Virus record (IMG/VR): IMGVR_UViG_2778261448_000009
Location: 1 to 35,006 of that record
DNA: 35,006 bases
Origin: a virus
Lineage: Duplodnaviria > Heunggongvirae > Uroviricota > Caudoviricetes
Strand: one strand, 5' to 3'
Part shown: in pieces, positions 1 through 35,006 of the stretch
Position numbering within the stretch: the stretch's first letter is position 1
How the letters are laid out: every line of letters begins with the position of its first letter
Notes under the pieces: model-generated
Seen by the model: the letters and a program-made list of their open reading frames with translations, nothing else
Database searches by the model: none
Told to the model about the DNA's origin: nothing
Made by a program: the position numbers and the translations under genes

Positions 1-942
1 TTATTGGCAGTAAGAAAAGTTAGTACCATACATTTCATCATGAAGCATTGCAGCATTGCGTTTCTGTTCTTCTTCCTCGTCTTCTACATCACTAGAGAAA
101 TAGGATTTTCCCTTGAAGGAACGAAGCAATTGCAGTGCAGCCATCGGATCACGCATCACATCGATTTTCACTTCTACTTCATCATTTGCGGCCTCATCAG
201 CCGCGTTTTCAACTACTGCTACCGGAGCAACTTCTTTAGCTTTCAGTTCTTCAATCTCAGATTTCTGTGCTTCAATAATCTGGTCTTTTTCTTCCAGTGC
301 AGCTTTCAGTTCTGCGATCTGTGCTTCCAGTGCAGCAAAGCGATCTTCAACAACAGGAGAAACAGCATTAACCTGTGCTTCCAGTTCCAGAAATGCTTCG
401 CAAGATTCAATACGTTCTTTCTCTTCACCTTCATAAGCAACCAGTTCTACAACTTCTTTTTCGGTAGCGTGGCTGTTAAAGAATACAGCAAAGTAAGGAT
501 TGCCGGATTTAGTGAAGTTCAGTTTAGCTTTTCCGGTAACTTCTTTACGACGACCGAAGGTGATCTGGCAATCAGCGGTATCCTGAAAATCCATGTTAGG
601 AGCGGAAACGATAGCAGTATCACCAGCAATAACCAGGTGGAACAGTTCAGAAGAGTTCTTAACGGTGAAAGTAACGATGTGGTCTACTGCAACGTCTTTA
701 GCAGGTTTAACGCGGTCGATTGCTTTACGAATGCCGTTAGGCAGTTTACCGTCAACACCAAAGCCAGCCGCGATCAGTGCTTCACGATGTGCTTTAAAGC
801 CAGCGAAAGCGGATTTCTGCTGTGCAAAGGAAACATGAGCAACAACTTTCGGCTGAATCTTCTTGTTTGCTTCGGTTCCAAATTTGATAACTGCTTTAGC
901 GTTGGTTACTTCGTTAGTGAAAAAGTTAGCGGAAAATAACAT
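1..942 (-). CDS. hypothetical protein, 313 aa: N-terminal globular region, central coiled-coil (AALEAQIAELKAALEEKDQIIEAQKSEIEELKAK), acidic C-terminal stretch
   Basis: Complete minus-strand ORF; revcomp shows AGGAG 8 nt before the ATG at 942-940 and a TAA stop at 3-1. The plus-strand ORF 4-939 is low-complexity antisense. Function not recognised. Confidence 0.6.
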   Translation of the reverse strand: MLFSANFFTNEVTNAKAVIKFGTEANKKIQPKVVAHVSFAQQKSAFAGFKAHREALIAAGFGVDGKLPNGIRKAIDRVKPAKDVAVDHIVTFTVKNSSELFHLVIAGDTAIVSAPNMDFQDTADCQITFGRRKEVTGKAKLNFTKSGNPYFAVFFNSHATEKEVVELVAYEGEEKERIESCEAFLELEAQVNAVSPVVEDRFAALEAQIAELKAALEEKDQIIEAQKSEIEELKAKEVAPVAVVENAADEAANDEVEVKIDVMRDPMAALQLLRSFKGKSYFSSDVEDEEEEQKRNAAMLHDEMYGTNFSYCQ

Positions 943-988
943 TATAAATACTCCTGTGGAAAGTTAGTTTTAATTGTTCATCGCAAAA

Positions 989-1025
989 GCCTCCTTGTTG
1001 CCGCAAGGGGGCTTTTTTATTTTTA
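989..1025. terminator. hairpin flanked by T-runs on both strands (possible bidirectional rho-independent terminator)
   Basis: 9-bp stem GCCTCCTTG/CAAGGGGGC with one G-U wobble, 6-nt loop, then TTTTTTATTTTT on the plus strand; the minus strand has TTTT after the stem. Confidence 0.5.
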
Positions 1026-1056
1026 AAGCCATCATATAATTCTCAGTGAAAGGTTA

Positions 1057-1239
1057 TTACCACACCTCTGCGGTAATCTTTACGCGAATATCATACTTCT
1101 TTAAGAGTTTATGAAAGGTTGATTTATCGATACCCTCATTTTTAAACCACTCTTCAATTCTCACACCCGGCGTTAACTCAAAGTAGCGTTTAGCCATTTC
1201 TAAGATGATTTCGCGAGTGAACTTAACAGGTCGTGCCAT
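1057..1239 (-). CDS. small helix-turn-helix-like DNA-binding protein, 60 aa
   Basis: Complete ORF with TAA stop; the segment GIDKSTFHKLLKKYDIRV looks like an HTH recognition helix. Function inferred from the motif only. Confidence 0.45.
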   Translation of the reverse strand: MARPVKFTREIILEMAKRYFELTPGVRIEEWFKNEGIDKSTFHKLLKKYDIRVKITAEVW

Positions 1240-1702
1240 CTCGAATCCTCCTACAATGTGGATTAATGATTTCTTAAAAAAGAGCGTTAACCGCTCACTA
1301 TTATTTATATGGGGATTGTATTTTATTTTTCAACCCCTCACATTTATCTCTTATATATGTATTTATAACAGAGATATGTTAAAATGTTATTCAGATGTTA
1401 TCAGACGTGTTAAATGTGTTAAACCGCAGCACGAATTGCTAAAGCGGAGAGCACGAATTAACCAAATTGATGTATATTCAATCAATTTAGAAAAAGGCAT
1501 AGCACTTTTTGCTAAAGCGGTGAGCATTAATTGAGCTATGAATTGTAAAGATTTGTTACAAGATTTTCTCTCAGATCCAAATCTTCACAGACATATAACA
1601 ATTTAACACGGTGATAACAATAGGAAGGAAAATCGGTAAATTTTCACTTTCAATACAAATATTATAACATATTTATCTCTAATTGTCAAGTGTAGCACCG
1701 AT

Positions 1703-1751
1703 CCTACACAGTGTCAACAAAGGATTTTCAAACCTACACTAGCCCTACACT
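1703..1751. repeat. CCTACAC repeats (3 copies) with a GTGTAG/CTACAC dyad
   Basis: CCTACAC at about 1703, 1733 and 1744; dyad AGTGTAG-caccgatc-CTACACA at about 1690-1712. Confidence 0.5.
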
Positions 1752-1758
1752 ATGAAAA

Positions 1759-1933
1759 TTGCCCCTGAATTTTGCCCCTGAACCAAAATCCCCTAGATTT
1801 CACTATCCCATTTTTGCCCCTGAAACCTACTATTTTTGCCCCTGAAAATCTAATTTTTGCCCCTGAAATTTGCCCCCGAAAAGGATTGGTGAGAAAAACT
1901 CTTTATAAAACATTAACTTAGTGAGGGGCAAAA
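1759..1933. repeat. iteron array: six direct copies of TTGCCCC(T/C)GAA plus one inverted near-copy
   Basis: Copies start at 1759, 1772, 1814, 1836, 1857 and 1870 (spacings 13, 42, 22, 21, 13 bp); a degenerate copy TCCCCTAGA at about 1790; inverted copy GAGGGGCAAAA at 1923-1933. No ORF overlaps. Confidence 0.8.
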
Positions 1934-2064
1934 CGGGGAATCGGGCGTGCATAGATATTATATAACACATTCGCTACGCTCATGTGTAAAACCAAAAACA
2001 ACAAATAACCAAAAAGATATTAGGAGGGCTTTGCCCGACTGCGCGAAGCGCCAACCAATTGCTT

Positions 2065-2304
2065 CTAGTAACAACTAATTTAAACTAGATGATACTAGAT
2101 GGTCTTAGAAGGAATTAACTAGTTTGCTCGCTCGCTTCGCTCACTCTCAAACGTCTGCGACGCCACTGCGTGGCATCGAGAATCACTTCTGAAAGGATTT
2201 TCTTGAAAGGGATTTTAAACTAGTTACTAACTGATTCTAGAAAGATAGTAATAATCACTTTGAAGATAATAGTAGTTAACTGGTTACTAGATGATTCTAG
2301 ATCA
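2065..2304. repeat. CTAG-rich repeat cluster (8 CTAG in about 240 bp) with direct repeats ACTAGATGAT and TGATTCTAGA, interleaved with GC-rich dyads
   Basis: CTAG at 2065, 2085, 2095, 2119, 2220, 2237, 2287 and 2297; ACTAGATGAT at 2084 and 2286; TGATTCTAGA at 2232 and 2292; GCGAAGCG (2045) inverted as CGCTTCGC (2133); GCCACtgcGTGGC at about 2162-2174. Confidence 0.75.
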
Positions 2305-2330
2305 CTTTAATGATCATGAAAGGTATTGGT

Positions 2331-2359
2331 ATCCCTTCGGGATTGCAACCTTCGGTTGC
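2331..2359 (+). other. two adjacent stem-loops with UUCG tetraloops (candidate RNA structural element in the leader of the 2562 gene)
   Basis: ATCCC-TTCG-GGGAT at 2331-2343 and GCAACC-TTCG-GGTTGC at 2345-2359; no U-run follows, so it is not a classical terminator. Confidence 0.45.
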
Positions 2360-2561
2360 TAAATTGCTTCCGGATTATTATTTCTCCAAAAGAAAGATTC
2401 TTATATTCTAAAGATACTTCTTCGTTTTGATGATGATTTAATCAAAATCTATGAAGGAGGCGAAGCCGACTGAATACCAATTCCTTTCAAATTAGACAAA
2501 AATTTCTCGTTATAAATAATAGTGAACTTACTTTGATTCACTTTTTTAGAGGATTTCCACT

Positions 2562-3011
2562 ATGATCAATACTAAAACTCCTTTCATTCTTCTGGGTCTG
2601 AACCATGATGATAATCTGGCTATGATGCATGTTTTCGCTAATCGTGGTTATAACATCATTCGTCATTCCGAAGACTCCAATTTCTCAACTGCTTTCTATG
2701 CTCTTAAACGTAATGGTCGCCCTACGGTGATCGTAGACTGCTTTACTGATGAAGGTCGTGAACAATACAACAACATTCCGGCAATTATTGTTCGTGATGA
2801 CCTGCCGTTTGATGTTCGTGAATATGACGTTGATTTAGGCTCTTACTATGGGATCGCCGATCTTGACCAGATTATGGCTGATTATGGTAAACAACCCGCT
2901 CAGGAAGCCCCAGAACACGATGAACAAGACGAAGATGACGACTACACACCAATCTGTTTCTCTTCTCACGGTGGCTTCTACGGTTACGATGAAGGCTTAG
3001 ATATGCTGTAA
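2562..3011 (+). CDS. hypothetical strongly acidic protein, 149 aa (candidate early anti-restriction or DNA-mimic protein, speculative)
   Basis: GAGG-type RBS before the ATG; I count about 29 D/E against 10 K/R, with a C-terminal EAPEHDEQDEDDDY cluster; first ORF downstream of the 1.3 kb noncoding region. Confidence 0.6.
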   Translation: MINTKTPFILLGLNHDDNLAMMHVFANRGYNIIRHSEDSNFSTAFYALKRNGRPTVIVDCFTDEGREQYNNIPAIIVRDDLPFDVREYDVDLGSYYGIADLDQIMADYGKQPAQEAPEHDEQDEDDDYTPICFSSHGGFYGYDEGLDML

Positions 3012-3046
3012 TTTAGGTCAACCCTTTGGCGTCTTGTCAAGGGGTA

Positions 3047-3075
3047 TTGACAAAATTTTCTGACTTTTTTATGAT
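3047..3075 (+). promoter_or_regulatory. sigma70-like promoter: TTGACA, 17-bp spacer, TATGAT
   Basis: Exact -35 hexamer at 3047-3052 and near-consensus -10 at 3070-3075; further TTGACA/TTGTCA boxes at 3034 and 3084; lies upstream of the 3132 gene. Confidence 0.5.
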
Positions 3076-3131
3076 TATCGCACTTGACAACTTTGAACCT
3101 ATTTGACCTAGATTTGTAAAGAGGATGTAAC

Positions 3132-3464
3132 ATGAAAGAATTTACCATCACTAAATCCCTGTATGACTGGACTGTTAAAATCTCCGGCAAAACCGTTTCT
3201 GTAAGCCCTAGCCATGTAGAAAATGATTGGGGCGTATCCCGTGAAACTATCTCCCGTAGTATGCATGTTCCGTTTGATCTGATGTCCTTAACTGGTATTC
3301 ATGCAATGCTGGAAGTTCGCGAACAATTCGAAGCTGGTAATCACAATGCGACTCCAGTTAACAATCACCTTCTTACTAATGAAGAACGTGAAATCATCGA
3401 AAACTGGCGTTATGAATATGCGATTCCTTATTATGAAGAAGATCAGGTAGAAATCGATTGGTAA
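3132..3464 (+). CDS. hypothetical acidic protein, 110 aa, with an HTH-like segment (GVSRETISRSM); weak candidate for a small terminase or regulator
   Basis: RBS AGAGGA before the ATG; TAA stop; no recognisable family by eye. Confidence 0.5.
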   Translation: MKEFTITKSLYDWTVKISGKTVSVSPSHVENDWGVSRETISRSMHVPFDLMSLTGIHAMLEVREQFEAGNHNATPVNNHLLTNEEREIIENWRYEYAIPYYEEDQVEIDW

Positions 3465-3565
3465 TAAATTTCTATTATAAATAAAATTGTTCCGCGCGCC
3501 GTTGGCGTGTGGACAGTTAAAAACAGGAGAATCAATCACTAAACCGTTTAAGGGGAATTTTTACT

Positions 3566-4414
3566 ATGAATACTGTTACTACTATGAATACTGCTGTTAA
3601 AACTGCTTCCGTGTCTCTGGTTGTTGATAACACCAAACCGCTGACCATGTCTACTTTGCAGATCGCGGAATTAACCGGAAAGAATCATAAAGATGTTATG
3701 CGTGATTTTCGTAATATGGTTGATTCGCTTGAAAAGGGTAGCAAACTGGTCGGAGGAGATGAGCGCAATTTTGCGCCCATCGGTTTTTATAAAGAAACGA
3801 CTTATAAAGATTCTCTGAATCGTAATAAACCGATGTATGAACTGGATGAAGATCTCTGTAATACTCTGGTTATGGGATACGATGCACCGCTTCGCTTCAA
3901 AATTGCTAAAGAATGGCGTTTGATGAAAGAAGGTAAAGCTAATGTTCCGGTTAATCCATATGAACACTTTGAAGAAACAGACTGGATCGAACTGGCGTTA
4001 AAGAAAACTCGCGAAAACAAACAACTGATTGAACTTCATGTTCGCAAATCCGTAGATAGCCATTCTATGACACGTCTGTTAGGCGCTAAAAAGGGCGCTA
4101 CGAAGGTTAAAGAAGCACTGACGGCCTTGCGTACTGCTGGCTACATTGAGCGCGTCTATGATGAAAATAACAAGCCGTGTGGGTATGTTGCTAATGACTC
4201 TTCTCTGTCTTTCTGCCGCATGAATGCTCACTACCAACTTGAGTTTACTGTTGATGTTCTTCCTGTGTTGGTTGAATTGGGCATTTTGGAAGAAGAACAG
4301 AAAGCAACTCTTAAACTACCGCAGCCAAATAACACTATTCTGATTCAAAACAAAGCTGCTAAACAGATTCGTGAATCAGGTAACGTAATTTCCCTTGTTG
4401 ATTTTGGGATCTGA
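3566..4414 (+). CDS. Rha-family phage regulatory protein, 282 aa
   Basis: N-terminal segment LTMSTLQIAELTGKNHKDVMRDFRNM matches the signature I recall for the Rha (Phage_pRha) family; RBS AAGGGG before the ATG; TGA stop. Confidence 0.65.
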   Translation: MNTVTTMNTAVKTASVSLVVDNTKPLTMSTLQIAELTGKNHKDVMRDFRNMVDSLEKGSKLVGGDERNFAPIGFYKETTYKDSLNRNKPMYELDEDLCNTLVMGYDAPLRFKIAKEWRLMKEGKANVPVNPYEHFEETDWIELALKKTRENKQLIELHVRKSVDSHSMTRLLGAKKGATKVKEALTALRTAGYIERVYDENNKPCGYVANDSSLSFCRMNAHYQLEFTVDVLPVLVELGILEEEQKATLKLPQPNNTILIQNKAAKQIRESGNVISLVDFGI

Positions 4415-4420
4415 TTAATC

Positions 4421-4451
4421 GCCCGGCGCATAATTGCGCTGGGCTTTTTTG
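4421..4451 (+). terminator. rho-independent terminator after the Rha gene
   Basis: Stem GCCCGGCGC/GCGCTGGGC with one mismatch, loop ATAATT, then TTTTTT. Confidence 0.6.
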
Positions 4452-4462
4452 TATCTGATGCA

Positions 4463-4568
4463 TCCAGATTTGGATTTCTAGAAAGAATCAACCACTTAGA
4501 TAGATACGCTGAACTTTAAGCACATCCCCTCAGTTTTGAGGGCATCTATAGATCAGTCCAAATCTGGA
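4463..4568. repeat. perfect 12-bp inverted repeats TCCAGATTTGGA / TCCAAATCTGGA enclosing an 82-bp segment with an internal hairpin
   Basis: Arms at 4463-4474 and 4557-4568; internal hairpin CCCTCA-GTTT-TGAGGG at about 4528-4543; the element lies between two convergent terminators. Confidence 0.7.
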
Positions 4569-4610
4569 CTCAACTTAGAAATGAGCGCAGTTTTGCGCCG
4601 ATTGTTTTAC

Positions 4611-4638
4611 ATACAAAAAAGCCACTCCGAAGAGTGGC
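4611..4638 (-). terminator. rho-independent terminator for the minus-strand genes, UUCG loop
   Basis: Minus strand reads GCCACTC-TTCG-GAGTGGC followed by TTTTTT. Confidence 0.65.
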
Positions 4639-4653
4639 AAAGAGAATCAAAAC

Positions 4654-4887
4654 TCAAAAACCTGTTGCTTCTACGATCTGACCATCACCGATCTGAACAT
4701 AGAATTTAATGTCTAACTTCTTCATATTCTTATAGAATTGGGCGATTGAGATCCCATGTTCACTAAGAATCTGTTCTTTCGCTTCCTTACCACGATCCGC
4801 TGTATAGTAAGCGTAGGCAATATCAGCCATCTGTTCAGCGTTAAAACGGCAAGGACGACCGCGAGTAGCTTTAGTAGTCATAGTCAT
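4654..4887 (-). CDS. small putative DNA-binding protein, 77 aa
   Basis: Complete ORF ending in TGA; N-terminal TRGRPCRF and an HTH-like ISIAQFYKNMKKLDI segment. Confidence 0.5.
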   Translation of the reverse strand: MTMTTKATRGRPCRFNAEQMADIAYAYYTADRGKEAKEQILSEHGISIAQFYKNMKKLDIKFYVQIGDGQIVEATGF

Positions 4888-4915
4888 TTCTCCAAATTAA
4901 AGTGAATGTTCACCT

Positions 4916-5521
4916 TTATTTAGAGGACTTACATTTTATCGGAAAAAGTTCTCCATCGTCAATACTCATAAAGAACTCTACCTTAATCCCGTACTTCCTC
5001 AGCCGTGAATAATATGTACCCCGACTAATATCAACCTTGCGAAGCACTTCGAAGAACCCTGTAGGATCGTTGTAATAGTGGCTATATTTCACGTTAGCGA
5101 GTTCAACGAATAGTTCCCTTGTATCACCATAGCCTTTCTTGAAAGCCTCGTTACGATAGCGTGTAATTGCGTGATTCAATCTCTTCTGTTTCAACACTTC
5201 TCGGATCGGTGTCCACTGCAAACGATAGATAGGACCGTCATCCACTCGATAATAACGCTTGATATCAAAATCAAACCAATCTCGGACTCTCCGAAACTCT
5301 GTATGTGATGTTCTATGCTTCTTAAAGAAGTTGTGAACGTCTGTATAACCATTATCGCGGTAAAACTCTATTAAAATCTCTTTCGCTTCCTCACGACTAA
5401 AGCCAGATGTTGTGTAGTCGGTTTTTAAATGCTTATGCTTAACTGGCAAACGATATTCATGATCGGTACAACAAGACAAGGCTAATTCTACTTCATCTCT
5501 TTGTTGCTGATTAATTAGCAT
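4916..5521 (-). CDS. hypothetical basic protein, 201 aa, with HTH-like segments
   Basis: Complete ORF with TAA stop; segments such as [14 protein letters not shown] resemble the HTH of the 60-aa protein at 1057-1239; function unknown. Confidence 0.5.
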
Positions 5522-5606
5522 ACAACCCCCTTTAATTAATACCCGTATTTATCAAAATATCAACAATTTAATAAATACCTTCATATTTCGTAATGAGGGT
5601 AATTAC

Positions 5607-7511
5607 ATGAAACTGATTTCAAATAAGGCAAAATTAAAAAAGATTCTCAAAAATGCAGCCAAATATATTACGCCACCGCCTAAGCTCCTTCCTTCTGAAT
5701 GGTGCGAAGCGAATCTAACGCTAGTCGATGGTCCTCGTGCTGGGGATAAAGTTAAATTACTGTCATTTCAGAAAGGCATGATTGATGCTCCTTTCCTTGA
5801 GAAGAAAAAGAAGTACGTTTTTTGTACGAGTGCACAGATCGGAAAGACGACCATCATGTCAGGGATTATGTTTAACCAGATGGCAAACGATCCGTGTAAT
5901 ATCATTATCGGGCAAAGTACCGCTAAAGAAGTGGCTATGTACTTGAATACTAAGATCCGTCCTTCTATTGAAGCATGTCCGGCATTACAGGAAGTGGTAA
6001 CAGATAAGAATGATCGTAATGCGGTAAACAACAATAACCAGATTCAGCTAAAAACAAACCATTTCCTTTACATGGTTTCTTTGACCAGTCCTTCAAGTTT
6101 GCGCGGGCGTACTGCCAAGTTAGGGATTGTAGACGAATGCGACGCAGCAACAATCACCGAAGAAGGTTGCCCGGTGGCACTAACTGCAAACCGTTTAACT
6201 ACCTTTGGTGATGAAGCTCGATTGATTGTTTCTAGTACCCCGACCAATAAGCTGGGAATTATTAACCAGCAATGGTTATCAAGCGATATGCGTATGTTTT
6301 TTGTTCCGTGTCCTCATTGCGGGGAACACCAGGTGATCGAGTGGGAAAACGTACAGTTTGAATGGCGTAACATTGATGGTAAGAACTTACCCGATCCTGA
6401 TACCGCTCGTTATATTTGCCCCCACTGTAAGAACGCATGGACAGAAGGAGAGCGGATCAGGGCGGTGGCACAAGGAGAGTGGAGAGCAACCCGTGAAAGT
6501 GAAGTAGCAGGATTCTGGATCAGCCGTCTGTATTCACCTTTCAGCACGATCCGCGCTTGTGTGGTTGATTTTAGTCATGCGTGGCAATCCTTTGATTTAC
6601 AATCATTTTATAACACCGTGTTAGGCAAGGTATACGACGATCAGGACACGGCAGTAGAAGCAAATGAACTGGAACAACTCAAAACAGATGTTTCTATCGA
6701 GAATATCCCTGATGACGTGATTTTCTTGTGTGCGGGTACTGACCAGCAATTAGATCGCGCAGAAACTACAATCATGGGCGTGGCAAAGGATAAGATTTAT
6801 ATTCTGGATCATCGCAGCTTTTACGATCATAACTGTGAACGATATGAATCCCCTGTATGGGATAGATTAATCAACTTCCATAAAACCAAATTTACTACTG
6901 TATCGGGTGATCGTGTTCCTATGCTCGCCAGCTTCCTTGATACATCGAACGGTCGATTCACTCAAGCCGGATACCGTATTTGCGGCAAGTGGAAGAACTT
7001 ACACGCTATCAAAGGTAGTTCTGCTGGTAACGCTCCGATCATTCCGGTTAAACCTACCCGCACAGGTGGTCATGAATTGCTTATGTTGGGTGTTAACGTG
7101 GGTAAAACTGCATTTCGTGAAATGTTGGCTAGGAACCTGAAAGATAATCCTCATATTAGCTTAGAAATATCAGACACCGTTCCTGATGATTATTTCGATC
7201 AGCTTTTAAGTGAATCTGTTAAGCGTACTACTACTGGCGTGAGATGGGTAAAGAACCCAGGCGTTAGGAACGAGGCGCTCGACTGCGCCGTGTATGCTAC
7301 AGCGGCTTCTCGCTACGTTCTTTCAAAAATGTCATGGGATAAACTCATTGCAATGAAAGACAGCTTAAACCGTGTTGTCGAAGAACCCGTAAAAGCTCCT
7401 AAATCGCAATCTAACGAGCAAATCGAAGAAACTAAGCCAATCACACGACCACAACGTCAAAACATCGCCAGACGTCCAAATAGAGGACGTAGCTGGATAA
7501 CATCGTTCTAA
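5607..7511 (+). CDS. terminase large subunit, lambda GpA family, 634 aa
   Basis: Motifs shared with my recollection of lambda gpA: CPHCGEHQV (lambda ACPHCGEEQ), [14 protein letters not shown] (lambda YSPFTT), [10 protein letters not shown] (lambda GIDSQLDRYE), [15 protein letters not shown] (lambda RRNEALDCFVYALAA). RBS GAGGG before the ATG. Confidence 0.85.
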
Positions 7512-7517
7512 TCATTC

Positions 7518-7535
7518 GCCGTCCTTCGGGGCGGC
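7518..7535 (+). other. intercistronic stem-loop with UUCG tetraloop
   Basis: GCCGTCC-TTCG-GGGCGGC directly after the terminase stop; no U-run follows. Confidence 0.45.
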
Positions 7536-7583
7536 TTACTCCTAAATATTGTTAATCCAATAACAATTAAATAAGGGGTAATT

Positions 7584-8078
7584 ATGAGTTTAGAACTAAT
7601 TCCCTTAGTAATTCGTAAAGGCGAAAAAATCACGCTGGCGAATGAAGAGGGTGTAACAATTCAGGTAGGAAATAGTAAAGGTATCATTTATCAGGTTGAT
7701 GATTCTCCGGCTAATCACGAGATTAAAACCTTAGATTTTGCCGAGGGTAAATATACCATCGTAACCACGTTGGAAGATGAACTGGTATCAATGCAGGAAT
7801 TAACTGTTTTGCCAGTATTCGCCAAACAATCCAAAAAAGAATATCTGCGGGAAACTATCGCCTTAATCGAGCAAGTTATTTTCGCCCGTTTATCTGGGGA
7901 CGAAGCCGCATTATCTCAAATGACCGTGAAAGGGAATACTTTCGCTTATGAATCATTAGGTGTTCTCCAGCAATTGAAGACTGATTATGAACGTCAGTTA
8001 TCTAAATTAATTCAAGCCGAACGACGTAAACAGGGAATTAGCCCGATTAAAAATATCAAATTACGTCTTACGCGATAA
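7584..8078 (+). CDS. hypothetical protein, 164 aa, at the position lambda gpW occupies between terminase and portal
   Basis: RBS AAGGGGTAATT before the ATG; assignment by position only. Confidence 0.45.
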   Translation: MSLELIPLVIRKGEKITLANEEGVTIQVGNSKGIIYQVDDSPANHEIKTLDFAEGKYTIVTTLEDELVSMQELTVLPVFAKQSKKEYLRETIALIEQVIFARLSGDEAALSQMTVKGNTFAYESLGVLQQLKTDYERQLSKLIQAERRKQGISPIKNIKLRLTR

Positions 8079-8088
8079 GGGGTAAATC

Positions 8089-9600
8089 ATGTTTAATCTT
8101 TTTCGACGCAAAAAGGCGGTAGAAACTCCAGTTAAAACTAATCACCGCCAGCAACAACAAAAAATCTTTATCGACAAACAAGTAGAAAAATTCCAGAAAG
8201 ATTTGTCTAAGCGTTCTTTGGGCTTAGTCGGTGATCGTATTGATGGATCACTTCAACAAGACACCATTACAGGAACCTTCAATAAGGCTCTCAAATCAAA
8301 CGGTAAGCGCCTTTATGATCAGGGTCGTACTCTGGCCTTAAACACTTCCGTAGGCAGTCGCTACACGCAATACATCACCGATATGGTGGTAGGTACTGGC
8401 CTAGATCCGAAGCCATCAATCGTTAAATCAAATGGCAAACTTGATAGCGCACTGAATAAGCAGATCGAGAATGCTTTCTGGAAGTGGGCGCAGAACGCTA
8501 AACGCTTCTCTCGCAATGGTCGCTTTAACTTCCGTGAACTGCTGGTAATGGCTGAACGTGAGCGCGTTATGGGTGGTGAGTGCTTCATCGTTTTAACCAA
8601 AGAAAACAATGAGTTAAATGTTTCCATCCTGTCTGCTGATAAGTGCGACTGGTCGCTAAACCGTGAAGTAAGCAAAGAACGTGCTATCTATCAGGGGATC
8701 GAGTATGACGTAGAAACAATGAAGCCAGTAGCATACTGGTTTCGTAAAATCAACCTACTGACTCAGACTTACACAGGTGATAACTATCGCGTAGATGCAT
8801 CGCAAGTATGCCATTATTATCAACCACTTACAGCCGAATCCCTGCGTGGTGTGACTGACTTCCTGCCAGTGATCAAGGATATCGCACATCAAGACGCATT
8901 CCGCGAAACTGCAATTATCCAGAAACGTATTGCGGCTAGTTCTATGGGCTTTATCGAACGTCCGAAAGATTCTGGTGACGATTTTGATACTGGTGAAGAG
9001 GATGAACAATATCAAGCGCCGGAAGTAGTACAGGATTTTGCACCTGGTACTATTCAGGAATTACCGGAAGGGGCAACGATCAAGAGCATCCAGGCGACGC
9101 AAAGCGGTGATGACTTCAATTCCTTTAACGATGCGATGTTTACTAGCGTATCAATGGGCTTAGGCGTGTTTAAACAGGGCTTAACTGGCGATACTAGCCA
9201 AATAAATTACAGCGCTGCACGCTACGGCGAATTACTTCAAAGAACGCGCGTTAAAGCACTGCAAAACAAATTGATTGAAACAGTGGTGTCGCCCATTTTC
9301 GAAGCATATCTACGCCATTATTCCGCGCGTGGTATTGTTCCGATTCGTATTACTGCAATTCCACATATTATCGATAATACAACTATTATTCGTCCGCGTT
9401 TTGAATCCGTCGATCCATTTAAAGACGTAAGCGCCGAGATTGCTTTAATTGATAAAGGACTTAAATCACGTACTGCCGTTATTCTTGAACGTGGTGATGA
9501 TCCTGAAAAAGTATTCTCAGAGATTCAAGCCGAAAAGAGCGCACTAAATATTATCGTTAATGGCGAGGGTGAAGAAAAAAATTCCCCAGCCGATCCCTAA
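8089..9600 (+). CDS. portal protein, 503 aa
   Basis: Position immediately after terminase and before the protease-capsid gene; size typical of lambda-family portals; acidic C-terminal tail. Confidence 0.7.
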   Translation: MFNLFRRKKAVETPVKTNHRQQQQKIFIDKQVEKFQKDLSKRSLGLVGDRIDGSLQQDTITGTFNKALKSNGKRLYDQGRTLALNTSVGSRYTQYITDMVVGTGLDPKPSIVKSNGKLDSALNKQIENAFWKWAQNAKRFSRNGRFNFRELLVMAERERVMGGECFIVLTKENNELNVSILSADKCDWSLNREVSKERAIYQGIEYDVETMKPVAYWFRKINLLTQTYTGDNYRVDASQVCHYYQPLTAESLRGVTDFLPVIKDIAHQDAFRETAIIQKRIAASSMGFIERPKDSGDDFDTGEEDEQYQAPEVVQDFAPGTIQELPEGATIKSIQATQSGDDFNSFNDAMFTSVSMGLGVFKQGLTGDTSQINYSAARYGELLQRTRVKALQNKLIETVVSPIFEAYLRHYSARGIVPIRITAIPHIIDNTTIIRPRFESVDPFKDVSAEIALIDKGLKSRTAVILERGDDPEKVFSEIQAEKSALNIIVNGEGEEKNSPADP

Positions 9601-9608
9601 TAACCAAC

Positions 9609-9625
9609 GGGGGCGCAATGCCCCC
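9609..9625 (+). other. intercistronic stem-loop between portal and capsid genes
   Basis: GGGGGC-GCAAT-GCCCCC; no U-run follows. Confidence 0.4.
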
Positions 9626-9645
9626 AATTAATTAAAGGTGATTAA

Positions 9646-11658
9646 ATGCTTAAATTTCGCCGCGATCTTAACGGTTACGGTGGAGTTATTAACGAAGGGC
9701 ATAACGATCAATACGAGTTTGAAATTGCTTTCTCAAGTACACAGCCTTATCAGCGCCAATTTTGGGATGAGCAAAATCAAGAAATGGTGGTATTAGATGA
9801 AATTCTGGTACATACACCGGAAGCGGTTGATCTGTCTCGTCTGAATAATAACGCTCCGTTGCTGTTCAATCATAATTTCGATAATCATATTGGTGTCGTT
9901 TGTAACGCTCGAATCGATGCGGATAACGTAGGTCGTGCTCTGGTTAGATTCTCTAAGCATGGCACTTTGGCTAATGATATTCGCAATAAAGTCATTGAAG
10001 GTACGATGGAAAAAATTTCTGTCGGTTATGACATTAAAGAATATCACATCGACTACACCAAAGGACAACTGATTGTTACTAAGTGGGCACCCTATGAACT
10101 CTCATTTGTCACCGTTCCCGCAGACGATACGGTCGGTTTAAATCGCTCTCTAAATACTATCACAGTTAATTTGGAGGCTAAACGCGATATGACTAAAGAA
10201 CAAATTGAAGAAATCAAAGAAGAACAAGAATCCGCTCAGGTTGAAGAAACTCCGGTAGAAGAAAATAAAGAACCGGAAGTTGAAGAAACTCAAGAGCGCC
10301 AAGTTGAAGAGAATAAAGAAGATGAAAATCTCGAAGACGGAAAAGACGCTAAACATCCTGAAAGTGTTGATGATGATAGTTCAACTGTTCGGGAAACAGA
10401 AGAAGTAAAAGAAGAACGTGAAGCTGCTCCGGTTGAAGAAGAAAAAATCGAGGAAGTGGCTGAACGTTCCGAAGAAGACGAATTAGAAATTCGCGAAATT
10501 GCACGCGAGTTAAATATTAACGAAGACGATGAAGAATTTAAACGCGCATTGGCAAATAAAGAAATTACGCCGGAAGCATTCCGCACTAAGGCACTAAATA
10601 AAATCGCTACTGCTCAACGTAACAACGAACAACAAATTAAGGACTCTAAAATGGAAAAAACTTTTGACCTGAACAACGTAATTCGCTCTCTGGTAGATGG
10701 TGCTGCTCTGGGCGCTCATGAAGCTGAATATTCCGCTATGGCTGCTGGTGCTGCAATGCAGCGTGGTCGTGCTGCTCGCGGTGGCTCTGTATTCGTTCCG
10801 GCTGCTGCTATGCGTGCTGCTTCTGCTGGTAACACCAAAGCCGACCTGACCGCTATCACTGACGAAAAACTGATGACTGAATCCTACATCGAAATGCTGA
10901 TGCCGGAATCTGTTCTGGGTCGTCTGGGTGTGACTGTTTACAGTGGCTTGAACTCCCCGACCGCTATTCCAAAAATGACTAAATCCAGCGTTGACGCTTT
11001 CGGCTTCGTTGATGAAAACGGTGCTGCACCGGAAAGCAAAGCTGAATTTGCGAACGTGAAACTGTCTCCGAAAACTTTTGCTGGTGGCAACCCGATCAGC
11101 CGTCAGTCGCTGAAAACCGTTCCGGGCATCGCTACCCTGATCACTGATCACATTAACAAAGCTGTTCGCATCAAACTGGAACAACTGATTCTGTCTGATA
11201 AAGCTAACGACCGTGGTCCGGCTGGTCTGGTTAAGCAACTGGTAGACGCTAGCCGCGTTACCAAGAAAGCTGCTTTCTCTTACAAAGACTTCCTGAAAGA
11301 AATTGCAGCACTGACCGACGCTGGCGTTCCTGCTCAGGCGATCAAGTTTGCGATGAGCGGTGCAACTGCTTCTGAACTGGAATCTACCCTGAAAGATAAC
11401 GGCGTTTCCGGTTATATCATCGAAAACGGCAAACTGGCTGGTTACGAAGTAGTTACTTCTGGCGTTATCCCGGCAGACCACATCGTTCTGGGTGACTTCT
11501 CCGGTATTACTATCGGTGAGTGGGGAGGTCTGGAACTCGACATGGATCTAACTACATATAGGGATCGTGGTGCGGTAGTGCCTCGTATCTTTGTAGATTT
11601 GGACTACGTTGTAGCACAGCCGGAAGCTCTGAAAGTTCTTCACATCTCCGCTGAATGA
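9646..11658 (+). CDS. prohead protease (HK97 gp4-like) - acidic scaffold - major capsid protein, single 670-aa ORF
   Basis: N-terminal LLFNHNFDNHIG, ISVGY and YELSFVTVPA resemble HK97 protease motifs ALFNHD, SFAF and FDVSPVTYPA as I recall them. Residues about 185-300 are E-rich and repetitive. The C-terminal 330 aa have capsid-like composition. TGA stop. Confidence 0.7.
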   Translation: MLKFRRDLNGYGGVINEGHNDQYEFEIAFSSTQPYQRQFWDEQNQEMVVLDEILVHTPEAVDLSRLNNNAPLLFNHNFDNHIGVVCNARIDADNVGRALVRFSKHGTLANDIRNKVIEGTMEKISVGYDIKEYHIDYTKGQLIVTKWAPYELSFVTVPADDTVGLNRSLNTITVNLEAKRDMTKEQIEEIKEEQESAQVEETPVEENKEPEVEETQERQVEENKEDENLEDGKDAKHPESVDDDSSTVRETEEVKEEREAAPVEEEKIEEVAERSEEDELEIREIARELNINEDDEEFKRALANKEITPEAFRTKALNKIATAQRNNEQQIKDSKMEKTFDLNNVIRSLVDGAALGAHEAEYSAMAAGAAMQRGRAARGGSVFVPAAAMRAASAGNTKADLTAITDEKLMTESYIEMLMPESVLGRLGVTVYSGLNSPTAIPKMTKSSVDAFGFVDENGAAPESKAEFANVKLSPKTFAGGNPISRQSLKTVPGIATLITDHINKAVRIKLEQLILSDKANDRGPAGLVKQLVDASRVTKKAAFSYKDFLKEIAALTDAGVPAQAIKFAMSGATASELESTLKDNGVSGYIIENGKLAGYEVVTSGVIPADHIVLGDFSGITIGEWGGLELDMDLTTYRDRGAVVPRIFVDLDYVVAQPEALKVLHISAE

Positions 11659-11745
11659 AATAACGAAGAATTGCCGGAAGAAATTCCGGTAGTTACGGCG
11701 AAAGCCACAGCTAAAAAGGTGGGACGTCCACCGAAAGCAAAATAA
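11659..11745 (+). other. in-frame 28-codon extension after the capsid TGA stop (candidate readthrough product NNEELPEEIPVVTAKATAKKVGRPPKAK)
   Basis: No in-frame stop until TAA at 11743-11745; conserved with the extension after the tail-tube gene, including synonymous codon differences. Confidence 0.5.
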
Positions 11746-11750
11746 TAATT

Positions 11751-11777
11751 AGCCCTGCCTAACGGTGGGGCTTTTTT
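11751..11777 (+). terminator. rho-independent terminator
   Basis: AGCCCTGCC-TAAC-GGTGGGGCT then TTTTTT; near-identical to the terminator at 17621. Confidence 0.75.
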
Positions 11778-11807
11778 GTATGTAAATACTCCATAAAGGG
11801 GGTAACT

Positions 11808-12098
11808 ATGTTCAAATTATCAGAATCACAATTATCAAGAATGTTTAAGAGTGCTCCTGTATTTGTGGTGGAAGGTGGTAAATCAATTCGTGCTTATCAT
11901 GAAATTACTACTACCGACGAATCAGGTGTAATGACAGAAACCGAATTTCTATTCTGTCGTGAGGGAGACTTAAAGCAAGGTGATATTGTCACAGTAGAAA
12001 ACCAGCGTTTCAAAGTTCAATACGTTAAGCGCAATGGTGACAATACTTGTGATTGCTTTATCACTTTAGCAGGGGGTACACATGCTCGCTACCGTTAA
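11808..12098 (+). CDS. hypothetical head-tail joining protein, 96 aa (lambda FII position)
   Basis: RBS AAGGGGGTAACT before the ATG; assignment by synteny only. Confidence 0.4.
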   Translation: MFKLSESQLSRMFKSAPVFVVEGGKSIRAYHEITTTDESGVMTETEFLFCREGDLKQGDIVTVENQRFKVQYVKRNGDNTCDCFITLAGGTHARYR

Positions 12099-12504
12099 TA
12101 ATATGCCGAGACTGAAAATCAAACGCGCCTTGCAAGATATTATCGAACAAGATTTAGGTCTGGCTTTAAACGTAGAACAAACTCAGCAAGGCTTTAGTGA
12201 TGACGTGGTTTGTTGGATTACTGGCATGAATGAAACTTATACGCGTGTTCGTGGTGGTAATGCAATGCAAGCTGAATGCGTTATCGAAATGCAATTATAT
12301 TCTCAGATTCATGAAACCAAAATTCATGAGGGTATTTGCCAGATAATCCAGATTCAGCCGGATAACCCACGTTTTAAAGATTTGGGCTTCTCAATTTCAG
12401 ATATCACTCCAGTAGCTTCTAATACCGATTATGACGATGATTCTAGTGATGGGGGTATCGTTGGGACACTTAGCCTTAAATTTTCTTATCTAGCGCGTTT
12501 TTAA
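12082..12504 (+). CDS. hypothetical head-tail or tail-completion protein, 140 aa (lambda Z/U position)
   Basis: Overlaps the upstream gene by 17 nt; AGGGGG before the ATG; assignment by synteny only. Confidence 0.4.
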   Translation: MLATVNNMPRLKIKRALQDIIEQDLGLALNVEQTQQGFSDDVVCWITGMNETYTRVRGGNAMQAECVIEMQLYSQIHETKIHEGICQIIQIQPDNPRFKDLGFSISDITPVASNTDYDDDSSDGGIVGTLSLKFSYLARF

Positions 12505-12513
12505 GGGGTAATA

Positions 12514-13347
12514 ATGAATATTACACAAGATAACTTAGACATTTTCACGGGGTCACATGTTGTCGTTTCCGTGTCTGATATGGTTGATAACCAGCCGGAC
12601 TTCTTCGATCCCAGCTTTAGCCCGATTGATAACGTGGCATCATTCCCGACGATCACCGAATCCACCGAGATAGAAACTCTTGAGGAATATGATCATGATG
12701 CTACTGGTAAACTTGCCGGATACCGCAAATTAGAACCGACTACGCTTGTTTTAAACCGTGTTCTTGACGATGAACATCAAGCAATGTTGATGAAAGCGGT
12801 AGAGGATAAAACACCTTTACGCTTCCGTATGTTCTATGTTGTGAACTCTGGCTATAGTGCTGCTAACACTGGTTACTATGTCATCTATGACGCTTATGTC
12901 ACATCACACAAAACCCGTGGTAGTGATAACAAAGCTGTAACACTGGAATTTAAACTTGAACCAGATGGCGGGATTTTGGATCGCGGTATTGCAACCGAGG
13001 GTCGTCTGCTCCGTCAGGGCGATATGGGCGTTGGTGCAGGAATTAGCCCGTTCACTGGTCCTACCGATAGCGAAGTATTAGCGGGTAACAGATTTGTAAC
13101 TTACAAGGGAACTGCTAGCGGTAATCCATACTCAGCTGACACATCATTAATTCACCTTCAAGCTAATGAGCATGGCGCATGGCAATTAACCTGTAATACT
13201 TCTGGCGCACCGCGTTTACGTGTCCGAAATATTCAGGAAAACGGTCGTTCTGAATGGATCAAGGTATATTCCACCAATGAGAAACCGACACCTAGCGAAA
13301 TTGGCGCAGTGGCTAAGACTGACCGGATCGATTTCGGCGAATACTAA
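12514..13347 (+). CDS. major-tail-protein (gpV-like) paralog with an extra C-terminal domain, 277 aa
   Basis: N-terminal DIFTG motif shared with the 157-aa gene at 17022; DDEHQAMLMKAVEDKTPLRFRMF resembles lambda gpV [23 protein letters not shown] as I recall it; C-terminal EKPTPSEIGAVAK recurs in the fibre. Confidence 0.5.
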   Translation: MNITQDNLDIFTGSHVVVSVSDMVDNQPDFFDPSFSPIDNVASFPTITESTEIETLEEYDHDATGKLAGYRKLEPTTLVLNRVLDDEHQAMLMKAVEDKTPLRFRMFYVVNSGYSAANTGYYVIYDAYVTSHKTRGSDNKAVTLEFKLEPDGGILDRGIATEGRLLRQGDMGVGAGISPFTGPTDSEVLAGNRFVTYKGTASGNPYSADTSLIHLQANEHGAWQLTCNTSGAPRLRVRNIQENGRSEWIKVYSTNEKPTPSEIGAVAKTDRIDFGEY

Positions 13348-13379
13348 GGATTCTCCTACCTAAATAAAACATGAACGTT

Positions 13380-13410
13380 GGGAGGTTAACGCCTCCCTTA
13401 TTCCTGTTTT
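13380..13410 (+). terminator. terminator-like hairpin
   Basis: GGGAGG-TTAACG-CCTCCC followed by a U-rich tract. Confidence 0.5.
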
Positions 13411-13428
13411 ATAGTGAGGTGATTCTAG

Positions 13429-16400
13429 ATGCAATCAATCCAATTTAAACGCACACAGACGGCTGGTAAAAAGCCGACGCCGGAACAATTATCACAGGGT
13501 GAAATCGCCTTACAGTTGGCGGATCATGTGATTTACACCAAAGACAAAAATAATAACGTAGTCCAAATTAGTGTTTCTCCAGAAAAACACGCTGAACTGA
13601 ATACGAAAGTAGACACCAACAAGGTCAATACAGATAAAGTCATTTCAGCAAATAAAACCGAAGCCGCTAATAATCTGGCTAGTGCTAAAGCTGAACTGAA
13701 TCAGACTATCACTTCTACCCGTGATACTCTCAATGCTTCAATCACTGCTGGCGATACCGCAGCCAACAAACGAATTGATGCTTTGACTACCACAGTAGGT
13801 AACAATAAAACCGAAGCGGCTAACGCTCTGGCGGCTGCTAAGACTGAACTGAATCAGACTATTACTTCAACCCGCGATACTATCAACGCGACAATTAACA
13901 AGAACAAGACAGATATTAATGCGCGAGTTGATCAGACGAATACCAACGTTACCAACTTAACGAATACTGTCGCAGCAAATAAATCAGCAATAGAAAAGAC
14001 GGTAGCGGATAATAAGAAAGATGCGGACACGAAGATCACCAATCTTACTAGTACGGTCTCTGCGAATAAGACGGCCATTGAAAGAACTGTTGCAAATAAC
14101 AAGGCCAGTGCCGATGCCGCAATTGCCGCAGCTAATCAGCGAATTGATTCGATTGAAGGTAGTGCCGATGCTGCTTACATCAAGAAGAATACCAACACTT
14201 ACCATCACGGCTATCTGTTAACCAAAACAGCTAACTATTTGGAAGACCAGACAGCGAGAGATCTTAACTACTTTGGTGCTTTCCGTACCAATGGTCAAGA
14301 TGGACTCATGGATCTAACTCTTAACGTTCCTCACTCTGCCGGCAAAGCGCACGGTCGCGGATTTACTTTCCGTTATGCGTCTGGTGGATCTCGTGTTGAA
14401 ACCTATGGTTTTGATAGAGAAGGACAGAAGAACTTTAGCTATAAGATGTATCACGAAGGTGATAAGCCGACTCCTGGCGAGATTGGTGCATACACCAAAG
14501 CCGAAGTTGATAAGATGTTTGTTAAAAACGTCGTTATGTCTGTTCCCAATTCTAGCGAAAACGTATCTGCATATTTCAAATTGGCAACCGCAACAATTCC
14601 ACAAAACGGGCGTAGTGTGTTTTTCCGTATTCATGGTGGTAATGGTTACAACGTTACGGCATATGACCAAGTTGATGTAGTAGAAATTCTTCTCCGTAGT
14701 GGTAACGATAGACCTAAAGGTCTTAACGTAATTGCATACCGTAGAAATACAAACAAAGATTTTGAGGTATTTGCTGTCAATACTTCCGGTGATAACTATG
14801 ATATCTACGTGAAATATCAGCGTTATACCGATAACGTTATTGTCGAATATGGGAAATCTGTTTATGTAAGTTTGACGGTTTATGATACGCCGGAAGCCAC
14901 GTTAATTAAACCTTCCGTTGGTGTTATCGGTGGTCGCAACGTAACTCTTTTTAACACAGAAAATAAACGTGGTGTGTTGAGTTTTGACGATAACACACAA
15001 AATAGTTATGATATTGTTCACTTGAGTAATGATAGGGGTACTGGTCGGAAATATATTCGTAAATTCCGTAGCAACTATAACGAAATGATCTGGCATGAGA
15101 CGGTTCAAGGTTCTACTTATCGACTCGCCACGGGTAGTACAGATTCTCAGGAGATTCTATCCGTTGAATCTAGTAGCTCTATTGCTGGGACTCATAAAGG
15201 TAATATTCTTTCTGGTCGAATGATGTTGGGTGGCGGTAGTAATGTTATTACCTTGCGGCGTCCTGCTGGTCAATCCAACCATATTGCGTTTCAAGATAAT
15301 CGGACTGGAGATATTACCCGTCAAGGGTGGATCGGTTATGGTAATGCTGATACTAACGTTTTTGAATGGTATAGTGATGTAGGTGGTACTTCTATTCGTC
15401 ACCACATAGACGGACAGATCGAATTTCAGACAGGTAACACAAAACGAGTTTATACTAACGCTCAATTCATCTCAATGAATAGCGACGCCTACCGCATGAT
15501 CTACGGTAATTATGGTGCATTCTGGCGTAATGACGGCAATAAAGTTTATCTTCTTTCTACTGCCGAAAATGATAAATTGGGCGGATGGAATGGAAACAGA
15601 CCGTTCATTTACGATTTGACTAACGGTAAAGTTACTTTAGGCGGTGATGGTAACGAAGGTGCATTAGTTCTTGAAAGAGATAGCCGTGCTGCCCGTTTTA
15701 GCAACAATGTATTCTTAGAAAAAGGACTGCTTACTTTCTCTGCTGGTGGAAATCAGTCGATGGATTCTTTTACGATTAACCATTGGGGGAATAGTAATGC
15801 CAATCGATATAACGTTTTGCAATTCCAGGACACTAGCGGAACTCACTTTACTACAGAACGTAACGGTACTGGTGGCTTACTTGCTCATTTCCGAGGGGAT
15901 TTAACTACCGAAGGAAAATTAACGTGGGGCAAAAATACAGCTACTTCTAGCTTTAATATCCGTGCGTGGGGTGCTGATGCTCGTAAACAAGTATTCGAAT
16001 GTGCGGACGAAAGCGGTTGGCACTGGTACACACAACGACCGGGCGGTCCGGGTACTGAATTAATCGAGTTTGCCATCAACGGTACTGTTAAACCTAAAGC
16101 AATTCACACTGGCGGTAATATCACGCTTAACGGTGCTGATATTGAGTTTCGTCGCAGTGGCAATAAGCATTTGTGGTTTAGAGATCCAAATGGCTTAGAA
16201 TTGGGTCTGTTGTACTGCGATGATGCTGGCGTTATGCGTATGCGCGGTGAGAAACAAACCGAAGTCTGGAAATTCGGCGGTAAGATGATTCACCTTGAAA
16301 CGGGCACTGTATCCGGTGGCGGTAATGGTCTTATTCGTGGTAGCGTTGCTGGTGGTAGTTGGGCTAGCTGGCGTGATCGTGCTTCTGGTATTCAGGTCGA

Positions 16401-16965
16401 TTGTCAACAATCAACCGATTCCGCTCATAACGTATGGAAAGCAACCCATCAAGGTAAATATCATATCGCAGCAATGGGTGTACATGTTCCTAGCGGTACT
16501 ATCGGTAACGCTACAGTTAAACTTCATGTTCATGACGCTGGTTTTGACTTTAACGCTGCTGGTGACTTTACCGCAGGTCGTAACGGTTCGTTTAACGATG
16601 TTTACATTCGCTCTGACTCCCGTTTGAAGATTAACAAGGAAGAATTACAGGACGGTGCATTAGAGAAAGTAAACTCCCTGAAAGTATACTCTTACGATAA
16701 AGTTAAATCTCTTTCCGATGACACAGTGATTAAACGCGAAGTAGGTATTATTGCTCAGGATCTGGAAAAAGTATTACCGGAAGCAGTAGGTATTCAATCC
16801 ACCGAAGATCCAGAACATCCAGAAGCAATCAAGACTATTTCTAACTCTGCTGTCAATGCTTTAATCATCAAAGCAATGCAGGAAATGACCGCTAAGTTTG
16901 ATGCTATGGCTAAAGAACTTGCCGAAACTAAAGCTGAATTAGCCGAACTGAAAGCAACTAAATAA
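13429..16965 (+). CDS. side tail fibre, 1178 aa, with C-terminal intramolecular chaperone (peptidase S74-like) domain
   Basis: N-terminus MQSIQFKRTQTAGKKPTPEQLSQGEIALQLADHVIY; tandem about 50-aa repeats (NKTEAAN-LA-AK-ELNQTITSTRDT) at nt about 13650-13900; C-terminal SDSRLKINKEELQDG...VGIIAQDLEKVLPEAV followed by a coiled coil, as in self-cleaving fibre chaperone domains. Confidence 0.75.
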   Translation: MQSIQFKRTQTAGKKPTPEQLSQGEIALQLADHVIYTKDKNNNVVQISVSPEKHAELNTKVDTNKVNTDKVISANKTEAANNLASAKAELNQTITSTRDTLNASITAGDTAANKRIDALTTTVGNNKTEAANALAAAKTELNQTITSTRDTINATINKNKTDINARVDQTNTNVTNLTNTVAANKSAIEKTVADNKKDADTKITNLTSTVSANKTAIERTVANNKASADAAIAAANQRIDSIEGSADAAYIKKNTNTYHHGYLLTKTANYLEDQTARDLNYFGAFRTNGQDGLMDLTLNVPHSAGKAHGRGFTFRYASGGSRVETYGFDREGQKNFSYKMYHEGDKPTPGEIGAYTKAEVDKMFVKNVVMSVPNSSENVSAYFKLATATIPQNGRSVFFRIHGGNGYNVTAYDQVDVVEILLRSGNDRPKGLNVIAYRRNTNKDFEVFAVNTSGDNYDIYVKYQRYTDNVIVEYGKSVYVSLTVYDTPEATLIKPSVGVIGGRNVTLFNTENKRGVLSFDDNTQNSYDIVHLSNDRGTGRKYIRKFRSNYNEMIWHETVQGSTYRLATGSTDSQEILSVESSSSIAGTHKGNILSGRMMLGGGSNVITLRRPAGQSNHIAFQDNRTGDITRQGWIGYGNADTNVFEWYSDVGGTSIRHHIDGQIEFQTGNTKRVYTNAQFISMNSDAYRMIYGNYGAFWRNDGNKVYLLSTAENDKLGGWNGNRPFIYDLTNGKVTLGGDGNEGALVLERDSRAARFSNNVFLEKGLLTFSAGGNQSMDSFTINHWGNSNANRYNVLQFQDTSGTHFTTERNGTGGLLAHFRGDLTTEGKLTWGKNTATSSFNIRAWGADARKQVFECADESGWHWYTQRPGGPGTELIEFAINGTVKPKAIHTGGNITLNGADIEFRRSGNKHLWFRDPNGLELGLLYCDDAGVMRMRGEKQTEVWKFGGKMIHLETGTVSGGGNGLIRGSVAGGSWASWRDRASGIQVDCQQSTDSAHNVWKATHQGKYHIAAMGVHVPSGTIGNATVKLHVHDAGFDFNAAGDFTAGRNGSFNDVYIRSDSRLKINKEELQDGALEKVNSLKVYSYDKVKSLSDDTVIKREVGIIAQDLEKVLPEAVGIQSTEDPEHPEAIKTISNSAVNALIIKAMQEMTAKFDAMAKELAETKAELAELKATK

Positions 16966-16972
16966 TAAAAGT

Positions 16973-16991
16973 CGGGGGACTAGTTCCCCCG
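16973..16991 (+). terminator. hairpin after the fibre gene, weak terminator
   Basis: CGGGGGA-CTAGT-TCCCCCG; the downstream U-run is poor. Confidence 0.4.
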
Positions 16992-17021
16992 TTATAACAA
17001 ATTTAATTAAGGGGTAATTAT

Positions 17022-17495
17022 ATGTCTCAACAATTCAAAGATATTTTTACTGGTGGTTTGGTAAGTCTGTTCTATCACGCTGATACCACTAACACCGATC
17101 TTGCTGATGAAGCATACGAAGAAATTAAAGAGTGTGCTGGTTTTCCTGAAACTGGTATCGAGCGCGGTACTGTAGAAGTTAAATCCTTCTCTTCTCAGTA
17201 TAACCGTAAACTGGTAGGGAAGCTGAACGTTCCTGATCTGACTCTGACCGTTAACTACATCCCAGGCGATGCGGTACATGAAAAACTGATCAAAGCTGCC
17301 GAAGACGGTACTCGTATTCAGATTAAAGTAGAATATTACGTTGACGCAGCAAAACAGACTGGTATTCGCACCGCTTTCAACGGCTTCATTTCTAAAGTTG
17401 CTATGAACGGTGGCGATGAAGAAGTTGTAACCAAAGAGTTTACCTTTGCTGTTGATGGTGCTCCGCTGAAACAGCAAATCTTCACTGCCGGATGA
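17022..17495 (+). CDS. major tail tube protein, gpV N-domain-like, 157 aa
   Basis: DLTLTVNYIPGD, EDGTRIQIKVEY, FNGFISKVA and TKEFTFAV parallel lambda gpV [32 protein letters not shown] and TRTVKVTNV as I recall them; RBS AAGGGGTAATT; strong terminator downstream; TGA stop. Confidence 0.65.
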   Translation: MSQQFKDIFTGGLVSLFYHADTTNTDLADEAYEEIKECAGFPETGIERGTVEVKSFSSQYNRKLVGKLNVPDLTLTVNYIPGDAVHEKLIKAAEDGTRIQIKVEYYVDAAKQTGIRTAFNGFISKVAMNGGDEEVVTKEFTFAVDGAPLKQQIFTAG

Positions 17496-17615
17496 ACTAA
17501 CGAAGAACTTCCCGAACCGGAACCACAGCCGGAACATGAAGCGGTGGTGATTCCAGAAGTAGAAGAAGTTACGGCGAAAGCCACAGCTAAACGAAGCCGC
17601 AAGGCTAAAGATTAA
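17496..17615 (+). other. in-frame 39-codon extension after the tail-tube TGA stop (candidate readthrough product TNEELPEPEPQPEHEAVVIPEVEEVTAKATAKRSRKAKD)
   Basis: Open to TAA at 17613-17615; shares NEELPE and VTAKATAK with the capsid extension; identical 24-nt core GTTACGGCGAAAGCCACAGCTAAA. Confidence 0.5.
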
Positions 17616-17620
17616 TTATA

Positions 17621-17648
17621 AGCCCTGCCTTAATGGTGGGGCTTTTTT
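17621..17648 (+). terminator. rho-independent terminator
   Basis: AGCCCTGCC-TTAAT-GGTGGGGCT then TTTTTT. Confidence 0.75.
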
Positions 17649-17663
17649 ATTGGAGTAATCAAA

Positions 17664-18170
17664 ATGGCGAATGTCGTTAATAAGCCTGGCTGGGTCGGGT
17701 CATCTGCTGTTTCTGTAACTGGTCAACGATGGATGAGCGCAGCAATGAACGCATTAAAGGTTAGTCGCCCAGCTAACATGAGTGCGATGTGTGGTCGTGG
17801 TATGGATACGGTTGTAGCTACTGCTGCGTGGACTACTTCATTGGGTAATAACTGGGGTGTAACTGCTTCAAACTATCCAGTAACTGACATGCGCGGTAAA
17901 GGATCTATGGAGAACCCCGAAAACGTGGGCGTAGGGCGTCTGATTGGCGTTATCGTTGGTCAATTCAATGGTGGTACTCCTACTATGGCTGTATATCTCC
18001 AGAACGGTAGAGCGGGGAATATAACCGTTAATTTGGGTGGTGCTGCTGTCACTGTTCCTTATAACAGTATGCAAAGTGGTTTTCATTACTATTGGTTAAG
18101 CAATCCTCCGGCTGCTTTCCTAACAAATATTAAGAAGGCTGGCACTAAGCAGACTTTGAAAATCTCTTAA
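17664..18170 (+). CDS. hypothetical structural protein, 168 aa
   Basis: RBS GGAG before the ATG; sits between the tube and chaperone genes; Gly/Thr/Val-rich, beta-rich composition; no family recognised. Confidence 0.4.
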   Translation: MANVVNKPGWVGSSAVSVTGQRWMSAAMNALKVSRPANMSAMCGRGMDTVVATAAWTTSLGNNWGVTASNYPVTDMRGKGSMENPENVGVGRLIGVIVGQFNGGTPTMAVYLQNGRAGNITVNLGGAAVTVPYNSMQSGFHYYWLSNPPAAFLTNIKKAGTKQTLKIS

Positions 18171-18215
18171 ATTCTAAATAAATACAGCGTAATCACTATT
18201 AATGAGGAAACAATA

Positions 18216-18524
18216 ATGAATCTGAATGAAATGCTGAAAGCTCTTTCTCCGAAACGTGAATCTTTAACCCTCGGCGGATTTACGTTCTATGCTCGCCCTA
18301 TGTCGGTGCAAGAATTTAATGAACATGTTTTCAATACTGATAAAAAAGACCGTGATGAACGCTCTATTCTTCGTTGTATTGAAGATGAAGACGGTAAGCC
18401 AGTATTTGAATCTATTGAACAAGTTAAGGCACTGTATACTAGCGTCCGCAGTGAATTAATCGGCTTAGTTGCTCAAGCATCATTGATGAAAGATGCGGCG
18501 GTAATTGAAAACGAGGTAAAGTAA
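18216..18524 (+). CDS. tail assembly chaperone, gpG-like, 102 aa
   Basis: Immediately upstream of the tape measure gene; RBS GAGGAA; followed by a -1 frame ORF with no RBS of its own. Confidence 0.6.
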   Translation: MNLNEMLKALSPKRESLTLGGFTFYARPMSVQEFNEHVFNTDKKDRDERSILRCIEDEDGKPVFESIEQVKALYTSVRSELIGLVAQASLMKDAAVIENEVK

Positions 18525-18907
18525 ACCCGCTCTTGAATTTTTATTTTCGGCAAATGATGCGTCGGGGCTTGAGTAAAGATGAGATGGATAATATGCCAAT
18601 TACGCTATTTTGGGCGTTGCATATATTCGATACATATCTTGAACCACAAAGCCCCCTATATCAAGATGCGCGACATGCACAGTCGATGTATTACATGCAC
18701 GTTACATCTCCTAACATGACTCGTGAATGGTTGAATAAAATCAATGTTAACCAATTCCGAATGATTAAGGACGACAAGCAATTTAAAACGCAAGAAGAAA
18801 TAAAAGAAATTGCTCGTAAGAAAGAGGAAGAACGTAACTCTGCTTTGGTTGATAGTTATTTCGACGCTTCATTATTACAAAAGCTCAAGAGCGGTCAATT
18901 GGGGTAA
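18518..18907 (+). CDS. gpT-like -1 frame extension of the tail assembly chaperone (GT fusion by programmed -1 frameshift)
   Basis: The -1 frame is open from 18509 to TAA at 18905; proposed slip at A-AAG (18518-18521) with the zero-frame TAA in the A site; the only start the ORF finder found is TTG at 18533 with no Shine-Dalgarno. Confidence 0.5.
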   Translation, partial: KVNPLLNFYFRQMMRRGLSKDEMDNMPITLFWALHIFDTYLEPQSPLYQDARHAQSMYYMHVTSPNMTREWLNKINVNQFRMIKDDKQFKTQEEIKEIARKKEEERNSALVDSYFDASLLQKLKSGQLG

Positions 18908-18910
18908 TTT

Positions 18911-21265
18911 ATGACAAAACATATAGTAACAATAGAAGGGGATAATAAAGGTCTAAGGAGAAGTACCAATCAGGCGATAGAGATGCTTGATAACCTTTCA
19001 GAAAGGGCAATGAATCTTGATTTGTCTGGTGGTTTATCTAGTTTAAGTGGAACCCTTCGCGGAACTGGTGGATCGCTTGCTTTGGCTGCTGGTGGTTTTG
19101 TTGGTTTGGCTGCTGGCGCTATTTCTGCTGCAAATGCCATCGGTGATTATGTAAAGGAATACAGCGAAGTTTCAAAAGCAACTGGTTTAACCGTCGAAAC
19201 ACTCCAGAAATTAGAGAAGCAATTCTCCGGTACTGGCTTAACCGTTGAGAAATTTGGTGATATTAACAAAGACACCTTAGATAAGCTGGCTGATGCATGG
19301 CGTAACGGTGGCGGTATTGAAGACGACCTAGAAAGTGTAGGTTTGAAGATTAAAGATTATGCCGAGTTTATGAACGATCCACAAGGCGGGATGAAAGCGG
19401 CGATCAAGGTCTTCTATGATATGCGCAAGGCTGGTGCGTCTATCGCTGATGTTAAGTTTATGATGGAATCGTTAGCCAGTGATTCAAGTCATATGGCTGA
19501 TGAATTGCAGAAATACGGATCTTATCAGGAAGCTGTAAACGCCATTAATCAGCAAACTGTTAAAATCACCAATGACACAGCCGAAGAATATAATAAATTC
19601 TCTAAAAATATGGATACCCTTACCGATAACTTAAAGGGTATGGCTGCAAATGCACTAAATCCAGTTGTTGAAGGGATGAATAATCTTTACAACTGGTTTG
19701 ATAAAGATTGGGAAAAGACCGCTTTATTCAACGCATTAAAGACTTTTAATGAAAGGTTTGAAAAAGCTCGCCAGAATATGGCTATGGCTAACGGTGGTTT
19801 TATTAACAAGCATGGTTATAGTTCTACTGGTCTAGCGGGTGGACAAGCCAGCTTCAACAATAAACCAAATTATCCTGATCGTTGGGTGGATAGTGAAGGC
19901 GTTACCCGTGATAAAAACGGTGATCCGGTAATTACTATCACTGGAAATAAATCGGATACCGGATTTACCCCAACGGGTCAAGGTGGAGGCGTCACCGGAC
20001 CATCGAAAAAAGAACAAGAAGAAGCCAAGAAGAAAGCGGAAGAGGCAGCTAAAAAGGCTAAGGAAGCCGCAGAAAAAGCACAGAAAGCACGCGAGGATGC
20101 AATCAAGCGACTGAATGCTCTTGATGTTAAATTGCAAGGACAGACAGCCGCGTCTATTGCTTCTCAAAACAAGCAGTTAGAAGCCAGCTTGAAAGATTTA
20201 GACACTGCTTTAGATATGGGCTTAATCTCTCAGCAAGACGCAGCCGCTAAACGTCAGCAACTGTTAGATCAGAACGCAGAAAACATCTATAAAATGATGT
20301 TGGGTGCTGATCCGATTGATGCTCTGAATGCCTTAACAGTTTTGCAACAAATCAGGGACAACGAGCTAGAAAGCCATAAACGGTTACTTGATGGTAAAGC
20401 TATCTCCTACGAAGAATATATGCGTCGTGTGAATGATACCGAGCAAAACTATTCTCAGATTGATAGTCAGTTACAGGGAATGGATGGTTTTAAAACCAAT
20501 CAATTGACTAATAGCTTAGACTATCAGGATTCAAATAACCCGTTTGCTAAATTTAATGCAATCGATCAAGAGAAATCGGAAGCTGAACAAGATTATAAGA
20601 CCGAAAAACTCAATATTGATGGTATTAATGATCCAGCTAAACGGATGGCTGCATTAGAAAAACTCAATGAAAACCATCAAAAACGGATGGCTGCAATTGA
20701 AAAGAAATATGCTGATGCTCGCCAGTCAATAGCCGATGATATGTATGGCGGTTTTGCTGCTGCAATGACTCTCTTCGGGCAGGAAAACACTAAAGCTATG
20801 CAGATGGCTTTCAATGCTCATAAAGCATTCTCCATTGGACAAGCGACGGTGAACATGTGGACGGCTGCTACCGATGCATGGAACGATCCGACCAACGTAA
20901 CCACAGGACAAAAGATCGCTGCTGCTGCATTGGCTGTTTCTCAGAACATGGGGAACATCGCAAACATCAAGTCTACTAACGTTAGCGGTATGGCTCATGA
21001 TGGTATCGATAATATCCCTCGTGAGGGTACATGGTTGCTTGATAAGGGTGAACGAGTAGTTGATCAGCGTACTAACGGTGATTTGAAAGACTTCCTTGCT
21101 GCTCAAAAATCAGGCGGTGGCAACTCTCAGCCGATTGAAGTTAACGCACCTTTGAACATTAACGGCAACGTTAATAGCTCAGACAAGATGGTCATGGATG
21201 CTATCAAACGTCACGCTAAGTTAGTTGCTCAGGCGGTAGAAGACGCACAACGCCGTAAGATGTAA
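18911..21265 (+). CDS. tail tape measure protein, 784 aa
   Basis: Position after G/GT; long helical Ala/Lys/Glu-rich repeats (KKEQEEAKKKAEEAAKKAKEAAEKAQKARE); Gly-rich N-terminal segment. Confidence 0.8.
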   Translation: MTKHIVTIEGDNKGLRRSTNQAIEMLDNLSERAMNLDLSGGLSSLSGTLRGTGGSLALAAGGFVGLAAGAISAANAIGDYVKEYSEVSKATGLTVETLQKLEKQFSGTGLTVEKFGDINKDTLDKLADAWRNGGGIEDDLESVGLKIKDYAEFMNDPQGGMKAAIKVFYDMRKAGASIADVKFMMESLASDSSHMADELQKYGSYQEAVNAINQQTVKITNDTAEEYNKFSKNMDTLTDNLKGMAANALNPVVEGMNNLYNWFDKDWEKTALFNALKTFNERFEKARQNMAMANGGFINKHGYSSTGLAGGQASFNNKPNYPDRWVDSEGVTRDKNGDPVITITGNKSDTGFTPTGQGGGVTGPSKKEQEEAKKKAEEAAKKAKEAAEKAQKAREDAIKRLNALDVKLQGQTAASIASQNKQLEASLKDLDTALDMGLISQQDAAAKRQQLLDQNAENIYKMMLGADPIDALNALTVLQQIRDNELESHKRLLDGKAISYEEYMRRVNDTEQNYSQIDSQLQGMDGFKTNQLTNSLDYQDSNNPFAKFNAIDQEKSEAEQDYKTEKLNIDGINDPAKRMAALEKLNENHQKRMAAIEKKYADARQSIADDMYGGFAAAMTLFGQENTKAMQMAFNAHKAFSIGQATVNMWTAATDAWNDPTNVTTGQKIAAAALAVSQNMGNIANIKSTNVSGMAHDGIDNIPREGTWLLDKGERVVDQRTNGDLKDFLAAQKSGGGNSQPIEVNAPLNINGNVNSSDKMVMDAIKRHAKLVAQAVEDAQRRKM

Positions 21266-21270
21266 TTAAA

Positions 21271-21315
21271 AGCCCCCATAGTCATAAATAATCATAAAAC
21301 TATGGGGGCTTTTCT
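21271..21315 (+). terminator. long hairpin after the tape measure gene whose 3' arm contains the Shine-Dalgarno of the next gene
   Basis: 11-bp perfect stem AGCCCCCATAG/CTATGGGGGCT with an 18-nt loop, then TTTTCT, then ATG at 21316; GGGGG at 21304-21308 lies in the stem. Confidence 0.5.
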
Positions 21316-21876
21316 ATGTTCAAATCCAAGAATATTAAAATCACAGATTTTACTCTTAAATCAAAACAACCTTTCTTCAAGGCGCAATCTATCTCCGGTA
21401 AGTTCCAGCGTCGCTTTACTGGCATCCATTTTTACGAAGCAGAATTTACCGCGAATTACATGGCTCAGGATATTAACGAAGTAAAAGAATTTGTAGCACG
21501 TCACCTTTTTGGTCGTCCTTTTAGTGTGCCACTGTCTTACTTTTCAAAATATACAGGTGATGTACGCCAGATGGTTACGGCTGCTGCTGGTACTGCTCGC
21601 GGTGGGCGCAAGGTAAGACTCTCCAACTTCACCGGAACACTGAAAGCGGGAACTATCATCCAGTTTGAGAACCACAAGAAAATCTACACGATCACCGAAG
21701 ACGTGAAATCAGGTGGTGAAATGAAACTCTTCCCTAACTTGCGCCAAAACGTCCTAGCGGGTGAGGTGATCAAGTATCAGAACGTAGAGGGCGAATTTCT
21801 TCTCAAAACAGAAAACATCGATTGGAAGATCGCCCAGATTGGCAAGATGAAATTCGAATTAGTGGAGAATGTATAA
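21316..21876 (+). CDS. minor tail protein (lambda gpM position), 186 aa
   Basis: Synteny after the tape measure gene; TAA stop overlaps the next ATG (TAATG). Confidence 0.5.
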   Translation: MFKSKNIKITDFTLKSKQPFFKAQSISGKFQRRFTGIHFYEAEFTANYMAQDINEVKEFVARHLFGRPFSVPLSYFSKYTGDVRQMVTAAAGTARGGRKVRLSNFTGTLKAGTIIQFENHKKIYTITEDVKSGGEMKLFPNLRQNVLAGEVIKYQNVEGEFLLKTENIDWKIAQIGKMKFELVENV

Positions 21877-22529
21877 TGGCAACTATTCAAGAATCATTCA
21901 GCAAACTATGCACCAATCTGGACTTCATCGAGGTCTACAACGACCAGACAGGGCAGAATGTATCTAGATTGACGCTACCGCAACTTTTCTCCACTGGATC
22001 GATGTTTCACATTATCGAAGCAGTCACCGCGTCAGGGGACGTTCTACGGCTTACAGATGGGTATTTCGATTTGGACTATAACGGTTTTACGTATCTCGCA
22101 ACGGGTGATTTTCTTCAAATCTCATCGAATACCGAAGAGAAGGAGATCAACAACAACGGGATCAACGTAACTGTTTCTAACGTTCGCGAGGAATACATTA
22201 CCTTGATTCGTAACAAGCAATTCGATAAATCTGATGTGAAAATCGAGATGGTTTTCCTGAACCCTAACACGGGCAAGGTTGAAACCACTTACCCTGTTTT
22301 CCGTGGGGTAGTCGATTCCATCGGGATTAACATCGAACATGAAGATGATGAGTGTAAAAACGAATCTGAATTTCAGCTTAATAGTATCTGGGAAGTTCTA
22401 GATAAAAACGCTCGTAGTCATGCTTCTGATGGTATCCACCGATCCTATGTTGGAAACGAGAACGATCTATTCTTCTCCCGTGCCGGGAAGTGGAACTCAG
22501 AATCAAAATGGTTTAGCTCTAAGAAATAA
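21876..22529 (+). CDS. minor tail protein (lambda gpL position), about 217 aa
   Basis: I place the start at the ATG at 21876 (MATIQESF), in frame with but downstream of the track start at 21822, because it overlaps the upstream stop as TAATG. Confidence 0.5.
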   Translation: MATIQESFSKLCTNLDFIEVYNDQTGQNVSRLTLPQLFSTGSMFHIIEAVTASGDVLRLTDGYFDLDYNGFTYLATGDFLQISSNTEEKEINNNGINVTVSNVREEYITLIRNKQFDKSDVKIEMVFLNPNTGKVETTYPVFRGVVDSIGINIEHEDDECKNESEFQLNSIWEVLDKNARSHASDGIHRSYVGNENDLFFSRAGKWNSESKWFSSKK

Positions 22530-22575
22530 TCCCTTCTCCCTAAGCCTAGTAAATAACTGCATGGAGGTATTCAAC

Positions 22576-22995
22576 ATGCTAAAAACTAGGCTTATCACCG
22601 ATTACATCAATTCTTTAATAGGTCAGGAGTTCGTTCAAGGTGAGAATGATTGCAATCTAATTGCATGTAAGATCATCGATATTCTCGCTGGTACTGACCT
22701 ATATAATTCTCTTTATAAAAAATATTCAACTAAAGAAGAAGGCTTGAAAATCTGCAAAGAATTAAGCGGGTATTCAAATATCCTTCAACCAATTAAGAAA
22801 CATTTCAAATTAGTCACTGATGATTTACAGGACGGCGACTTACTGGTCACAGCCCACAAATTAGGAAACCGTAATTATTATTCCGTAGTTCCTCATTATT
22901 CCGGTTATGGCCTCGTTGAAGAAGATGGTATCTGGATGACCATTCCTGTTTCAGACATTGACTATGAACAAGTTTATAGATTCGGGGGTGAATAA
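22576..22995 (+). CDS. tail tip assembly protein, NlpC/P60-like (lambda gpK C-terminal-domain-like), about 139 aa
   Basis: GENDCNLIAC and DLQDGDLLV parallel lambda gpK GVTDCYTL and AQPGDVLLC as I recall them; GGAGG 8 nt before the ATG at 22576, which is in frame with the longer track ORF 22420-22995. Confidence 0.5.
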   Translation: MLKTRLITDYINSLIGQEFVQGENDCNLIACKIIDILAGTDLYNSLYKKYSTKEEGLKICKELSGYSNILQPIKKHFKLVTDDLQDGDLLVTAHKLGNRNYYSVVPHYSGYGLVEEDGIWMTIPVSDIDYEQVYRFGGE

Positions 22996-25900
22996 TGGGA
23001 TTTGAAGTATTGGTAGGCGCGGTTATTGCTGGTGCTTCGGCGGGGATGGCGGCAGCCGCAACATTTTCGGTTATGACCGCAGTCGCTATCGGTATGGCTG
23101 CTGGTGCAATGACCTTGATCGCTTCCACTGTAGGCGCACCAAAAACACCGAAAGTACAAAGCCCGGATAATGCGGTGACACTAGGAACATCAAACGATCC
23201 TAAGACAGTATTACCCGTTCTTTTTGGTACTACCCGCACGGGTGCAATCTGCGTTTATAAGGCAATTTCCAAGCAAGAAAACAATAAGTTAGTGCAAATC
23301 TTCGCAATTGCCGAGGGTGAAATCGACCATTACAAAGCACTGTTTATCGATAACAAAAATGTTCTTGTTGGTAAGAACATGACGATCCGTGATGGTGTAC
23401 TGGACAAAGGCAACATTAAAGAAGAATATCGGAAAGTCTTAGAAGTTGAGTTCCGCACTGGTAAGAATCCTAACACCGCTTTGTCACTGGCAAAACGTCA
23501 TTTAGGATCAGACTGGAACGACAACTACAAAGGCAATGGTATTGCAACCATGTGTATTGTTTTACGCCGTGATGATAAATCTCTTGCTGCTGGTGTTGAT
23601 ATTCTCCAGCCAAATAGCCAGGTAGCGGTAGACGTTTGCGGCCTTAAAATTCGTAACCTTGAAACCAATGCTATTGAGGCTAGCACTAACGGCGTGGATC
23701 AGATTTTCCACTACCTAACAAATGAAAAATATGGCTTATCCGTACCAATTGAAAACATCAACGTTGATTCATTCCTGAAAGTACGTAAACAAGTACGCCA
23801 GATGGACCTACATTCAAACGGGGCATGTGATCCGAACGCCAGCTTTAAAGAGAACTTGACTAGCCTTATGCAGACTTTCGGCGGGGTGATGTTCGAATCC
23901 TTTGGACGTATTACCCTGAAACTGGATGCTCCTGATATTGTTAAGCATACCTTCAATGAAGACAATATTATGATGGGGAAAGTATCACTGAAAACAGGTG
24001 GCACTAACGGTTATTTCAATACCATTAACGCGATGTATCAGGAACCATCAATCGACTATTCCGAGCAAATGCTACGTTATCCGGCTGATGCTGAAAACGA
24101 TGCTACTATTCGTCAAGATGGTCGAATTATCGCTAAAGATATTGAATATCGTTTTGTTAAGTCTAAAGACCAGATTGATAAACTTGCGAGCATTGAACGA
24201 AATAAATCTCGTATCACTCAGGTTATCAGCTTTATGACTACTGACGCATTCACTGCCGAAGTTTGGGACGTTATCAGCGTAACCTATGATGAATTGAAGC
24301 TGAATAATTCCTTATGGCGTATTACTGCAATTGATCGCTCGATTGATTCTGGTATTGCTGGGATGATGACTATCACCGCCACAGAATATAATTCTCAGGT
24401 TTATACTGACCTGAACTATGCGGCAACTCCAGACAATAGACCAAGTGGTTTACCGGATTCAATGACAGTACAGAAGCCTACTAATTTCAGGATTAAGGCA
24501 ACTGGTGAGACGATTTACGGTAAAAACGTTACTTTGACATGGGATGCACCGGAAGATTTTAACCGTTATGGTTTCCAGATTGATTACCGTGTAAGTGGAT
24601 CGCCTAACTGGATTAAGCTGGGACAGACTTCACAGCAAATTTTCAGTGTCAATGCACTGGCTAAAGATCGCTCTTATGATTACCGAGTTTGTGCTTTCGG
24701 TATCATCGCTCGATCCGATTGGGTAGAACTGATTAACCAGAATCCTACTGTTACCTATGAATTGCCGACTCCGGTTATTCGAATCAAAAATCAGGGTAGC
24801 ACGCCAGGAACTTTCGAAGGTAATGATCTGATTATCGAATGGGAAAATCAGCAACAATTAGATGTTGAGATCAACGGTGAAACTAACAAGTTTAGTGACC
24901 TGTTTGAAGCATACATTATCAAGGTGACTAACAAGGCTGGTAAGTCTATTCAGTACCGTACCCGCGATCCTGAATCATGGACTTATACGCTTGATATGAA
25001 CCAGTTTAACGGCCTTTCGCGTCAACTGACGGTAGAAGTATCGGCTAAGGGCTATAACAACTCAGAGAGCGCCCCAGCGCGTTTAGTGGCTATCAACCCA
25101 CAACATAAGCCAATGAAAGGTTTTAGTGCGCGTGGTGGCTTTAATAGTGTGTTTGTTAGCTGGGCAGATGACGTAGAACATGATTATGCAGGGTCAATCA
25201 TCCAGTATGCAACCGATAACACTTTCTCCGATGCAAGGGCAGTAAGCACGAATAGTGTTAGCCATACTTCCTTTGATATTGCTGACGGTGATTATTATAT
25301 CCGTGGTGCTCACTACGATATTTTCGGTATGGATGATGCTGTTTGGTCTGAACCGTATTTCATGCAAATGAAATCTACCATTAGCTGGGACGATCAGGAC
25401 AAAGAAGCACTGGAAGACCTGATTGGTTTACAAGACCGCTTAGATGAAACTATCGCGGATGCTATTGCTCAAGCTGGCGCTAATGCCGATGCTAAAATTG
25501 ATGCAATGCATAAGCAAATCACTACCGAAACAGGGCAGACGGTCCAAGCCTCAGCCAATACCTTAAAGAGTCTGATTGCTACCAGCGAGCAAGCTAGCTC
25601 CACTAAGATTGATCAGGTTAAAGCTGAACTGAAAGGCGATATTAAGTCCGAAGTCAGCGCATCTGCTACTACCCTGAAACAAGCAATTGCTACCAGTGAG
25701 GCAGCAAGCGCAAGCAAGATTGATCAAGTTCGGGTAGAAATGGATGGCAAGATTGCTGGTGTGAATCAGGAAGCAGATGTAAAAATCGATGCTTTGAAGG
25801 GAACCATTAACAGCAAATATAATCTGGCGGTTAATGCAGATGGTCGCGTGGCTGGTATTCACATGAGCGCAACCAACGATCCGGCACAACCGACGAGAAT

Positions 25901-26771
25901 CATCTTTAATGCTGATAAAATCGCGGTAGCTCCACAGAACGGATCGGAAGTATGCCCGTTTGGTATCGAAGGTAACAAGGTTTATCTCGATAATGCGATG
26001 ATTCGTAATGCTGCAATTGGTACAGCCCAGATTAATGATGCGGCGATTACCACGGCTAAAATCGGCAATGCTGCAATTAACAGCGCGAAGATTCAGGACG
26101 GGGCAATCACTAACGCGAAGATCGTAAACGGTGCAATTGATAACGCTAAAATCGGTAACTATATCCAGTCTTCCAACTGGAACGGATCGACCGGATGGCA
26201 TATCAACAAGAACGGGTCCGCTACGTTCATGAATGCAACCGTTAAAGGTAATATCACGGCTGATTCTGGTACTCTGAACAACGTCACGATTAACTCTAGC
26301 TGTGTTATTAAGGGTATGCTCGAAGCTACTCAGGTTAAGGGTGATTTCGTTAAGGTGATTGGACGTAAGTTCCCGCATCGTGATGTTAACGTTGATAATG
26401 GTTATGCTGGTTATCCACAGGGAACGGTCACTGTTCGCGTTGAAGATGATCACAAGTTCGATCGTCAAATCGTTATTCCGGCAATTAGTTTTGGTGGATT
26501 GCGAGCGCGTGAAGGGTCGAACAATAATACGTTTTACGACACCTGTCGCCTGATTGTTCGTAAGAATGGGTCAGAGTTGTATAATAGGGCGTATGGCGGT
26601 AATACTGGTCTTTACTCAGGTGTTATTGATATGCCAGCGGGTAAAGGTGCTGTGACCTTGACCTTTGAAGTGCAATCAAGCGCAATCAACAACTGGACGC
26701 CTAGCACATGGATCAGTGATTTAACGGTAATGGTAACTAAAAAAGCCACTACTGGTATTACTGTTTCTTAA
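22995..26771 (+). CDS. central tail fibre / host specificity protein (lambda gpJ-like) with a gpI-C-terminal-like N-terminal segment, 1258 aa
   Basis: N-terminal Gly/Ala-rich hydrophobic segment plus TVLPVLFGTTRTGAICVY resembles the lambda gpI C-terminus (GNVLPVLYGEMRVGSRVV). C-terminal VTVRVEDDHKFDRQIVIPA, IDMPAGKGAVTLTFEV and LTVMVTKKATTGITVS parallel lambda J VTVTDDHPFDRQIVVLP, VDMPAGRGNVILTFTL and VQVMVIKKQALGISVV. Internal ATSEQASSTKIDQV and NAAI/KIGN repeats. Confidence 0.8.
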   Translation: MGFEVLVGAVIAGASAGMAAAATFSVMTAVAIGMAAGAMTLIASTVGAPKTPKVQSPDNAVTLGTSNDPKTVLPVLFGTTRTGAICVYKAISKQENNKLVQIFAIAEGEIDHYKALFIDNKNVLVGKNMTIRDGVLDKGNIKEEYRKVLEVEFRTGKNPNTALSLAKRHLGSDWNDNYKGNGIATMCIVLRRDDKSLAAGVDILQPNSQVAVDVCGLKIRNLETNAIEASTNGVDQIFHYLTNEKYGLSVPIENINVDSFLKVRKQVRQMDLHSNGACDPNASFKENLTSLMQTFGGVMFESFGRITLKLDAPDIVKHTFNEDNIMMGKVSLKTGGTNGYFNTINAMYQEPSIDYSEQMLRYPADAENDATIRQDGRIIAKDIEYRFVKSKDQIDKLASIERNKSRITQVISFMTTDAFTAEVWDVISVTYDELKLNNSLWRITAIDRSIDSGIAGMMTITATEYNSQVYTDLNYAATPDNRPSGLPDSMTVQKPTNFRIKATGETIYGKNVTLTWDAPEDFNRYGFQIDYRVSGSPNWIKLGQTSQQIFSVNALAKDRSYDYRVCAFGIIARSDWVELINQNPTVTYELPTPVIRIKNQGSTPGTFEGNDLIIEWENQQQLDVEINGETNKFSDLFEAYIIKVTNKAGKSIQYRTRDPESWTYTLDMNQFNGLSRQLTVEVSAKGYNNSESAPARLVAINPQHKPMKGFSARGGFNSVFVSWADDVEHDYAGSIIQYATDNTFSDARAVSTNSVSHTSFDIADGDYYIRGAHYDIFGMDDAVWSEPYFMQMKSTISWDDQDKEALEDLIGLQDRLDETIADAIAQAGANADAKIDAMHKQITTETGQTVQASANTLKSLIATSEQASSTKIDQVKAELKGDIKSEVSASATTLKQAIATSEAASASKIDQVRVEMDGKIAGVNQEADVKIDALKGTINSKYNLAVNADGRVAGIHMSATNDPAQPTRIIFNADKIAVAPQNGSEVCPFGIEGNKVYLDNAMIRNAAIGTAQINDAAITTAKIGNAAINSAKIQDGAITNAKIVNGAIDNAKIGNYIQSSNWNGSTGWHINKNGSATFMNATVKGNITADSGTLNNVTINSSCVIKGMLEATQVKGDFVKVIGRKFPHRDVNVDNGYAGYPQGTVTVRVEDDHKFDRQIVIPAISFGGLRAREGSNNNTFYDTCRLIVRKNGSELYNRAYGGNTGLYSGVIDMPAGKGAVTLTFEVQSSAINNWTPSTWISDLTVMVTKKATTGITVS

Positions 26772-26789
26772 AATTTAATTTTAATAATA

Positions 26790-26830
26790 AATCCCGCTTA
26801 ATTCTTTTGAGTTAGGCGGGATTATTTTTA
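26790..26830 (+). terminator. rho-independent terminator after the J-like gene
   Basis: AATCCCGC...GCGGGATT stem with an extended loop, then a U-rich tract. Confidence 0.6.
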
Positions 26831-26876
26831 TCTAAATAATTTTGCCATTAAACTATATAAAAATATCGGGGGCGTA

Positions 26877-27155
26877 ATGACTGAAATTATATATGGCGGT
26901 ATCGGTGTTATCGCCTTAATTTGTGGTGGGCTTTGGAGACTTCACCGAAATCAATTAGCCACAGAAAATAGATTGTCGAAATTAGAGTCCAATGATGCAT
27001 TGTTTAATCAGAAGTTTGAGACGATGCAAAGTAACCATGACCAGATCGCCGAGAGAGTTTATCGCATGGAACAAACCCTTCACGGTATAGAAAAGAAAGT
27101 GGTTGCGATGGACGCTAAATTTGACCAAGTTATCGATTTACTCAGACAAAAATAA
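26877..27155 (+). CDS. membrane-anchored coiled-coil protein, 92 aa (possible lysis-associated protein)
   Basis: N-terminal hydrophobic helix IIYGGIGVIALICGGLW followed by heptad-like sequence; RBS GGGGG. Confidence 0.45.
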   Translation: MTEIIYGGIGVIALICGGLWRLHRNQLATENRLSKLESNDALFNQKFETMQSNHDQIAERVYRMEQTLHGIEKKVVAMDAKFDQVIDLLRQK

Positions 27156-27174
27156 TAATAAAAGGGGTGAATAT

Positions 27175-27345
27175 ATGAAGAATAAACTTAAGAAATATTT
27201 TGGTTATCTCTTGATTGTCGCCCTCACTTATAACGTAGCAATTAGACCTCTGCTGACGTCCTTTGGGCTTGAACTCCCGGCTATGACCGTGGATGAACAA
27301 TTGCTAAGGACACTGGCGGGGGTCTTTTCGTTATTAGGGGGCTAA
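27175..27345 (+). CDS. small membrane protein, about 56 aa (holin candidate, weak)
   Basis: I place the start at the ATG at 27175 after AAAGGGGTGAAT; two hydrophobic segments (YFGYLLIVALTYNVAI and LAGVFSLLGG). Confidence 0.35.
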   Translation: MKNKLKKYFGYLLIVALTYNVAIRPLLTSFGLELPAMTVDEQLLRTLAGVFSLLGG

Positions 27346-27346
27346 C

Positions 27347-28030
27347 ATGGCAACCAGTACCAATAAACGAAACGCTCTAAGGACTAAGAAAGCGTTACGG
27401 CAATGGTCTGAAAAGGCAACCGATACATTCGAAAGGGCGATAGGGGAAGGGGCGATCTTTGCTGCTCGTGCACTACAGAAGAAGATTAACAAGAATGTTG
27501 ATAGACCTACTCGCTGGACTCAGCAAGCTGTAGGTAATACCAACTACAAGAACCGATCAGGGACGAGACACCAAATCTTCATCAAGGGCGCAAGGGATAA
27601 GGACAAGAAGATCGGCAGTCAGGATGACTATCTGAAACACTATTTCGATGGTGGCAAAATCAATAAGCTAGTGCCAATTGCCAACGGTAAGGTCTTAGAC
27701 GCCCACGGGAACATTAAGGCCATCAAAGGCGGTAAGATGATGCGTAACATCGAAAACGGCAACTTCATCAAGGTAGAGAACAAGGAAGGGACTTTTATCA
27801 TGAAGAAGTACAAGCCTAAGAAATCCCGAACCAAACGCGCTAGGAATGGATCGGCGGTGGCAAAACGTCGCTTAGAGAAACGCATCCAGAAACAGAGTAA
27901 GCGAATTGTTGCCGTTAAGTCGGATAAAATTTCTACTCGTTATTCGACGCTAGGATCGTGGGAAAGCAACGAGGAAATGATGCTTGAAAACATCAATAAG
28001 CACATTAAATCGCGCATGAGATACGTTTAA
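27347..28030 (+). CDS. hypothetical very basic protein, 227 aa
   Basis: Lys/Arg-rich throughout; ATG 1 nt after the upstream stop; function not recognised. Confidence 0.5.
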   Translation: MATSTNKRNALRTKKALRQWSEKATDTFERAIGEGAIFAARALQKKINKNVDRPTRWTQQAVGNTNYKNRSGTRHQIFIKGARDKDKKIGSQDDYLKHYFDGGKINKLVPIANGKVLDAHGNIKAIKGGKMMRNIENGNFIKVENKEGTFIMKKYKPKKSRTKRARNGSAVAKRRLEKRIQKQSKRIVAVKSDKISTRYSTLGSWESNEEMMLENINKHIKSRMRYV

Positions 28031-28068
28031 TCCATAAATACCCTCATAGAATCTTATGGGGGTATAAC

Positions 28069-28416
28069 ATGGCTAAAAATATTTTCACTGAATTTCCTAC
28101 TTATCCGGTCGATCAGCTTTCCGGTATTTTTATTAATGGCATTAGCCCAGAATCCATGACACATGATTTTGAGGCGAAGAGAGTTAAACATAAACAATAT
28201 AAAGAATGTATCCGCGATCATGAAAAAGGGACCGTGTTTTGTGTCGCTACATTGGCTAAACGTCCTAAGTATCGTTTTCGTGTAGGACAAGAAGTTGATG
28301 TGGTTAATCCTTATAGCTTTAACTGTCTGGGTGATGCACGCGCGGTGTGTGTAGGCACTGCTCCTTATTATATCAAGGGTATGCGCTTTATTGGTTATAT
28401 CTTCGAAATGATCTAA
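28069..28416 (+). CDS. hypothetical protein, 115 aa
   Basis: RBS GGGGG before the ATG; no family recognised. Confidence 0.5.
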   Translation: MAKNIFTEFPTYPVDQLSGIFINGISPESMTHDFEAKRVKHKQYKECIRDHEKGTVFCVATLAKRPKYRFRVGQEVDVVNPYSFNCLGDARAVCVGTAPYYIKGMRFIGYIFEMI

Positions 28417-28425
28417 GGGGGTAAT

Positions 28426-28779
28426 ATGTTAAGCAAACATTTTTCTCGCAAGGAATTTAAATGTAAATGCGGAAAATGTGATTATGATACAATCGACGCT
28501 GAATTACTGGTAATTCTTGAGGATGTACGAGAGCACTTCGGTAAACCAGTGATTATTAACAGTGGCAACCGTTGCCCGACTCATAACAAGAATGTAGGCG
28601 GTGCAACCAACAGCTATCACGTTCGAGGCCGTGCGGCTGACATTGTGATCAAGGGTGTCTCCCCTGATATTGTCCATGCTTATCTTGATGGGAAATACCC
28701 TACTCAATACGGCTTAGGCAAATATAAAACCTTTACGCATATCGATTCCAGATCGAAAAAATCACGATGGAATGGATAA
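28426..28779 (+). CDS. endolysin candidate, peptidase M15-like zinc peptidase, 117 aa
   Basis: SRKEFKCKCGKC...NSGNRCPTHN..VGGATNSYHVRGRAADI...FTHIDSR gives an H...D...H metal-ligand pattern as in M15-type phage peptidoglycan peptidases; terminator follows. Confidence 0.65.
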   Translation: MLSKHFSRKEFKCKCGKCDYDTIDAELLVILEDVREHFGKPVIINSGNRCPTHNKNVGGATNSYHVRGRAADIVIKGVSPDIVHAYLDGKYPTQYGLGKYKTFTHIDSRSKKSRWNG

Positions 28780-28784
28780 AATTA

Positions 28785-28810
28785 AAGCGCCTCTAGTGGG
28801 CGCTTTTTTG
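28785..28810. terminator. hairpin terminator between convergent endolysin and helicase genes
   Basis: AGCGCC-TCTAGTG-GGCGCT then TTTTTT on the plus strand. Confidence 0.6.
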
Positions 28811-30301
28811 TTATATAGCAATTGTTTTAGTTGCATAGCTGAACTTGTCGGTTAGATAATAGCGGATTCTCTCAAGTGCATGTTTTACCGCATAATTTTT
28901 ATGCTTGACTTTTCCGTTACGACCGAATATACACAGATGATCTATAAGATCCCAGACCGTTGCAATATCCTTAGAACCATGTTTACGCAATGCACGACCG
29001 ATACTCTGACGAACGATAGTTGATTCCTTCACGGGATGACCGAAAATAACATGGTGCAAATTCTTAATTGAAACACCAGTAGAGAAAACACCATAGGAAG
29101 CAACACAAATGATCCCTGTTTCCCCTTCCGCTAATTTCTTAAATTCATCACGTTCTTCTGTCTTAACTCCACCGTCAATATAATAAACCTTGTCGTGTAC
29201 CTTCTGTAACGCGTCATACATAAGTTTTCCGTGCTTAGTATTGCGGAACATCAGGAATACGTTTTCGCCCTTCTTAGCGAGTTTTAGCGCCAAATTACAA
29301 GCAAACTTATTACGTCGTGGGTTAGACGTAATATACTTGATCTCTTCCGCATATTCTCTACCCTTAACCGCGCTACATTCCTCATCGGTATAACGAAGGA
29401 AAAGACAGTTGATTTTCAGTTTCGTCACTTGACCTTCTTCCATCAGGCGGTCAATACTCACGATCTTAGAAATATCACCGAAAAGACCGACATACTGTAA
29501 AAGATGGCATTTTGATTCTTTAGGGGAACCAGTCATGCCGATTTTAAACTGGCAATGATTCATTCCGTTGATGATATTGGTAATATTTTTGGCACTAGCC
29601 TTATGTGATTCATCAACTATCAACATTCCATATTGTCGGAACCATTCAGGAGGCATCTTGCAAGCTGATTGCCATGTTGAAACAGTGATTAGCCTATCTC
29701 CCGGATGTTTCCCGCTACCACTCATCATTGTATGAATTGCTTCATAAGGGAATAACCGATAATCGATGAAATCATCCCTCATTTGAACCACTAGCGATGT
29801 AGTAGGGACAATGATTAACACTTTTCCGGTGTAGTTCTCTAAGTACCAACGAGACAGCATACAAGCAATCAATGACTTACCCGCACTGGTAGGAAGAACC
29901 AGCATTCTACGGCGATTATGAATACCCTGAAAGACTGCCTCCCTTTGATACCAGTAAGGATTGATTTTATTGGAACCGGAATACACTTCTAGGGAATCAA
30001 TCCATTCATTAATCGCGTCTTTGGTTACATCTTCCTTCTCAAGCAATCGCGGGTCAATCCAGACTGAATAGCCCATATTTTTAACGAAGACACCCAACGT
30101 TTTTAATAGTCCAATTGGTAGGGTATTTTCATGCGTAAACAGTCTTATTCGTCCATCCCAGCCGGAATACTTGTAGCGGGGGCTAAACCTAGCCCCTTCA
30201 ACCTCAAACGAGAAATAATCCCTTAATTCCATTCCGATAGAAGGAGAGCAATCAACCTTAACGAAACTGTAATCTTGAAAATGAATTTTAATATCTTGCA
30301 T
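28811..30301 (-). CDS. uvsW: UvsW-like SF2 DNA helicase (T4 UvsW homolog), about 496 aa
   Basis: Near-collinear with T4 UvsW as I recall it: MQDIKIHFQDYSFVKVDC..., PYWYQREAVFQGIHNRRRMLVLPTSAGKS (Walker A), LIIVPTTSL, MLIVDESH (motif II), YIDGGV, ICVASYGVFSTGVSIKNLHHV, GRALRKHGSKDIATVWDLID. I place the start at the ATG at 30301-30299, overlapping the upstream stop as TAATG. Confidence 0.85.
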   Translation of the reverse strand: MQDIKIHFQDYSFVKVDCSPSIGMELRDYFSFEVEGARFSPRYKYSGWDGRIRLFTHENTLPIGLLKTLGVFVKNMGYSVWIDPRLLEKEDVTKDAINEWIDSLEVYSGSNKINPYWYQREAVFQGIHNRRRMLVLPTSAGKSLIACMLSRWYLENYTGKVLIIVPTTSLVVQMRDDFIDYRLFPYEAIHTMMSGSGKHPGDRLITVSTWQSACKMPPEWFRQYGMLIVDESHKASAKNITNIINGMNHCQFKIGMTGSPKESKCHLLQYVGLFGDISKIVSIDRLMEEGQVTKLKINCLFLRYTDEECSAVKGREYAEEIKYITSNPRRNKFACNLALKLAKKGENVFLMFRNTKHGKLMYDALQKVHDKVYYIDGGVKTEERDEFKKLAEGETGIICVASYGVFSTGVSIKNLHHVIFGHPVKESTIVRQSIGRALRKHGSKDIATVWDLIDHLCIFGRNGKVKHKNYAVKHALERIRYYLTDKFSYATKTIAI

Positions 30302-30870
30302 TAGTTCCACTCCACACTTGCAATATTCTTTATATTGTTTAGTGATTTATTGCAGTAGTGGAATGTTTCAGTTTTGCCGTATTCAATCCCGCCTATACCC
30401 ACATCCAGTAATCTCTTTATTGCTCTTTCAGTGGCTAAAGCATGTTTCATTGATGGCATTTCACCAGCAAAGACAATATCAAAGTTATGACCGGGATTGC
30501 GTACACCCAGATTAATGCGTCGCTTGATGATTGACTTTGTAACACCAAATTTACCAATATCCCCTGATTTCATTACATAGAGATAAGGCACACCCGCTTT
30601 ATATTGAAAGTAATCACTTTTGAGACATGCACAGCGTTTACCTTCATTAAGCAGGTTGGTAGCTGATTTGTCGGCTCTATTGCCGCATCGGGTACATGTA
30701 AGAGCAATTCTTGAATGAAGCCCTTTAAACTCACCCAGAAAGCCATGAAAGACTAACGGTAAGTCCTTCTCTTTGATGTGAGTCAGAATGCGTTGTTCTA
30801 ATGCCGATGGAGTTACAGCACGGGAGGATTTAGGAGTAAAAACAATATCTTTAGCCATTACTGGAATCAT
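30301..30870 (-). CDS. T5orf172-domain (GIY-YIG-like) protein with N-terminal zinc-ribbon-like CxxC pairs, 189 aa
   Basis: PYLYVMKSGDIGKFGVTKSIIKRRINLG fits the T5orf172 signature as I recall it; CTRCGN...CAC cysteine pairs; GAGG before the ATG; translationally coupled to the helicase gene. Confidence 0.55.
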   Translation of the reverse strand: MIPVMAKDIVFTPKSSRAVTPSALEQRILTHIKEKDLPLVFHGFLGEFKGLHSRIALTCTRCGNRADKSATNLLNEGKRCACLKSDYFQYKAGVPYLYVMKSGDIGKFGVTKSIIKRRINLGVRNPGHNFDIVFAGEMPSMKHALATERAIKRLLDVGIGGIEYGKTETFHYCNKSLNNIKNIASVEWN

Positions 30871-31023
30871 ATAGACCTCACTTTTTAACTTATAGGCATA
30901 ACCTCAATATGGTTGGTTTGGGATTTAGGGTCGCGTATTATACACATCCAGATAGAGAATGCAATAGTAAGACAATTTTCTCTAATAAATAGTAGTGATC
31001 TTATTATTTTAGAGGAAACTACT

Positions 31024-32199
31024 ATGAAACTTGCTTACGCTGCCGAAATTCCTTTTGTTAAGAAAACTCGCGGTTTATCGCCGGAAGAGTACCAACAACG
31101 AATCATCGCTAAACTGGAACCTGCTTTCGTATTTGGTGGATTTATCCTACCGTGGAAGGGTAATCACACTTACTTTCGAATCTACAATTTAGATACACAA
31201 GAATATAAGGACTACAAATTACGCAAACTGGAAGATACTAACGGGGGGGAGTTATTCCAGACTGAAAAGGCTGTATGGTTGAAAATGGAATCTCGTTGTA
31301 ATGAGAAGGGAAAGAAATTCCTCGGATGGCAAGGAGAATGGAAAGGGCGAAATAGAACGAAAGCCCGTGTTTTGTGCCCTGAACACAATCAAATCATGAC
31401 GCCATCTCTATTACATGCTCTCAAAGATGATTTCGATTTTGATTGCAAAATCTGTATGGCTGAAAAATCCCAACGGGTAAGAAGTGGCAAGACTTTTGAT
31501 GAAGTTATTAAGGACAAAGAGACAATCATCAATGCACGTTGCGAGAGTACGCCTTACACCTTCAAAGGATTCATCATAAACACCCCACACCTAAAGGATG
31601 TTAAATTTAAAACCTATTGCAAGACACATAACCACGAATGGGAATCTCATTTAAGATGTGCTGATTCTTTCACTTGTCCGCTTTGCATTAAAGACCAACT
31701 GGTGCAACTGTCTAACCGGACTTATCAGGGTAAGGCTAGTTTCTACATTCAATTATTAGATGACAAATTTATTAAATTTGGAATCACTACCCGGAAACCA
31801 GAAGAACGAATGAGAGAGCAAACCAGAAAGAGCAACTTCACTCACCGCTTAATCTTTACTCATGAGTTTGAGGATGGTTGGAAAGCCGTTGATTTAGAGC
31901 ATGAAGTAAAACAACGCTTCAAGACTCATGCAGCACCCTACAAAGATTTCAAGGATGGATGGTCGGAAACTCTGACTATTGATGAGTTACCACACTTACA
32001 GCAACTGGTTTATGACTACCTAACCAATCAACCGGACGAGGCTAATATGTGGGTATCCCCGAAAGATGTATTTGATGACGATACATTCAAGCTACATACT
32101 CACTTCTACGGCATCAATAAACCGGAATTTTTCTGTATTGATGACGACAGTCCTGATTTAATGGATGAATACTTTAATACTCTCTTAGATGCTGCCTAA
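31024..32199 (+). CDS. zinc-finger-rich protein with C-terminal T5orf172-like domain, about 391 aa
   Basis: I place the start at the ATG at 31024 after GAGGAA. Several CxxC/CxxH pairs (CPEHNQ, CKIC, CKTHNHEW, CPLC); C-terminal FYIQLLDDKFIKFGITTRKPEERMRE resembles T5orf172/GIY-YIG. Confidence 0.5.
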   Translation: MKLAYAAEIPFVKKTRGLSPEEYQQRIIAKLEPAFVFGGFILPWKGNHTYFRIYNLDTQEYKDYKLRKLEDTNGGELFQTEKAVWLKMESRCNEKGKKFLGWQGEWKGRNRTKARVLCPEHNQIMTPSLLHALKDDFDFDCKICMAEKSQRVRSGKTFDEVIKDKETIINARCESTPYTFKGFIINTPHLKDVKFKTYCKTHNHEWESHLRCADSFTCPLCIKDQLVQLSNRTYQGKASFYIQLLDDKFIKFGITTRKPEERMREQTRKSNFTHRLIFTHEFEDGWKAVDLEHEVKQRFKTHAAPYKDFKDGWSETLTIDELPHLQQLVYDYLTNQPDEANMWVSPKDVFDDDTFKLHTHFYGINKPEFFCIDDDSPDLMDEYFNTLLDAA

Positions 32200-32211
32200 C
32201 GCAATTAAATT

Positions 32212-32245
32212 AAAAAGGGGTACATCTGTACCCCTTAACTGTTTT
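32212..32245. terminator. bidirectional terminator between convergent genes
   Basis: GGGGTAC-ATCT-GTACCCC flanked by an A-run upstream and a T-rich tract downstream. Confidence 0.6.
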
Positions 32246-32272
32246 AGCTCGTTATACGTCGATTTAGGCCGC

Positions 32273-33952
32273 TTAAATTCCAAATTCCTGTAATGGACCT
32301 GGTATTTCCTCTTCTGGTTTCCAGTTCTTATCTGTCAGCATGTCTAAACATGGATGCAGAACAAGCCCGTTGCTCTCCAGAATCTGCCTATCATTGATAG
32401 TCTTCAAATCGACAAATATTTGTCCTTTCCTCGTTCCTCTTGAATTTTCTATTACAACTCTCTGGGTCTTTCCATCGATGTATTCCAGTACAAACAAGTT
32501 TTTGTTTCTGTCAATCCTGCTACACCCGATCCGCTTTAGAGCTTGCTTAATCTTAAACCGGACCTTTAGTCGTTCCTCGTTGTAAACATCTTCTAAATCA
32601 AATTCTGCGAGCTTCTCCCAGCCTTGAGAGTCAACAGAATACATTTCCTCTTCTGCCATCTTGATCTGATTGTAGAGTGTTTCACGCTCGCTATTGAGGG
32701 TAGTAATCTGATCGGCTAGCTCCTTCGTTGCTCCTGTCATAGCAGAAAGGGCAATCAGGTTATCAATCTTGCGTGATATTTCATCAACCTGTACTTTCAA
32801 CGCCGGAACCGGATTAGCCTTGTCCTCAGCAATCCAGATTTTATCAGCCAGCAATTGCAATACAGCTTTCTCTAATTGATCACCTCGAAAACTCCAGTTT
32901 GGATGCTCGCAATCAAGTCTACGTGAACGGGTCGCATCACATGTATAACGATACTGGTCAGAACGTTTGTTCGTTCCCTTCACTTTAACCATAGCGCAAC
33001 CGCAATGATCACATTTCAATAGGCCAATACCACTAAGCAGGGGGATCGGTTTAACTTCTTCCTTGTCTCCAAAGTTCCATGCTCTAGCACCAATATTTTT
33101 CTTAAGGTGATAGAACGTAGGGTCATCAATAACACGAGGGTAATAATCCTTTAACTCATAGTTAACGCCATCTACAGATATTTCCTTGATACCAATCAAA
33201 GCGCGGGTATGAAACAACCTTTCAACCATTGCCCGTGACCATTTTGAATGCTTCTTGTTGCTTACTGCTGGTGGTGGTGCATATGTCTCGTTAAGGTGAT
33301 CCAGTATTTCGGCGGTTGAACGTCCATTCTTCCGTAATTCCACAATCTCCTGAACAACAGGGAAGTATGTAGGATGAGGCAACACATAACCGGAAGTGGT
33401 ATCAGTCCACCACATATTCTTTCCAACTTCCTCGATTGCCACTGCCGGATTCTGGGGATTTTCTTGATGGGCTTTAATCTTAATCAGTGCGCTTGAGTTA
33501 GTACGATTGCGCTTAGTCTGACTTTCCTCATTACCACGGATGAATAAAAGGATGGAGAACATCAGGTCCATCGGATTAGCGGTAACAGTATCCAGCGAGT
33601 AGATCTTGTTATCCATGCCAGTAACAATGGTTATTCCCCTACGGATGATTGAAAGGAATAACTCCTGCGCACTGACAATATCGGCACGGGATAAGCGGTC
33701 CAAGTTTTCAATGAATAGCCAGCTACCAACAGGAACGGATCTACCAATTGCATCAAGGAAACGAGATAGCGCCCCTGTTTTAGAGTTAGCACCCTTAAAC
33801 GCAGATACACCCAGATCCTGATAATCATTTACCAGTTCAAGGTCATACTTTGCCGCAATCTCTCTCGCCATCCTGATTTGTCGTTCATAACTCGAACCAT
33901 CACTCTGACGCATAGACGAGAAGCGAATATACGAATATAGTTTAGTTTTCAT
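32273..33952 (-). CDS. large serine recombinase (candidate integrase), about 559 aa
   Basis: N-terminal resolvase-type catalytic region YSYIRFSSMRQSDGSSYERQ with candidate nucleophile Ser and RLSR; Cys cluster CDHCGCAMVKVKG...YRYTCD (zinc ribbon); coiled-coil region; length typical of large serine recombinases. I place the start at the ATG at 33952; the track begins at an upstream TTG. Confidence 0.8.
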   Translation of the reverse strand: MKTKLYSYIRFSSMRQSDGSSYERQIRMAREIAAKYDLELVNDYQDLGVSAFKGANSKTGALSRFLDAIGRSVPVGSWLFIENLDRLSRADIVSAQELFLSIIRRGITIVTGMDNKIYSLDTVTANPMDLMFSILLFIRGNEESQTKRNRTNSSALIKIKAHQENPQNPAVAIEEVGKNMWWTDTTSGYVLPHPTYFPVVQEIVELRKNGRSTAEILDHLNETYAPPPAVSNKKHSKWSRAMVERLFHTRALIGIKEISVDGVNYELKDYYPRVIDDPTFYHLKKNIGARAWNFGDKEEVKPIPLLSGIGLLKCDHCGCAMVKVKGTNKRSDQYRYTCDATRSRRLDCEHPNWSFRGDQLEKAVLQLLADKIWIAEDKANPVPALKVQVDEISRKIDNLIALSAMTGATKELADQITTLNSERETLYNQIKMAEEEMYSVDSQGWEKLAEFDLEDVYNEERLKVRFKIKQALKRIGCSRIDRNKNLFVLEYIDGKTQRVVIENSRGTRKGQIFVDLKTINDRQILESNGLVLHPCLDMLTDKNWKPEEEIPGPLQEFGI

Positions 33953-33967
33953 ACCATTTCCAAACAA

Positions 33968-34003
33968 AAACGCCCCTACCGTGTATTATAACGATAGGGG
34001 CTA
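33968..34003 (-). terminator. imperfect dyad CCCCTACCG-N10-CGATAGGGG between the recombinase start and the upstream gene; terminator or recombination-site candidate
   Basis: 9-bp arms with one mismatch around the AT core TGTATTATAA; on the minus strand it is followed by CGTTTTTG. Confidence 0.4.
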
Positions 34004-34015
34004 GGTGATTAAAGA

Positions 34016-34429
34016 TTAAAGAATTTCACGGCAGCTAATCAGGGTATAAGATGTATCACCTTTTTTAACATCAAATATAGGAGAACCATCAATAGAATGC
34101 AGATATTTGATGTAGGATTTACCATCTTCGGAACCATAATATTCTTCTTTCTCGTTCTTATCTTCTTTCAGTTTCGGGCTTTTGATTGTCTTATCATATA
34201 CCGGGTCGTTGAAAGCAAATTGACTATTATCATCATTCACTCGAACTTTCACACCGATAAAACCACGGTATTTGCCAGACGGTGCATGATAATAACGGTC
34301 GCCATCACTCAGGTAGCGTGTATCATCTCCTTTATGTTCGAAGTAGGAATTACACACATAATAGGTATTAGCATTTGCAGCACCAACCAAACCCAGAGCA
34401 AGAACAACACCCGCGATAATCTTTTTCAT
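34016..34429 (-). CDS. secreted protein with cleavable signal peptide, 137 aa (moron-like cargo)
   Basis: MKKIIAGVVLALGLVGAANA followed by a polar mature region with two Cys (near the start and the end); no lipobox; RBS GAGGAAA. Confidence 0.65.
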   Translation of the reverse strand: MKKIIAGVVLALGLVGAANANTYYVCNSYFEHKGDDTRYLSDGDRYYHAPSGKYRGFIGVKVRVNDDNSQFAFNDPVYDKTIKSPKLKEDKNEKEEYYGSEDGKSYIKYLHSIDGSPIFDVKKGDTSYTLISCREIL

Positions 34430-34695
34430 AGTAGAATTTCCTCTTGTTATTTGAATTACGATATATTTATATCATTAAAAATTGATGCTAATTACCAGAC
34501 CAAACACAACCGCACCAATCAAATCAATCCAGTTAATACACAATCCGCTATATTCTTTCTTGAATGTCTTAGATGAAATGCCATCATGAAATTGTTTCAT
34601 TGCTCAACCCATACTAACTACAAGATAAGAAAGACTAATCATGGTTGTGAGACTTCCTCCCACGAATGAGATAAAAGCTAACATGTTTGATTCTC

Positions 34696-34725
34696 CATTT
34701 AAAAAGCGGTGGGAATTGCACCCAC
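34696..34725 (-). terminator. rho-independent terminator for the 34737-35006 gene (coordinates within 1 nt)
   Basis: Minus strand reads GGTGGG-loop-CCCACC followed by GCTTTTT. Confidence 0.55.
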
Positions 34726-34736
34726 CAAATTAGAAA

Positions 34737-35006
34737 TTACTTCTTGCTAATAAACTCTTTGTAGATAAAATCTAAGACTTCCTTTAACTTCTTATCGGTG
34801 CCAATCATTGCCGGAAGTTCTTCTTTAATATCGCGAGGAAGATACACATTACCTTTCCAGAACAAGCAACCACATTGAGCAATCGAATAGCTGAACATCC
34901 ATTCACAATCTTGTTCTATCTCCCAGAATCTAACCTGCTCATCTTCGAGTTGAAGTTCGATTCCACGGCGGCGAGCATAGTTATGGATTGCTTTGGTAAT
35001 GTTCAT
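34737..35006 (-). CDS. hypothetical protein, 89 aa if the ATG at the window edge is the true start; may be N-terminally truncated by the window
   Basis: ORF runs to the last base of the window; its minus-strand terminator lies just downstream. Confidence 0.45.
   Translation of the reverse strand: MNITKAIHNYARRRGIELQLEDEQVRFWEIEQDCEWMFSYSIAQCGCLFWKGNVYLPRDIKEELPAMIGTDKKLKEVLDFIYKEFISKK

Follow-up and report, generated by a model that had tools for sequence, protein, structure and literature searches.

A diverged tail tube paralogue as the probable anchor of a T4-type side fibre in a temperate siphovirus of Escherichia coli

The 277-aa protein encoded upstream of the side-fibre gene of an Escherichia coli prophage is likely to be a fibre anchor, namely an ancient paralogue of the tail tube protein that would dock a T4-type side fibre through a joint of the gp36/gp37 type. 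The source genome is that of a temperate siphovirus, with a non-contractile tail, and was analysed as a stretch of 35 006 nt (IMG/VR record IMGVR_UViG_2778261448_000009; hereafter the window). Three ORFs were read from it, at 12514–13347 (277 aa, the long paralogue), 13429–16965 (1178 aa, the fibre) and 17022–17495 (157 aa, the short paralogue), all lying where an earlier note, made from the sequence alone, had placed them. With their neighbours they stand in the order terminator (140 aa), long paralogue, fibre, tube and gp38-like adhesin. The features of this region are as follows.

12082–12504, + strand: tail terminator, 140 aa, with a terminator fold, directly upstream of the long paralogue
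12514–12999, + strand: long paralogue residues 1–162, tail-tube-fold domain, the proposed ring-forming anchor
13000–13281, + strand: long paralogue residues 163–256, conserved Gly-rich linker (RxGDxGxGxG) and fibre-type knob module
13282–13308, + strand: KPTPSEIGA motif, long paralogue residues 257–265, a generic module-boundary motif of T-even-type fibres
13309–13347, + strand: C-terminal connector tail VAKTDRIDFGEY and stop codon, a gp36-type end
13380–13397, + strand: terminator-like hairpin between the long paralogue and the fibre gene (7-bp stem, 5 GC pairs, weak T tail)
13429–13581, + strand: fibre residues 1–51, gp37-type N-terminal attachment region (IQFKRT...GEIALQL)
13582–14211, + strand: fibre residues 52–261, coiled-coil repeat insert, left unpaired when aligned to Phi1 gp37
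14212–16965, + strand: fibre residues 262–1178, Krischvirus gp37 homologue (Phi1 gp37, Pfam and PHROG matches)
17022–17495, + strand: short paralogue, 157 aa, major tail tube protein (PF16460; phrog_158)
17496–17644, + strand: in-frame 39-codon extension after the tube TGA, and strong terminator
17664–18170, + strand: gp38-like tail-fibre adhesin, 168 aa (PF21721 Gp38_N, E = 1.8e-15; phrog_1121, E = 6e-33)

Domain composition of the long paralogue

Both small proteins carry, as had been observed before, a DIFTG motif near the N-terminus (MNITQDNLDIFTGS and MSQQFKDIFTGG), and the paralogy that had been claimed for them was borne out by a similarity far above chance: BLASTP gave 48 identities over 163 positions (E = 6e-15), and profile–profile alignment with hhalign placed residues 6–161 of the long paralogue on residues 4–155 of the tube protein with 99.5 % probability (E = 2.8e-23). 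Each also matched phrog_158, 'major tail protein' (E = 1.8e-08 for the long and 1.9e-21 for the short paralogue). In Pfam, the short paralogue reached PF16460 (lambda-like TTP) at the cut-off and the long paralogue itself reached no TTP family; Pfam, NCBIfam and PDB sequence searches with the long paralogue, the 140-aa protein and longer relatives returned no matches. Structure prediction, one of the checks that the earlier note had called for, found the tube fold in residues 1–162, the predicted monomer having the β-sandwich flanked by a helix of a canonical tail tube domain. Judged by sequence comparison, this region is homologous to the major tube protein. Each chain holds a single tube domain of ∼160 aa followed by the fibre module, and the loop lengths of this domain are those of the tube protein. 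The net charge of −14 is compatible with a subunit of hexameric rings lining the DNA channel, although as evidence it is weak. The Shine–Dalgarno sequences of this gene and the tube gene are of equal strength, and the family alignment, with sequences down to 41 % identity, retains 52 invariant columns.

The long paralogue is not, however, the major polymerising subunit, as the 157-aa gene occupies that place in all loci, with the chaperone genes and the TMP gene immediately downstream. A tube of the 157-aa type is also present in relatives that lack the long paralogue, and the tubes of distant relatives have a C-terminal Ig-like extension, which is typical of major tubes. We additionally considered a role as tail terminator, since the gene lies in the position of lambda U. 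The long paralogue has a tube fold rather than a gpU-type fold, and it is the 140-aa neighbour that has the α/β terminator fold of gpU and p142; as this neighbour is the true terminator, such a role is ruled out.

Beyond the tube-like domain, residues G169, D170, G172, G174 and G176 of the linker are invariant in the family, and the knob module, which can be aligned with the final module of Phi1 gp36, is conserved alongside the tube domain in 112 representatives of fibre length. The protein had been described as ending at ...AVAK; this was wrong, and the residues that come after, TDRIDFGEY, are the informative part. D273 and G275 of this tail are invariant, and the final ..IDFGEY corresponds to ...NAVIDFGTF in Phi1 gp36 and ...SVQDFGYY in T4 gp36. 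BLASTP aligned the long paralogue to residues 396–496 of Phi1 gp36 (E = 2e-5), and hhalign placed its residues 183–276 on residues 378–496 of 496 (E = 1.9e-6), thus reaching the last residue of gp36. Longer relatives matched Phi1 gp36 with E = 1e-17 and phrog_16472, the Krischvirus gp36 family, with 7e-20 and 2e-20 (profile positions 387–496 of 496), whilst the window protein gave E = 0.036 against the same profile; its own similarity to gp36 is therefore modest and leans on intermediate sequences. A tblastn search with the gp36-like module retrieved gene 36 of RB49-type phages. It also matched a gene of Vibrio phage Saratov-12, which was set aside as irrelevant, being a podovirus fibre gene without a tube domain. 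On these alignments, residues ∼180–277 and the last module of T-even gp36 are homologous, including the terminal xDFGx[Y/F]. T-even gp36 is represented by PF03903, phrog_16472 and phrog_1425. PF03903 (Phage_T4_gp36), which covers the N-terminal and central region, matched neither the window protein nor its relatives of 446–698 aa; as this region is absent and a tube domain stands at the N-terminus, the long paralogue is a chimera and not a gp36 orthologue. AF2 left the fold of residues 163–277 unmodelled (pLDDT about 30, with a shallow alignment), the domain probably being trimeric.

Between the knob module and the connector tail lies the KPTPxEIGA motif that had been reported to recur in the fibre in a similar local context, and so it does: EKPTPSEIGA (residues 256–265 of the long paralogue) and DKPTPGEIGA (residues 345–354 of the fibre, 14461–14490) fall inside a 42-aa local alignment of the two proteins (E = 3e-4), and a loose version was found in no other protein among the 17 window proteins tested. 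Phi1 gp36 has four copies of this type of motif and Phi1 gp37 has one, and by these comparisons it is a generic fibre module-boundary motif, not itself a docking signature.

The fibre and the related loci

The N-terminus of the fibre is 39 % identical to residues 4–54 of Phi1 gp37 (E = 5e-10), and its counterpart in T4 gp37 begins MATLKQIQFKRS and runs to GELAINL. In T4, the N-terminal region of gp37 is bound by trimeric gp36 (PMC3004832). In the window, a gene for a protein with a gp36-type end is likewise followed by one with a gp37-type start, and by analogy with T4 the two would bind. The 210-aa coiled-coil insert, which is not in Krischvirus gp37, gave a weak apolipoprotein-like helical match. 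The remainder is 78 % identical in amino acids to Phi1 gp37 over 914 aa, and its DNA is ∼80 % identical to gene 37 of RB49, Phi1 and ECD7. In it, Pfam recognized a Gp34_trimer domain and, at the C-terminus, an S74 intramolecular chaperone (16612–16788; PF21446 and PF13884), and phrog_1699 was matched as well (E = 1e-141). The 1178-aa fibre thus has the N-terminal attachment region, shaft, tip and C-terminal chaperone of a T-even gp37 of the Krischvirus type. The gp38-like adhesin probably belongs to the same module even though the tube gene stands between; in distant relatives, a gp38-like gene directly follows the fibre gene.

The order terminator, long paralogue, (fibre), tube is kept in ∼120 loci, down to ∼25–35 % protein identity. 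In a tree drawn from ∼95 related loci, the 74 distinct tube domains of long paralogues formed one clade apart from 76 tubes, and the two copies within any one locus were only 20–32 % identical, which is the same as between loci. By these comparisons, the duplication is ancient and did not arise through insertion of the fibre. Most relatives have the tube-like domain at the head of a one-piece fibre of 400–1500 aa, whose gene immediately precedes the tube gene; proteins of 342–1563 aa headed by a tube domain account for 112 of 149 representative clusters. All 39 loci with a gp36-type ending have a gp37-type fibre gene next, whilst the ∼50 loci with a one-piece fibre have none there. Moreover, within the E. 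coli lineage the C-terminal module co-varied with the fibre N-terminus (rho 0.89, to which linkage of adjacent genes contributes in part) whereas the tube-like domain did not (rho −0.06), so that a recombination boundary separates anchor from adaptor. Nor did the tube-like domain co-vary with the tube protein on which it would stack (rho −0.18), which counts against the stacking proposed below. Four relatives (L176–L179) are without the long paralogue, their terminator being directly followed by the tube, which makes the long paralogue accessory. The tape measure is 733 aa in relatives both with and without it.

Prophages of the family were found in E. coli, Shigella, Salmonella, Providencia, Edwardsiella and Proteus, in addition to many metagenomic viruses, and among 50 697 cultured-phage records only one with the tube-domain-anchor design was detected. 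A scan of genome contigs with the long-paralogue alignment found no relative, because that collection holds one genome per species. Proteins of the window-type form, the only form searched by name, are called 'hypothetical protein' in source names and PGAP annotations. A literature search for a fibre with a tube-like N-terminal domain found none, which is no proof of novelty; no description came to light of this way of anchoring a fibre, common though it is among uncultured phages.

Proposed attachment and alternative readings

We propose that the tube-like domains would assemble as a ring stacked in line with the tube, replacing an ordinary tube ring, and that the C-terminal part of the anchor would leave it where decoration domains normally exit. 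The gp36-like modules would trimerise, six subunits per ring giving two trimers, and each trimer would capture one trimeric gp37-like fibre by its N-terminal region, in the manner of T4 gp36, providing side fibres for first, reversible adsorption. By analogy with T5 p140, we slightly favour the tip end of the tube; the ring may also lie at the head end beside the terminator, or in more than one place. Neither co-variation with the terminator, tube or Dit-like protein nor the length of the tape measure with and without the anchor gave a signal that places the ring along the tail. A wider proposal, which we advance tentatively, is that this is a widespread and undescribed design in which a tube paralogue forms an in-line ring, part of the DNA conduit, whose six C-terminal arms braid into trimeric fibres or connectors. 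In its boldest version, which follows the gene order terminator, anchor, tube, the ring may sit beside the terminator and yield siphovirus 'neck fibres' from a T4-type distal half-fibre. Counting against the proposed attachment in general, a six-fold ring that feeds trimeric fibres needs a 2 × 3 symmetry breaking that no tube ring is known to show.

A full tube domain with the loop lengths of the tube protein, an acidic charge like that of a lumen-forming subunit and an equally strong Shine–Dalgarno sequence would also suit a decorated minor subunit that co-polymerises at low frequency along the whole tube, after the model of SPP1 gp17.1* or Ig-decorated tubes, with the knob as a weak adhesin and the big fibre elsewhere, e.g. 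in the tip complex; the Ig-like domains on the tubes of distant relatives leave at the same exit point. We consider this unlikely. The extreme C-terminus is a gp36 connector tail, paired without exception with a gp37-type N-terminus in the next gene, and in most relatives the domain is covalently continuous with a fibre of 700–1400 aa, so that scattered subunits would leave the tail lined with numerous fibres of great length. Slightly less credible still is a structural ring with no docking role, such as a tube initiator or terminator ring like T4 gp54/gp48 or gp3, with a C-terminal whisker unrelated to the 1178-aa fibre. It leaves the gp36/gp37 pairing unexplained, and the relatives without the long paralogue, which share the same backbone and tape measure length, show that the ring is not essential.

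The fibre-docking role, one of two explanations in the earlier note, is supported by the gp36-type C-terminus and the matching gp37-type start of the fibre. The other, that the fibre entered as a cassette and duplicated the tube gene, does not hold up; in the form of a recent landing in or beside the tube gene, with the long copy as a decaying or neofunctionalising by-product, it is highly improbable. Two tube-like genes do flank the fibre, and its ∼80 % DNA identity to Krischvirus gene 37 indicates that the fibre body was acquired fairly recently; the recent exchange, however, covers the fibre and the C-terminal module and not the tube-like domain. The low identity of the copies in every locus, their separate clades, the gene order kept across ∼120 loci and the invariant columns of the long copy all contradict such an origin, as does the position of the domain at the head of the fibre polypeptide in most loci.

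Known attachment systems

As a fibre anchor, the long paralogue has a precedent in T5, in which p140, a tube-gene duplicate and baseplate tube protein, forms the ring at which the L-shaped fibres (pb1) are anchored, with the p132 collar (PMC10038345). According to the T5 authors, both p140 and p132 occur in T5-like phages only (PMC10038345). p140 has two tandem tube domains, forms a pseudo-hexameric trimer, bears no fibre itself but relies on a separate 12-mer Ig-like collar (p132), and is encoded in the baseplate cluster, whereas the long paralogue has a single tube domain, is covalently joined to a fibre or connector and has its gene between those for the terminator and the tube; general searches of the genes examined here recognized no separate collar protein. 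In Ur-lambda Stf, the anchor is likewise the fibre's own N-terminal domain, and three anchor domains feed one trimeric fibre via flexible linkers, which solves the symmetry mismatch with the six-fold tail (PMC12617516). In Stf, however, residues 1–94 fold into a small sheet of six strands with a helix, and they build a 12-mer collar that encircles the gpV/gpM junction on the outside of the tube; the anchor here comprises a complete domain of the tube fold and is homologous to the tube subunit, from which an in-line ring of six is predicted. Lambda and T5 thus both meet the fibre/ring symmetry problem with 12-mer collars outside the tube (PMC12617516, PMC10038345).

A tube domain with an outward-facing C-terminal extension is also found in lambda gpV (Ig-like domain), SPP1 gp17.1* and T5 pb6 (Ig domain), but these are the major polymerising subunit or a frameshift variant with small decoration domains, whereas here a separate, ancient paralogue carries a fibre or fibre connector. 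T4 gp48, gp54 and gp3, from contractile tails, are tube-fold paralogues that form single rings at tube ends; they are essential for assembly and bear no fibres, whilst the long paralogue is dispensable in some relatives. The 'two major tail proteins' of JBD30 were rejected as a parallel, the phrase meaning neighbouring subunits and not paralogues.

The distal half of the T-even long tail fibre (gp36-gp37-gp38), as in the Krischviruses RB49 and Phi1, shares with the locus the gp36 C-terminal module with its terminal xDFGx[Y/F], the IQFKR...GE[LI]A region of gp37, the gene order 36 then 37, the fibre body with its S74 chaperone and a gp38-like gene nearby. It differs in that a tube-fold domain here takes the place of the N-terminal part of gp36, the part joined to gp35 at the knee, so that the half-fibre would sit directly on the tail of a siphovirus. 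Both gp34 and gp35 are absent, the coiled-coil insert is additional and the gp38-like gene lies farther off, on the other side of the tube gene.

Side-fibre fixing on flexible tails is known in atomic detail for few siphophages (notably T5 with its relative DT57C, and Ur-lambda), and the locus points to a third solution next to their collars, one far commoner in sequence space, where no fewer than 112 protein clusters (50 % identity) show it. It also documents a clean case of modular grafting, in which a temperate siphovirus has reused a gp36C/gp37/gp38 unit from lytic T-even-type phages, with the recombination boundary exactly between anchor domain and adaptor module. This would bear on host-range prediction of prophages, annotation and engineering, where a tube-domain anchor with a joint of the gp36/gp37 type would offer a natural plug-and-socket by which receptor-binding fibres could be exchanged.

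A readthrough extension and strong terminator had been ascribed to the short paralogue only. The in-frame TGA, the 39-codon extension (to the TAA at 17613–17615) and the strong terminator (17620–17644) are real. The long paralogue is also followed by a terminator-like hairpin of its own (13380–13397), weaker than that downstream of the tube gene, and a homologous extension/terminator cassette also follows the capsid gene, at 11656–11772.

Domain composition of the long tube paralog

The window carries a siphovirus prophage of the lambda-like/HK97-like type, with the following morphogenesis genes.

Head and tail genes of the window
Head: gpA-type terminase and lambda-family portal
9646-11658: capsid gene; its 670-aa product joins an S78 prohead protease to an HK97-type capsid domain through a highly acidic linker of ~200 aa
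Between capsid and long paralog: FII-like 96-aa protein
12082-12504, + strand: 140-aa protein (terminator)
12514-13347, + strand: 277-aa long paralog
13429-16965, + strand: 1178-aa gp37-type fibre
17022-17495, + strand: 157-aa short paralog, the major tail tube protein
17664-18170: gp38-like adhesin (Gp38_N, phrog_1121)
Further tail genes: two chaperone genes, a 784-aa tape measure and three small tip proteins
J-like central fibre bearing the lambda gpJ receptor-binding domain

An earlier note had described the 277- and 157-aa products as paralogous tube proteins that both start with a DIFTG motif. Its coordinates and the two starts were confirmed, and the paralogy is well above chance (BLASTP E=6e-15, 29 % identity over 163 aa), with a profile comparison in hhalign returning 99.5 % probability (E=2.8e-23). 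Structure prediction, a check by which the note could have been refuted, did not overturn it: the 277-aa protein was given a tube-like fold (residues 12-162 at pLDDT 76-95), and the BFVD matches were likewise tube proteins. The long paralog, previously given as ending in ...AVAK, in fact runs on to ...AVAKTDRIDFGEY. This can be set beside the C-terminus of gp36 from the Krischvirus Phi1 (...NKPTPADVGAVPLNAVIDFGTF), annotated as 'hinge connector of long tail fiber distal connector', and that of T4 gp36 (...DSVQDFGYY). Residues 180-277 align with residues 396-496 of Phi1 gp36, its very end, at 31 % identity (E=2e-5), and the long-paralog family profile aligns to the same C-terminal end (E=1.9e-6). 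Longer relatives of 446-485 aa match gp36 at E=1e-17 and the C-terminal end of the gp36 PHROG profile at 2e-20 and 7e-20; moreover, tblastn with the C-terminal module of the long paralog recovered gene 36 of RB49-type phages. The similarity of the window protein itself to gp36 is modest and partly rests on these intermediate sequences. PF03903, the family of the central and N-terminal parts of gp36, is missing from the long paralog. We therefore read the protein as a chimera, in which a tube domain and a Gly-rich linker lead into a single fibre knob and the chain closes with the C-terminal connector of gp36.

The fibre and its pairing with the long paralog

The adjacent gene encodes a gp37-type fibre. 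Residues 1-51 retain the gp37 N-terminus (E=5e-10; T4 gp37 was also compared). From residue 262 to 1175, S74 intramolecular chaperone included, the fibre shares 78 % identity with Phi1 gp37, and its DNA is ~80 % identical to that of RB49, Phi1 and ECD7. A coiled-coil segment of 210 aa (residues 52-261, window 13582-14211) separates this N-terminus from the gp37-homologous body; it is absent from Phi1 gp37 and is built of repetitive NKTEAANxLAxAKxELNQTITSTRDT... units. The KPTPxEIGA motif, which the earlier note had reported as shared by the long paralog and the fibre, is present in both, but it is not specific to them, as Phi1 gp36 has four copies and Phi1 gp37 has one; it marks module boundaries of such fibres rather than this particular pair. 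With regard to the adhesin, the tube gene stands between the gp38-like gene and the fibre gene in the window, and a gp38-like gene lies directly 3' of the fibre in the distant relatives L041-L045, L167 and L169. No gp38 adhesin is annotated beside Phi1 gene 37, and the window fibre, like Krischvirus gp37, carries its own S74 chaperone.

In T4, distal half-fibre assembly begins with the binding of trimeric gp36 to the N-terminal region of gp37 (PMC3004832). A long paralog ending in xD[F/L/A]Gx[Y/F/E] was followed by a gp37-type N-terminus in the next gene at all 39 loci with this ending. At ~50 further loci the long paralog is itself a one-piece fibre of 700-1446 aa with a coiled coil or S74 domain at its end; here, the tube gene starts 27-74 nt downstream and a second fibre gene is absent. 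The L101 type, at 1349 aa, is an example of a one-piece relative. Similarly, when 1.84 billion protein representatives were searched, 112 of the best 149 matches were proteins of 342-1563 aa with the tube domain at their head, 12 of which had the gp36-type ending. We therefore read the window arrangement as the split form of a common 'tube-headed fibre'. In E. coli the C-terminal module and fibre fall into two classes, with the endings ..AKTDRIDFGEY and ..SIHDRIDFGEY. Among 30 close Escherichia coli loci, the C-terminal module rises and falls in identity with the fibre N-terminus (rho 0.89) and fibre body (0.82), and identity of the tube-like domain is uncorrelated with that of the C-terminal module on the same protein (rho -0.06). 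This pattern points to a recombination boundary between anchor and adaptor, and is supportive rather than decisive, as linkage adds to the signal. In L056-L060, L190 and L191, a tube-headed gene of only 415 aa is followed by an ORF of ~555 aa beginning mid-fibre. Splitting or a frameshift of the fibre gene may explain this, or the joint may be of another kind.

Age of the duplication and place of the paralogs in the tail

The ~120 related loci drawn from IMG/VR share a common backbone of terminase, portal, capsid, (small genes), terminator, long paralog, (fibre), tube, chaperones, tape measure and tip. When 74 distinct tube domains of long paralogs were placed in one tree with 76 tubes, they grouped as a single pure clade, and the nearest neighbour of every sequence belonged to its own class. 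Long paralog and tube from the same locus are 20-32 % identical (mean 26 %), equal to the mean of 25 % between loci. The duplication is thus old, and arrival of the fibre did not create the second tube gene, contrary to one of the two alternatives in the earlier note. Gene order also varies, with the L160-L173 sub-lineage reading terminator, anchor (340-400 aa), fibre, tube, p191-like gene and J-like gene, and two chaperone genes several kb further downstream, which is an unusual order for a tail module.

Two other roles for the long paralog were considered and rejected. It is not an essential ring, because four IMG/VR contigs (L176-L179) keep the backbone without any tube-headed fibre, the tube gene starting 33 nt after the terminator gene (e.g. 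L176:7443-8381); their tape measure, at 733 aa, is the same length as that of anchor-bearing relatives. Nor is it the major tube protein, as the short paralog occupies the canonical pre-chaperone position in every locus and, in distant relatives, bears the usual Ig-like decoration.

A putative anchor ring and the distribution of the family

We propose that the tube-like domains of the long paralog would assemble into a ring lying in line with the tube, from which the C-terminal parts would exit where decoration domains usually protrude and trimerize as gp36 does, each trimer gripping the N-terminal region of one gp37-like fibre trimer. A ring of six chains would accommodate two fibres, and two such rings four. 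The closest solved analogue is T5 p140, a tube-gene duplicate making a ring that anchors the L-shaped fibres via a separate 12-mer collar (PMC10038345). In Ur-lambda, domains at the N-terminus of the fibre itself build a 12-mer collar around the gpV/gpM junction, which feeds four fibre trimers through flexible linkers (PMC12617516). By analogy, a location at the tip-proximal end of the tube is slightly favoured, although the order of the genes (terminator, anchor, tube) would be just as compatible with a ring beside the terminator.

Rings of tube-fold paralogs, fibre collars, and T-even fibre modules carried by lambdoid prophages all have individual precedents. Our literature search found no description of a fibre anchored by a tube-protein paralog, and among 50,697 phage records neither this arrangement nor an isolated-phage carrier of the 277-aa protein was found, bar the single odd record DCP80. 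This record (PQ671644.1, 1-18560; 'Escherichia phage DCP80') was deposited as a 141-kb Gaprivervirus (T4-like), and its left end is an 18-kb siphovirus morphogenesis module of the window family, whose tube-headed anchor measures 699 aa and whose fibre measures 745 aa; the record is probably a chimeric assembly. Among 5,426 complete genomes of E. coli, 54 carry the 11700-13500 stretch (60-95 % identity), chromosomal in every case; in strain E275 (NZ_CP035865) it lies at 2189429-2191229 with 94.8 % identity. Homologues of the 277-aa protein are known from Shigella, Salmonella, Providencia, Edwardsiella and Proteus.

Finally, the genes for the capsid and for the short tube protein are followed by similar cassettes (window 11656-11772 and 17493-17644). 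Both genes end in TGA, after which 28 or 39 in-frame sense codons specify a similar basic tail (...VTAKATAK(K/R)...KAK) before a TAA. The two cassettes share an exact 24-nt block (GTTACGGCGAAAGCCACAGCTAAA) and close with strong terminators that are almost the same (AGCCCTGCC..GGTGGGGCTTTTTT). One possibility is programmed readthrough, by which the two most abundant proteins of the virion would gain minor forms with a C-terminal extension; another is that a 3' regulatory cassette was duplicated.

Follow-up and report, generated by a model that had tools for sequence, protein, structure and literature searches.

A gp37-type distal long-tail-fibre subunit with a predicted self-cleaving end in a temperate, non-contractile-tailed Escherichia coli prophage

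The fibre gene found in a stretch of viral DNA of 35,006 nucleotides (the whole stretch that was analysed, here called the window) probably encodes a gp37-type distal long-tail-fibre subunit of a temperate E. coli prophage whose tail is non-contractile, and a mechanism is proposed for its product; the probability of this reading, mechanism included, is estimated at about 0.7. In the proposed mechanism, three fibre chains would trimerise aided by the C-terminal intramolecular chaperone (aa 1062-1178), which would then cut itself off after R1061 by an autoproteolysis dependent on Ser1062 and Lys1067. The new C-terminus (...NDVYIR) would form a flat tip, on which one copy of a 168-aa Gp38_N protein may dock via two conserved tryptophans, the all-beta head of this protein being the probable receptor binder. 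At the opposite end, fibre aa 1-51 would join the gp36-type C-terminus of a 277-aa protein, which would anchor the fibre to the tail. The Ala/Thr/Asn-rich rod (aa 53-258), absent from myophage gp37, would act as a spacer of variable length that sets the reach of the fibre, and all that is distal to it would constitute an exchangeable cassette that the prophage shares with virulent Krischvirus phages. The self-cleaving fibre end is in itself ordinary and already known; it is a known mechanism in a new setting, a T-even-type fibre on a siphovirus prophage. The features concerned are collected in Table 1.

Table 1. Coordinates of the fibre gene, its domains and the neighbouring tail genes in the window.
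Feature	Position	Strand	Basis or remark
Tail-tube-fold domain, aa 1-163 of the 277-aa protein	12514-13002	+	157-aa tube protein, phrog_158, Foldseek
gp36-type C-terminal domain, aa 164-277 of the 277-aa protein, ending in ...KPTPSEIGAVAKTDRIDFGEY and the stop	13003-13347	+	Proposed fibre docking end
Fibre ORF	13429-16965	+	ATG start, 1178 aa
gp37-type N-terminal domain, fibre aa 1-51 (IQFKRT...GEIALQLAD...)	13429-13581	+	phrog_1699 and Phi1 gp37
Ala/Thr/Asn/Lys-rich repeat rod, fibre aa 53-258	13585-14202	+	Insertion relative to Krischvirus gp37
Pair of 51-aa tandem units, aa 67-117 and 118-168	13627-13932	+	30/51 aa identical
Two tandem 29-aa units, aa 174-202 and 203-231 (second repeat type)	13948-14121	+	Period-29 self-similarity; unit scan in window and relatives
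gp37-homologous shaft and tip, fibre aa 262-1061, last strand NDVYIR	14212-16611	+	Phi1 gp37 aa 71-871 and beyond, 78% aa identity
Pfam Gp34_trimer, fibre aa 630-728	15316-15612	+	E 2.5e-23
Intramolecular chaperone, fibre aa 1062-1178 (117 aa, 12.9 kDa), and stop	16612-16965	+	S74 core, then helical tail
Peptidase_S74 core, fibre aa 1062-1120	16612-16788	+	Pfam PF13884
157-aa tail tube protein, between the fibre gene and the 168-aa gene	17022-17495	+	phrog_158, E 1.9e-21
168-aa short Gp38_N protein, proposed fibre-tip adhesin	17664-18170	+	Docking domain aa 4-42, all-beta head aa 48-168
J-like tip protein	22995-26771		Phage_Tail_Tip and Ig_GpJ_C

The ORF is present at exactly the coordinates that the initial annotation gave. 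By pairwise and profile comparison its product is homologous over its full length to gp37, which in RB49-type (Krischvirus) myophages is the distal subunit of the long tail fibre: the whole fibre matches phrog_1699 ('long tail fiber distal subunit', E 1e-141), 718 of 918 aligned residues (78%) are identical in Phi1 gp37, and 42 Krischvirus-type records match nt 784-3460 of the ORF at 75-90% nucleotide identity, mostly 78-82%. The first 51 residues taken alone still match positions 6-51 of the phrog_1699 profile (E 4.9e-18) and are 39% identical to aa 4-54 of Phi1 gp37; this segment, the sole gp37-type start within the window, is conserved at 72-100% across all cassette types of the prophage family. 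The shaft also matches the T4 gp34 structures 4uxe and 5nxh (E about 1e-15). The Stf collar domain PF08400 (phage_tail_N) gave no match in the window fibre in the Pfam search, and the fibre of Stx phage 75/02 stays below threshold in the same kind of search (21.0 bits against a cutoff of 26.6).

The C-terminal 120 residues or so had been taken for an intramolecular chaperone, to be checked by a profile search for Peptidase S74. This search was passed well above threshold (PF13884, 51.4 bits where the curated cutoff is 22; E 1.3e-13), and the claim is further borne out by the kinship to gp37 and by a motif that aligns with the S16 cleavage site. The sequence SDSRLKINKEELQDG begins at aa 1062 (nt 16612), from where 117 C-terminal residues follow; the corresponding length in ten relatives is 111-117 aa. 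At this point the fibre reads NDVYIR/SDSRLK, in which S1062 and K1067 form a serine with a lysine five residues downstream (S-D-x-x-x-K). The form NDVYIR/SD.RLK shows no variation among 10 related fibres, nor in types A, B and C of the prophage family and Phi1, and it aligns with DLNVS/SDRRIK of the S16 gp37 construct 6f45_A. The assignment of the Ser/Lys dyad reportedly goes back to work on endosialidase by Schulz in 2010. The cleavage site of S16 gp37 lies at the aligned motif, and both its self-cleavage and the docking of gp38 have been described (PMC7917993), as they have for the RB49-type fibre (PMC9569957); in the RB49/T2/S16 family one gp38 is attached per fibre after self-cleavage (PMC7917993, PMC9569957). 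By analogy with the fibres of S16, T2 and RB49, autocleavage is predicted between R1061 and S1062, and it would convert a precursor of 129.0 kDa into products of 116.1 and 12.9 kDa. The S74 domain alone does not imply a gp38 partner, because the type B fibres carry it without any Gp38_N gene.

The candidate partner in the window is the 168-aa protein of 17.6 kDa, whose aa 4-42 match Gp38_N (PF21721) with 57.1 bits against a cutoff of 25. The protein matches phrog_1121 ('tail fiber adhesin', E 6e-33) and the S16 gp38 chain 6f45_D (E 1.3e-4), and the Gp38_N tryptophans W10 and W23 are invariant in 25 homologues. Its N-domain shares 30 of 42 residues (71%) with gp38 of RB49, whose partner fibre is the closest homologue of the window fibre, while the head shares 51 of 105 (49%) with the adhesin of Stx phage 75/02; the protein is therefore a domain chimera. 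The head, modelled by AF2 with pLDDT 90-95, is an all-beta domain unrelated to the polyglycine GP38 head: PF05268, the profile of the polyglycine-rich head, finds no match in the 168-aa protein and gives 243 bits for a type C neighbour (L014). The gene starts 700 nt 3' of the fibre gene, is present in 7/7 type A loci and is missing at the same position in types B and C. Nevertheless, linkage rather than function could explain this co-occurrence, because the types without the gene also carry a divergent tube gene (57-58% identity). Every Gp38_N gene that was examined pairs with an S74-ended fibre (types A and C, 75/02, PEi26, Kosakonia 305 and RB49), and in Kanagawaviruses the short Gp38_N gene lies directly 3' of gene 37. 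A comparison of fibre tip and Gp38_N found no clear co-variation. By homology with the S16, T2 and RB49 systems, the 168-aa protein probably binds to the tip that cleavage uncovers, and it is likely to be the adhesin of the fibre. Related to this, the initial annotation had the fibre itself as a receptor binder; a lateral fibre is indeed encoded, but by homology its cleavage would expose a docking face for a separate protein.

The candidate for the anchoring role is encoded 81 nt 5' of the fibre gene. The N-domain of this 277-aa protein of 30.5 kDa is 29% identical to the 157-aa tail tube protein (E 6e-15), for which Pfam Phage_TTP_11 stands at threshold and whose relatives are annotated 'phage tail tube protein', and it matches the phrog_158 major tail protein. 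Its aa 12-162 are modelled with pLDDT 76-96 (AF2), and the top Foldseek matches of the protein are to the lambda gpV tail tube (8k36_A, E 4.9e-7, target TM 0.63). The C-domain aligns with the last 100 residues of Phi1 gp36 up to the final one (31% identity, E 2e-5), a family member, P0082, bridges it to gp36 aa 229-496 (E 1e-17), and phrog_16472 matches at E 0.005. The terminal (I/V)DFGx(Y/F) is kept in 16/16 aligned family members, one of them with L for F, and also ends the gp36 of Phi1, PEi26 and Kosakonia 305. The direct likeness of this domain to gp36 is modest, and part of it comes from a 'KPTxx(D/E)(I/V)' module found again in many fibre proteins. The Pfam gp36 profile PF03903 finds no match in the 277-aa protein; it scores 21.4 against a threshold of 26 in Phi1 gp36 itself, and does so only in the N-terminal part, so that it does not cover the relevant region. 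A sequence search for a solved structure of the gp36-gp37 joint returned none. By these comparisons the 277-aa protein is a paralogue of the tail tube protein with a gp36-type C-terminus fused to it; the window has no other end of that type. The protein is conserved together with fibre aa 1-51 while everything downstream is swapped, and the same pairing recurs in DCP80 with other fibre bodies. It is thus likely to be the adaptor for the gp37-type N-terminus of the fibre, although its position in the tail and its anchoring role are predicted from sequence alone.

Judged from its genes, the element belongs to an uncharacterised temperate E. coli prophage family with a non-contractile tail. The window encodes a lambda-type terminase, a protease-capsid fusion, the tube protein, a chaperone, the tape measure, Dit and a J-like tip, and neither a sheath nor gp34 or gp35 was found in it; the element sits in the chromosome as a prophage and carries a serine recombinase, and its family is present in 54 of 5,426 complete E. 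coli genomes. The kinship of the fibre to T-even gp37, the Gp38_N protein, the tube paralogue and this prophage family are all absent from the initial annotation. The lambda-J-like tip noticed there carries Phage_Tail_Tip and Ig_GpJ_C, and since this tip and a lateral fibre are both encoded, the reading of two receptor-binding devices holds. At least three distal-fibre cassettes are common to the prophage family and Krischvirus phages (80-94% nucleotide identity), type B being 93.7% identical to that of Krischvirus G37-3 and type C 86% to that of Krischvirus MIZ4.

Two other explanations concern the ends of the fibre. The fibre itself could bind the receptor through its variable distal shaft (aa 761-1061), with S74 only as a folding aid and the 168-aa protein as a non-binding cap, a chaperone or a component of another structure. 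Among type A fibres this shaft is the most variable part (64-84% identity), whereas the head of the 168-aa protein keeps 93-98% identity, in contrast to the hypervariability of canonical gp38 adhesins; besides, the 168-aa gene does not adjoin the fibre gene, type B manages with S74 and no Gp38_N gene, and the head has no counterpart among the solved structures, adhesins included. However, Gp38_N is a dedicated gp37-tip docking domain in which both tryptophans are conserved, its closest relative is RB49 gp38, as fits an RB49-like tip with the invariant GRNGSFNDVYIR common to Phi1, short Gp38_N proteins fill the gene 38 slot in Kanagawaviruses, and the host range of RB49-type phages maps to gp38 (PMC9569957), all of which makes a fibre that binds by its own shaft improbable. 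Somewhat less improbable, but still unlikely, is that the 277-aa protein is a decorated, gpV-like tube subunit and no adaptor, the fibre being attached at the Dit/J region or by a collar of the lambda or T5 type. A tube domain with a C-terminal extension is indeed the architecture of gpV with its C-terminal Ig domain, 'KPTxxEIG' is a generic fibre repeat that also appears at fibre aa 346 and several times in gp36, and the C-domain is modelled by AF2 at low confidence. An adaptor is favoured by the terminal motif, which is that of gp36 in two T4-like genera, each time directly 5' of gene 37, and by homologues (P0082, DCP80) in which the same tube domain runs on into long gp36-like fibres with the same end motif, followed in DCP80 by a fibre with a gp37-type N-terminus. 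The fibre also lacks the lambda Stf collar domain PF08400, and there is no other candidate partner within the window.

The state and the origin of the locus have to be considered as well. IS elements lie in or beside the fibre gene in several members of the family (L010, L013, H102, H108 and H114), as could be expected of a decaying relic, that is, a defective prophage with fibre genes out of use. This is very improbable for the window: in it and in six other type A genomes the examined fibre-region genes are intact and syntenic, from a 96-aa gene 5' of the adaptor as far as the beginning of the tape-measure gene, the ORFs of the window are intact from terminase to J, the codon differences between repeats are mostly synonymous and the catalytic motif is invariant. 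Furthermore, the source is a draft assembly contig with two separate patches that look Krischvirus-like, so an assembly chimera of a contaminating T4-like phage and a prophage was considered; it is ruled out by the recurrence of the same arrangement, at 82-92% identity, in 12 E. coli chromosomes that are complete and closed. The identity to Krischvirus is also only about 80%, and not about 100%, and the junction falls within an intact ORF.

The preferred reading, a gp37-type fibre carried by a tube-paralogue adaptor, can be compared with several known systems. The closest are the gp37/gp38 tips of RB49-type phages and of T2 and S16 (PDB 6F45), which share the N-domain, the S74 chaperone, the NDVYIR/SD.RLK motif and a Gp38_N partner. 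Here, however, the bearer is a temperate siphovirus-type prophage and not a contractile T4-like phage, gp34 and gp35 are missing, the N-domain is followed by an inserted rod of about 200 aa, a tube-paralogue fusion apparently takes the role of gp36, and the gp38 partner lacks the PF05268 head and is encoded beyond a tube gene. With T4-type gp36, the hinge-distal connector, the adaptor has in common its C-terminal module, the terminal IDFGx(F/Y) and the position immediately 5' of a gp37-type gene; the difference is that this end continues a tube domain of the lambda gpV kind, in a single fused protein, and that the gp35/gp34-binding part is absent. The short adhesins of Stx podophages (for example Shigella phage 75/02 Stx gp56) and the gp38 of Kanagawaviruses (PEi26, Kosakonia 305) resemble the 168-aa protein in size (165-170 aa), in Gp38_N and a homologous all-beta head (45% and 32% identity) and in coming after an S74-terminated fibre, but their genes adjoin the fibre gene 3', whereas here the tube gene intervenes and an RB49-like N-domain is combined with a Stx-phage-like head.

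Among siphoviruses, T5 likewise has a lateral fibre that complements a central receptor-binding tip, the L-shaped pb1 on its p132 collar. In Ur-lambda, whose lambda-like tail has a J-type central fibre, the side fibre is Stf (with Tfa). Side fibres of siphoviruses are said, after Montag in 1989, to share their ancestry with T-even gp37, and Stf is regarded as the classic case of it (PMC12617516). Stf builds a dodecameric collar from its own N-terminus (PF08400-type), relies on Tfa as a separate chaperone and has no S74, in contrast to the window fibre with its gp37-type N-terminus and S74 domain. In T5 the C-terminal S74-type chaperone of pb1 comes off once the trimer has formed, and the fibre is anchored by a separate tail protein (PMC12617516, PMC11990801); unlike the fibre described here, pb1 contains the receptor-binding tip within itself and has no gp38-type cap, its anchor p132 is an Ig-like dodecameric collar instead of a tube paralogue with a gp36-type end, and a PDB search revealed no sequence similarity of pb1 to the window fibre. 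The chances are about even that a family of enterobacterial prophages uses a dedicated adaptor, a tail-tube paralogue with a gp36-mimicking C-terminus, to mount T-even distal half-fibres on a non-contractile tail. If so, this would be a third way to anchor siphovirus side fibres, besides the self-collar of lambda Stf and the p132 collar of T5, and these prophages would be plug-compatible acceptors and reservoirs of gp37/gp38 host-range cassettes, exchanged at 80-94% nucleotide identity with virulent Krischvirus phages, some of the candidates for therapy.

The rod, where Phi1 gp37 holds only about 16 residues, consists of 19% A, 17% T, 14% N and 9% K, with no Pro and three Gly, and its DNA finds no match, near or distant, in the phage collection. 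The two tandem repeats of about 50 aa reported near the N-terminus are confirmed as 51-aa units, and they are visible in the DNA as a direct repeat of 92 nt (13651-13742 and 13804-13895; 76/92 identical, 83%), whose copies are spaced by 153 nt, or 51 codons, and form the conserved cores of the units. This is far beyond chance, since 20 codon shuffles of the ORF gave only 45-49 matches in their best 92-nt window. The 153-nt array escapes Tandem Repeats Finder, as the units are too diverged outside the core. The pair is an old and stable duplication: between the cores 9 codons differ synonymously and 5 non-synonymously, no perfect run exceeds 19 nt, and 5/7 type A relatives have exactly two copies. 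Consequently, the variation in repeat number that had been expected of it applies to the rod but not to this pair: the rod measures 206 aa in five type A fibres and 234 aa in two others, a difference of approximately one 29-aa unit, and some relatives have rods of 234-236 aa. This unit belongs to a second repeat set, with a period of 29 aa, which spans around aa 163-238 and was absent from the initial annotation.

The open reading frame that the initial annotation had assigned to a side fibre lies exactly where it had been placed and encodes 1178 amino acids. The side fibre is real and was correctly read and, judged by homology, it is a full-length counterpart of gp37, the distal long-tail-fibre subunit of T4-like phages. 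In megablast comparisons, nucleotides 784-3460 of the gene are 75-90% identical to gp37 of 42 records of the Krischvirus type, the RB49-type T4-like myophages (RB49, Phi1, ECD7, JSE and others). BLASTP aligns residues 262-1175 with Phi1 gp37 (718/918 identities) and residues 1-51 with residues 4-54 of the same protein (39% identity). The N-terminal 48 residues alone match the PHROG family of long-tail-fibre distal subunits (E 4.9e-18).

The backbone carrying this gene is not, from its gene content, that of a T4-like phage. Among the proteins encoded in the window are a portal, a large terminase of the lambda type, a fusion of protease and capsid protein, a lambda-like tube protein, a tail chaperone, a tape measure, a J-like tip of 1258 aa and a Dit-like protein; further right come an M15 endolysin and a serine recombinase of the large type. 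When the rest of the window was compared by megablast with 50,697 phage records, no near-DNA match was found beyond the fibre and a uvsW patch, and the capsid protein is at most 43% identical to anything in these records. The 670-aa fusion combines a prohead protease (Peptidase_S78) with the major capsid protein, and even the nearest relatives in phages share only 27-43% of its residues; this backbone thus has few representatives among phage isolates.

The source of the window is a 121-kb contig (assembly GCA_002518045.1), and two other explanations of its composition were considered. An assembly chimera was rejected on matches in complete E. coli genomes: related DNA is chromosomal in 54 out of 5,426, and 12 of these match over 80% or more of the fibre region. 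A phage-plasmid was ruled out because the plasmid collection contained no match to the window DNA. Chromosomal matches and the lack of plasmid ones therefore indicate a temperate prophage family, uncharacterised and predicted to have a non-contractile tail. Near the right end, two CapR-homology-domain proteins adjoin the large serine recombinase, and this end presumably serves prophage regulation and integration.

Three points are added here: as far as homology indicates, a T-even distal half-fibre is carried by a temperate siphovirus-type prophage; a candidate tube-paralogue/gp36 adaptor and a putative short, chimeric Gp38_N tip protein accompany it; and cassettes have been shared repeatedly with Krischvirus phages. 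That fibres are mosaic between T-even and lambdoid phages was recognised already in the late 1980s, and for this reason the arrangement is a variant within known fibre mosaicism and not a new category.

Positions of the features in the window and in related records
Feature	Record	Positions	Strand	Remarks
Protease-capsid fusion	window	9646-11658		670 aa
Tube paralogue, candidate adaptor	window	12514-13347		277 aa
Fibre gene	window	13429-16965	plus	1178 aa
Direct repeat	window	13651-13742 / 13804-13895		92 nt
Tube protein	window	17022-17495		157 aa
Gp38_N protein	window	17664-18170		168 aa; 700 nt downstream of the fibre gene, beyond the tube gene
UvsW-type helicase	window	28811-30310	minus	Krischvirus-matching part about 28934-30300
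CapR-homology-domain/serine recombinase region	window	30301-30870; 30913-32199; 32273-33967	minus; (empty); minus	
Structural module	DCP80 (L003, PQ671644)	1-22437		141-kb record
Tandem short gp38 paralogues	PEi26 (L017)	3836-4339; 4495-4992		3' of gene 37
Three ORFs of about 100 aa	L011	11970-12876		also in L012 and L013
IS element	L010	11413-12560		in or adjoining fibre gene
IS element	L013	11063-12291		in or adjoining fibre gene

Related E. coli prophages share a common backbone and carry different fibre cassettes. Type A comprises the window and six further prophages; after its RB49-like fibre gene come the tube gene and then the gene of the 168-aa protein. Type B (loci L011-L013) has a different S74-ended fibre and then three unknown ORFs of about 100 aa, without a Gp38_N gene, and in type C (locus L014) the S74-ended fibre is immediately followed by a canonical 260-aa gp38 (Gp38_N plus GP38 at 243 bits). 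Accessory genes included, type B is 93.7% identical at the nucleotide level to Krischvirus phage vB_EcoM_G37-3 and type C 86% identical to Krischvirus MIZ4, and in all types the homology to myophages begins about 780-860 nt into the fibre gene, just past the rod. Across types, fibre residues 1-51 are conserved at 72-100% and the C-domain of the 277-aa protein at 70-94%, while identity falls to 33-38% in the rod and to 15-58% in the fibre body. When type A is compared with types B or C, identity in the 157-aa tube protein is only 57-58%, against 86-96% for the N-domain of the 277-aa protein. These sequence comparisons clearly indicate that cassettes have been shared more than once with virulent Krischvirus phages.

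A temperate prophage whose lateral fibre is swappable, cassette by cassette, with the host-range module of RB49-type virulent phages is present in some 1% of the complete E. coli genomes. Cassette exchange would provide a concrete way for T4-like phages, therapeutic or environmental, to gain new receptor specificities from the lysogens they infect, and for prophages to gain them from T4-like phages. The three consecutive ORFs of type B belong to no Pfam or PHROG family and may be an alternative to gp38. A complete UvsW-type helicase gene (UvsW_N, ResIII and Helicase_C), 84-85% identical in nucleotides to Krischvirus uvsW, forms a second Krischvirus-like patch in the window, unlinked to the fibre. 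IS elements (IS3 family, ISKpn26, IS2, IS903B) lie in or beside the fibre gene of L010, L013 and three further hits (H102, H108 and H114), and the locus seems to be a frequent IS insertion target or a site of decay.

Tail-tube paralogues flank the fibre gene on both sides. The 277-aa protein upstream is 29% identical to the tube protein (E 6e-15); its N-domain was modelled with the lambda gpV fold, and its C-domain, with pLDDT below 50 in the AF2 monomer model, was left uninterpreted. Over its last 100 residues or so this protein can be aligned to the very C-terminus of Phi1 gp36 (E 2e-5), with both ending at the same residue; P0082, a family member of 482 aa, shares the tube domain and is alignable to gp36 residues 229-496 (E 1e-17). 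The 16 family members aligned, which range from E. coli to Proteus, all keep the terminal motif (I/V)DFGx(Y/F), and so does gp36 of Phi1, PEi26 and Kosakonia 305; in these three phages the gp36 gene is directly upstream of a gene 37 whose product starts IQFKR...GELAINL. The window contains exactly one gp36-type C-terminus and one gp37-type N-terminus, and the same pairing is found in Escherichia phage DCP80 with unrelated fibre bodies. In T4-type fibres the C-terminus of gp36 joins the N-terminus of gp37. Searches of PDB sequences with the C-domain of the 277-aa protein and with the fibre N-terminus gave chance matches only, so that no solved gp36-gp37 joint could be used.

From these termini we infer that the 277-aa protein would anchor the fibre to the tail. 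Such a candidate adaptor differs from Ur-lambda, where Stf forms its own collar, and from T5, where side fibres are anchored via p132 (PMC12617516). The conserved joint between a gp36-ended tube paralogue and a gp37-type N-terminus would suit as a design rule for mounting T-even fibres on a siphovirus chassis. In DCP80, the siphovirus-type structural module is syntenic with the window and includes a 698-aa tube-paralogue/fibre fusion ending in IDFGLE; the record is filed under Gaprivervirus (Straboviridae), and either its classification or its assembly looks odd.

A self-cleaving C-terminus is a standard maturation step in most T-even gp37 fibres. The chaperone-type C-terminus proposed for this fibre is supported by a match to Pfam Peptidase_S74 (residues 1062-1120, 51.4 bits against a cutoff of 22), by an invariant motif and by alignment to the S16 site. 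In S16 gp37, autocleavage at DLNVS^SDRRIKK removes the final 113 residues; related Yersinia phages have DVYIR^SDGRLKI at the aligned position, and the gp38 N-domain is accommodated through its tryptophans on a face made by the DVYIR strands (PMC7917993). The window fibre reads NDVYIR|SDSRLKI at this site, in alignment with the S16 construct 6f45_A, and the motif shows no variation across ten related fibres or in Phi1. Cleavage is predicted to yield a mature fibre of 116.1 kDa (residues 1-1061) and a 12.9-kDa chaperone, SDSRLKINKEELQDG starting at residue 1062. The mechanism is already established for the gp37-type family and adds nothing new here.

The 168-aa protein contains a Gp38_N domain (57 bits against a cutoff of 25) and matches both the PHROG of tail-fibre adhesins (E 6e-33) and the S16 gp38 chain of 6F45. 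Its N-domain is identical to RB49 gp38 at 30/42 positions, and its head, unrelated to the polyglycine head of canonical gp38, shares 51/105 residues with the short adhesin of the Stx podophage 75/02; it is therefore a candidate chimeric short Gp38_N tip protein. Short Gp38_N genes are located directly 3' of gene 37 in Kanagawaviruses and directly 3' of an S74-ended fibre in Stx phage 75/02. The all-beta head is confidently modelled by AF2 (pLDDT 90-95) and has no convincing relative among solved structures. Judged by homology, the protein would cap the cleaved fibre tip and is the probable adhesin. A caveat is that its head varies little within type A (93-98% identity), in contrast to classical gp38s, which are hypervariable; a comparison of fibre tips with Gp38_N domains showed no clear co-variation. 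Edwardsiella phage PEi26 has two tandem short gp38 paralogues, which suggests alternative tip proteins for one fibre.

Between the two gp37-like parts, fibre residues 52-261 or so form a repeat rod without counterpart in gp37, Phi1 having about 16 residues there; blastn with the first 792 nt of the gene found no match to the rod DNA in the phage collection. The rod is a proline-free, glycine-poor (only 3 glycines), low-complexity region rich in Ala, Thr, Asn and Lys. Its hydrophobic periodicity peaks at 5.75 and 3.6 residues, only borderline against shuffles, and for this reason a coiled coil is not claimed.

The two tandem repeats of about 50 aa noticed earlier are 51-aa units (residues 67-117 and 118-168, 30/51 identical), and the accompanying DNA repeat was recovered as copies 83% identical with starts 153 nt apart. 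Tandem Repeats Finder did not call the 153-nt array, which was shown instead by pairwise extension and a shuffle test: the best in-frame 92-nt window has 76 matches, against 45-49 in 20 codon-shuffled versions of the ORF. A second repeat type, with a 29-aa period, follows downstream (about residues 163-238). The suggested variation in repeat number stands in so far as rod length and repeat make-up differ among isolates. However, the 51-aa pair is kept as two copies in 5/7 type A fibres and, with 9 synonymous and 5 non-synonymous codon changes and no mismatch-free stretch longer than 19 nt, is an old duplication and a poor substrate for slippage; recent simple slippage as its origin was rejected on these codon differences. 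The rod measures 206 aa in five type A fibres, 234 aa in the two others and, where it can be delimited, 236 aa in type B (L011) and type C fibres. Loci L008 and L009 have extra units of the 29-aa type in place of the second 51-aa unit, and rod variation looks at least as much recombinational.

What the first reader, a model, noticed from the sequence alone, without database searches (positions are those of the whole stretch)
18216..18907. Tail assembly chaperone pair with likely -1 frameshift at A-AAG next to the stop (G/GT analog)
The 102-aa ORF upstream of the tape measure gene is followed by a 125-codon ORF in the -1 frame that has no Shine-Dalgarno and only a TTG start. The -1 frame is open from 18509, so a shift between 18509 and 18524 would fuse them. 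The last sense codon AAG (18519-18521) is preceded by A, so tRNA-Lys can re-pair on AAA (18518-18520), and the zero-frame TAA would be in the A site. In lambda, gpG and gpGT are made this way upstream of the tape measure gene; the site here (GTA-AAG-TAA) differs from lambda's G-GGA-AAG heptamer.
Basis: partly seen in the sequence, partly recalled or inferred. Interest (0 to 1): 0.5.

Follow-up and report, generated by a model that had tools for sequence, protein, structure and literature searches.

The report
Unannotated tail-chaperone G/GT frameshift site
This E. coli prophage most likely makes its two tail-assembly chaperones the way phage lambda does, by a rare backward ribosome slip at the last codon of the first gene; the device is well known, but it uses a minimal slip site and is missing from public annotations.

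Summary

- **Layout.** ORF G (18216-18524, 102 aa) sits upstream of the tape measure gene (18911-21265). A -1 frame ORF is open from 18509 to 18907. The 16-nt overlap holds G's only in-frame A_AAG (18518-18521), directly before TAA.
- **G identity.** G matches tail-assembly-chaperone families, and its model's best PDB match is the HK97 chaperone.
- **Slip codon is conserved.** In more than 45 distinct related junctions from E. coli, Salmonella and metagenomes, the Lys AAG falls at the same place. GTAAAG is the longest invariant run in 304 nt.
- **Relatives carry recognised slip sites.** Distant relatives have A_AAA_AAG or T_TTA_AAG at that place.
- **No independent start.** The 11 codons between the slip and the first ATG evolve as coding sequence. 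The TTG "start" becomes CTG or TTA (still Leu) in many relatives, and the ATGs are not conserved.
- **No stimulator found.** No RNA structure was detected. The adjacent stop is common but not universal.
- **Predicted product.** GT is 230 aa, 27.0 kDa, with junction ...ENEVK-VNPLL.
- **Annotation.** RefSeq lists two separate proteins, and G is often called "cytochrome".

This is a new member of a known kind. The slip efficiency and the role of the stop codon are untested.

The parts
17022..17495 (+). Major tail tube protein gene, the expected binding partner of the T domain.
   Evidence: phrog_158 major tail protein, E 1.9e-21; Pfam Phage_TTP_11, E 1.6e-6. The partner role is inferred from lambda.
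18216..18524 (+). G: tail assembly chaperone, 102 aa, 11.6 kDa, the zero-frame product ending at TAA 18522-18524.
   Evidence: phrog_344 tail assembly chaperone, E 1.8e-7. PF16459 Phage_TAC_13, E 1.6e-4 (below the gathering score); 19 of 23 G-family sequences scanned (window G included) hit it at E<0.01. Model pLDDT 79.7; best PDB match is the HK97 tail assembly chaperone 2ob9 (prob 1.00, TM 0.54-0.59). Good Shine-Dalgarno, GAGGA.
18515..18521 (+). Slip site G_GTA_AAG. tRNA-Lys re-pairs from AAG (18519-18521) to AAA (18518-18520).
   Evidence: GTAAAG is the longest invariant run in 304 nt across 38 distinct related sequences. The AAG codon is at the homologous place in all 14 lineages tabulated, with A_AAA_AAG or T_TTA_AAG there in distant relatives. 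It is the only in-frame A_AAG in G.
18522..18524 (+). Zero-frame stop TAA directly 3' of the slip codon; a possible stimulator.
   Evidence: A stop is adjacent in the window and most relatives: TAA, TAG in L029, TGA in L075. It is not adjacent in L065 and L083 (4 codons on), L088 (1), L080 (6), DCP80 (10) or L086 (11).
18521..18907 (+). T segment: -1 frame coding region read after the slip (128 codons plus stop; the frame itself is open from 18509).
   Evidence: pN/pS is 0.02-0.33 in this frame for the 72 nt after the slip, against 0.65 or more in the other two frames. In the 11 codons before the first ATG there are 28 synonymous and 13 non-synonymous codon changes. No family hit. The family is small: 38 clusters and 19 representatives.
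18533..18535 (+). TTG, the nominal start of the T ORF; probably just a Leu codon.
   Evidence: It is replaced by CTG or TTA (still Leu) in L009-L030, L031/L032 and L078. The nearest SD-like sequence is 16 nt upstream.
18911..21265 (+). Tape measure protein gene, 784 aa, the expected substrate of G and GT.
   Evidence: phrog_13674 tail length tape measure protein, E 5.1e-71.

Best explanation
Genes 18216-18524 and 18521-18907 encode the tail assembly chaperone pair of a lambda-like siphovirus prophage of E. coli.

Most ribosomes terminate at TAA 18522 and make G (102 aa). A minority slip one base backwards at GTA_AAG. tRNA-Lys, the single E. coli lysine tRNA with anticodon mnm5s2UUU, leaves AAG (18519-18521) and re-pairs on AAA (18518-18520). 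The next codon read is then GTA (18521-18523), and translation continues in the -1 frame to 18904. The product is GT: 230 aa, 27.0 kDa, with junction ...IENEVK-VNPLLNFYFRQMM....

By analogy with lambda gpG/gpGT, the G parts would coat the tape measure protein and the T part would recruit the tail tube protein. Neither would be in the virion.

**Shown here:** the anatomy, that G resembles tail assembly chaperones in sequence and fold, that the -1 frame is under protein-coding selection right from the slip codon, and that no start codon is conserved.

**Inferred:** that slippage happens, its efficiency, and the timing. The slip could occur with tRNA-Lys in the A site while tRNA-Val releases the A of GTA, or with tRNA-Lys in the P site while the stop codon waits for a release factor. 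Both routes give the same protein.
For: 1. **Position and family.** G lies upstream of the tape measure gene and matches tail assembly chaperone families and the HK97 TAC fold.
2. **Frame relation is conserved.** T is in the -1 frame of G in 41 distinct junctions from IMG/VR, metagenomes, an E. coli chromosome and phage DCP80. The same holds in L077, L078, L080-L083 and L086-L088.
3. **Slip codon is conserved.**
   - A_AAG is at the same place in all 14 lineages tabulated.
   - The lysine read after the slip is an invariant column in a 4-sequence alignment that includes DCP80.
   - GTAAAG is the longest invariant run in 304 nt.
   - The codon 5' of AAG is GTA, GCA, GAA, TTA or AAA.
   - L080 and L087 carry A_AAA_AAG and DCP80 carries T_TTA_AAG, both recognised slip heptamers.
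   - pN/pS is 0.02-0.33 in the -1 frame for the 72 nt after it, and 0.65 or more in the other frames.
   - There are 28 synonymous and 13 non-synonymous codon changes in the 11 codons before the first ATG.
   - L029 has a 3-nt insertion that keeps both frames.
   - The TAA-to-TGA change in L075 is synonymous in the -1 frame.
5. **No conserved start.**
   - TTG 18533 is CTG or TTA in many relatives.
   - The QMM methionines read QAL, QLM, QML, QIM or are absent in L081, L083, L082, L086 and DCP80.
   - Gene callers start T at six or more different positions.
6. **The alternative site A_AAC (18509-18512) is excluded.** It is AGC in L067 and L071 and absent in L031 and L078.
7. **Precedent.** NNA_AAG hexanucleotide sites drive -1 frameshifting in B. 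subtilis cdd and in IS1222, G_GU is accepted as the X_XX part in T7 gene 10 (PMC5009743), and A_AAG is the most shift-prone tetramer in E. coli (PMC4066793). The distantly related phage RcCronus has an annotated joined chaperone CDS with G_GGA_AAC directly before its TGA.
Against: - No protein data; everything rests on sequence comparison.
- No stimulatory element was found. The downstream fold is no better than shuffles (z = 0.18). RNAalifold gives -1.2 to -2.5 kcal/mol with at most one compensatory pair. There is no Rfam match.
- In E. coli reporter assays, Z_ZZN tetramers without a stimulator were barely above background (about 0.15% against 0.11%). A_AAG reached 5.6% only with a pseudoknot (PMC4066793). 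The efficiency here could therefore be very low.
- The P-site tRNA-Val can re-pair on GGT at only two of three positions.
- The GAGG just 5' of the site is too close to act like the dnaX upstream Shine-Dalgarno stimulator (own knowledge of that system), and it is not conserved (TCGG in L031, CGAA in L078).
- No fused GT-length protein exists among the database hits, so no natural in-frame fusion corroborates the model.
- T matches no known T-domain family.
Confidence: 0.85

Rival explanations
1. T is a separate protein made by independent initiation, or by termination-reinitiation after G. The start would be TTG 18533, ATG 18554/18557, or ATG 18593. RefSeq annotation of a 90%-identical E. coli prophage starts T at the equivalent of 18593.
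For: PGAP and other gene callers annotate two separate CDSs in all E. coli genomes examined and in every protein-database cluster. The distance from the stop to the TTG is only 8 nt, so coupling is physically possible.
Against: - The TTG is not conserved, and the changes there are synonymous Leu codons.
- The ATGs are not conserved.
- No candidate start has a Shine-Dalgarno sequence.
- The 11-24 codons upstream of those starts are under purifying selection in the -1 frame.
- In DCP80 and L086 the T homology begins upstream of the G stop codon.
Confidence: 0.08
2. The fusion is made, but the shift happens elsewhere or by another route: at A_AAC (18509-18512), by a forward hop of tRNA-Lys over the stop (+5, AAG to AAC), or by RNA polymerase slippage.
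For: A_AAC lies inside the 16-nt overlap. Hops over stops are documented in E. coli (Weiss et al. 1987, cited in PMC5009743).
Against: - A_AAC is AGC in L067 and L071 and is absent in L031, L032 and L078.
- Upstream of the AAA codon the -1 frame residues vary freely (KRG, RIG, IRS, RRG).
- A +5 hop needs tRNA-Lys to pair with AAC.
- The run of three A's is far too short for transcriptional slippage.
Confidence: 0.04
3. The -1 ORF is a decaying or non-expressed remnant, and the conservation only reflects recent common descent.
For: Some relatives do carry damaged copies: G is truncated in L021 and T is shortened in L028.
Against: T proteins have diverged to 35-67% identity while keeping an open frame, a conserved core (DTYLEPQ) and low pN/pS. 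The arrangement persists in E. coli, Salmonella, Proteus and Edwardsiella records.
Confidence: 0.03

Closest known systems
Phage lambda gpG/gpGT and the conserved dsDNA-phage tail chaperone frameshift (Levin, Hendrix & Casjens 1993; Xu, Hendrix & Duda 2004, 2013, 2014, partly as summarised in PMC5009743)
   Same: Two overlapping ORFs directly upstream of the tape measure gene. The second is in the -1 frame with no start of its own. The slip is on a Lys AAG codon near the end of G. The expected result is a low-abundance fusion.
   Different: Lambda uses the full heptamer G_GGA_AAG. Here the P-site codon is GTA, so only two of three positions can re-pair on GGT, and the zero-frame stop follows immediately. 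T has no detectable similarity to lambda gpT or to any Pfam or PHROG family. A Gp38-like adhesin gene sits between the tube gene and G.
NNA_AAG hexanucleotide -1 frameshift sites: B. subtilis cdd (A_CGA_AAG), IS1222 (G_CGA_AAG), and the IS3-based study of Licznar et al. 2003 (cited in PMC5009743 and PMC4066793)
   Same: A single tRNA-Lys re-pairs from AAG to AAA, with a 5' codon ending in A. GTA and GCA, the 5' codons seen in this clade, are read by cmo5U34 tRNAs with extended wobble. That is the class reported to favour the shift (own knowledge of that paper; only its general statement was read here).
   Different: Those sites work with a downstream structure or an upstream Shine-Dalgarno stimulator. 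None was found here.
Rhodobacter phage RcCronus tail assembly chaperones gp11/gp12 (NC_042049, annotated joined CDS)
   Same: Similar 36-kb siphovirus with a long fused capsid gene (28% identity to the window's capsid protein). Its chaperone slip site also lies directly before the zero-frame stop (G_GGA_AAC_TGA).
   Different: It has a canonical heptamer. No sequence similarity of its G or T to the window's was detected.
HK97 tail assembly chaperone (PDB 2ob9)
   Same: Best structural match of the G model over its whole length (prob 1.00, TM 0.54-0.59, 22-23% identity).
   Different: Foldseek E is only 3e-3, and there is no sequence-level hit to any PDB chain.

Membership tests
Tail assembly chaperone G/GT pair with programmed -1 frameshift | Two ORFs located between the major tail protein gene and the tape measure gene, directly upstream of the latter | tested here: met
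   Tube gene 17022-17495, G 18216-18524, T to 18907, tape measure gene 18911-21265. A Gp38-like gene (17664-18170) is inserted between the tube gene and G.
Tail assembly chaperone G/GT pair with programmed -1 frameshift | Second ORF overlaps the end of the first in the -1 frame and lacks its own conserved start codon and ribosome binding site | tested here: met
   16-nt overlap; TTG and ATG not conserved; no SD.
Tail assembly chaperone G/GT pair with programmed -1 frameshift | Slippery sequence in the overlap, conserved among relatives | tested here: met
   A_AAG is at the homologous codon in all 14 lineages tabulated; GTAAAG is the longest invariant run.
Tail assembly chaperone G/GT pair with programmed -1 frameshift | Canonical X_XXY_YYZ heptamer | tested here: not met
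   The window has G_GTA_AAG, so XXY is not XXX-compatible. Relatives L080 and L087 (A_AAA_AAG) and DCP80 (T_TTA_AAG) do meet it. Non-canonical sites are accepted in this family (PMC5009743), so this does not exclude membership.
Tail assembly chaperone G/GT pair with programmed -1 frameshift | G is homologous to known tail assembly chaperones | tested here: met
   phrog_344, E 1.8e-7. PF16459 at 22.4 bits (gathering score 28.8) in the window; 19 of 23 G-family sequences scanned hit it at E<0.01. Fold match to 2ob9.
Tail assembly chaperone G/GT pair with programmed -1 frameshift | T part is homologous to known T domains | tested here: not met
   No Pfam, PHROG or NCBIfam hit. The model was too poor for a fold search (pLDDT 64.8). 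T domains are known to be very diverse, so this weighs little.
Tail assembly chaperone G/GT pair with programmed -1 frameshift | A G-T fusion protein is made at a low ratio to G and is needed for tail assembly | not testable with these tools
   Needs proteomics, a reporter assay or genetics.
NNA_AAG hexanucleotide -1 frameshift motif | Zero-frame AAG codon preceded by a codon ending in A, in a host with a single tRNA-Lys (UUU) | tested here: met
   GTA_AAG at 18516-18521. The host is E. coli: 53 of 5426 complete genomes carry the pair. The tRNA-Lys point comes from PMC5009743.
NNA_AAG hexanucleotide -1 frameshift motif | Flanking stimulator (downstream stem-loop or pseudoknot, or an upstream SD at 10-14 nt) | tested here: not met
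   Fold z = 0.18. No conserved helix (energies -1.2 and -2.5 kcal/mol; at most one pair kept through changes on both sides). No conserved SD-like tract at that distance.
Stop-codon-stimulated ('shifty stop') slippage | Stop codon immediately 3' of the slip codon, conserved and required | tested here: inconclusive
   Adjacent in the window and in most junctions, with TAA, TAG and TGA all seen. It is 1-11 codons away in L088, L065, L083, L080, DCP80 and L086, three of which also lack a canonical heptamer.

The most novel reading that the evidence does not exclude
In this clade the canonical heptamer seen in distant relatives (A_AAA_AAG, T_TTA_AAG) has been reduced to a bare GTA_AAG with no RNA stimulator. 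The zero-frame stop directly after AAG would then take over as the stimulator. Peptidyl-tRNA-Lys would slip back while the A-site stop waits for a release factor, so the G:GT ratio, and with it tail assembly, would respond to release-factor availability or growth state. That would be a natural, conserved, structure-free, stop-stimulated -1 frameshift in an E. coli prophage.
Probability: 0.2. Interest if true: 0.5.

Novelty: new member of a known kind. Interest (0 to 1): 0.3.

Why it matters
**Annotation.** This prophage group is present in about 1% of complete E. coli genomes (53 of 5426) and also occurs in Salmonella, Proteus and Edwardsiella records. In the RefSeq records examined it is annotated with two unrelated "hypothetical" CDSs. 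G is often mislabelled "cytochrome", and T is started at arbitrary internal methionines. Recognising the frameshift restores a 230-aa GT product and defines a new, small T-domain family.

**Recoding biology.** The family offers a natural series at one homologous position: A_AAA_AAG, T_TTA_AAG, G/A_GTA_AAG, G_GCA_AAG and C_GAA_AAG, each with or without an adjacent stop. This could be used to measure how much the P-site codon and the stop contribute to A_AAG slippage when no RNA structure is present.

The phenomenon itself has been textbook since 1993-2004.

Tried and rejected
1. **Fused GT query.** The 230-aa fusion searched against the 5.8-billion protein set gave no hit at all, although each half alone gave 33-38 hits. 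I treat as a limit of the word-index step, not as evidence. No hit to the T query in either protein set is near GT length apart from one weak 1364-aa match, and all G hits are 80-106 aa.
2. **Handing the fusion to the representative search.** T alone found only 19 representatives.
3. **Genome-contig scan with T.** No confirmed locus.
4. **Megablast of the region against phages.** No match. Only DCP80 was found, by tblastn.
5. **T against Pfam, PHROGs and NCBIfam.** Nothing credible. The T structure model was too poor to search (pLDDT 64.8, pTM 0.35).
6. **G against PDB sequences.** Nothing.
7. **Downstream stimulator.** A single-sequence fold, two RNAalifold runs and two Rfam searches were all negative.
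8. **Upstream GAGG as a stimulator.** Rejected because it abuts the site and is not conserved.
9. **A_AAC at 18509-18512 as the slip site.** Rejected on comparative grounds.
10. **Look-ups of P0035 and P0037.** Not on record.

Full report
**1. The observation**

The sequence reads ...ATT GAA AAC GAG GTA AAG TAA in the frame of the ATG at 18216.

- In the -1 frame there is a TGA at 18506-18508. After that the frame is open from 18509 to the TAA at 18905-18907.
- The first start-type codon in that frame is TTG 18533, and the first ATGs are at 18554 and 18557.
- G has a good ribosome binding site, GAGGA 8 nt before its ATG. The TTG has only a GAGG 16 nt upstream, and the ATGs have nothing.
- The next gene (18911-21265, 784 aa) is a tape measure protein (phrog_13674, E 5e-71). 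The gene at 17022-17495 is a tail tube protein.
- In-frame A_AAG occurs at 0.36% of codons in this window's genes. G has one, and it is its last sense codon, inside the five-codon overlap. The chance expectation is about 2%.

The predicted fusion is 230 aa and 26,966 Da.

**2. What the proteins are**

- G (102 aa) matches phrog_344 "tail assembly chaperone" (E 1.8e-7). It matches Pfam Phage_TAC_13 below the gathering score (22.4 bits against 28.8).
- Of 23 G-family sequences scanned (the window's G included), 19 hit Phage_TAC_13 at E<0.01.
- An AlphaFold model built on 23 sequences (pLDDT 79.7) has the HK97 tail assembly chaperone 2ob9 as its best PDB match over its full length (prob 1.00, TM 0.54-0.59). 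The next hit is far weaker.
- T matches no Pfam, PHROG or NCBIfam family, and its model was too poor to search.
- The T family is small: 38 clusters at 90% identity and 19 representatives at 50% identity in 1.84 billion proteins. All are unnamed.

**3. Where it comes from**

- The window is a roughly 35-kb siphovirus-type prophage of E. coli. The G-T region is found in 53 of 5426 complete E. coli genomes, always chromosomal (one search found 52 with a longer query).
- In strain ETEC4090 the prophage lies next to ycdY and has a serine recombinase gene at its end.
- Among deposited phages only Escherichia phage DCP80 has recognisable G and T (30% and 40% identity).
- The capsid protein is distantly related to those of Cronusvirus phages.

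**4. Comparative test of the frameshift**

I collected junctions from IMG/VR, metagenomes, an E. coli chromosome, and contigs encoding distant G or T homologues.

*(a) Frame relation.* In 41 distinct G-to-T sequences, T is in the -1 frame of G. The same is true in L077, L078, L080-L083 and L086-L088.

*(b) The slip codon.* The Lys AAG preceded by A is at the homologous place in every lineage tabulated.

| Site (zero-frame codons) | Where | Sense codons between AAG and the stop |
|---|---|---|
| G_GTA_AAG_TAA | window and most E. coli and Salmonella copies | 0 |
| G_GTA_AAG_TAG | L029 (with a 3-nt GTA insertion that keeps both frames) | 0 |
| G_GTA_AAG_TGA | L075 (GTA to GTG in the -1 frame, silent) | 0 |
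| A_GTA_AAG_TAA | L078 | 0 |
| G_GCA_AAG_TAA | L081 | 0 |
| G_GTA_AAG_AAA | L065, L083 | 4 |
| C_GAA_AAG_CAA | L088 | 1 |
| A_GTA_AAG_GCA | L086 | 11 |
| A_AAA_AAG_TAA | L087 | 0 |
| A_AAA_AAG_TCC | L080 | 6 |
| T_TTA_AAG_CCG | DCP80 | 10 |

The last three are recognised heptamers. The lysine read after the slip is an invariant column in a 4-sequence T alignment that includes DCP80. Across 38 distinct ungapped sequences, the longest invariant run in 304 nt is exactly GTAAAG.

*(c) Coding signal.*
- For the 72 nt after the slip, pN/pS is 0.02-0.33 in the -1 frame. It is 0.65 or more in the other two frames.
- Within the 11 codons that precede the first ATG, eight relatives show 28 synonymous and 13 non-synonymous codon changes. 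For example, CTC TTG becomes CTT CTG, TTT becomes TTC, and CGG becomes CGC.

*(d) Start codons.*
- TTG 18533 is CTG or TTA in the large L009-L030 group, in L031/L032 and in L078. These have no ATG, GTG or TTG anywhere between the opening of the frame and the QMM motif.
- The QMM methionines are themselves QAL, QLM, QML or QIM in L081, L083, L082 and L086.
- Gene callers start T at six or more different positions. PGAP starts it at the equivalent of 18593, cutting off 24 conserved residues.

*(e) The other candidate in the overlap.* A_AAC at 18509-18512 is AGC in L067 and L071 and absent in L031 and L078. The -1 frame residues before the AAA codon are not conserved.

Together these results show that the T frame is translated from the AAG/AAA codon onward without an initiation codon. 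That is what a -1 slip at A_AAG predicts.

**5. Mechanism**

The conserved requirement is re-pairing of tRNA-Lys from AAG to AAA.

- The literature read here states that E. coli has a single tRNA-Lys, that A_AAG is the most shift-prone tetramer, and that NNA_AAG sites work in B. subtilis cdd (incidentally) and in IS1222 (for its transposase).
- It also states that the 5' codon modulates efficiency through the wobble flexibility of its tRNA, and that G_GU is tolerated as the X_XX part in T7 gene 10 (PMC5009743; PMC4066793).
- GTA and GCA are read by cmo5U34 tRNAs. This is my own knowledge and was not checked in a paper here.

I found no stimulator. The downstream fold is no better than shuffles (z = 0.18). 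There is no conserved helix: the two consensus folds have energies of -1.2 and -2.5 kcal/mol and, between them, one pair kept through changes on both sides. There is no Rfam hit and no conserved upstream SD at the right distance.

Tetramers without a stimulator gave about background levels in a reporter assay. The efficiency may therefore be low, or the adjacent stop may help.

The stop is adjacent in most copies, and all three stop codons occur. However, L065, L083, L086 and L088 combine a non-canonical site with a non-adjacent stop. The stop therefore cannot be essential across the family.

Whether the slip happens with tRNA-Lys in the A site or in the P site remains open. Both routes give ...ENEVK-VNPLL....

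**6. Comparison with what is known**

- This is the lambda G/GT device. Membership is met on position, frame, lack of a start, a conserved slip site and G homology.
- It is not met on "canonical heptamer" or on "T homologous to known T domains". Neither is strictly defining.
- It is untestable here for the fusion product itself.
- The distantly related RcCronus has an annotated joined chaperone CDS whose G_GGA_AAC also abuts the stop.

**7. Novelty and verdict**

- The device is known and the hexanucleotide class is known.
- What is new is this family's membership, its absence from RefSeq annotation and the natural series of slip-site variants.
- Verdict: interest 0.3; new member of a known kind.
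- I put 0.85 on a GT fusion made by a -1 slip at 18518-18521.

Noticed in passing
window 13429-16965 and 17664-18170: The 1178-aa tail fibre gene is 75-90% identical at the DNA level (14212-16888) to gp37, the long-tail-fibre distal subunit of T-even Krischvirus/RB49-like myoviruses. A Gp38-like adhesin gene (PF21721, E 1.8e-15; phrog_1121, E 6e-33) lies separated from it by the tail tube gene. In relatives the gp38 gene sits before the tube gene (L080) or is absent (L078). This looks like a mosaic T-even receptor-binding module in a lambda-like prophage.
   Followed up: partly
window 18216-18524 and homologues P0040-P0066: NCBI and UniRef name most G homologues "cytochrome", and some RefSeq E. 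coli genomes carry that product name. The protein matches tail assembly chaperone families and the HK97 chaperone fold, so this looks like a propagated misannotation.
   Followed up: yes
L001 (PQ671644.1, Escherichia phage DCP80, 8118-20366): DCP80 is filed as Straboviridae/Gaprivervirus (141 kb). Its first ~20 kb nevertheless carry a siphovirus head and tail module related to this window: capsid protein 43% identical, plus tube, G, T and tape measure genes. All are annotated as hypothetical. This may be a chimeric assembly or a misclassification.
   Followed up: no
L085 350-1004 (Logan SRR28032185, 1-kb contig): In this distant relative, T lies in the +1 frame of G, and the end of G holds a run of ten A's (GAAAAAAAAAAT AAG AAG TGA). 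This is either a homopolymer assembly error or a site using a different route (transcriptional slippage or a +1/-2 shift). The tool flagged that the called gene does not translate to the query.
   Followed up: partly
window 9646-11658: The major capsid ORF is unusually long (670 aa). It is 28-31% identical to the equally long capsid proteins of Cronusvirus phages (RcCronus, RcRhea, Dinoroseobacter R4C), which suggests a fused capsid gene. Which domains are fused was not examined.
   Followed up: no
window 21316-21876 / 21822-22529 and 22420-22995: The distal tail protein gene and the next tail genes overlap by tens of bases in the mechanical ORF list. In the RefSeq relative the second gene starts at an ATG overlapping the stop (L064 22869). 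These look like ordinary coupled starts, not further recoding sites.
   Followed up: partly
L021 and L028 (IMG/VR prophage contigs): Some prophage copies carry damaged chaperone genes: the G ORF is cut to 50 aa in L021, and T ends about 100 nt early in L028. This suggests decay in some lysogens.
   Followed up: no

Follow-up and report, generated by a model that had tools for sequence, protein, structure and literature searches.

Late transcripts of bacteriophage T4 start a few nucleotides past their promoter box. At the genes e, soc, 49 and I-TevI, the long transcripts made early fold so that the ribosome-binding site is masked, and the late transcripts start inside the fold (PMC3014915); T4 uses this masked design for lysis genes and for homing endonucleases, examples being e, I-TevI and mobE (PMC3014915). 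The consensus of the T4 late promoter is TATAAATA, and NATAAATA is the form found in cyanophages (PMC3014915, PMC2984593). Translational coupling by RNA unfolding is also established, for genes VII and IX of f1 and for the coat-lysis and coat-replicase pairs of MS2 (PMC12548453, PMC4538824), and structure located directly after a stop codon can hinder such coupling (PMC12548453). Lastly, a reporter series based on lambda tR2 showed that translation of a gene largely silences a terminator lying near its stop codon (PMC4824070). Here we describe a hairpin between two tail genes of a temperate prophage that can be compared with each of these systems, and that probably separates two late transcription units, in the style of the T4 lysozyme gene, rather than mainly coupling the translation of its neighbors.

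The window, that is, the whole stretch of 35,006 nucleotides that was analysed, represents a temperate E. coli/Salmonella prophage of about 35 kb with a long late region on the plus strand. The genes that frame the locus are:

5607-7511, plus strand: terminase, at the head of the late operon
8089-9600, plus strand: portal
9646-11658, plus strand: protease-capsid fusion
13429-16965, plus strand: T4-like tail fibre
17022-17495, plus strand: major tail protein
17664-18170, plus strand: gp38-like adhesin
18216-18524, plus strand: tail chaperone
18911-21265, plus strand: tape measure protein (TMP), 784 aa, stop codon TAA at 21263-21265
21316-21876, plus strand: distal tail protein (Dit, T5 pb9-like), 186 aa, ATG at 21316
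from 21876, plus strand: baseplate hub
among the tail-tip block, plus strand: DUF6950 gene
22995-26771, plus strand: J-like tip protein
28426-28779, plus strand: endolysin
minus strand: helicase and serine recombinase

The tail-tip block consists of Dit, the hub, the DUF6950 gene and the J-like gene, Dit being the first. The gene identities proposed in the initial annotation, a tape measure and a distal tail protein, hold: TMP matched phrog_13674 (E = 5e-71) together with 11 other PHROG families, mostly of the tape-measure type, Dit matched phrog_1302 (distal tail protein; E = 1.8e-16), with PF21430 found on Dit homologues, and the TMP stop and the Dit start are identical in the NCBI/RefSeq annotation of the E. 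coli relatives. Of 5426 complete E. coli genomes, 56 carry the prophage, among them those of strains UTAK-14, ETEC1739 and KSC64; it also occurs in 32 near-identical IMG/VR prophage contigs and in Salmonella assemblies. Among deposited phages, the 2 kb around the site gave no match in a megablast search of 50,697 phage records, and a protein search of phages retrieved one distant match only, DCP80. A search of the literature yielded nothing on this prophage family, nor on TATAAATA boxes in temperate siphoviruses.

The 50 nt that separate the TMP stop from the Dit start contain an inverted repeat of 15 perfectly matched base pairs (21268-21282 / 21299-21313) that encloses a loop of 16 nt, 46 nt overall. 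Its base lies 2 nt past the TMP stop and its end 2 nt ahead of the Dit ATG, and this stem is the longest perfect inverted repeat anywhere in the window. The 11-bp stem that had been described earlier, 6 nt from the TMP stop (21271-21265 = 6) and 6 nt from the Dit ATG (21316-21310 = 6), was confirmed as part of this longer one. The parts of the hairpin are:

21268-21282, plus strand: full 5' arm, AAAAGCCCCCATAGT; its C-run (21273-77) pairs with the Shine-Dalgarno sequence
21271-21281, plus strand: 11-bp core of the 5' arm as first described, AGCCCCCATAG
21283-21298, plus strand: A/U-rich loop of 16 nt, CATAAATAATCATAAA
21283-21290, plus strand: CATAAATA box of the NATAAATA type, a putative -10-like promoter element
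21299-21313, plus strand: full 3' arm, ACTATGGGGGCTTTT
21300-21310, plus strand: 11-bp core of the 3' arm as first described, CTATGGGGGCT
21304-21308, plus strand: Shine-Dalgarno GGGGG of Dit, 7 nt before the ATG, paired at 5/5 positions
21310-21315, plus strand: U-tract TTTTCT, doubling as the spacer between Shine-Dalgarno and ATG; its first four T pair with AAAA at 21268-71

The minimum free energy (MFE) of the hairpin was -26.5 kcal/mol (81 nt; z = -6.4), a stability equalled by 0/200 shuffled sequences, and in a 301-nt context it was still present in both the MFE and the centroid structures. An inner helix of 4-6 bp (TGAT/ATCA, TTGAT/ATCAA) tightens the loop in most relatives; it is missing from the hairpin of the window and from that of the relative L050. 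None of the Rfam covariance models identified a family matching the hairpin, the best hit having E = 1.2, far below gathering scores.

An analysis of 13 distinct variants of this junction from E. coli and Salmonella, whose Dit proteins are 68-100% identical, revealed the hairpin in 13/13, with the Shine-Dalgarno sequence paired and fold energies from -17 to -27 kcal/mol. Several changes are compensatory. In L052 and L058, CCCCC/GGGGG has become CCTCC/GGAGG; in Salmonella lineages a G-C pair at the base of the stem is replaced by A-U or U-A; and a further series runs from CATAG/CTATG through CTAG/CTAG to CTTGG/CTAAG. One-sided C-to-T changes were also found, and these give G.U pairs, which are possible on plus-strand RNA only. 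In a covariance-model alignment 99% of the cells were paired and 10 of the 15 pairs showed changes on both sides, although such an alignment is biased towards structure and the both-sided count is inflated by register shifts. Among the relatives the U-tract varies in length between four and five T. Because pairing is kept by double changes, and by G.U pairs that form only on plus-strand RNA, the pattern of substitution indicates that the hairpin is a selected RNA structure and that masking of the Dit Shine-Dalgarno sequence is a conserved property of the clade. In one of the relatives, L014, the end of an IS1 element adjoins the 5' arm.

Outside this clade the arrangement changes. L040 (56% identity) and L038, which is the DCP80 phage record (43%), carry a small hairpin after TMP that leaves the Shine-Dalgarno sequence free, and no properly placed box was found before Dit in either of them. 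In L134, L137 and L140 the Shine-Dalgarno sequence is masked by a separate hairpin that is not of the terminator type.

The Shine-Dalgarno sequence of Dit is typical of the prophage both in the strength of its duplex with the anti-Shine-Dalgarno (-8.4 kcal/mol) and in its spacing (7 nt), GGGG(G) or GGGG(G)U being the standard ribosome-binding motif across the genes of this element. It had been proposed that GGGGG at 21304-08 is the sole Shine-Dalgarno sequence of the gene and that the stem sequesters it; this was borne out, since no other purine-rich run precedes the ATG, the stem pairs every one of the five G, and opening positions -18 to +6 around the Dit ATG requires 27.7 kcal/mol, the maximum of the window. 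For about 30 other gene starts the opening energy ranged from 3.5 to 18.7 kcal/mol, and 2324 positions sampled across the window gave a mean of 9.0, a 99th percentile of 18.6 and a maximum of 26.2 kcal/mol, this last value belonging to the same hairpin. All opening energies were obtained by direct constrained folding; an RNAplfold-style sliding-window profile was discarded, as its values were inconsistent with direct folding. Together, the hairpin and the masking of the Shine-Dalgarno sequence are far beyond chance, and de novo initiation at Dit should be essentially blocked on any RNA that carries both arms.

Masking depends on where the RNA begins. With a 5' end at or before 21266, opening of the Dit site required 24-27 kcal/mol. 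With a 5' end at 21294-21300, that is, 6 nt past the box and with the 5' arm absent, it required 5.4 kcal/mol, an ordinary value for the starts of this phage. The same displacement of the 5' end to 6 nt past the box lowered the opening energy of the masked relatives from 12-33 to 4-6 kcal/mol.

The loop also holds a conserved sequence. In a multiple alignment of the 13 hairpin variants, ATAAATA is invariant in the loop (13/13) and the remaining loop varies. Within the window, an ATAAATA ending 24-34 nt before the start codon precedes 7 of 29 genes; shuffling the upstream regions 2000 times gave an expectation of 0.30 and never more than 4. The boxed starts are 5521 (minus strand), 5607 (terminase), 18216 (chaperone), 21316 (Dit), 28069, 31024 and 34429 (minus strand). 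A scan for a sigma-70 consensus promoter before the terminase gene found none. We then extended the scan to 42 unique regions upstream of Dit, all from distant relatives at 33-63% identity: TAAATA ended 18-36 nt before the Dit start in 38/42 (1.1 in shuffles), and the full ATAAATA did so in 24/42 (0.36 in shuffles). The usual order in these relatives is the TMP stop, a terminator hairpin with its T-tract, a T, C or A followed by ATAAATA, 20-33 nt, and the ATG, and the box is often exactly TATAAATA. It is in the clade of the window and in L099 that the box is located inside the hairpin loop. The 11-mer TTGATAAATAC showed no enrichment in the window (18 matches vs 19.5 expected), and the information in these scans comes from the core heptamer and its placement alone. 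Judged by its recurrence, the box is a family-wide element that lies at the head of the tail-tip unit, where a promoter might be expected.

We interpret the box as a -10-like promoter element of the T4 late type, with a putative start near 21296-21299; alternatively, its role might be in the RNA, as an A/U-rich leader element. For sigma-70 it would be a poor -10 element, having TAAATA without a T at -7 and no -35, and the consensus scan was negative. AATAAT at 21287-92 was considered as a sigma-70 promoter inside the hairpin and was rejected, as it lacks a usable -35 and the Salmonella variants do not keep it.

These observations led us to a model to which we give about even confidence: a terminator-like hairpin would silence Dit on read-through RNA, and an internal promoter would make the RNA from which Dit can be translated. 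Read-through RNA coming from TMP would carry both arms, and its stem would pair the whole Dit Shine-Dalgarno sequence. The hairpin itself may work as a weak terminator, its score being marginal, or as a 3'-end stabiliser of the chaperone-TMP transcript. Transcripts driven by the box would start about 6 nt past it, near 21296-21299, keeping the 3' arm and lacking the 5' arm; on such RNA the Shine-Dalgarno sequence would be free, so that Dit could be translated. We infer these last two steps from position, conservation and folding. As a secondary and lineage-specific route, ribosomes terminating at the TMP stop might open the stem and suppress termination. Several points count against this model: there is no obvious reason to silence Dit on read-through RNA, no gp55- or gp33-like match was found, the box makes a poor sigma-70 -10 element, and L040 and L038 are exceptions.

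The closest parallel is with the T4 genes e, soc, 49 and I-TevI. As in T4, transcripts from upstream keep the Shine-Dalgarno sequence in a stable helix; a box of the TATAAATA type is found either within this structure or at its 5' strand, so that transcripts started at the box would lack the masking arm (here at the level of sequence); and about 25 nt separate the box from the ATG. In contrast to T4 and the other T-even phages, the carrier is a temperate prophage of about 35 kb that encodes a serine recombinase and a siphovirus tail tip that is T5/RcGTA-like; the masked gene encodes a structural tail protein; and the box reads CATAAATA or GATAAATA, not TATAAATA. Moreover, the hairpin has a terminator-like U-tract and begins 2 nt past the upstream stop; in its 46 nt it joins the layout of a terminator, a mask of the ribosome-binding site and, within the loop, a putative promoter box. 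Homologues of gp55, the late sigma, or of the co-activator gp33 were not found among the ORFs of the window in searches against PHROGs, Pfam and PDB sequences. Because this defining sigma was sought and not found, the element is best described as an analogue of the T4 class and not as an assignable member of it.

The initial annotation had instead tied Dit to TMP translation, proposing that a ribosome terminating at the TMP stop melts the stem. In its strict form, this explanation holds that Dit is translated only from polycistronic RNA, ribosomes terminating on TMP melting the stem and suppressing the terminator, so that RNA unfolding frees the Shine-Dalgarno sequence and the amount of Dit made follows the translation of TMP. 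Siphovirus tails need few copies of either protein, in similar numbers, which would suit such a link. Since a stem of about -25 kcal/mol will not open on its own, something must open it actively, and in the window the TMP stop is separated from the stem base by 2 nt and from the C-run by 7 nt; at this distance terminating ribosomes could open the stem and suppress termination. When a ribosome holding the TMP stop codon in its A site was modelled by forcing the nucleotides up to 9-12 past the stop to be single-stranded, the opening energy of the Dit site fell from about 24-27 to 14.6 kcal/mol (9 nt held) and to 6.5 kcal/mol (12 nt held), and a similar fall, to 6.5-15 kcal/mol, was obtained for L042 and L048, whose stems also begin 2 nt past the stop. 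There is ample precedent in the RNA-unfolding coupling documented for f1 VII/IX and MS2 (PMC12548453), as well as in the repression by ribosomes of terminators located a few bp past a stop codon (PMC4824070).

However, the spacing between stop and stem is not kept. In L039, L044, L054 and L050 the stem begins 8-12 nt past the stop, and both the hairpin and the masked Shine-Dalgarno sequence are retained; in the three of them for which the ribosome was modelled, masking largely persisted, 20-22 kcal/mol remaining in L044 and L050, and 12.8 kcal/mol in L039, a figure that comes from a mis-set start codon. Since these sister lineages keep the masking at such gaps, coupling by terminating ribosomes is unlikely to be the conserved reason for it. 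A Shine-Dalgarno-masking hairpin of the same kind in L010 lies 22 nt from the upstream stop, which excludes melting by the ribosome. In addition, relatives in which Dit is divergent from its neighbor have no upstream cistron and still carry the Shine-Dalgarno sequence in an inverted repeat, post-stop structure correlates negatively with coupling in published work (PMC12548453), and the invariant ATAAATA box is left without explanation. The comparison with f1 and MS2 is likewise divided: in both cases a helix with one strand near the end of the upstream cistron silences the downstream ribosome-binding site, and a translating or terminating ribosome could open it, but here no part of the masking strand falls within the upstream ORF (it lies 2-16 nt past the stop), the spacing varies among relatives, and stop and start are 50 nt apart. 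Thus melting by the ribosome stands as a physically plausible route in the window and would leave most of the masking in the sister lineages, and coupling as the main or conserved mechanism appears somewhat unlikely.

Two other ideas were discarded. Read-through of the TMP stop into the hairpin (the frame is open from 21266 to 21484) meets an in-frame UAG within the 3' arm in Salmonella and is shifted in frame by the T4/T5 variation of the U-tract, and a mini-ORF that crosses the 5' arm in L050 (AUG AAU AAA UAC CCC CUU GGU UGA) is absent from the other lineages.

[quoted passage not shown] Its layout agrees with this: an A-tract and a GC stem (GCCCCC...GGGGGC) are followed by UUUUCUAU, the U-tract reading UUUUUCU or UAUUUUUAU in relatives. 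Similar hairpins follow other late genes (11751-72, 17620-44, 26790-823 and 28784-806), the terminator at 985-1016 has the same base as the TMP-Dit hairpin, AAAAGCCxCC...GGxGGCTTTT, and distant relatives carry an ordinary terminator at the TMP-Dit junction. As a terminator, however, the hairpin is marginal. On a d'Aubenton-Carafa-type score it reached d = 1.6 and its relatives -13 to +17.5, whereas two clear terminators, one following the major tail gene and one closing the operon, scored 34.6 and 24.1; because the loop measures 16-18 nt the score stays low, and a consensus scan allowing loops of 3-8 nt did not call the hairpin of the window, with its loop of 16 nt. The resemblance to the lambda tR2 series (PMC4824070) is of the same mixed nature: there is a GC-rich stem with a U-tract starting 2-5 nt past a stop, while the loop, at 16-18 nt, exceeds the 3-8 nt that are usual, the score is marginal, and the U-tract is also the spacer between Shine-Dalgarno and ATG. 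The attenuating terminator of the initial annotation has the layout of one and a marginal score.

The overlap cannot be neutral, because a masked Shine-Dalgarno sequence without relief would abolish translation of an essential tail gene. Compensatory changes keep the masking across lineages, and in L134, L137 and L140 the masking is found again, in a separate hairpin that is not a terminator. For these reasons we consider an incidental overlap to be quite improbable.

Processing by RNase III or another nuclease, whose cleavage in the long stem would separate the TMP and Dit mRNAs and free the Shine-Dalgarno sequence as in the lambda N leader or the T7 intercistronic sites, would supply the active unmasking step that is required, and with the inner helix of most relatives the bulged duplex reaches about 19-20 bp; nevertheless, the window has 15 bp, the inner helix is missing there and in L050, the sequence gives no evidence of RNase III recognition, and neither the conserved box nor its presence where the long stem is absent is explained, which makes this reading highly improbable. 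We attach an equally slight probability to a DNA-level site, either a palindrome bound as an operator by a dimeric regulator or a site of recombination or cruciform formation, in which apparent covariation would be symmetric change of half-sites: a conserved central box enclosed by a perfect palindrome, the inverted repeat between two start codons in relatives with divergent genes and the IS1 end in L014 would fit it, but the 14-15 bp arms vary freely in sequence while pairing persists, the one-sided C-to-T changes tolerated as G.U matter for RNA and not for a symmetric protein site, and RNA functions account for the content of the arms (Shine-Dalgarno and U-tract).

If the model of a masked read-through RNA and a nested promoter is right, 46 nt insulate adjacent tail-gene units both transcriptionally and translationally: transcripts from upstream would end or stay silent for Dit, and the nested promoter would give the translatable message. 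The hairpin might then be of use as a synthetic insulator part, and a regulatory logic of the lytic T-even phages would extend to a common, uncharacterised family of temperate prophages of E. coli and Salmonella. For annotation, a terminator combined with a masked ribosome-binding site need not imply translational coupling.

A broader and more tentative proposal, which we regard as unlikely, is that a widespread family of temperate siphovirus-like prophages of Enterobacteriaceae, of 28-38 kb, run their late genes by a T4-style grammar without recognisable gp55 or gp33, this grammar consisting of terminator hairpins, NATAAATA boxes and hairpins that mask ribosome-binding sites and are escaped only by box-initiated transcripts. 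Were this true, an unrecognised late sigma or activator would be encoded among the small unknown ORFs, for example 2562-3011, 3132-3464 or 4916-5521 (minus strand), or else expression would rely on the late machinery of a co-infecting T-even phage, and the TMP-Dit hairpin would represent a minimal three-in-one insulator (terminator, promoter and translational mask) of 46 nt.

The same arrangement was found at other genes. Directly before the endolysin, gene 28069 has a box at 28034-40 and, right after it, a 12-bp hairpin (AUACCCUCAUAG / UUAUGGGGGUAU) in which the GGGGG of the gene is masked. At 18.7 kcal/mol this gene ranks second among all genes in opening energy, and an RNA beginning at the predicted start would need about 5 kcal/mol. 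In L010, a homing-endonuclease-like gene with three NUMOD3 motifs has been inserted after the hub gene, and it is preceded by a hairpin of -23.5 kcal/mol with AATAAATA in its 5' arm and the Shine-Dalgarno sequence in its 3' arm. A gene beside the endolysin and a homing-endonuclease-like insert belong to the same gene classes in which T4 employs the masked design.

The window contains a second masked ribosome site, at 28034-28069, immediately before a gene that neighbours the endolysin. Its elements are as follows:

28034-40, ATAAATA box, directly 5' of the hairpin
28038-28064, 12-bp hairpin with arms AUACCCUCAUAG/UUAUGGGGGUAU
28069-28416, gene for a 115-aa unknown protein, adjoining the endolysin on its upstream side

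The Shine-Dalgarno (SD) GGGGG of gene 28069-28416 is paired within the hairpin, and the computed opening energy at its start, 18.7 kcal/mol, ranks second among all genes; setting the RNA 5' end at 28046 lowers this computed value to about 5. Among the E. coli relatives checked, the 28034-28069 region showed no sequence differences, so covariation is unavailable for this hairpin.

The same elements accompany a gene that is an insertion in a close relative (L010, 4234-4291). There, the hub gene and the DUF6950 gene are separated by a 256-aa homing-endonuclease-like gene, which carries three NUMOD3 motifs and whose product has a GIY-YIG/Seg-like appearance at its N-terminus. In front of this insert stands a hairpin of -23.5 kcal/mol, located 22 nt past the upstream stop, whose 5' arm carries AATAAATA and whose 3' arm carries the SD GAGGG. 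This arrangement of hairpin, box and SD is that of T4 I-TevI and mobE.

A further organization was found in a set of prophages (L033-L037, L045-L047, L059 and L103-L112), with distal tail protein (Dit) sequences 41-50% identical. These carry the Dit-hub pair alone, with a lysozyme gene divergent to it, and the start-to-start spacer of 50-57 bp is an inverted repeat, which in L037 reaches 18 bp of perfect match. As every arm combines the SD of one gene with a [C/T]ATAAATA box that faces the opposite way, the spacer suggests two crossed divergent promoter/RBS units.

Related boxes are present elsewhere in the window. Two ATAAATAC boxes, inverted relative to each other (GTATTTATCAAAATATCAACAATTTAATAAATAC), occupy 5545-5578 between the divergent genes 5521(-) and terminase 5607(+), each 24-29 nt upstream of its respective start codon; a sigma-70 consensus promoter is absent from this interval. 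The pair probably represents divergent promoters heading the late region. Three more elements, together with a gene of possible regulatory function, were recognized at the left end:

943-951, TATAAATAC box
985-1016, strong bidirectional terminator hairpin, 34 nt past the box
1661-1689, minus strand, sigma-70 promoter matching the consensus perfectly (TTGACA, 17 nt, TATAAT, with TG), reading leftwards
2562-3011, gene for an unknown 149-aa protein

Since there is no ORF between the 943-951 box and the terminator, the two may delimit a small RNA unit, roughly 60-70 nt long. This terminator and the hairpin between the tape measure protein gene (TMP) and Dit have a common base, AAAAGCCxCC...GGxGGCTTTT. 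The minus-strand promoter probably serves as the principal promoter of the early or immunity region. As for the 149-aa protein, its C-terminal region is very acidic (final residues …DEQDEDDDYTPICFSSHGGFYGYDEGLDML) and resembles clamp-binding peptides, e.g. those of T4 gp33, gp55 and gp43; the protein is a candidate late co-activator, although no match in the databases supports this role.

Among deposited phages, a Dit homologue (43% identity) is present only in Escherichia phage DCP80 (L038; PQ671644.1, 10905-23462), a 141-kb record filed under Tevenvirinae and classed as T-even. Its block is syntenic, resembling chaperone, TMP, Dit, hub and J, and TATAAATA occurs after terminator hairpins, upstream of neighbouring genes. 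A siphovirus-type tail-tip module in a T4-like myovirus record is odd; it could reflect true mosaicism, or else a fault in assembly or classification.

The TMP-Dit junction itself varies among relatives. Between prophages that are nearly identical in other respects, homopolymer runs of the hairpin (window 21273-21277, 21304-21308 and 21310-21313, compared with L009, L010, L012 and L022) have different lengths (C4/C5/C6, G5/G6, T4/T5), shifting stem stability over about -17 to -25 kcal/mol; either noise from sequencing or genuine tuning could account for this variation. In L014 (IMGVR_UViG_2690316210_000001, 1-96) the TMP 3' end is replaced by IS1, whose end (…CAGTAAGTTGGCAGCATCACC) adjoins the hairpin 5' arm, the insertion point being exactly the junction A-tract. 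In a Salmonella relative (L039, GCA_019946875.1, 3995-4003) ATC stands at the usual Dit ATG and the deposited gene call begins there; an in-frame ATG 6 nt upstream of it is the more likely start.

Follow-up and report, generated by a model that had tools for sequence, protein, structure and literature searches.

The giant tail-tip protein described here, J, is probably a composite, in which an N-terminus like the plug of lambda gpI, a hub core with fibronectin-III (FN3) domains like that of T5 pb3 and a lambda-type distal tip are joined in one polypeptide, within a module where J is paired with a protein of the DUF6950 family. The window, by which we mean the whole 35,006-nucleotide stretch of IMG/VR record IMGVR_UViG_2778261448_000009, comes from a prophage of an uncultured phage in E. 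coli, a temperate E. coli siphophage. Upstream of the tip module sits the tape measure gene, followed in order by the genes for a pb9-like distal tail protein, a small hub protein, the DUF6950 protein and the giant central fibre:

18911..21265, plus strand: tape measure protein, 784 aa (phrog_13674 'tail length tape measure protein', E 5e-71)
21316..21876, plus strand: distal tail protein (Dit), 186 aa, T5 pb9-like (phrog_1302 'distal tail protein', E 1.8e-16)
21876..22529, plus strand: small hub protein, 217 aa, attachment domain only (phrog_2048 'tail protein', E 2.5e-27)
22576..22995, plus strand: K-like protein, 139 aa, DUF6950 family, a single NlpC/P60-fold domain, no JAB/MPN
22995..26771, plus strand: J-like central fibre/hub protein, 1258 aa, starting 1 nt inside the K-like stop codon
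22995..23135, plus strand: J aa 1-47, Gly/Ala-rich, hydrophobic and almost uncharged, predicted plug/membrane-insertion element
23136..23315, plus strand: J aa 48-107, corresponding to TAPI-C, the C-terminal domain of gpI; it contains the motifs APKTPKVQSPDN and VLPVLFGTTRTG
23817..25067, plus strand: J aa 275-691, hub-domain core and fibronectin-III domains, like the C-terminal half of T5 pb3
25788..26042, plus strand: J aa 932-1016, Phage_Tail_Tip fibre domain (Pfam PF09327, 66.2 bits, cutoff 22)
26007..26156, plus strand: J aa 1005-1054, a tandem array of five 10-residue repeats, inserted relative to lambda J
26193..26771, plus strand: J aa 1067-1258, distal tip of the lambda type, within which aa 1124-1258 are the receptor-binding domain Ig_GpJ_C
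28426-28779: M15 endolysin, the prophage's own

The limits given in the first-pass annotation (22576-26771) are right; they hold the K-like reading frame (22576-22995), which opens with an ATG preceded by GGAGG, and the J-like one (22995-26771). It had also reported that a separate I gene is absent, and indeed there is no room for one because the start of J shares one base with the K-like stop (TAATG); an in-frame stop lies immediately upstream of the J start. The same layout recurs in all 44 of the 44 IMG/VR relatives, in Vibrio phages, in DCP80 and in Seuratvirus CAjan, and it is kept at 22-50% protein identity across prophages of E. coli and Enterobacteriaceae, Vibrio phages, the lytic Seuratvirus and, as regards architecture only, the gene transfer agent RcGTA. 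The tip architecture of the locus is distinct and established, and its distal end is of the lambda type; the layout is already known from cultured phages and gene transfer agents, and what we describe is a tidy example of it rather than a new kind.

The distal tail protein gives a weak Pfam match to DTP-pb9_B-dom and has T5 pb9 as its best PDB sequence match (E 0.019, residues 11-143 against 26-157). The small hub protein scores slightly below the cutoff of Pfam Phage_phiJL001_Gp84_N (24.8 bits against 26), and copies 98% identical to it are labelled DUF2163 or baseplate hub domain protein by PGAP. It occupies the slot of lambda gpL and RcGTA g13 and lacks their four-cysteine iron-sulfur site, its cysteines being Cys12 and Cys160 only, against eight in lambda gpL. 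In RcGTA, g12 is the distal tail protein, g13 the hub, g14 a peptidase of 150 aa and g15 the megatron, whose N-terminal iris/penetration domain closes the channel and has been proposed to enter the outer membrane (Bardy et al. 2020; PMC7296036). The likeness to our module lies in gene order and sizes (Dit, hub, an NlpC/P60-type protein of about 140-150 aa and a protein of more than 1200 aa with a hydrophobic N-terminus), whereas the hub of the window is shorter and without the Fe-S site, and J ends in a lambda-type tip where RcGTA has a fibre-binding domain. No RcGTA chain occurs among the PDB sequence matches of the J profile (E<=1), the K profile (E<=10) or the hub (E<=5), and the parallel is architectural only. 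CAjan (Seuratvirus, Queuovirinae) encodes a distal tail protein, a tail protein, a putative peptidase and the central tail fiber J as gp15-gp18; its five-gene layout from the tape measure onward is identical, a DUF6950-like protein of about 144 aa with the GENDC motif abuts J, and J begins with an uncharged Gly/Ala-rich stretch of 43 residues followed by a VVYGTT motif. It differs in that the peptidase-like protein is about 41% identical over the first 50 aa only, that J is shorter (1040 aa) with another distal end, and that the phage is lytic, with a genome of about 60 kb.

The claim that J starts with a segment resembling the gpI C-terminus is well supported. In BLASTP, J 48-107 aligns to gpI 156-223 at 35% identity (E 4e-6), a score reached in none of 2000 shuffles, and both sequences carry the motifs TP(K/R).Q..DN and VLPVL(F/Y)G..R.G. 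Tblastn of gpI 95-223 has its sole window match at 23067-23315, that is J aa 25-107 (E 8e-5); the alignment with lambda I proposed as a check holds up in both programs. When the J-family profile is run over all PDB sequences, gpI chains are among its matches, one at E 2.8e-4 (8iyk_I, with J 5-101 against gpI 118-218) and one at E 1.4e-3. Ahead of this domain, J 1-47 and gpI 98-155 are alike in composition (Gly+Ala 45% and a single charged residue in each, mean Kyte-Doolittle 1.6 and 1.3, respectively); they align in MAFFT, and we take them as counterparts. One might object that the J N-terminus is a generic hydrophobic or signal-like leader whose likeness to gpI is a chance of composition, given that its first 47 residues are low-complexity and Gly/Ala-rich, that a filtered tblastn found DCP80 only, and that the equivalent segment of CAjan, similar in composition, has no significant gpI match (score reached in 117 of 2000 shuffles). 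Yet the significant match falls in the non-hydrophobic residues 48-107, the profile search of the entire PDB recovers gpI chains, and in the more distant relative L050 the gpI match was again reached by none of 2000 shuffles, so that such a leader seems to us hardly credible.

On these alignments, J 1-107 is a homologue of the virion-resident part of gpI (about residues 118-223), the part seen in virions as a lumen plug; the Gly-rich hydrophobic linker and TAPI-C are present in J, while the ubiquitin-like (Ubl) domain and the separate gene are absent. The gpI ubiquitin-like half (gpI 1-100) gave at best E 0.7, on the wrong strand, in tblastn against the window, and Pfam Lambda_tail_I (PF06805), which covers gpI 14-97 only, has no match in J 1-130. 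Lambda virions show only residues 134/135-223 of gpI, as a trimeric plug that is bound to gpH and beta-augments gpJ; entry into the outer membrane has been proposed for the hydrophobic stretch of gpI (PMC10721106, PMC12617516). An AF2 model of J 1-480 (mean pLDDT 49.5, residues 1-85 below 50) offers no structural support for the plug.

Further along the protein the resemblance shifts from lambda to T5. The J-family profile matches pb3 (8hqz_A, 7zhj_b) at E 2.7e-21, with J 275-691 against pb3 528-943, and Pfam adds weak matches to Phage-tail_3 (285-447) and fn3; pb3 for this core, like pb9 for Dit, is the best sequence match of solved structure. T5 also has a plug that closes the tube, with a proposed membrane contact, but there the hub domain HDI and the plug share one protein, pb3, in which the plug is an internal insertion, no K-like protein exists and a separate protein, pb5, binds the receptor. 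Against lambda J, the core is barely detectable and alignable in one 100-residue stretch only (lambda J 269-380, hhalign E 9e-5), and J contains an extra insert of 50 aa made of decapeptide repeats (NAAIGTAQIN DAAITTAKIG NAAINSAKIQ DGAITNAKIV NGAIDNAKIG), which opens a gap of 49 residues when J is aligned to lambda J by BLASTP. The alignment with lambda J that the first-pass annotation proposed as a check stands at the C-terminus; the first 800 aa of lambda J are unmatched in the window in tblastn.

These observations bear on the earlier description of the locus as a rearranged lambda module, which is not supported. A recent rearrangement of a lambda-type M-L-K-I-J cluster, with deletion of the JAB and Ubl halves followed by in-frame fusion of I and J, would account for the clear homology of the I-like and J-like ends to lambda, and Iyer et al. 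speculated that JAB-less K proteins are maybe degenerate forms typical of prophages (PMC1779556). However, lambda M and L, like the first 800 aa of lambda J, find no match in the window by tblastn, JAB and Ubl are likewise without counterpart, T5 pb3 and pb9 come closer to the core, identities to lambda are just 30-41%, the layout is widely kept at the low identities given above, and NCBIfam lambda_TipJ (NF049904) matches the last 191 aa only. We therefore regard such a rearrangement as very improbable, and favour the composite organisation of J within its own, conserved layout.

The distal end is where lambda is most plainly recognised. Pfam Ig_GpJ_C (PF12421) matches J 1124-1258 at E 5e-34 (117.7 bits against a threshold of 26.2), lambda_TipJ matches J 1068-1258 at model positions 973-1163 (205 bits, against a cutoff of 1950 for the full-length family), and in the PDB sequences the tip matches lambda J at E 3e-35 and, more strongly, 9wca_J 'A8 gpJ' at E 5e-54. 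The last 150 or so residues had been said to parallel lambda J closely; homology is clear, but identity over the last 135-200 aa is a moderate 40-41%. The nearest characterised tip is the OmpC-binding gpJ-A8, 48-49% identical over about 190 aa, so that about half of the residues differ from PDB 9wca. The lambda tip binds LamB and the chimera gpJ-A8 (Brodel et al. 2024) binds OmpC, both trimeric porins, and a porin-type receptor is plausible on sequence grounds for our phage; the receptor is not nameable from identity at this level because the A8 and lambda tips, 51% identical to each other, use different porins. Relatives at least 96% identical up to about aa 1000 drop to 54-78% at the distal tip and fall into four alleles, the receptor-binding end being hypervariable among otherwise near-identical prophages. 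At least four exchangeable receptor-binding alleles of the lambda type occur in the lineage, and these could be grafted onto lambda-based delivery vectors as has been done for gpJ-A8 and gpJ-1A2.

The K-like protein matches Pfam DUF6950 (PF22262) over residues 7-127 with 47.1 bits (cutoff 27), as do 54 of its 55 relatives, and has the papain-like alpha+beta fold of NlpC/P60 (C40) proteins; the sequence model PF00877 finds no match in it and one among the 55 relatives (E 9e-5). That it lacks the N-terminal MPN-type domain of lambda gpK is confirmed: 139 aa make a single domain, Prok-JAB is not matched in a scan that returns both Prok-JAB and NLPC_P60 for lambda K, and the JAB part of lambda K reaches E 0.45 or worse against the window in tblastn. 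It resembles gpK in its NlpC/P60 fold and in lying upstream of the I/J function, but the expected alignment is weak at the level of sequence (no BLASTP match, hhalign probability 35%). C26, in the motif GENDC, is the sole invariant residue across 55 sequences and aligns to the Cys of the lambda K motif GVTDC, at the expected N-terminus of the core helix. Opposite the catalytic His of lambda K (PNHAAIY) the alignment, with that same probability of just 35%, places Ser103, in a column that is mostly Ser or Ala in DUF6950 with His in a minority. A peptidoglycan-hydrolase role is doubtful because the canonical His, aligned to this Ser103, is not conserved in the family. The protein probably helps to assemble the tip and/or cleaves the cell wall locally; its competence as a catalyst is uncertain as judged from these residues. 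We see it as possible, if rather unlikely, that it is instead an active virion-borne peptidoglycan endopeptidase ejected at infection and not an assembly factor: the fold and the well-placed invariant Cys would suit such an enzyme, H94 is nearly invariant in the enterobacterial subclade, and RcGTA g14, the proposed parallel, degrades peptidoglycan and may be in the tail lumen (PMC7296036). Against this stand the Ser103 column, H94 itself, which is not family-wide (Glu in P0026), lambda gpK, which was undetected in virions (PMC10721106), and the M15 endolysin that the prophage already has.

The structures of lambda, T5 and RcGTA suggest by analogy that three J N-termini, in each of which (aa 1-107) a small beta-rich domain comes after the hydrophobic Gly/Ala-rich stretch, form a plug that would close the tail lumen and hold the C-terminus of the tape measure protein, the partner to be expected from the gpI-gpH contact of lambda (PMC10721106). 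Binding of the C-terminal domain of J to an outer-membrane protein would open the tip, and the exposed hydrophobic N-termini may then insert into the outer membrane, with the tape measure and the DNA following. Iyer et al. (2006) had observed that the K proteins paired with I-J fusions lack JAB, and proposed that the JAB domain of K releases the Ubl of gpI (PMC1779556). In the window JAB and Ubl are missing together; we infer that, with the plug supplied in cis by J itself, the Ubl carrier of gpI and the JAB of gpK would be dispensable, while the NlpC/P60-fold half of K alone would have been kept, as a separate 139-aa protein. A bolder reading, which we consider improbable, makes the I-J fusion with its JAB-less and His-less DUF6950 partner a natural control for the Iyer-Aravind idea of delivery and release by Ubl and JAB, needed only where the plug is supplied in trans, and makes DUF6950 a Cys-dependent assembly or processing factor acting on the J plug rather than a hydrolase; if true, this would be a role not described for the family. 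The composite organisation links three structurally studied systems in one polypeptide: the plug of lambda gpI, the hub core of T5 pb3 and the receptor-binding tip of lambda J. It lends support to the idea that the tips of siphophages share one set of domains, divided differently among genes, and that the virion-resident part of gpI was originally the N-terminus of a hub/fibre protein, and it provides a clean comparison for the purpose of the JAB domain of gpK and the ubiquitin-like domain of gpI.

The enterobacterial host previously suggested is borne out by chromosomal copies of the 5.9-kb tip region in 57 of 5426 complete E. coli genomes, at 80-98% identity, and by protein relatives in Salmonella, Citrobacter, Klebsiella and Providencia. 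The chromosomal copies adjoin ycdY/csg and come with a serine recombinase. The lineage is present in about 1% of complete E. coli genomes, yet none of 50,697 deposited phage records is related to it at the DNA level. Besides J, the prophage has a separate fibre with a Gp38-type adhesin.

The tip region of the window, followed from the tape measure gene to the end of J, comprises the following genes and segments:

18911-21265 (+), tape measure protein, 784 aa
21316-21876 (+), distal tail protein (Dit), 186 aa, with T5 pb9 as its best solved relative
21876-22529 (+), hub attachment domain of DUF2163/phiJL001-gp84_N type, 217 aa, two cysteines only
22576-22995 (+), K-like protein, 139 aa, GGAGG ribosome-binding site 8 nt 5' of the ATG
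22995-26771 (+), J-like protein, 1258 aa
J aa 932-1016 (+), Phage_Tail_Tip domain (Pfam)
26007-26156 (+), J aa 1005-1054, a 10-residue unit repeated five times in tandem, approximate consensus N/D-[AG]-A-I-x-x-A-K-I-x
J aa 1124-1258 (+), Ig_GpJ_C domain (Pfam, E 5e-34)

The ORFs of the K-like/J pair lie exactly where the first-pass annotation had placed them (22576-26771), and the stop codon of the former shares one base with the start codon of the latter (TAATG), which leaves no room for a further gene between them; the absence of a separate I gene is therefore borne out. No NCBIfam name could be assigned to the Dit, hub or K-like proteins, and a phmmer search of the hub against the PDB returned no match. 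The hub appears to be an attachment domain only and, with its two cysteines, cannot hold the four-cysteine iron-sulfur cluster of lambda gpL and of g13 in the gene transfer agent RcGTA.

Our comparisons agree with the proposal that J opens with a segment resembling the C-terminus of lambda gpI. Residues 48-107 of J align with gpI 156-223 at 35% identity (E 4e-6), a score reached by none of 2000 shuffled sequences, and with the low-complexity filter off gpI 121-223 matches window positions 23067-23315 (J aa 25-107, E 8e-5), with nothing else I-like in the window. When run against the full set of PDB chain sequences, the J-family profile recovers the lambda gpI chains (E 2.8e-4, J 5-101 versus gpI 118-218), and J 1-47 and gpI 98-155 have an unusual composition in common (in each, Gly+Ala make up 45% and a single residue is charged). 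A match of J 48-107 to the N-terminus of lambda gpJ itself, instead of gpI, was rejected, since 1158 of 2000 shuffles reached its score; a collinear run of J 91-150 into gpJ 1-90 is weakly supported (19 of 2000 shuffles). Nor is the I-J fusion a sequencing or frameshift artefact, since 57 genomes and 44 viral contigs share it. The AF2 model of J 1-480 (8 sequences; mean pLDDT 49.5, residues 1-85 below 50) was of low confidence and was left out of the fold search and of the plug question. A second protein search with the alignment of the J N-terminus added one weak match, P0088, which has no hydrophobic N-terminus. When phages were searched by tblastn, J 1-115 reached only Escherichia phage DCP80, owing to low-complexity masking, and the gpI C-terminus found ordinary separate I genes only; neither search gauges the frequency of the I-J fusion.

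The K-like protein was harder to place, and tying it to lambda K took a more extensive alignment plus a structure model. Pairwise BLASTP against lambda K gave no match (E 39), a shallow 13-sequence profile reached hhalign E 0.099, the PDB sequence search returned cohesin noise only, and two single-protein scans for DUF6950 loci gave no match. The protein belongs to Pfam DUF6950 (47.1 bits, cutoff 27), and an exhaustive profile search collected 56 relatives, nearly all of 77-151 aa, i.e., one domain or a fragment thereof. With a 55-sequence profile, residues 11-113 align with the NlpC/P60 part of lambda K (58-149; hhalign E 4e-4, probability 35%), the Cys motifs and a GD(L/V)L strand being in register. 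Scanned alongside it with Pfam, lambda K matches Prok-JAB and NLPC_P60, with a faint DUF6950 match at the Cys motif; the K-like protein has no JAB match and no room for that domain. The description as an NlpC/P60-only K-like protein thus holds for fold and gene position. As to enzymatic activity, Cys26 in a GENDC motif is the sole invariant residue of the 55-sequence alignment, and the canonical catalytic His of NlpC/P60 aligns to Ser103 and is not retained across DUF6950, so that activity is uncertain. Lambda K itself (199 aa) carries in the reference annotation (NC_001416) only the C-terminal half of JAB (Pfam model positions 63-112); at about 14130-14280, just upstream of the annotated gene, another frame reads MTQTESAILAHARRCAPAESCGFVV..., seemingly the N-terminal half that is missing. 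This may reflect an oddity of annotation or a frameshift in the reference record.

In lambda virions, in which gpK is not found, only residues 134/135-223 of gpI are seen; as a trimeric plug within the lumen of the tip, they hold the tape-measure C-terminus and beta-augment gpJ, and a hydrophobic stretch of gpI has been proposed to enter the outer membrane (PMC10721106, PMC12617516). By homology to solved systems, it is tempting to propose that the plug would here be encoded in cis on J, that porin binding might trigger opening of the tip and that membrane insertion would follow opening. The Pfam model Lambda_tail_I spans only gpI residues 14-97, the ubiquitin-like N-terminal part, and neither this domain nor the JAB part of K has a counterpart in the window. 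Iyer et al. proposed that JAB frees the Ub-like domain of TAPI (PMC1779556); that both are missing here fits this proposal, short of proof.

Beyond the I-like start, the J-family profile strongly matches the T5 baseplate hub pb3 (E 2.7e-21, J 275-691 versus pb3 528-943), the lambda J core is detectable over about 100 residues only (hhalign E 9e-5), and the NCBIfam model lambda_TipJ covers only residues 1068-1258 (205 bits, cutoff 1950). The lambda-J-like C-terminal end stands, with the Ig_GpJ_C match and 40-41% identity to lambda J over the last 135-200 aa. Just 5' of this distal tip, the decapeptide repeats are an insertion relative to lambda J and match no Pfam family.

The view of this region as a rearranged lambda module does not survive, because lambda M and L find no match in the window, the Dit is T5 pb9-like, and the gene order and sizes recur widely. 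The recurring layout consists of Dit, hub, a DUF6950-type protein of about 130-150 aa and a fibre of more than 1000 aa with an uncharged Gly/Ala-rich N-terminus. This order, with these sizes, is seen in the Vibrio phages henriette 12B8 and 2.058.O, in DCP80, in 44 of 44 IMG/VR relatives, in which a DUF6950 ORF is always directly adjacent to J, in more distant metagenomic relatives (L050) and in the cultured Seuratvirus CAjan, whose annotation already calls the genes "putative peptidase" and "central tail fiber J". RcGTA shares this architecture: its g14 is a peptidase of 150 aa, and the channel is closed by the N-terminal iris/penetration domain of its megatron, g15 (PMC7296036). The likeness is architectural only, since no sequence similarity to the RcGTA proteins was found. 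The tip module is a new, uncultured example of a tip architecture that has been described before. DCP80 (PQ671644) is the closest deposited phage, with a J 38.6% identical; its Dit and DUF6950 genes bear no annotation. It is filed under Straboviridae/Gaprivervirus, and T4-type genes (motA, endonuclease VII) lie a few kb from its siphophage-type tip module. This entry may be a chimera or carry the wrong classification.

An enterobacterial host, as the first-pass annotation had it, is confirmed: of 5426 complete E. coli genomes, 57 carry the tip region on the chromosome, with 80-98% identity. The prophage is integrated beside ycdY/csg and a large serine recombinase is present; megablast of the tip region against 50,697 phage records and a plasmid collection gave no match.

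With respect to the receptor, the nearest characterised receptor-binding end is that of the chimera gpJ-A8, an OmpC user (PDB 9wca; E 5e-54, 48-49% identity), followed by lambda J, a LamB user. The A8 and lambda tips are 51% identical and use different porins, so that the receptor is not assignable from identity at this level; judged from these sequences, a porin-type receptor is plausible. The last ~250 residues of J come in at least four alleles, with 54-78% identity among them, in prophages that share at least 96% identity up to J residue ~1000 (L014, L020, L022, L028 and L030); the breakpoints lie near aa 1000 or 1100, and more distant relatives (L036, L043 and L046) have unrelated C-terminal ends. 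Such variation is what a host-range determinant would be expected to show. No lom/cor-type exclusion gene that might hint at the receptor was recognised downstream of J.

Within the siphophage tail operon sit a T-even-type long tail fibre of 1178 aa (13429-16965, +; Pfam Gp34_trimer E 2.5e-23, phrog_1699 E 1e-141), ending in a Peptidase_S74 intramolecular chaperone, and a Gp38-type adhesin of 168 aa (17664-18170, +; Pfam Gp38_N E 1.8e-15, phrog_1121 E 6e-33). The pair is a second host-recognition device beside the J tip, and the pairing of S74 chaperone and Gp38-type adhesin seems unusual. Two tail-tube-like genes flank the fibre gene (12514-13347, +, 277 aa; 17022-17495, +, 157 aa), both matching phrog_158 and the shorter one also the lambda-like TTP Pfam models, which hints at duplication or splitting of a tube gene, or at insertion of the fibre cassette. 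Upstream, a single 670-aa ORF (9646-11658, +) fuses a prohead serine protease (Peptidase_S78, 40-162) to the major capsid protein (Phage_capsid, 412-666). J is closely followed by a protein of 92 aa (26877-27155, +) that has a single hydrophobic helix at its N-terminus and a coiled-coil tail, and further downstream by an M15 D-Ala-D-Ala carboxypeptidase-type endolysin (28426-28779, +).

Follow-up and report, generated by a model that had tools for sequence, protein, structure and literature searches.

The island at positions 28811-32199 of the window (the whole 35,006-nt stretch of viral DNA that was analyzed) appears to be a three-gene cargo cassette with its ancestry in RB49-like phages (Krischvirus, T4-type). 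One gene, uvsW, encodes a UvsW-type helicase and the other two, S and L, encode nuclease-type proteins; these are the three ORFs listed in a preliminary description of this DNA, and all are present. Judging from sequence comparison, the slot is built from uvsY-uvsW-inh region DNA of Krischviruses and is still recombining with these phages, and the window uvsW is a mosaic; both features appear to be new here. We tentatively favor the explanation that the locus is a homing-nuclease cassette at which incoming Krischviruses recombine with the prophage. Temperate phages and virulent T4-like phages tend to be regarded as almost separate gene pools. This prophage holds tracts that are 96-100% identical to contemporary RB49-like phages, in a cassette flanked by homing-endonuclease-type genes. 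It thus provides a testable locus for DNA movement between the two groups. Also at stake are whether homing endonucleases are stored in, or spread from, prophages and whether a prophage can use a helicase taken from a phage to harm that same phage. The locus is relevant to phage therapy as well, in which Krischviruses are applied to E. coli and could exchange DNA with prophages of this type.

The cargo slot and its genes

The host element of the window is a ~38-kb siphovirus-type E. coli prophage with its integration site at ycdX, found in approximately 1% of complete E. coli genomes (58-60/5,426). The island occupies a terminator-bounded cargo slot with an endolysin on one side and a serine integrase on the other. 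A terminator scan places a bidirectional hairpin at each edge (28784-28806 and 32215-32236, both strands): the left one separates the M15 endolysin gene (28426-28779) from the uvsW 3' end, and the right one separates L from the serine recombinase gene (32273-33952, minus strand). Homology to all relatives crosses the left hairpin, stops at 28798-28813 and, by blastn, picks up again at 32185. Genes uvsX and 32 are absent from the prophage, uvsY and uvsW.1 are absent from the window, and the early-region proteins have no Pfam match and include no recognizable replication module; uvsW is the sole recognizable DNA-metabolism gene of the element. The prophage and the Krischviruses have in common a gp37-type tail fiber (14212-16888), so they should meet on the same hosts.

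uvsW (28811-30301, minus strand) encodes a full-length UvsW-type SF2 helicase of 496 aa. The start is taken as an ATG, although the program-made ORF list extends the frame to a GTG at 30310. The protein has the conserved domain PF21241 (UvsW_N; residues 3-83, E-value: 2.1e-34, whole profile covered) and also matches ResIII and Helicase_C in Pfam. Residues 3-494 align with residues 2-500 of T4 UvsW (PDB 2OCA; E-value: 1e-183), bearing out an earlier claim of near-collinearity. Motifs PTSAGKS, DESH and QSIGRALR are intact and are invariant in seven alleles. The protein is 81-84% identical to Krischvirus UvsW; identity to T4 UvsW is 52-58% over most of the length and 37% in the last ~45 residues. 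With a dN/dS of 0.06-0.2 and an intact ORF in 17/17 copies from E. coli and in those from Salmonella, the gene is under purifying selection and is predicted to encode an intact branch-migration/R-loop helicase of the UvsW family. Because uvsW is a mosaic, part of the selection signal may have been acquired in Krischvirus genomes.

S (30301-30870, minus strand; 189 aa) has a single CapR-type repeat with an invariant CxxC...CxC zinc site (C59, C62, C80 and C82), followed by a putative T5orf172/GIY-YIG-fold domain (Y96, Y98, K107, G109, R117, E148 and TETF167-170) in which the catalytic-type residues Y96, Y98, R117 and E148 are invariant across alleles. Its stop overlaps the uvsW start as TAATG (30299-30303), with GGAG 8 nt ahead of the uvsW ATG. 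This overlap, noted earlier as evidence of co-translation, is real and is kept in the E. coli variants; in Salmonella relatives the two genes are 10-13 nt apart, so co-translation, although plausible, would not occur in every variant. From this arrangement, uvsW looks to be co-transcribed with S.

L (31024-32199, plus strand; 391 aa) starts at the ATG at 31024, not at the TTG at 30913. Its model has three CapR-like helix-plus-hairpin repeats, two of them with invariant CxxH...CxxC zinc sites (C118/H121/C141/C144, codons 118-144, 31375-31455; C199/H202/C218/C221, codons 199-221, 31618-31686). The preliminary description of L as a T5orf172-type protein with at least four CxxC pairs therefore needs amendment: there are two CxxC and two CxxH pairs, and the protein passes the Pfam threshold for MUG113 (27.8 vs 22.3) but falls just under that for T5orf172 (19.4 vs 20). 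The T5orf172/MUG113 GIY-YIG-fold domain (~31729-31983) contains Y241, K251, G253, R262, E292 and GWSET312-316, with catalytic-type residues Y241, R262 and E292 invariant across alleles. Both S and L match Pfam CapR (E-values: 1.8e-5 and 4e-10, respectively), give T5orf172/MUG113 hits and are assigned to PHROG 681 and the GIY-YIG fold, tentatively so for the nuclease domain of S. By architecture they can be classified as free-standing homing-endonuclease-type genes with putative cleavage activity. Across trio alleles, catalytic, zinc and helicase motifs are invariant down to 38-42% identity.

As previously described, L diverges from a control region of ~150 bp shared with S (153 bp, 30871-31023). 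This region contains an invariant block TATAGGCATAACCTC (30892-30906), a putative sigma70-like promoter directed toward S on the minus strand (-10 TATAAT, 30937-30942; -35 TTGCAT, 30959-30964; 16-nt spacer) and a second invariant block TAAATAGTAGTGA (30986-30998) ~25 nt ahead of the L start. Aligned variants from E. coli and Salmonella have 79% column identity, although synonymous sites in the adjoining coding DNA are saturated. The control-region 13-mer occurs as exactly one copy in 25/32 loci compared, has paralogues in the prophage early region and was found in no Krischvirus locus. Upstream of RB49 uvsW and the G5211 homing endonuclease gene is the T4-type late promoter TATAAATA; in its place the prophage S-uvsW unit has the conserved TTGCAT-16-TATAAT. 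TATAAATA-type elements without -35 boxes precede several accessory genes of the prophage.

Krischvirus DNA in the slot

The phage matches to uvsW are all from Krischviruses. Positions 28934-29497 (minus strand; gene nt 805-1368) form a recent gene-conversion tract apparently derived from such a phage. Its identity to RB49 is 98.9% over 564 nt, including a stretch of 284 nt without mismatch, and that to G5211 is 99.5% over 366 nt, with 345 nt in an exact run; outside the tract, uvsW is 50-85% identical to any Krischvirus. The tract is absent from the uvsW alleles of prophage loci L004, L015 and L019. The uvsW phylogeny changes from gene segment to gene segment, as in a mosaic. In its 5' half, G5211 uvsW has diverged and clusters with the alleles of the prophages (82% aa identity) rather than with RB49 (78%).

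Relatives of the prophage carry other Krischvirus pieces (inh, uvsY, uvsW.1 and gp27/51; 95-100% identity overall). The inh fragments of L005 and L008 are 96-99% identical to Whisky and those of L009 and L010 are 96-97% identical to G5211; one left junction is common to L008 and L010, and another to L005 and L009. The UvsY fragment of one relative matches RB49 at 55/55 aa, uvsW.1 in L015 has 99% nucleotide identity to Krischvirus, and the gp27/51 fragment in L019 is 100% identical over 223 nt. The cassette thus appears to have recently exchanged DNA with virulent RB49-like phages and would mark a site at which genes pass between virulent and temperate phages.

The nuclease genes also have counterparts in these phages. 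The best phage homologue of L directly adjoins uvsW in Whisky and JK32, and L-type genes are found at one to three different loci per Krischvirus genome. In G5211, AV108, FL20 and PTE-Eco09, a different homing endonuclease gene lies directly 5' of uvsW, the position occupied by S in the prophage. No sequenced Krischvirus has a close copy (>33% aa identity) of S or L, and the RB49 uvsW-inh junction is nuclease-free. S and L flank the Krischvirus-derived tracts and vary in presence among close relatives. The uvsW tract starts ~800 nt from S, and conversion tracts are not clustered beside the nuclease genes. As an alternative to homing, such tracts could be obtained by ordinary homologous recombination with phage DNA fragments.

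Variation among related prophages

The trio of S, L and uvsW is present in 13/58 related E. coli prophages. Four have the helicase without nucleases (the L003 type), 37 have no helicase, although structural, lysis and integrase genes are retained, and four more give a partial match. At the same site, some relatives have the complete island and others a part of it, different alleles or next to nothing, with sharp breaks at 28798/28813 and 32185 and conserved joints at 28813, 30976-31028 and 32185. The block is accordingly accessory, as had been proposed, and the comparison reveals varying genes with indel boundaries rather than one arrangement in all relatives.

Two other readings are not borne out by these relatives. 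First, the island is not a recent insertion. Nuclease genes have been lost through deletions at 6-9-bp microhomologies, and helicase-only and 'empty' relatives retain remnants that identify them as deletion derivatives, so empty sites are secondary losses. Each nuclease-less relative examined is such a derivative, and the prophage family yielded no clean target allele free of nuclease genes. Salmonella relatives, moreover, have the same trio in the same slot, with synonymous sites saturated. Second, helicase and nucleases are not an obligate pair, because helicase-only and nuclease-only versions both occur and S, L and uvsW alleles reassort independently: the window and L004 share 93% identity in S and 36% in L, while L004 and L019 share 98% in uvsW, 46% in S and 27% in L. 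Deletions and IS insertions are frequent at the locus.

Two observations sit less easily with homing. The same-slot trio in Salmonella, with a control region better conserved than the genes, looks more like a maintained function than like a selfish element passing through. Similarly, a hitch-hiking uvsW would be expected to decay, but the gene is intact.

Possible roles and known systems

The proposed model for homing by the cassette is as follows. S and L would each bind a specific DNA site via their zinc-finger repeats and cut homologous DNA that is without the respective nuclease gene. The foremost candidate target is the uvsY-uvsW-inh region of Krischviruses infecting the lysogen; other copies of the prophage family are further candidates. 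The break would be mended by homologous recombination, a reaction promoted by UvsW-type helicases, and repair would carry cassette DNA one way and phage DNA the other, possibly with some benefit to the prophage. Homing of this kind would explain the allele swaps at fixed junctions, the near-identical Krischvirus tracts and the repeated deletion of nuclease genes.

The main rival, possible but doubtful, is an anti-Krischvirus interference cassette assembled from stolen phage genes. Prophage and satellite cargo hot-spots carry anti-phage genes, and the slot, beside the integrase, bounded by terminators and with its own control region, is a typical prophage moron or defense slot. Prophage UvsW, expressed too early from its own sigma70-type promoter, would unwind the R-loops at the origins of an infecting T4-type phage, whose DNA S and L would cut; the truncated Inh and UvsY of relatives could be dominant negatives, and the Krischvirus tracts would have been left by encounters that were survived. 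T4 UvsW acts late, unwinding the R-loops at oriF and oriG and ending origin replication (PMC3016281). The prophage S-uvsW unit has its sigma70-like element where the phages have the late promoter TATAAATA. The persistence of an intact uvsW under purifying selection in an element without UvsX or gp32 would also fit, as would its frequent loss, which suits a conditionally useful gene, and the common tail fiber, by which the same hosts are expected. However, S and L match no PADLOC-DB v2.0 model at E-values up to 0.01, and the helicase has only generic SF2 matches (PbeA, type IV/I REase and HamB; 1e-12 or weaker). Members of the S/L family are typically selfish genes of virulent phages (PMC10448857), and the independent reassortment of the three genes argues against a co-evolved system. 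Interference also presupposes suitable promoter activity and timing and a toxicity of premature UvsW to RB49-type phages. A defense role is only a possibility.

It is unlikely that UvsW is instead the temperate phage's own replication/recombination helicase, a RecG-like processor of forks and D-loops after induction, with S and L as unrelated selfish nuclease genes parked alongside. The low dN/dS, the consistently intact ORF, the lack of any other recognizable DNA-metabolism gene and the persistence of uvsW after deletion of both nucleases in the four L003-type genomes are consistent with such a role. Nevertheless, most related prophages do without the helicase while keeping their structural, lysis and integrase genes, its position is a cargo slot and not the early region, its partners UvsX, UvsY and gp32 are missing from the window, and some of the selection signal may stem from Krischvirus genomes.

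A specific engagement of the prophage with Krischviruses, as pirate or competitor, seems improbable. It draws on the Krischvirus homology, the putative site-specific nucleases, the TATAAATA-type elements and the lack of a recognizable replication module. T4-type recombination-dependent replication takes up plasmids that have T4 homology and a double-strand break; once a Krischvirus infects, a pirate could use nuclease breaks and homology to feed prophage DNA into this process. A competitor could plant nuclease genes in the virulent phage and cripple its origin replication with mistimed UvsW.

Inert debris, that is, Krischvirus DNA that entered a permissive region of the prophage through homologous or illegitimate recombination, with three genes that have no present function, is very improbable: although relatives have clearly non-functional pieces (inh codons 49-187, the C-terminal 55 aa of UvsY and the gp27/51 piece), chimeric ORFs running through the terminator and frequent deletions and IS insertions, the three window genes are intact, with motifs invariant even in distant alleles, a dN/dS well below 1 and a control region conserved between E. 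coli and Salmonella.

The homing cassette can be compared with several known systems. T4 and Krischvirus UvsW have the same domain order as the window protein (UvsW_N and SF2 core), but the window gene lies in a temperate siphovirus-type prophage, after a nuclease gene and a sigma70-like promoter. The usual T4-type setting (TATAAATA upstream; uvsX, uvsY and gene 32 in the genome) is not found here, a difference of context and not of family membership. T5orf172 homing endonucleases with CapR-type zinc-finger repeats occur in ICP1 and other virulent phages (Barth, Dunham & Seed 2023, PMC10448857), and by profile and fold S and L belong to a homing-endonuclease lineage, in agreement with the earlier link to selfish nuclease-like genes. 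Like those proteins, S and L have one to several CapR-type repeats, followed by a T5orf172/MUG113 domain that is putative in S; their genes neighbor a DNA-metabolism gene, border on exchanged DNA and differ in repeat number from allele to allele. Unlike them, they occupy a cargo slot of a prophage and diverge from a common, conserved control region; the exchange is between a temperate and a virulent phage, with homing putative.

Among the free-standing Seg/Mob-type genes of T4-like phages, which carry out intronless homing, the G5211 GIY-YIG gene is placed and oriented with respect to uvsW just as S is, but S has no detectable sequence similarity to that protein and has a CapR zinc finger where the Seg-type DNA-binding region would be. 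The single-protein GIY-YIG system PD-T4-3 and similar anti-phage cargo of prophages and satellites differ from S and L, which belong to a homing-endonuclease sequence family. CapR of the Vibrio cholerae PLE satellite represses a phage capsid operon (Netter et al. 2021, PMC8096241). There, too, a chromosomal mobile element encodes a T5orf172/CapR-lineage protein with relatives in a virulent phage of the same host, with signs of recent exchange; in the present case, however, the catalytic residues of S and L are invariant and the element, a complete prophage, encodes virion proteins of its own.

The helicase and nuclease genes of the island

The island (window 28811-32199) contains three intact genes and lies between bidirectional terminators identified by a terminator scan, at 28784-28806 on one side and 32215-32236 on the other (both strands). 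The uvsW gene (28811-30301, minus strand) encodes a protein of 496 amino acids counted from the ATG. This protein has the Pfam domains UvsW_N (E-value: 2e-34), ResIII and Helicase_C and aligns along its length with the T4 UvsW structure 2OCA (residues 3-494 of the window protein versus 2-500 of 2OCA; E-value: 1e-183), which bears out the near-collinearity with T4 UvsW proposed in the preliminary description. Identity to the T4 protein is 52-58% across most of its length and 37% in the last ~45 residues. Motifs I (PTSAGKS), II (DESH) and VI (QSIGRALR) are intact. Two scans of bacterial contigs, one genome per species, gave no UvsW relatives, and the known carriers of the cassette family are strains of E. 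coli, Shigella and Salmonella.

The gene directly upstream of the helicase, here called S (30301-30870, minus strand), encodes 189 amino acids, and its stop codon is overlapped by the helicase ATG (TAATG), as noted earlier and confirmed by reading the sequence. The divergent gene, L, starts at the ATG at 31024 and encodes 391 amino acids. The region shared by these two genes, first put at 150 bp, measures 153 bp. S was originally described as a T5orf172-domain gene. By its own sequence it falls below the Pfam threshold for this domain (E-value: 0.1), its sole significant Pfam match being the CapR homology domain. In its family, 11 of 12 members match T5orf172 and six of the 12 match GIY-YIG. 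L passes the threshold for Pfam MUG113. Both proteins match PHROG 681, annotated as endonuclease (S E-value: 6e-19, L E-value: 2e-43), and neither matches any NCBIfam or PADLOC model. In an alignment of alleles that are 42-92% identical to the window S, four cysteines are invariant (C59, C62, C80 and C82), in the same CxxC...CxC arrangement that has been reported for CapR zinc fingers (PMC10448857); Y96, Y98, K107, G109, R117, E148 and TETF167-170 are likewise invariant. Instead of the four or more CxxC-type pairs attributed to it, L has two CxxH...CxxC zinc sites, in which CxxC accounts for two of the four ligand pairs. Its invariant residues are Y241, K251, G253, R262, E292 and GWSET. The architecture of S and L resembles that of the T5orf172 lineage of homing endonucleases described by Barth, Dunham and Seed in 2023, which includes a variable number of DNA-binding repeats (PMC10448857). 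Judged by sequence, the protein families of the island are already known: UvsW, and T5orf172/CapR nucleases of the homing endonuclease type, with S below the Pfam threshold by its own sequence.

Slot contents in E. coli and Salmonella relatives

Among 5,426 complete E. coli genomes, 58-60 carry prophages that match the window at 91-98% identity. The element of strain KSC64 measures ~38.4 kb and splits ycdX (comparison locus L032, 8296-46723). It encodes a terminase, portal, capsid-protease fusion, tail tube, tape measure, tail tip, M15 endolysin and large serine recombinase. None of the ~ten small proteins of the early region has a Pfam match, and the element has no recognisable replication gene; uvsW is the only DNA-metabolism gene seen in the ~38.4-kb prophage.

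The contents of the slot, the terminator-bounded site between the endolysin and recombinase genes, were classified in 58 E. coli relatives. The same trio of genes is found in 11 of the 58, with an IS911 insertion in one more and in diverged form in another; four carry the helicase only, 37 lack the helicase and four give a partial match. Homology with relatives ends at window 28798-28813 and returns at 32185, and a short joint at 30976-31028 is common to them. Other relatives carry an S allele of 193 amino acids (42% identical), a fragment of the Krischvirus gene inh and an L allele of 332 amino acids (27%).

The preliminary description had proposed a mobile or defence-related insertion. The comparison with relatives upholds an accessory, variable slot; insertion into an empty site is rejected, because the helicase-only form was made by two microhomology deletions and the emptiest relatives hold inh-derived DNA. 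The helicase-only locus L003 is the full island minus these two deletions. In one, the lost DNA was flanked by the 9-bp repeats CACATCCAG (window 30400-30408 and 30943-30951), and the final 107 nt of S survive; in the other, it was flanked by GCTGCC repeats (31039-31044 and 32191-32196), and an in-frame 7-codon mini-ORF, MKLAYAA*, is left behind. The deletion sites in L003 are at 3401-3409 and 3497-3505. L011, the emptiest site, is L006 minus 113 nt between CTCTGGT repeats (L011 1790-1845), and inh-derived sequence remains in it. The deletions of nuclease genes in L003 and L011 run between direct repeats of 6-9 bp, one of them taking half of the terminator hairpin, and forms without S retain its last ~60 nt. 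As the nuclease-less and emptiest sites are deletion derivatives with remnants, all examined relatives descend from cargo-bearing ancestors. IS elements (IS3 family, IS911 and IS1) are found inside the island in some relatives; in L028 (4907-6060) the insertion has truncated L, of which the final 168 residues are left.

In Salmonella prophages of this family, the gene order L, S, uvsW recurs, again with the recombinase on one side and the endolysin on the other. Amino acid identity to the window is 78-83% for uvsW, 54-69% for S and 41-65% for L, compared to 75-77% for the flanking recombinase and 68-78% for the flanking endolysin, and synonymous sites are saturated in these comparisons.

Alleles of the three genes reassort independently. 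The window and L004 are 93% identical in S and 36% in L, while L004 and L019 are 98% identical in uvsW, 46% in S and 27% in L. The last 35 codons of S are identical among alleles that are otherwise 44-48% identical; similarly, alleles of 26-65% identity have in common the initial codons of L, its final five codons, the unit upstream of it and the terminator. Because of this reassortment, and because helicase-only and nuclease-only forms exist, an obligate two-component system of S and L with the helicase is rejected. dN/dS, computed by the Nei-Gojobori method, is 0.06-0.2 for uvsW and 0.1-0.4 for S and L where measurable.

Krischvirus DNA in the slot

Our main finding is that, by sequence comparison, the slot is built from DNA of the Krischviruses (RB49-like, T4-type virulent phages) and is still recombining with them. 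All DNA-level phage matches to uvsW are to this genus. Transfer of the whole gene from an RB49-like phage at 84-85% identity is rejected, as this megablast figure averages a 99% tract and flanks of 50-85%. The tract, nt 805-1368 of the gene (window 28934-29497), is 98.9% identical to RB49 and includes 284 nt that match without interruption; within it, G5211 reaches 99.5% identity over 366 nt, of which 345 nt form one uninterrupted match. Outside the tract, uvsW is 50-85% identical to any Krischvirus. The L004, L015 and L019 alleles have a different sequence at this position (71-76% identical).

Pieces of neighbouring Krischvirus genes are found in the slots of relatives. Fragments of inh in L005 and L008 are 96-99% identical at the nucleotide level to phage Whisky, and those in L009 and L010 are 96-97% identical to G5211. 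L004 (1887-2054) carries a C-terminal fragment of UvsY identical to RB49 at 55 of 55 residues and L015 (6508-6771) an intact uvsW.1 that is 99% identical to RB49 in nucleotide sequence. The L019 entry (4954-5361 and 5424-5738) comprises a complete, diverged uvsY (135 amino acids) and a gp27/51 fragment with 100% identity to G5211 over 223 nt. One left junction of inh is common to L008 and L010 and another to L005 and L009, from which later conversion by different phages follows. The PGAP "hypothetical proteins" of 65-147 amino acids in L006, L008 and L010 (1773-2216) are chimeric ORFs that begin in the end of the endolysin gene, cross the terminator hairpin and an S-type remnant and enter the inh fragment. 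Their inh part matches PHROG 1051 (Inh) and is 93-98% identical to the Whisky or G5211 protein.

Trees of UvsW differ by segment. Over the first 265 residues the G5211 allele groups with E. coli prophage alleles, while over residues 265-460 the window and Salmonella alleles group with RB49. The disagreement indicates that prophage and Krischvirus uvsW genes form one recombining pool. Purifying selection on this mosaic gene is thus not assignable to time in the prophage alone, and its ascription to prophage residence was abandoned.

In the Krischviruses themselves, uvsW is a hot spot for homing endonuclease genes. G5211, AV108, FL20 and PTE-Eco09 have a Seg-like GIY-YIG gene directly upstream of uvsW, the position of S; S is not this gene of G5211, as no similarity between the two was found. 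Whisky and JK32 have a 361-aa L-type gene directly downstream, which is the best phage homologue of L (29% identity). Comparison of uvsW (3866-5368) between loci L001 and L002 pairs G5211, which has the upstream homing endonuclease gene, with RB49, which has none: identity is 59-84% over approximately the first 320 codons, 88% in codons 321-360 and 97-99% beyond. This step marks the edge of an exchange next to a homing endonuclease gene, here among the virulent phages themselves.

Apart from uvsW, megablast against sequenced phages matches the window in one other place, the tail-fibre gene (13429-16965; 1178 amino acids), and again only Krischviruses share it. Approximately 2.7 kb (14212-16888) is 75-90% identical to gp37, the long tail fibre distal subunit (ELT4 89.9%, ECD7 and Phi1 82%), and the protein matches PHROG 1699 (E-value: 1e-141). 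This second shared locus suggests that the prophage has its receptors in common with these virulent phages.

It has already been published that nuclease genes lie at the edges of DNA exchanged among phages or between a phage and a satellite (PMC10448857). What is new is that a temperate prophage has a cargo slot made of uvsY-uvsW-inh DNA from a virulent T4-type genus, that the helicase and neighbouring fragments contain conversion tracts which are demonstrably recent, and that an intact UvsW is maintained by a prophage under its own putative control region. No description of a prophage-borne UvsW or of this cassette was found in the full-text literature.

Possible roles and putative controls of the cassette

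The best-supported reading, held tentatively at a little under even confidence, is that of a homing-nuclease cassette through which the prophage recombines with Krischviruses that infect its host. S and L would each bind to particular sites in homologous DNA from which they are absent and cut there, and recombinational repair of the cut would then move DNA between prophage and phage. The sequence data show what the genes are, their folds and conserved residues, the deletion junctions, the conversion tracts and the shuffling of alleles; the cleavage, its targets and the direction of transfer are what we infer. UvsW promotes such repair through D-loop branch migration and is required for break-directed replication (PMC3016281). 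Several observations count against this reading: no clean target allele was found among the relatives, no close copies of S or L were found in sequenced Krischviruses, the conversion tracts are not concentrated beside the nucleases, and the conservation of the trio and its control region across genera looks like a maintained function. It is rather unlikely, but conceivable, that the island interferes with Krischviruses, prophage UvsW made early poisoning the incoming phage and the nucleases cutting it. This is favoured by the behaviour of T4 UvsW, which is made late and, once present, unwinds the R-loops at origins and brings origin replication to an end (PMC3016281). A helicase serving the prophage's own replication is doubtful, being absent from most relatives. 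Inert debris is very improbable and is contradicted by the intact motifs.

The S-L intergenic region (window 30871-31023; L029 6846-7000; L030 6857-7000) shows 79% column identity between E. coli and Salmonella variants, a degree of conservation above that of the genes it would control. Three blocks are invariant: TATAGGCATAACCTC, GGTCGCG.ATTATA and the 13-mer TAAATAGTAGTGA (30986-30998). The second contains TATAAT toward S with TTGCAT or TTGCAA 16 nt upstream, a putative minus-strand promoter (-10 at 30937-30942, -35 at 30959-30964). An automatic sigma70 scan of the 153-bp region found nothing; TTGCAT-16-TATAAT was found only through phylogenetic footprinting. Each locus that has L or a remnant of it contains the 13-mer once; the Krischvirus loci do not contain it.

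Upstream of L lies a promoter/5'UTR unit that is paralogous to the one in front of the prophage's ORF at 2562-3011. It consists of a promoter-like repeat, TATAAATAATAGTGA (AATAAATAGTAGTGA before L), at 1295-1309 (minus), 2511-2525 (plus) and 30984-30998 (plus), followed by TTTTAGAGGA...ACTATG. In RB49 and G5211 the T4-type late promoter TATAAATA precedes uvsW or its homing endonuclease gene, whereas the prophage has its own unit, which places its uvsW under its own, putative controls. A perfect TATAAATA precedes L in L005 and L008. The idea that L is driven by a T4 late promoter firing only on T4-type infection is weakened, as the window has AATAAATA and Salmonella CTAAATA, and as the whole unit is also a paralogue of that at 2562. 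Enrichment of TATAAATA in the window is not significant (six versus 2.8 expected; nine of 100 shuffles reach six).

Perfect copies of this late-promoter consensus, at 3476-3483 and at 34464-34471 (minus strand), lie 35-85 nt upstream of two other genes, the Rha/Ant gene and a 137-aa ORF just past the recombinase, respectively. This ORF (34016-34429, minus strand) has a signal-peptide-like N-terminus (MKKIIAGVVLALGLVGAANA) and no Pfam match, is kept in relatives and may be a lysogenic-conversion gene.

Follow-up and report, generated by a model that had tools for sequence, protein, structure and literature searches.

A large serine integrase at the end of an Escherichia and Shigella prophage and its probable attachment site in ycdX

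A recombinase gene, a short imperfect dyad and a gene for a small secreted protein lie side by side near one end of the viral DNA studied here (IMG/VR record IMGVR_UViG_2778261448_000009). The whole stretch that was analysed, 35,006 nt in length, is called the window below. The arrangement raises the question of what the recombinase acts on, and whether the dyad beside its gene is its recombination site or serves some other purpose. Comparison with integrated copies in bacterial genomes leaves us confident in a joint reading, in which the 559-aa protein is the ycdX-targeting integrase of a ~38-kb temperate Escherichia/Shigella siphovirus and the hairpin at 33972–34001 is a terminator. The features on which this reading is built are collected in Table 1.

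Table 1. Coordinates of the features at the int end of the window and of the neighbouring attP
Feature	Position	Strand	Basis or remark
int, 559-aa large serine recombinase (integrase)	32273..33952	(-)	Pfam, PHROG, alignment, prophage-end copies
int catalytic domain	residues 1-150 (33503-33952)	(-)	approximate
int recombinase domain	residues 198-287 (33092-33361)	(-)	PF07508; approximate
int zinc ribbon	residues 310-368 (32849-33025)	(-)	PF13408; approximate
int putative coiled-coil-like stretch	residues 380-455 (32588-32815)	(-)	approximate; C-terminal tail after
Predicted intrinsic terminator of the secreted-protein gene	33962..34001; stem-loop 33972-34001, U-tract 33962-33971	(-)	terminator scan, RNA fold
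137-aa secreted protein	34016..34429; signal peptide 34370-34429, mature domain 34016-34369	(-)	translation
Two tiny hydrophobic ORFs	34604-34684 (26 aa), 34475-34600 (41 aa)	(-)	translation; variable cargo region
Terminator-like hairpin after the 89-aa gene	34707..34727	(-)	terminator scan
89-aa gene, phrog_6147	34737..35006	(-)	PHROG match; first prophage gene at attR end
attP P arm	window-equivalent 35021-35048, outside window		junction sequences
attP AA crossover	window-equivalent 35049-35050, outside window		junction sequences

The recombinase and its integrated copies

The recombinase ORF (32273–33967, minus strand) opens with TTG, and an ATG at 33952 gives the 559-aa protein that we call int. 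Pfam scans of the full protein return Recombinase (PF07508, 1.4e-8) and Zn_ribbon_recom (PF13408, 1.1e-10). Resolvase (PF00239) is absent from these full-length scans but is present in precomputed annotations and in a separate scan of the N-terminal 148 aa (1.3e-14, residues 6–139). The protein also matches PHROG 95, annotated as integrase, at 1.3e-62. In an alignment of 15 sequences of the family, reaching down to 31% identity, R10, S12, D85, R86 and R89 are invariant, as are the zinc-ribbon residues C314, C317, C338 and C348. Together, the three Pfam domains and the invariant residues confirm the description in an earlier note on this DNA of a 559-aa serine recombinase with a resolvase-type N-terminus and zinc-ribbon cysteines. 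A phmmer search of int against PDB sequences finds no chain at E <= 1e-3 and a family profile is needed; the profile of the 15-sequence alignment matches PhiC31, TP901-1 and other serine integrases in the PDB. Weak matches of coiled-coil type are seen beyond the zinc ribbon, one to APG6_N in Pfam (residues 402–454, E = 0.098) and one to a designed coiled coil (profile positions 380–442). Int is presumably catalytically active.

Proteins identical to int occur in many E. coli and Shigella assemblies, 24 contigs of which were read, and all 10 of the places shown for the identical protein adjoin csgDEFG-ycdZ-ycdY. The int region is present in 57 of 5426 complete E. coli genomes (~1%, with both of the integrase types described below counted), on the chromosome in every case. 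In all ycdX-type copies examined, ycdX is interrupted at codon 134 by a siphovirus prophage of ~38 kb that has int at its right end. In NZ_CP157095.1, for example, the 5' and 3' fragments of ycdX are 38 kb apart with the prophage between them; the uninterrupted ycdX of K-12 represents the empty site. Salmonella homologues of int, with 71–77% identity, occupy the same ycdX codon. The temperate lifestyle by serine-integrase integration that the earlier note proposed is borne out by these integrated copies, which are common and lie between the two parts of a split host gene. The search of host genomes that it suggested has yielded both prophage copies and junctions, which map in ycdX and hicB, and the frequency of split ycdX copies decisively contradicts the idea that no integrated copy exists anywhere.

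Searches for the phage outside the chromosome were negative. When contig collections (viral, metagenome and genome) were searched for exact copies of the reconstructed attP core, each gave 0 matches, so that an excised form is not directly attested. Deposited phages, compared by megablast with the region and with 25 kb of the window, showed no relative; a tail-fibre gene shared with T4-like phages was the only match. No closely related cultured phage was returned by searches of deposited phages. A 37.5-kb metagenome scaffold was considered as a free genome and rejected, since it ends in hicB sequence and is therefore a prophage. With no excised or circular form and no close cultured phage found, current mobility is deduced from the distribution of the element.

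A defective, vertically inherited remnant with a nonfunctional int, whose shared junctions go back to one or a few ancient insertions, would be in keeping with the failure to find a free phage, a circular contig or an intact attP, with the IS1 in at least one prophage copy, and with the lack of a recognised repressor or replication module in the part examined. We consider such a history unlikely, since an intact int ORF that keeps every catalytic and zinc-binding residue is seen across a 975-member cluster at 90% identity, and the terminase, portal, capsid, tape-measure, tail-tip, tail-fibre and endolysin-like genes of the window are uninterrupted. The genomes that carry the element, ~1% of the total, come from pigs, humans, dogs, cats, a bullfrog and river water; most E. 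coli genomes by far are without the element, so that its presence is patchy. Cargo and nuclease modules vary between prophage copies, the Salmonella enzymes use the same ycdX codon in spite of their divergence, and one strain holds two copies at two sites. An integrase that still serves a temperate siphovirus is the reading that we retain. The literature searched holds no paper that ties a prophage or a serine recombinase to insertion in ycdX or hicB of E. coli, and the element represents an uncharacterised prophage lineage in ~1% of complete E. coli genomes, with relatives in Shigella and Salmonella. For annotation, the consequence is that insertion in these strains inactivates ycdX, which lies beside the curli locus, or strips the DNA-binding end of HicB.

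Attachment sites, the hairpin and the cargo genes

When attL, attR and the empty K-12 site are compared, the AA dinucleotide is the sole sequence common to all three. attL matches attB up to ...GGAAA and attR matches attB from AATCCC...; the two overlap in AA and in nothing else. The reconstructed attP, GTGTTATTGTGGGTACATGATATTAGG(G/C)-AA-CCCGAACGTAGTCAACCCCCAATAACAC, is an imperfect dyad of 28+2+28 bp with symmetry about AA at 20/28 positions (binomial chance ~1e-6), and the attB sites reach 8–9/28. The attB in ycdX reads ...CATCCCGGA-AA-TCCCAAATATG..., with AA at nucleotides 400–401 of the gene (codon 134). An identical attR junction is seen in 12 E. coli ycdX prophages and an identical attL junction in 4/4 prophages, in which phage-side conservation ends 26 bp from the core and so marks the outer edge of attP. 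The window is a prophage copy trimmed at gene boundaries, starting 1.9 kb inside attL and ending 43–44 bp before the attR crossover (window position 35006 corresponds to 47017 of L011). The attP core lies the same 43–44 bp past the window end, at a distance of ~1.1 kb from int on its upstream side; attP is flanked by the terminator that belongs to the left-end gene and by the ribosome-binding site that serves the 89-aa gene. The earlier note expected a short imperfect dyad near int as the attachment site; the true attP is indeed of this kind, but it lies outside the window, and the sequence that had been picked was the wrong one.

We propose that int recombines the phage attP with attB inside host ycdX, a zinc phosphatase gene. 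Cleavage and strand exchange would take place at the central AA, the sole sequence required in both sites, with the exact position of cleavage within it predicted from sequence. Integration truncates YcdX after residue 133. The recombinase domain and the zinc ribbon may read the half-sites, by analogy with solved serine integrases and with support from natural variation. Excision would presumably need a recombination directionality factor, and the predicted circle junction is ...ATGATATTAGG(G/C)AACCCGAACGTAGTC.... The attP/attB pair is precisely predictable and open to direct testing; serine integrases that come from Gram-negative hosts and have defined sites are of use as parts in genome engineering.

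The dyad that had been picked, at 33972–34001, reads GCCCCTAcCG / 10-nt AT-rich centre / CGaTAGGGGC. In minus-strand RNA it folds into an 11-pair stem with 7 G-C pairs and an 8-nt loop, the one imperfect position becoming a G-U pair, and GUUUUUGUUU follows directly after the stem on that strand. The minimum free energy is -21.6 kcal/mol (z = -3.5), with 1 of 200 shuffles folding as well, and a terminator scan of the region finds 7 terminator-like sites where 2.1 are expected. The hairpin begins 15 nt past the stop of the secreted-protein gene (34016), and 9 nt separate the end of its U-tract from the recombinase ATG. Across 13 sequences (the window and 12 prophages, with two cargo alleles) the stems are invariant, while one loop base (A/G) and the U-tract vary; since the stems never vary, covariation support for the RNA is absent. 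Homology to a sister prophage stops exactly at 34001, the upstream edge of the hairpin. We take the dyad to be a probable intrinsic terminator because it is internal in all 13 sequences, has a U-tract on the coding strand only and stands at the boundary of a swappable cassette. It would act as a Rho-independent terminator that closes a small cargo region, made up of the membrane peptides and the secreted protein, and it probably stops cargo transcription in the lysogen from entering int, an insulating role. The hairpin loop contains a perfect TATAAT, which was set aside as a candidate int promoter because an acceptable -35 was not found.

The earlier note offered the dyad, at 33973–34000, as an attachment site while allowing that it also fits the terminator of the neighbouring gene. 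That it is a site of the recombinase, be it attP or an inversion or resolution site, is in our judgement very improbable. The dyad is imperfect, has an AT-rich centre, lies directly beside the recombinase gene, folds more stably than chance and is strictly conserved in sister prophages, as a recombination site might be, but in 19/19 E. coli prophages examined the int-side host junction lies ~1.1 kb farther out, with the dyad unchanged inside the element, and the dyad does not resemble the mapped attP arms. The large inversion or resolution system also entertained in that note fares no better, in that neither att arms nor a second copy of the dyad are found in the window and the sister prophages are collinear, without an inverted segment. 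The asymmetry of the dyad, with its G-U pair and T-run on the minus strand only, and the stop codon 15 nt before it argue for an RNA terminator and not a protein-binding dyad. The terminator allowed for in the earlier note is thus matched by a stem-loop, a U-tract and a position just past the stop codon.

The 137-aa protein encoded before the hairpin begins MKKIIAGVVLALGLVGAANA|N; this is a signal peptide of the Sec type, with an AXA site at its end. Sister prophages carry an 81-aa allele with the identical 20-aa signal peptide and an unrelated mature part, the homology break spanning 34001–34371, and the mature domain of the 137-aa protein (34016–34369) is an exchangeable cassette. The homologues of the protein form only 6 clusters, each of which either comes from E. 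coli or Salmonella or has no source name. The protein has no family match in four libraries and no tblastn match in phages. Its AF2 model is an all-beta domain (pLDDT 87.7), and structure searches with it were non-specific, returning no specific structural relative. A periplasmic lysozyme inhibitor of the MliC/PliC type was weighed as its identity and dropped, as no specific structural or sequence match to that family was obtained. A consensus scan detected no promoter for the gene. The signal peptide of the cargo protein announced in the earlier note is present; the gene, described there as downstream, is upstream of the recombinase gene in transcriptional order, since both genes are on the minus strand. 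The proposal of a lysogenic-conversion or exclusion moron stands in outline, as the gene varies among sister prophages and has its own terminator, and so behaves like a moron. Farther out, the annotations of sister prophages L005 and L007 include the 41-aa ORF as well, and the start codon of the 89-aa gene is the last triplet of the window.

Target choice in a sister lineage

In a sister lineage the target is hicB, where integration is at an AA within a similar GGnAAnCCnAAA core; 7 hicB prophages have this AA core in common. The hicB-type int differs by 32 fixed substitutions, 28 of which fall in residues 196–351, the two DNA-binding domains (RD-ZD). Complete genomes hold two classes of RD-ZD DNA, 26 genomes at >=96.8% identity and 29 at 88–89.6%. 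In 12 + 7 loci the target can be predicted from the RD-ZD haplotype and not from the catalytic-domain haplotype, although these counts include prophages of related strains, which are not independent events, and they therefore overstate the statistical support. Both types are present in strain UTME-9, at their respective sites. The hicB prophage L015 has the P' arm typical of ycdX phages, while the P' inner sequence differs in most hicB prophages; integrase type and attP are thus not linked one-to-one. The catalytic domain and the attP P arm can be identical between the two types.

That the ~28 substitutions confined to residues 196–351 retargeted int from an ancestral site at ycdX codon 134 to the HTH region of hicB is a proposition to which we give even odds. 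Codon 134 of ycdX is the site shared with Salmonella, and hicB is an antitoxin gene. Relaxed specificity, with ycdX and hicB simply the two best E. coli sites of one multi-targeting enzyme, would account for the GGnAAnCCnAAA core of both attB sites, for P arms that can be identical in the two phage types and for the ycdX-type P' arm of one hicB prophage. We nonetheless find it improbable. In the 19 loci examined, related strains among them, target and RD-ZD haplotype are perfectly correlated even in mosaics that share a catalytic domain, the two haplotypes are discrete in complete genomes, the double lysogen has each type at its own site, and no third integration site was seen. An extra domain is reported in 63% of the LSRs of the main multi-targeting clade (Durrant et al. 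2022, PMC10083194), and a Pfam scan of int carried to E = 10 finds no extra C-terminal domain of the DUF4368 type. The pattern is not that of multi-targeting LSRs, in which one enzyme cluster has many unrelated target sites, since the targets number two and each goes with a discrete RD-ZD haplotype. Read as two enzymes with separate targets, the ycdX/hicB pair is a natural experiment on target choice by the DNA-binding domains. If the two are truly orthogonal, they would constitute a natural minimal specificity-swap pair and a map of attB-reading residues in serine integrases.

Comparison with known systems

We regard the function of int and its site of action as very probably settled, and nothing in them is conceptually new. 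Like PhiC31, Bxb1, TP901-1, A118/LI Int and SPbeta SprA, and in the same order, int has a resolvase-type catalytic domain, a recombinase domain and a zinc ribbon, the last with a possible coiled-coil-like stretch. It also follows the phage large serine integrases in its catalytic Ser/Arg set, in an attP that is an imperfect dyad of ~55 bp and an attB that is weakly symmetric, in requiring identity only at a non-palindromic 2-bp crossover, and in insertion inside a host coding sequence. In sequence, however, it is remote from PhiC31 and TP901-1, which are reached by the family profile only. Most studied serine integrases are from Actinobacteria or Firmicutes; int differs from them in having a Gram-negative host (E. 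coli/Salmonella).

The reconstruction of the att sites given here is the same approach as was used for the E. coli LSRs Ec03–Ec07, whose sites were reconstructed from attL/attR against empty sites (Durrant et al. 2022, PMC10083194). Int differs from Ec03–Ec07 in length and N-terminal sequence, and neither its protein start nor its att cores occur in the supplementary files examined for that paper, of which the table of 6,207 predictions was covered in part. Within deposited phage genomes, the closest homologues are the YbcK-like recombinases (DLP12 YbcK, Perceval, 4A7) and those of Burkholderia JC1, Bcep22 and Bcep176, with 27–31% identity over 80–94% of the length. The lambdoid phages with YbcK-like recombinases also carry a tyrosine integrase. 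In the lambdoid records matched, the homologue lies mid-genome and not at a record end, whereas int lies at the prophage end beside its own junction.

Finally, the cargo gene invites comparison with morons, which are known from lambdoid and HK97 comparative genomics as genes that have been inserted, each with its own terminator, between conserved phage genes. The secreted-protein gene is like them in being variable among otherwise collinear prophages, in the strong predicted intrinsic terminator that follows it and in its place at the prophage end beside int. It is unlike them in that only the part coding for the mature domain is exchanged, between a conserved signal peptide and a conserved terminator.

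Integration of the prophage within ycdX

The 559-residue serine recombinase gene (int) and a gene for a small secreted protein occupy the minus strand at 32273–34429, with a hairpin between them (see the table). In E. coli and Shigella assemblies, 24 contigs that were read encode the exact int protein, and csgDEFG-ycdZ-ycdY adjoins int in all 10 places shown for exact-protein matches. The int region occurs in 57 of 5426 complete E. coli genomes, all matches being chromosomal. In UTME-12, the prophage sits between the 5′ and 3′ fragments of ycdX, which are 38 kb apart; in K-12, ycdX is uninterrupted. These integrated copies are direct evidence for the temperate, serine-integrase lifestyle proposed in an earlier note, and the search of host genomes which it suggested has also defined the junctions at ycdX. 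BS74R-D (NZ_CP063332.1) carries two copies of this prophage family. Mapped onto the prophage, window position 1 coincides with a gene end 1.9 kb inward of the left junction, and the last prophage gene has its start codon at position 35006, 43–44 bp before the right crossover. Since both ends map to gene boundaries, the window is a trimmed prophage from which the attL and attR junctions are absent.

As compared at the sequence level, attB in K-12 reads ...AAGCCATCCCGGA-AA-TCCCAAATATGAAAT...; attL follows attB up to ...GGAAA and continues as CCCGAACGTAGTCAACCCCCAATAAC..., and attR reads ...GTGTTATTGTGGGTACATGATATTAGG(G/C), followed by attB from AATCCC.... The dinucleotide AA (ycdX nucleotides 400–401, codon 134) is the sole sequence common to attL, attR and attB, which is the signature of the 2-bp crossover of serine integrases. 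The attR junction is the same in 12 E. coli ycdX prophages, and the attL junction in four; these four diverge beyond 26 bp from the core, which sets the outer edge of attP there. The reconstructed attP is symmetric about AA at 20 of 28 positions, and the attB sites only weakly so (8–9 of 28). By this comparison, the true attP/attB pair is defined, and it is located outside the window. Salmonella homologues of int (71–77% identity) use the same ycdX codon, so the targeting of ycdX either is older than the divergence of the two genera or has been kept up in both. Just past the window end (L011 47048–47061, in the UTME-12 prophage region), an ATG from the P arm of attP is in frame with the ycdX 3′ fragment.

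Coordinates of features in the window
Feature	Position	Strand	Remark
Distal long-tail-fibre gene, followed by gp38-like adhesin ORF	14212–16891, 17664–18170		fibre gene with 75–90% nucleotide identity to gp37 of T4-like Krischvirus (RB49, Phi1, ECD7)
UvsW-like helicase gene	28811–30310	−	
CapR/T5orf172 (GIY-YIG-type) nuclease-like ORF	30301–30870	−	after the UvsW-like gene
CapR/T5orf172 (GIY-YIG-type) nuclease-like ORF	30913–32199	+	after the UvsW-like gene
int ORF	TTG 33967, likely start ATG 33952	−	559-aa product
Hairpin	33972–34001		
Hairpin loop	33978–33992	−	perfect TATAAT
Secreted-protein gene	34016–34429	−	137-aa product
Two hydrophobic ORFs	34475–34684	−	26 and 41 aa, nearly abutting, between the 89-aa and secreted-protein genes
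Last prophage gene	34737–35006	−	89-aa product, phrog_6147

The hairpin upstream of int

The hairpin is real and present in one copy only. The earlier note had read it as a candidate recombination dyad, possibly of a large inversion or resolution system, and had allowed that it would also fit the terminator of the neighbouring gene. As a recombination site it fails on several counts: it lies unbroken inside each of the prophage sequences compared, bears no likeness to either att arm, and has no partner sequence within the window. An inversion at this position is likewise rejected, the sister prophages being collinear and none inverted. The terminator reading, on the other hand, is favoured by the geometry, as the upstream gene stops 15 nt before the hairpin begins, the only imperfection in its stem is a G-U pair when read on the minus strand and an A-C mismatch when read on the plus strand, and a U-tract follows it on the minus strand only. 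No covariation was seen in the stems across the sequences compared. We thus reject the recombination dyad in favour of a predicted minus-strand intrinsic terminator, which would end the transcript of the secreted-protein gene and shield int from it. The TATAAT of the loop precedes the int start codon by ∼35 nt; a convincing −35 element to go with it was not found, and a promoter embedded in the terminator is speculation.

The hairpin also bounds a cassette exchange on the right-hand side. Homology to a sister prophage is interrupted from 34001 to 34371 because the neighbouring gene comes in at least two alleles (137 and 81 aa): the 20-residue signal peptide is identical in both and the terminator is common to them, but their mature domains are unrelated. 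The 137-aa protein has a Sec-type signal peptide, two invariant Cys residues close to the ends of its mature part and a confident all-beta AlphaFold model. It has only six homologue clusters, each from E. coli or Salmonella or lacking a source name, and nothing in Pfam, NCBIfam, PHROGs or PADLOC matches it. The suggestion of a moron at this position is supported in that the protein is a variable secreted one; a specific role such as exclusion finds no support, nor does lysozyme inhibition. Of the two hydrophobic ORFs nearby, possibly small membrane peptides or toxins, the 41-aa one recurs among sister prophages.

The remaining window codes for a siphovirus, with large terminase, portal, fused protease/capsid, tape measure, distal tail and tail-tip proteins, tail fibres, an M15 peptidase and a Rha/Ant-type regulator. 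No close relative was found among deposited phages (best capsid match, 43% identity), and only T4-like coliphages match at the nucleotide level, in their distal tail-fibre gene. A gp38-like adhesin ORF (phrog_1121) comes after this gene. A temperate siphovirus prophage and lytic myoviruses thus have a receptor-binding module in common. The block at 28811–32199 is kept, swapped or missing among sister prophages, as expected of mobile nuclease genes. The UTME-12 copy carries IS1 between the portal and capsid genes (L011 20195–20892), so it is probably defective.

A second target, hicB, and the choice between sites

A search with the left junction turned up related prophages in hicB, seven of which were looked at. 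The crossover is again AA (hicB nucleotides 304–305, codon 102, inside the HTH region), and its core GGCAAACCTAAA resembles the ycdX core GGAAATCCCAAA. Between the hicB-type and ycdX-type integrases there are 32 fixed differences, and residues 196–351, the two DNA-binding domains (recombinase and zinc ribbon), hold 28 of these; several hicB-type enzymes have a catalytic domain (residues 41–160) identical to that of the window. The DNA of the DNA-binding segment is bimodal in complete genomes, with 26 at ≥96.8% identity and 29 at 88–89.6%. The two types can have an identical P arm of attP, and the inner P′ arm is different in most hicB phages. By these domain differences, together with discrete types at their own sites, target choice tracks the DNA-binding domains, a correlation among natural variants that agrees with what established structural work on serine integrases predicts. 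The putative natural ycdX/hicB retargeting pair is of moderate interest as a by-product. No paper on prophages inserted into ycdX or hicB of E. coli came out of a literature search.

UTME-9 (NZ_CP157110.1; L014/L022 and L029) is a double lysogen, with one prophage in hicB and one in ycdX, the integrase type matching each. The hicB prophage of NZ_AP042682.1 (L013/L015) is an exception, as its attL (L015) has the ycdX-type P′ arm CCCGAACGTAGTCAAC... in place of the ACCTAAATGTTGTAAAC... of other hicB prophages; the hicB-type enzyme may tolerate both P′ arms, or else an exchange of the left end followed integration. At attL (L011 9020–9050), YcdX and HicB both gain the phage-encoded tail NPNVVNPQ-stop. 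Both attB cores (L012 3270–3300; L016 about 2800–2830) encode Gly-(Asn/Lys)-Pro-Lys, read GGnAAnCCnAAA, and CC occupies positions 2–3 from the core in 8/8 half-sites.

The recombinase among known serine integrases

Pfam matches the full-length int product to the Recombinase and zinc-ribbon domains, and the N-terminus scanned by itself to the resolvase catalytic domain; PHROGs places it in integrase family phrog_95 (1.3e-62). Across 15 aligned homologues, with identity as low as 31%, the catalytic Arg/Ser/Asp-Arg/Arg set (R10, S12, D85, R86 and R89) and C314, C317, C338 and C348 are invariant, in agreement with the resolvase-type N-terminus and zinc-ribbon cysteines first noticed. The single sequence reached no serine integrase among solved structures; the profile built from the alignment matches PhiC31, TP901-1 and others. 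Together, the domains, invariant residues and profile matches show that int encodes a bona fide but divergent large serine recombinase. It shows the testable defining features of large serine integrases, the coiled coil of the zinc ribbon being a weak match, and catalytic activity with a direction controlled by an RDF is predicted. The homologues nearest to it in deposited phages, at 27–31% identity, are lambdoid-phage YbcK-like proteins and recombinases of Burkholderia phages. The five E. coli enzymes tested by Durrant et al. (PMC10083194) are proteins other than int, and neither its protein start nor the att cores occur in the covered part of their supplementary data. With int, a well-known class of enzymes gains a new and uncharacterised member.
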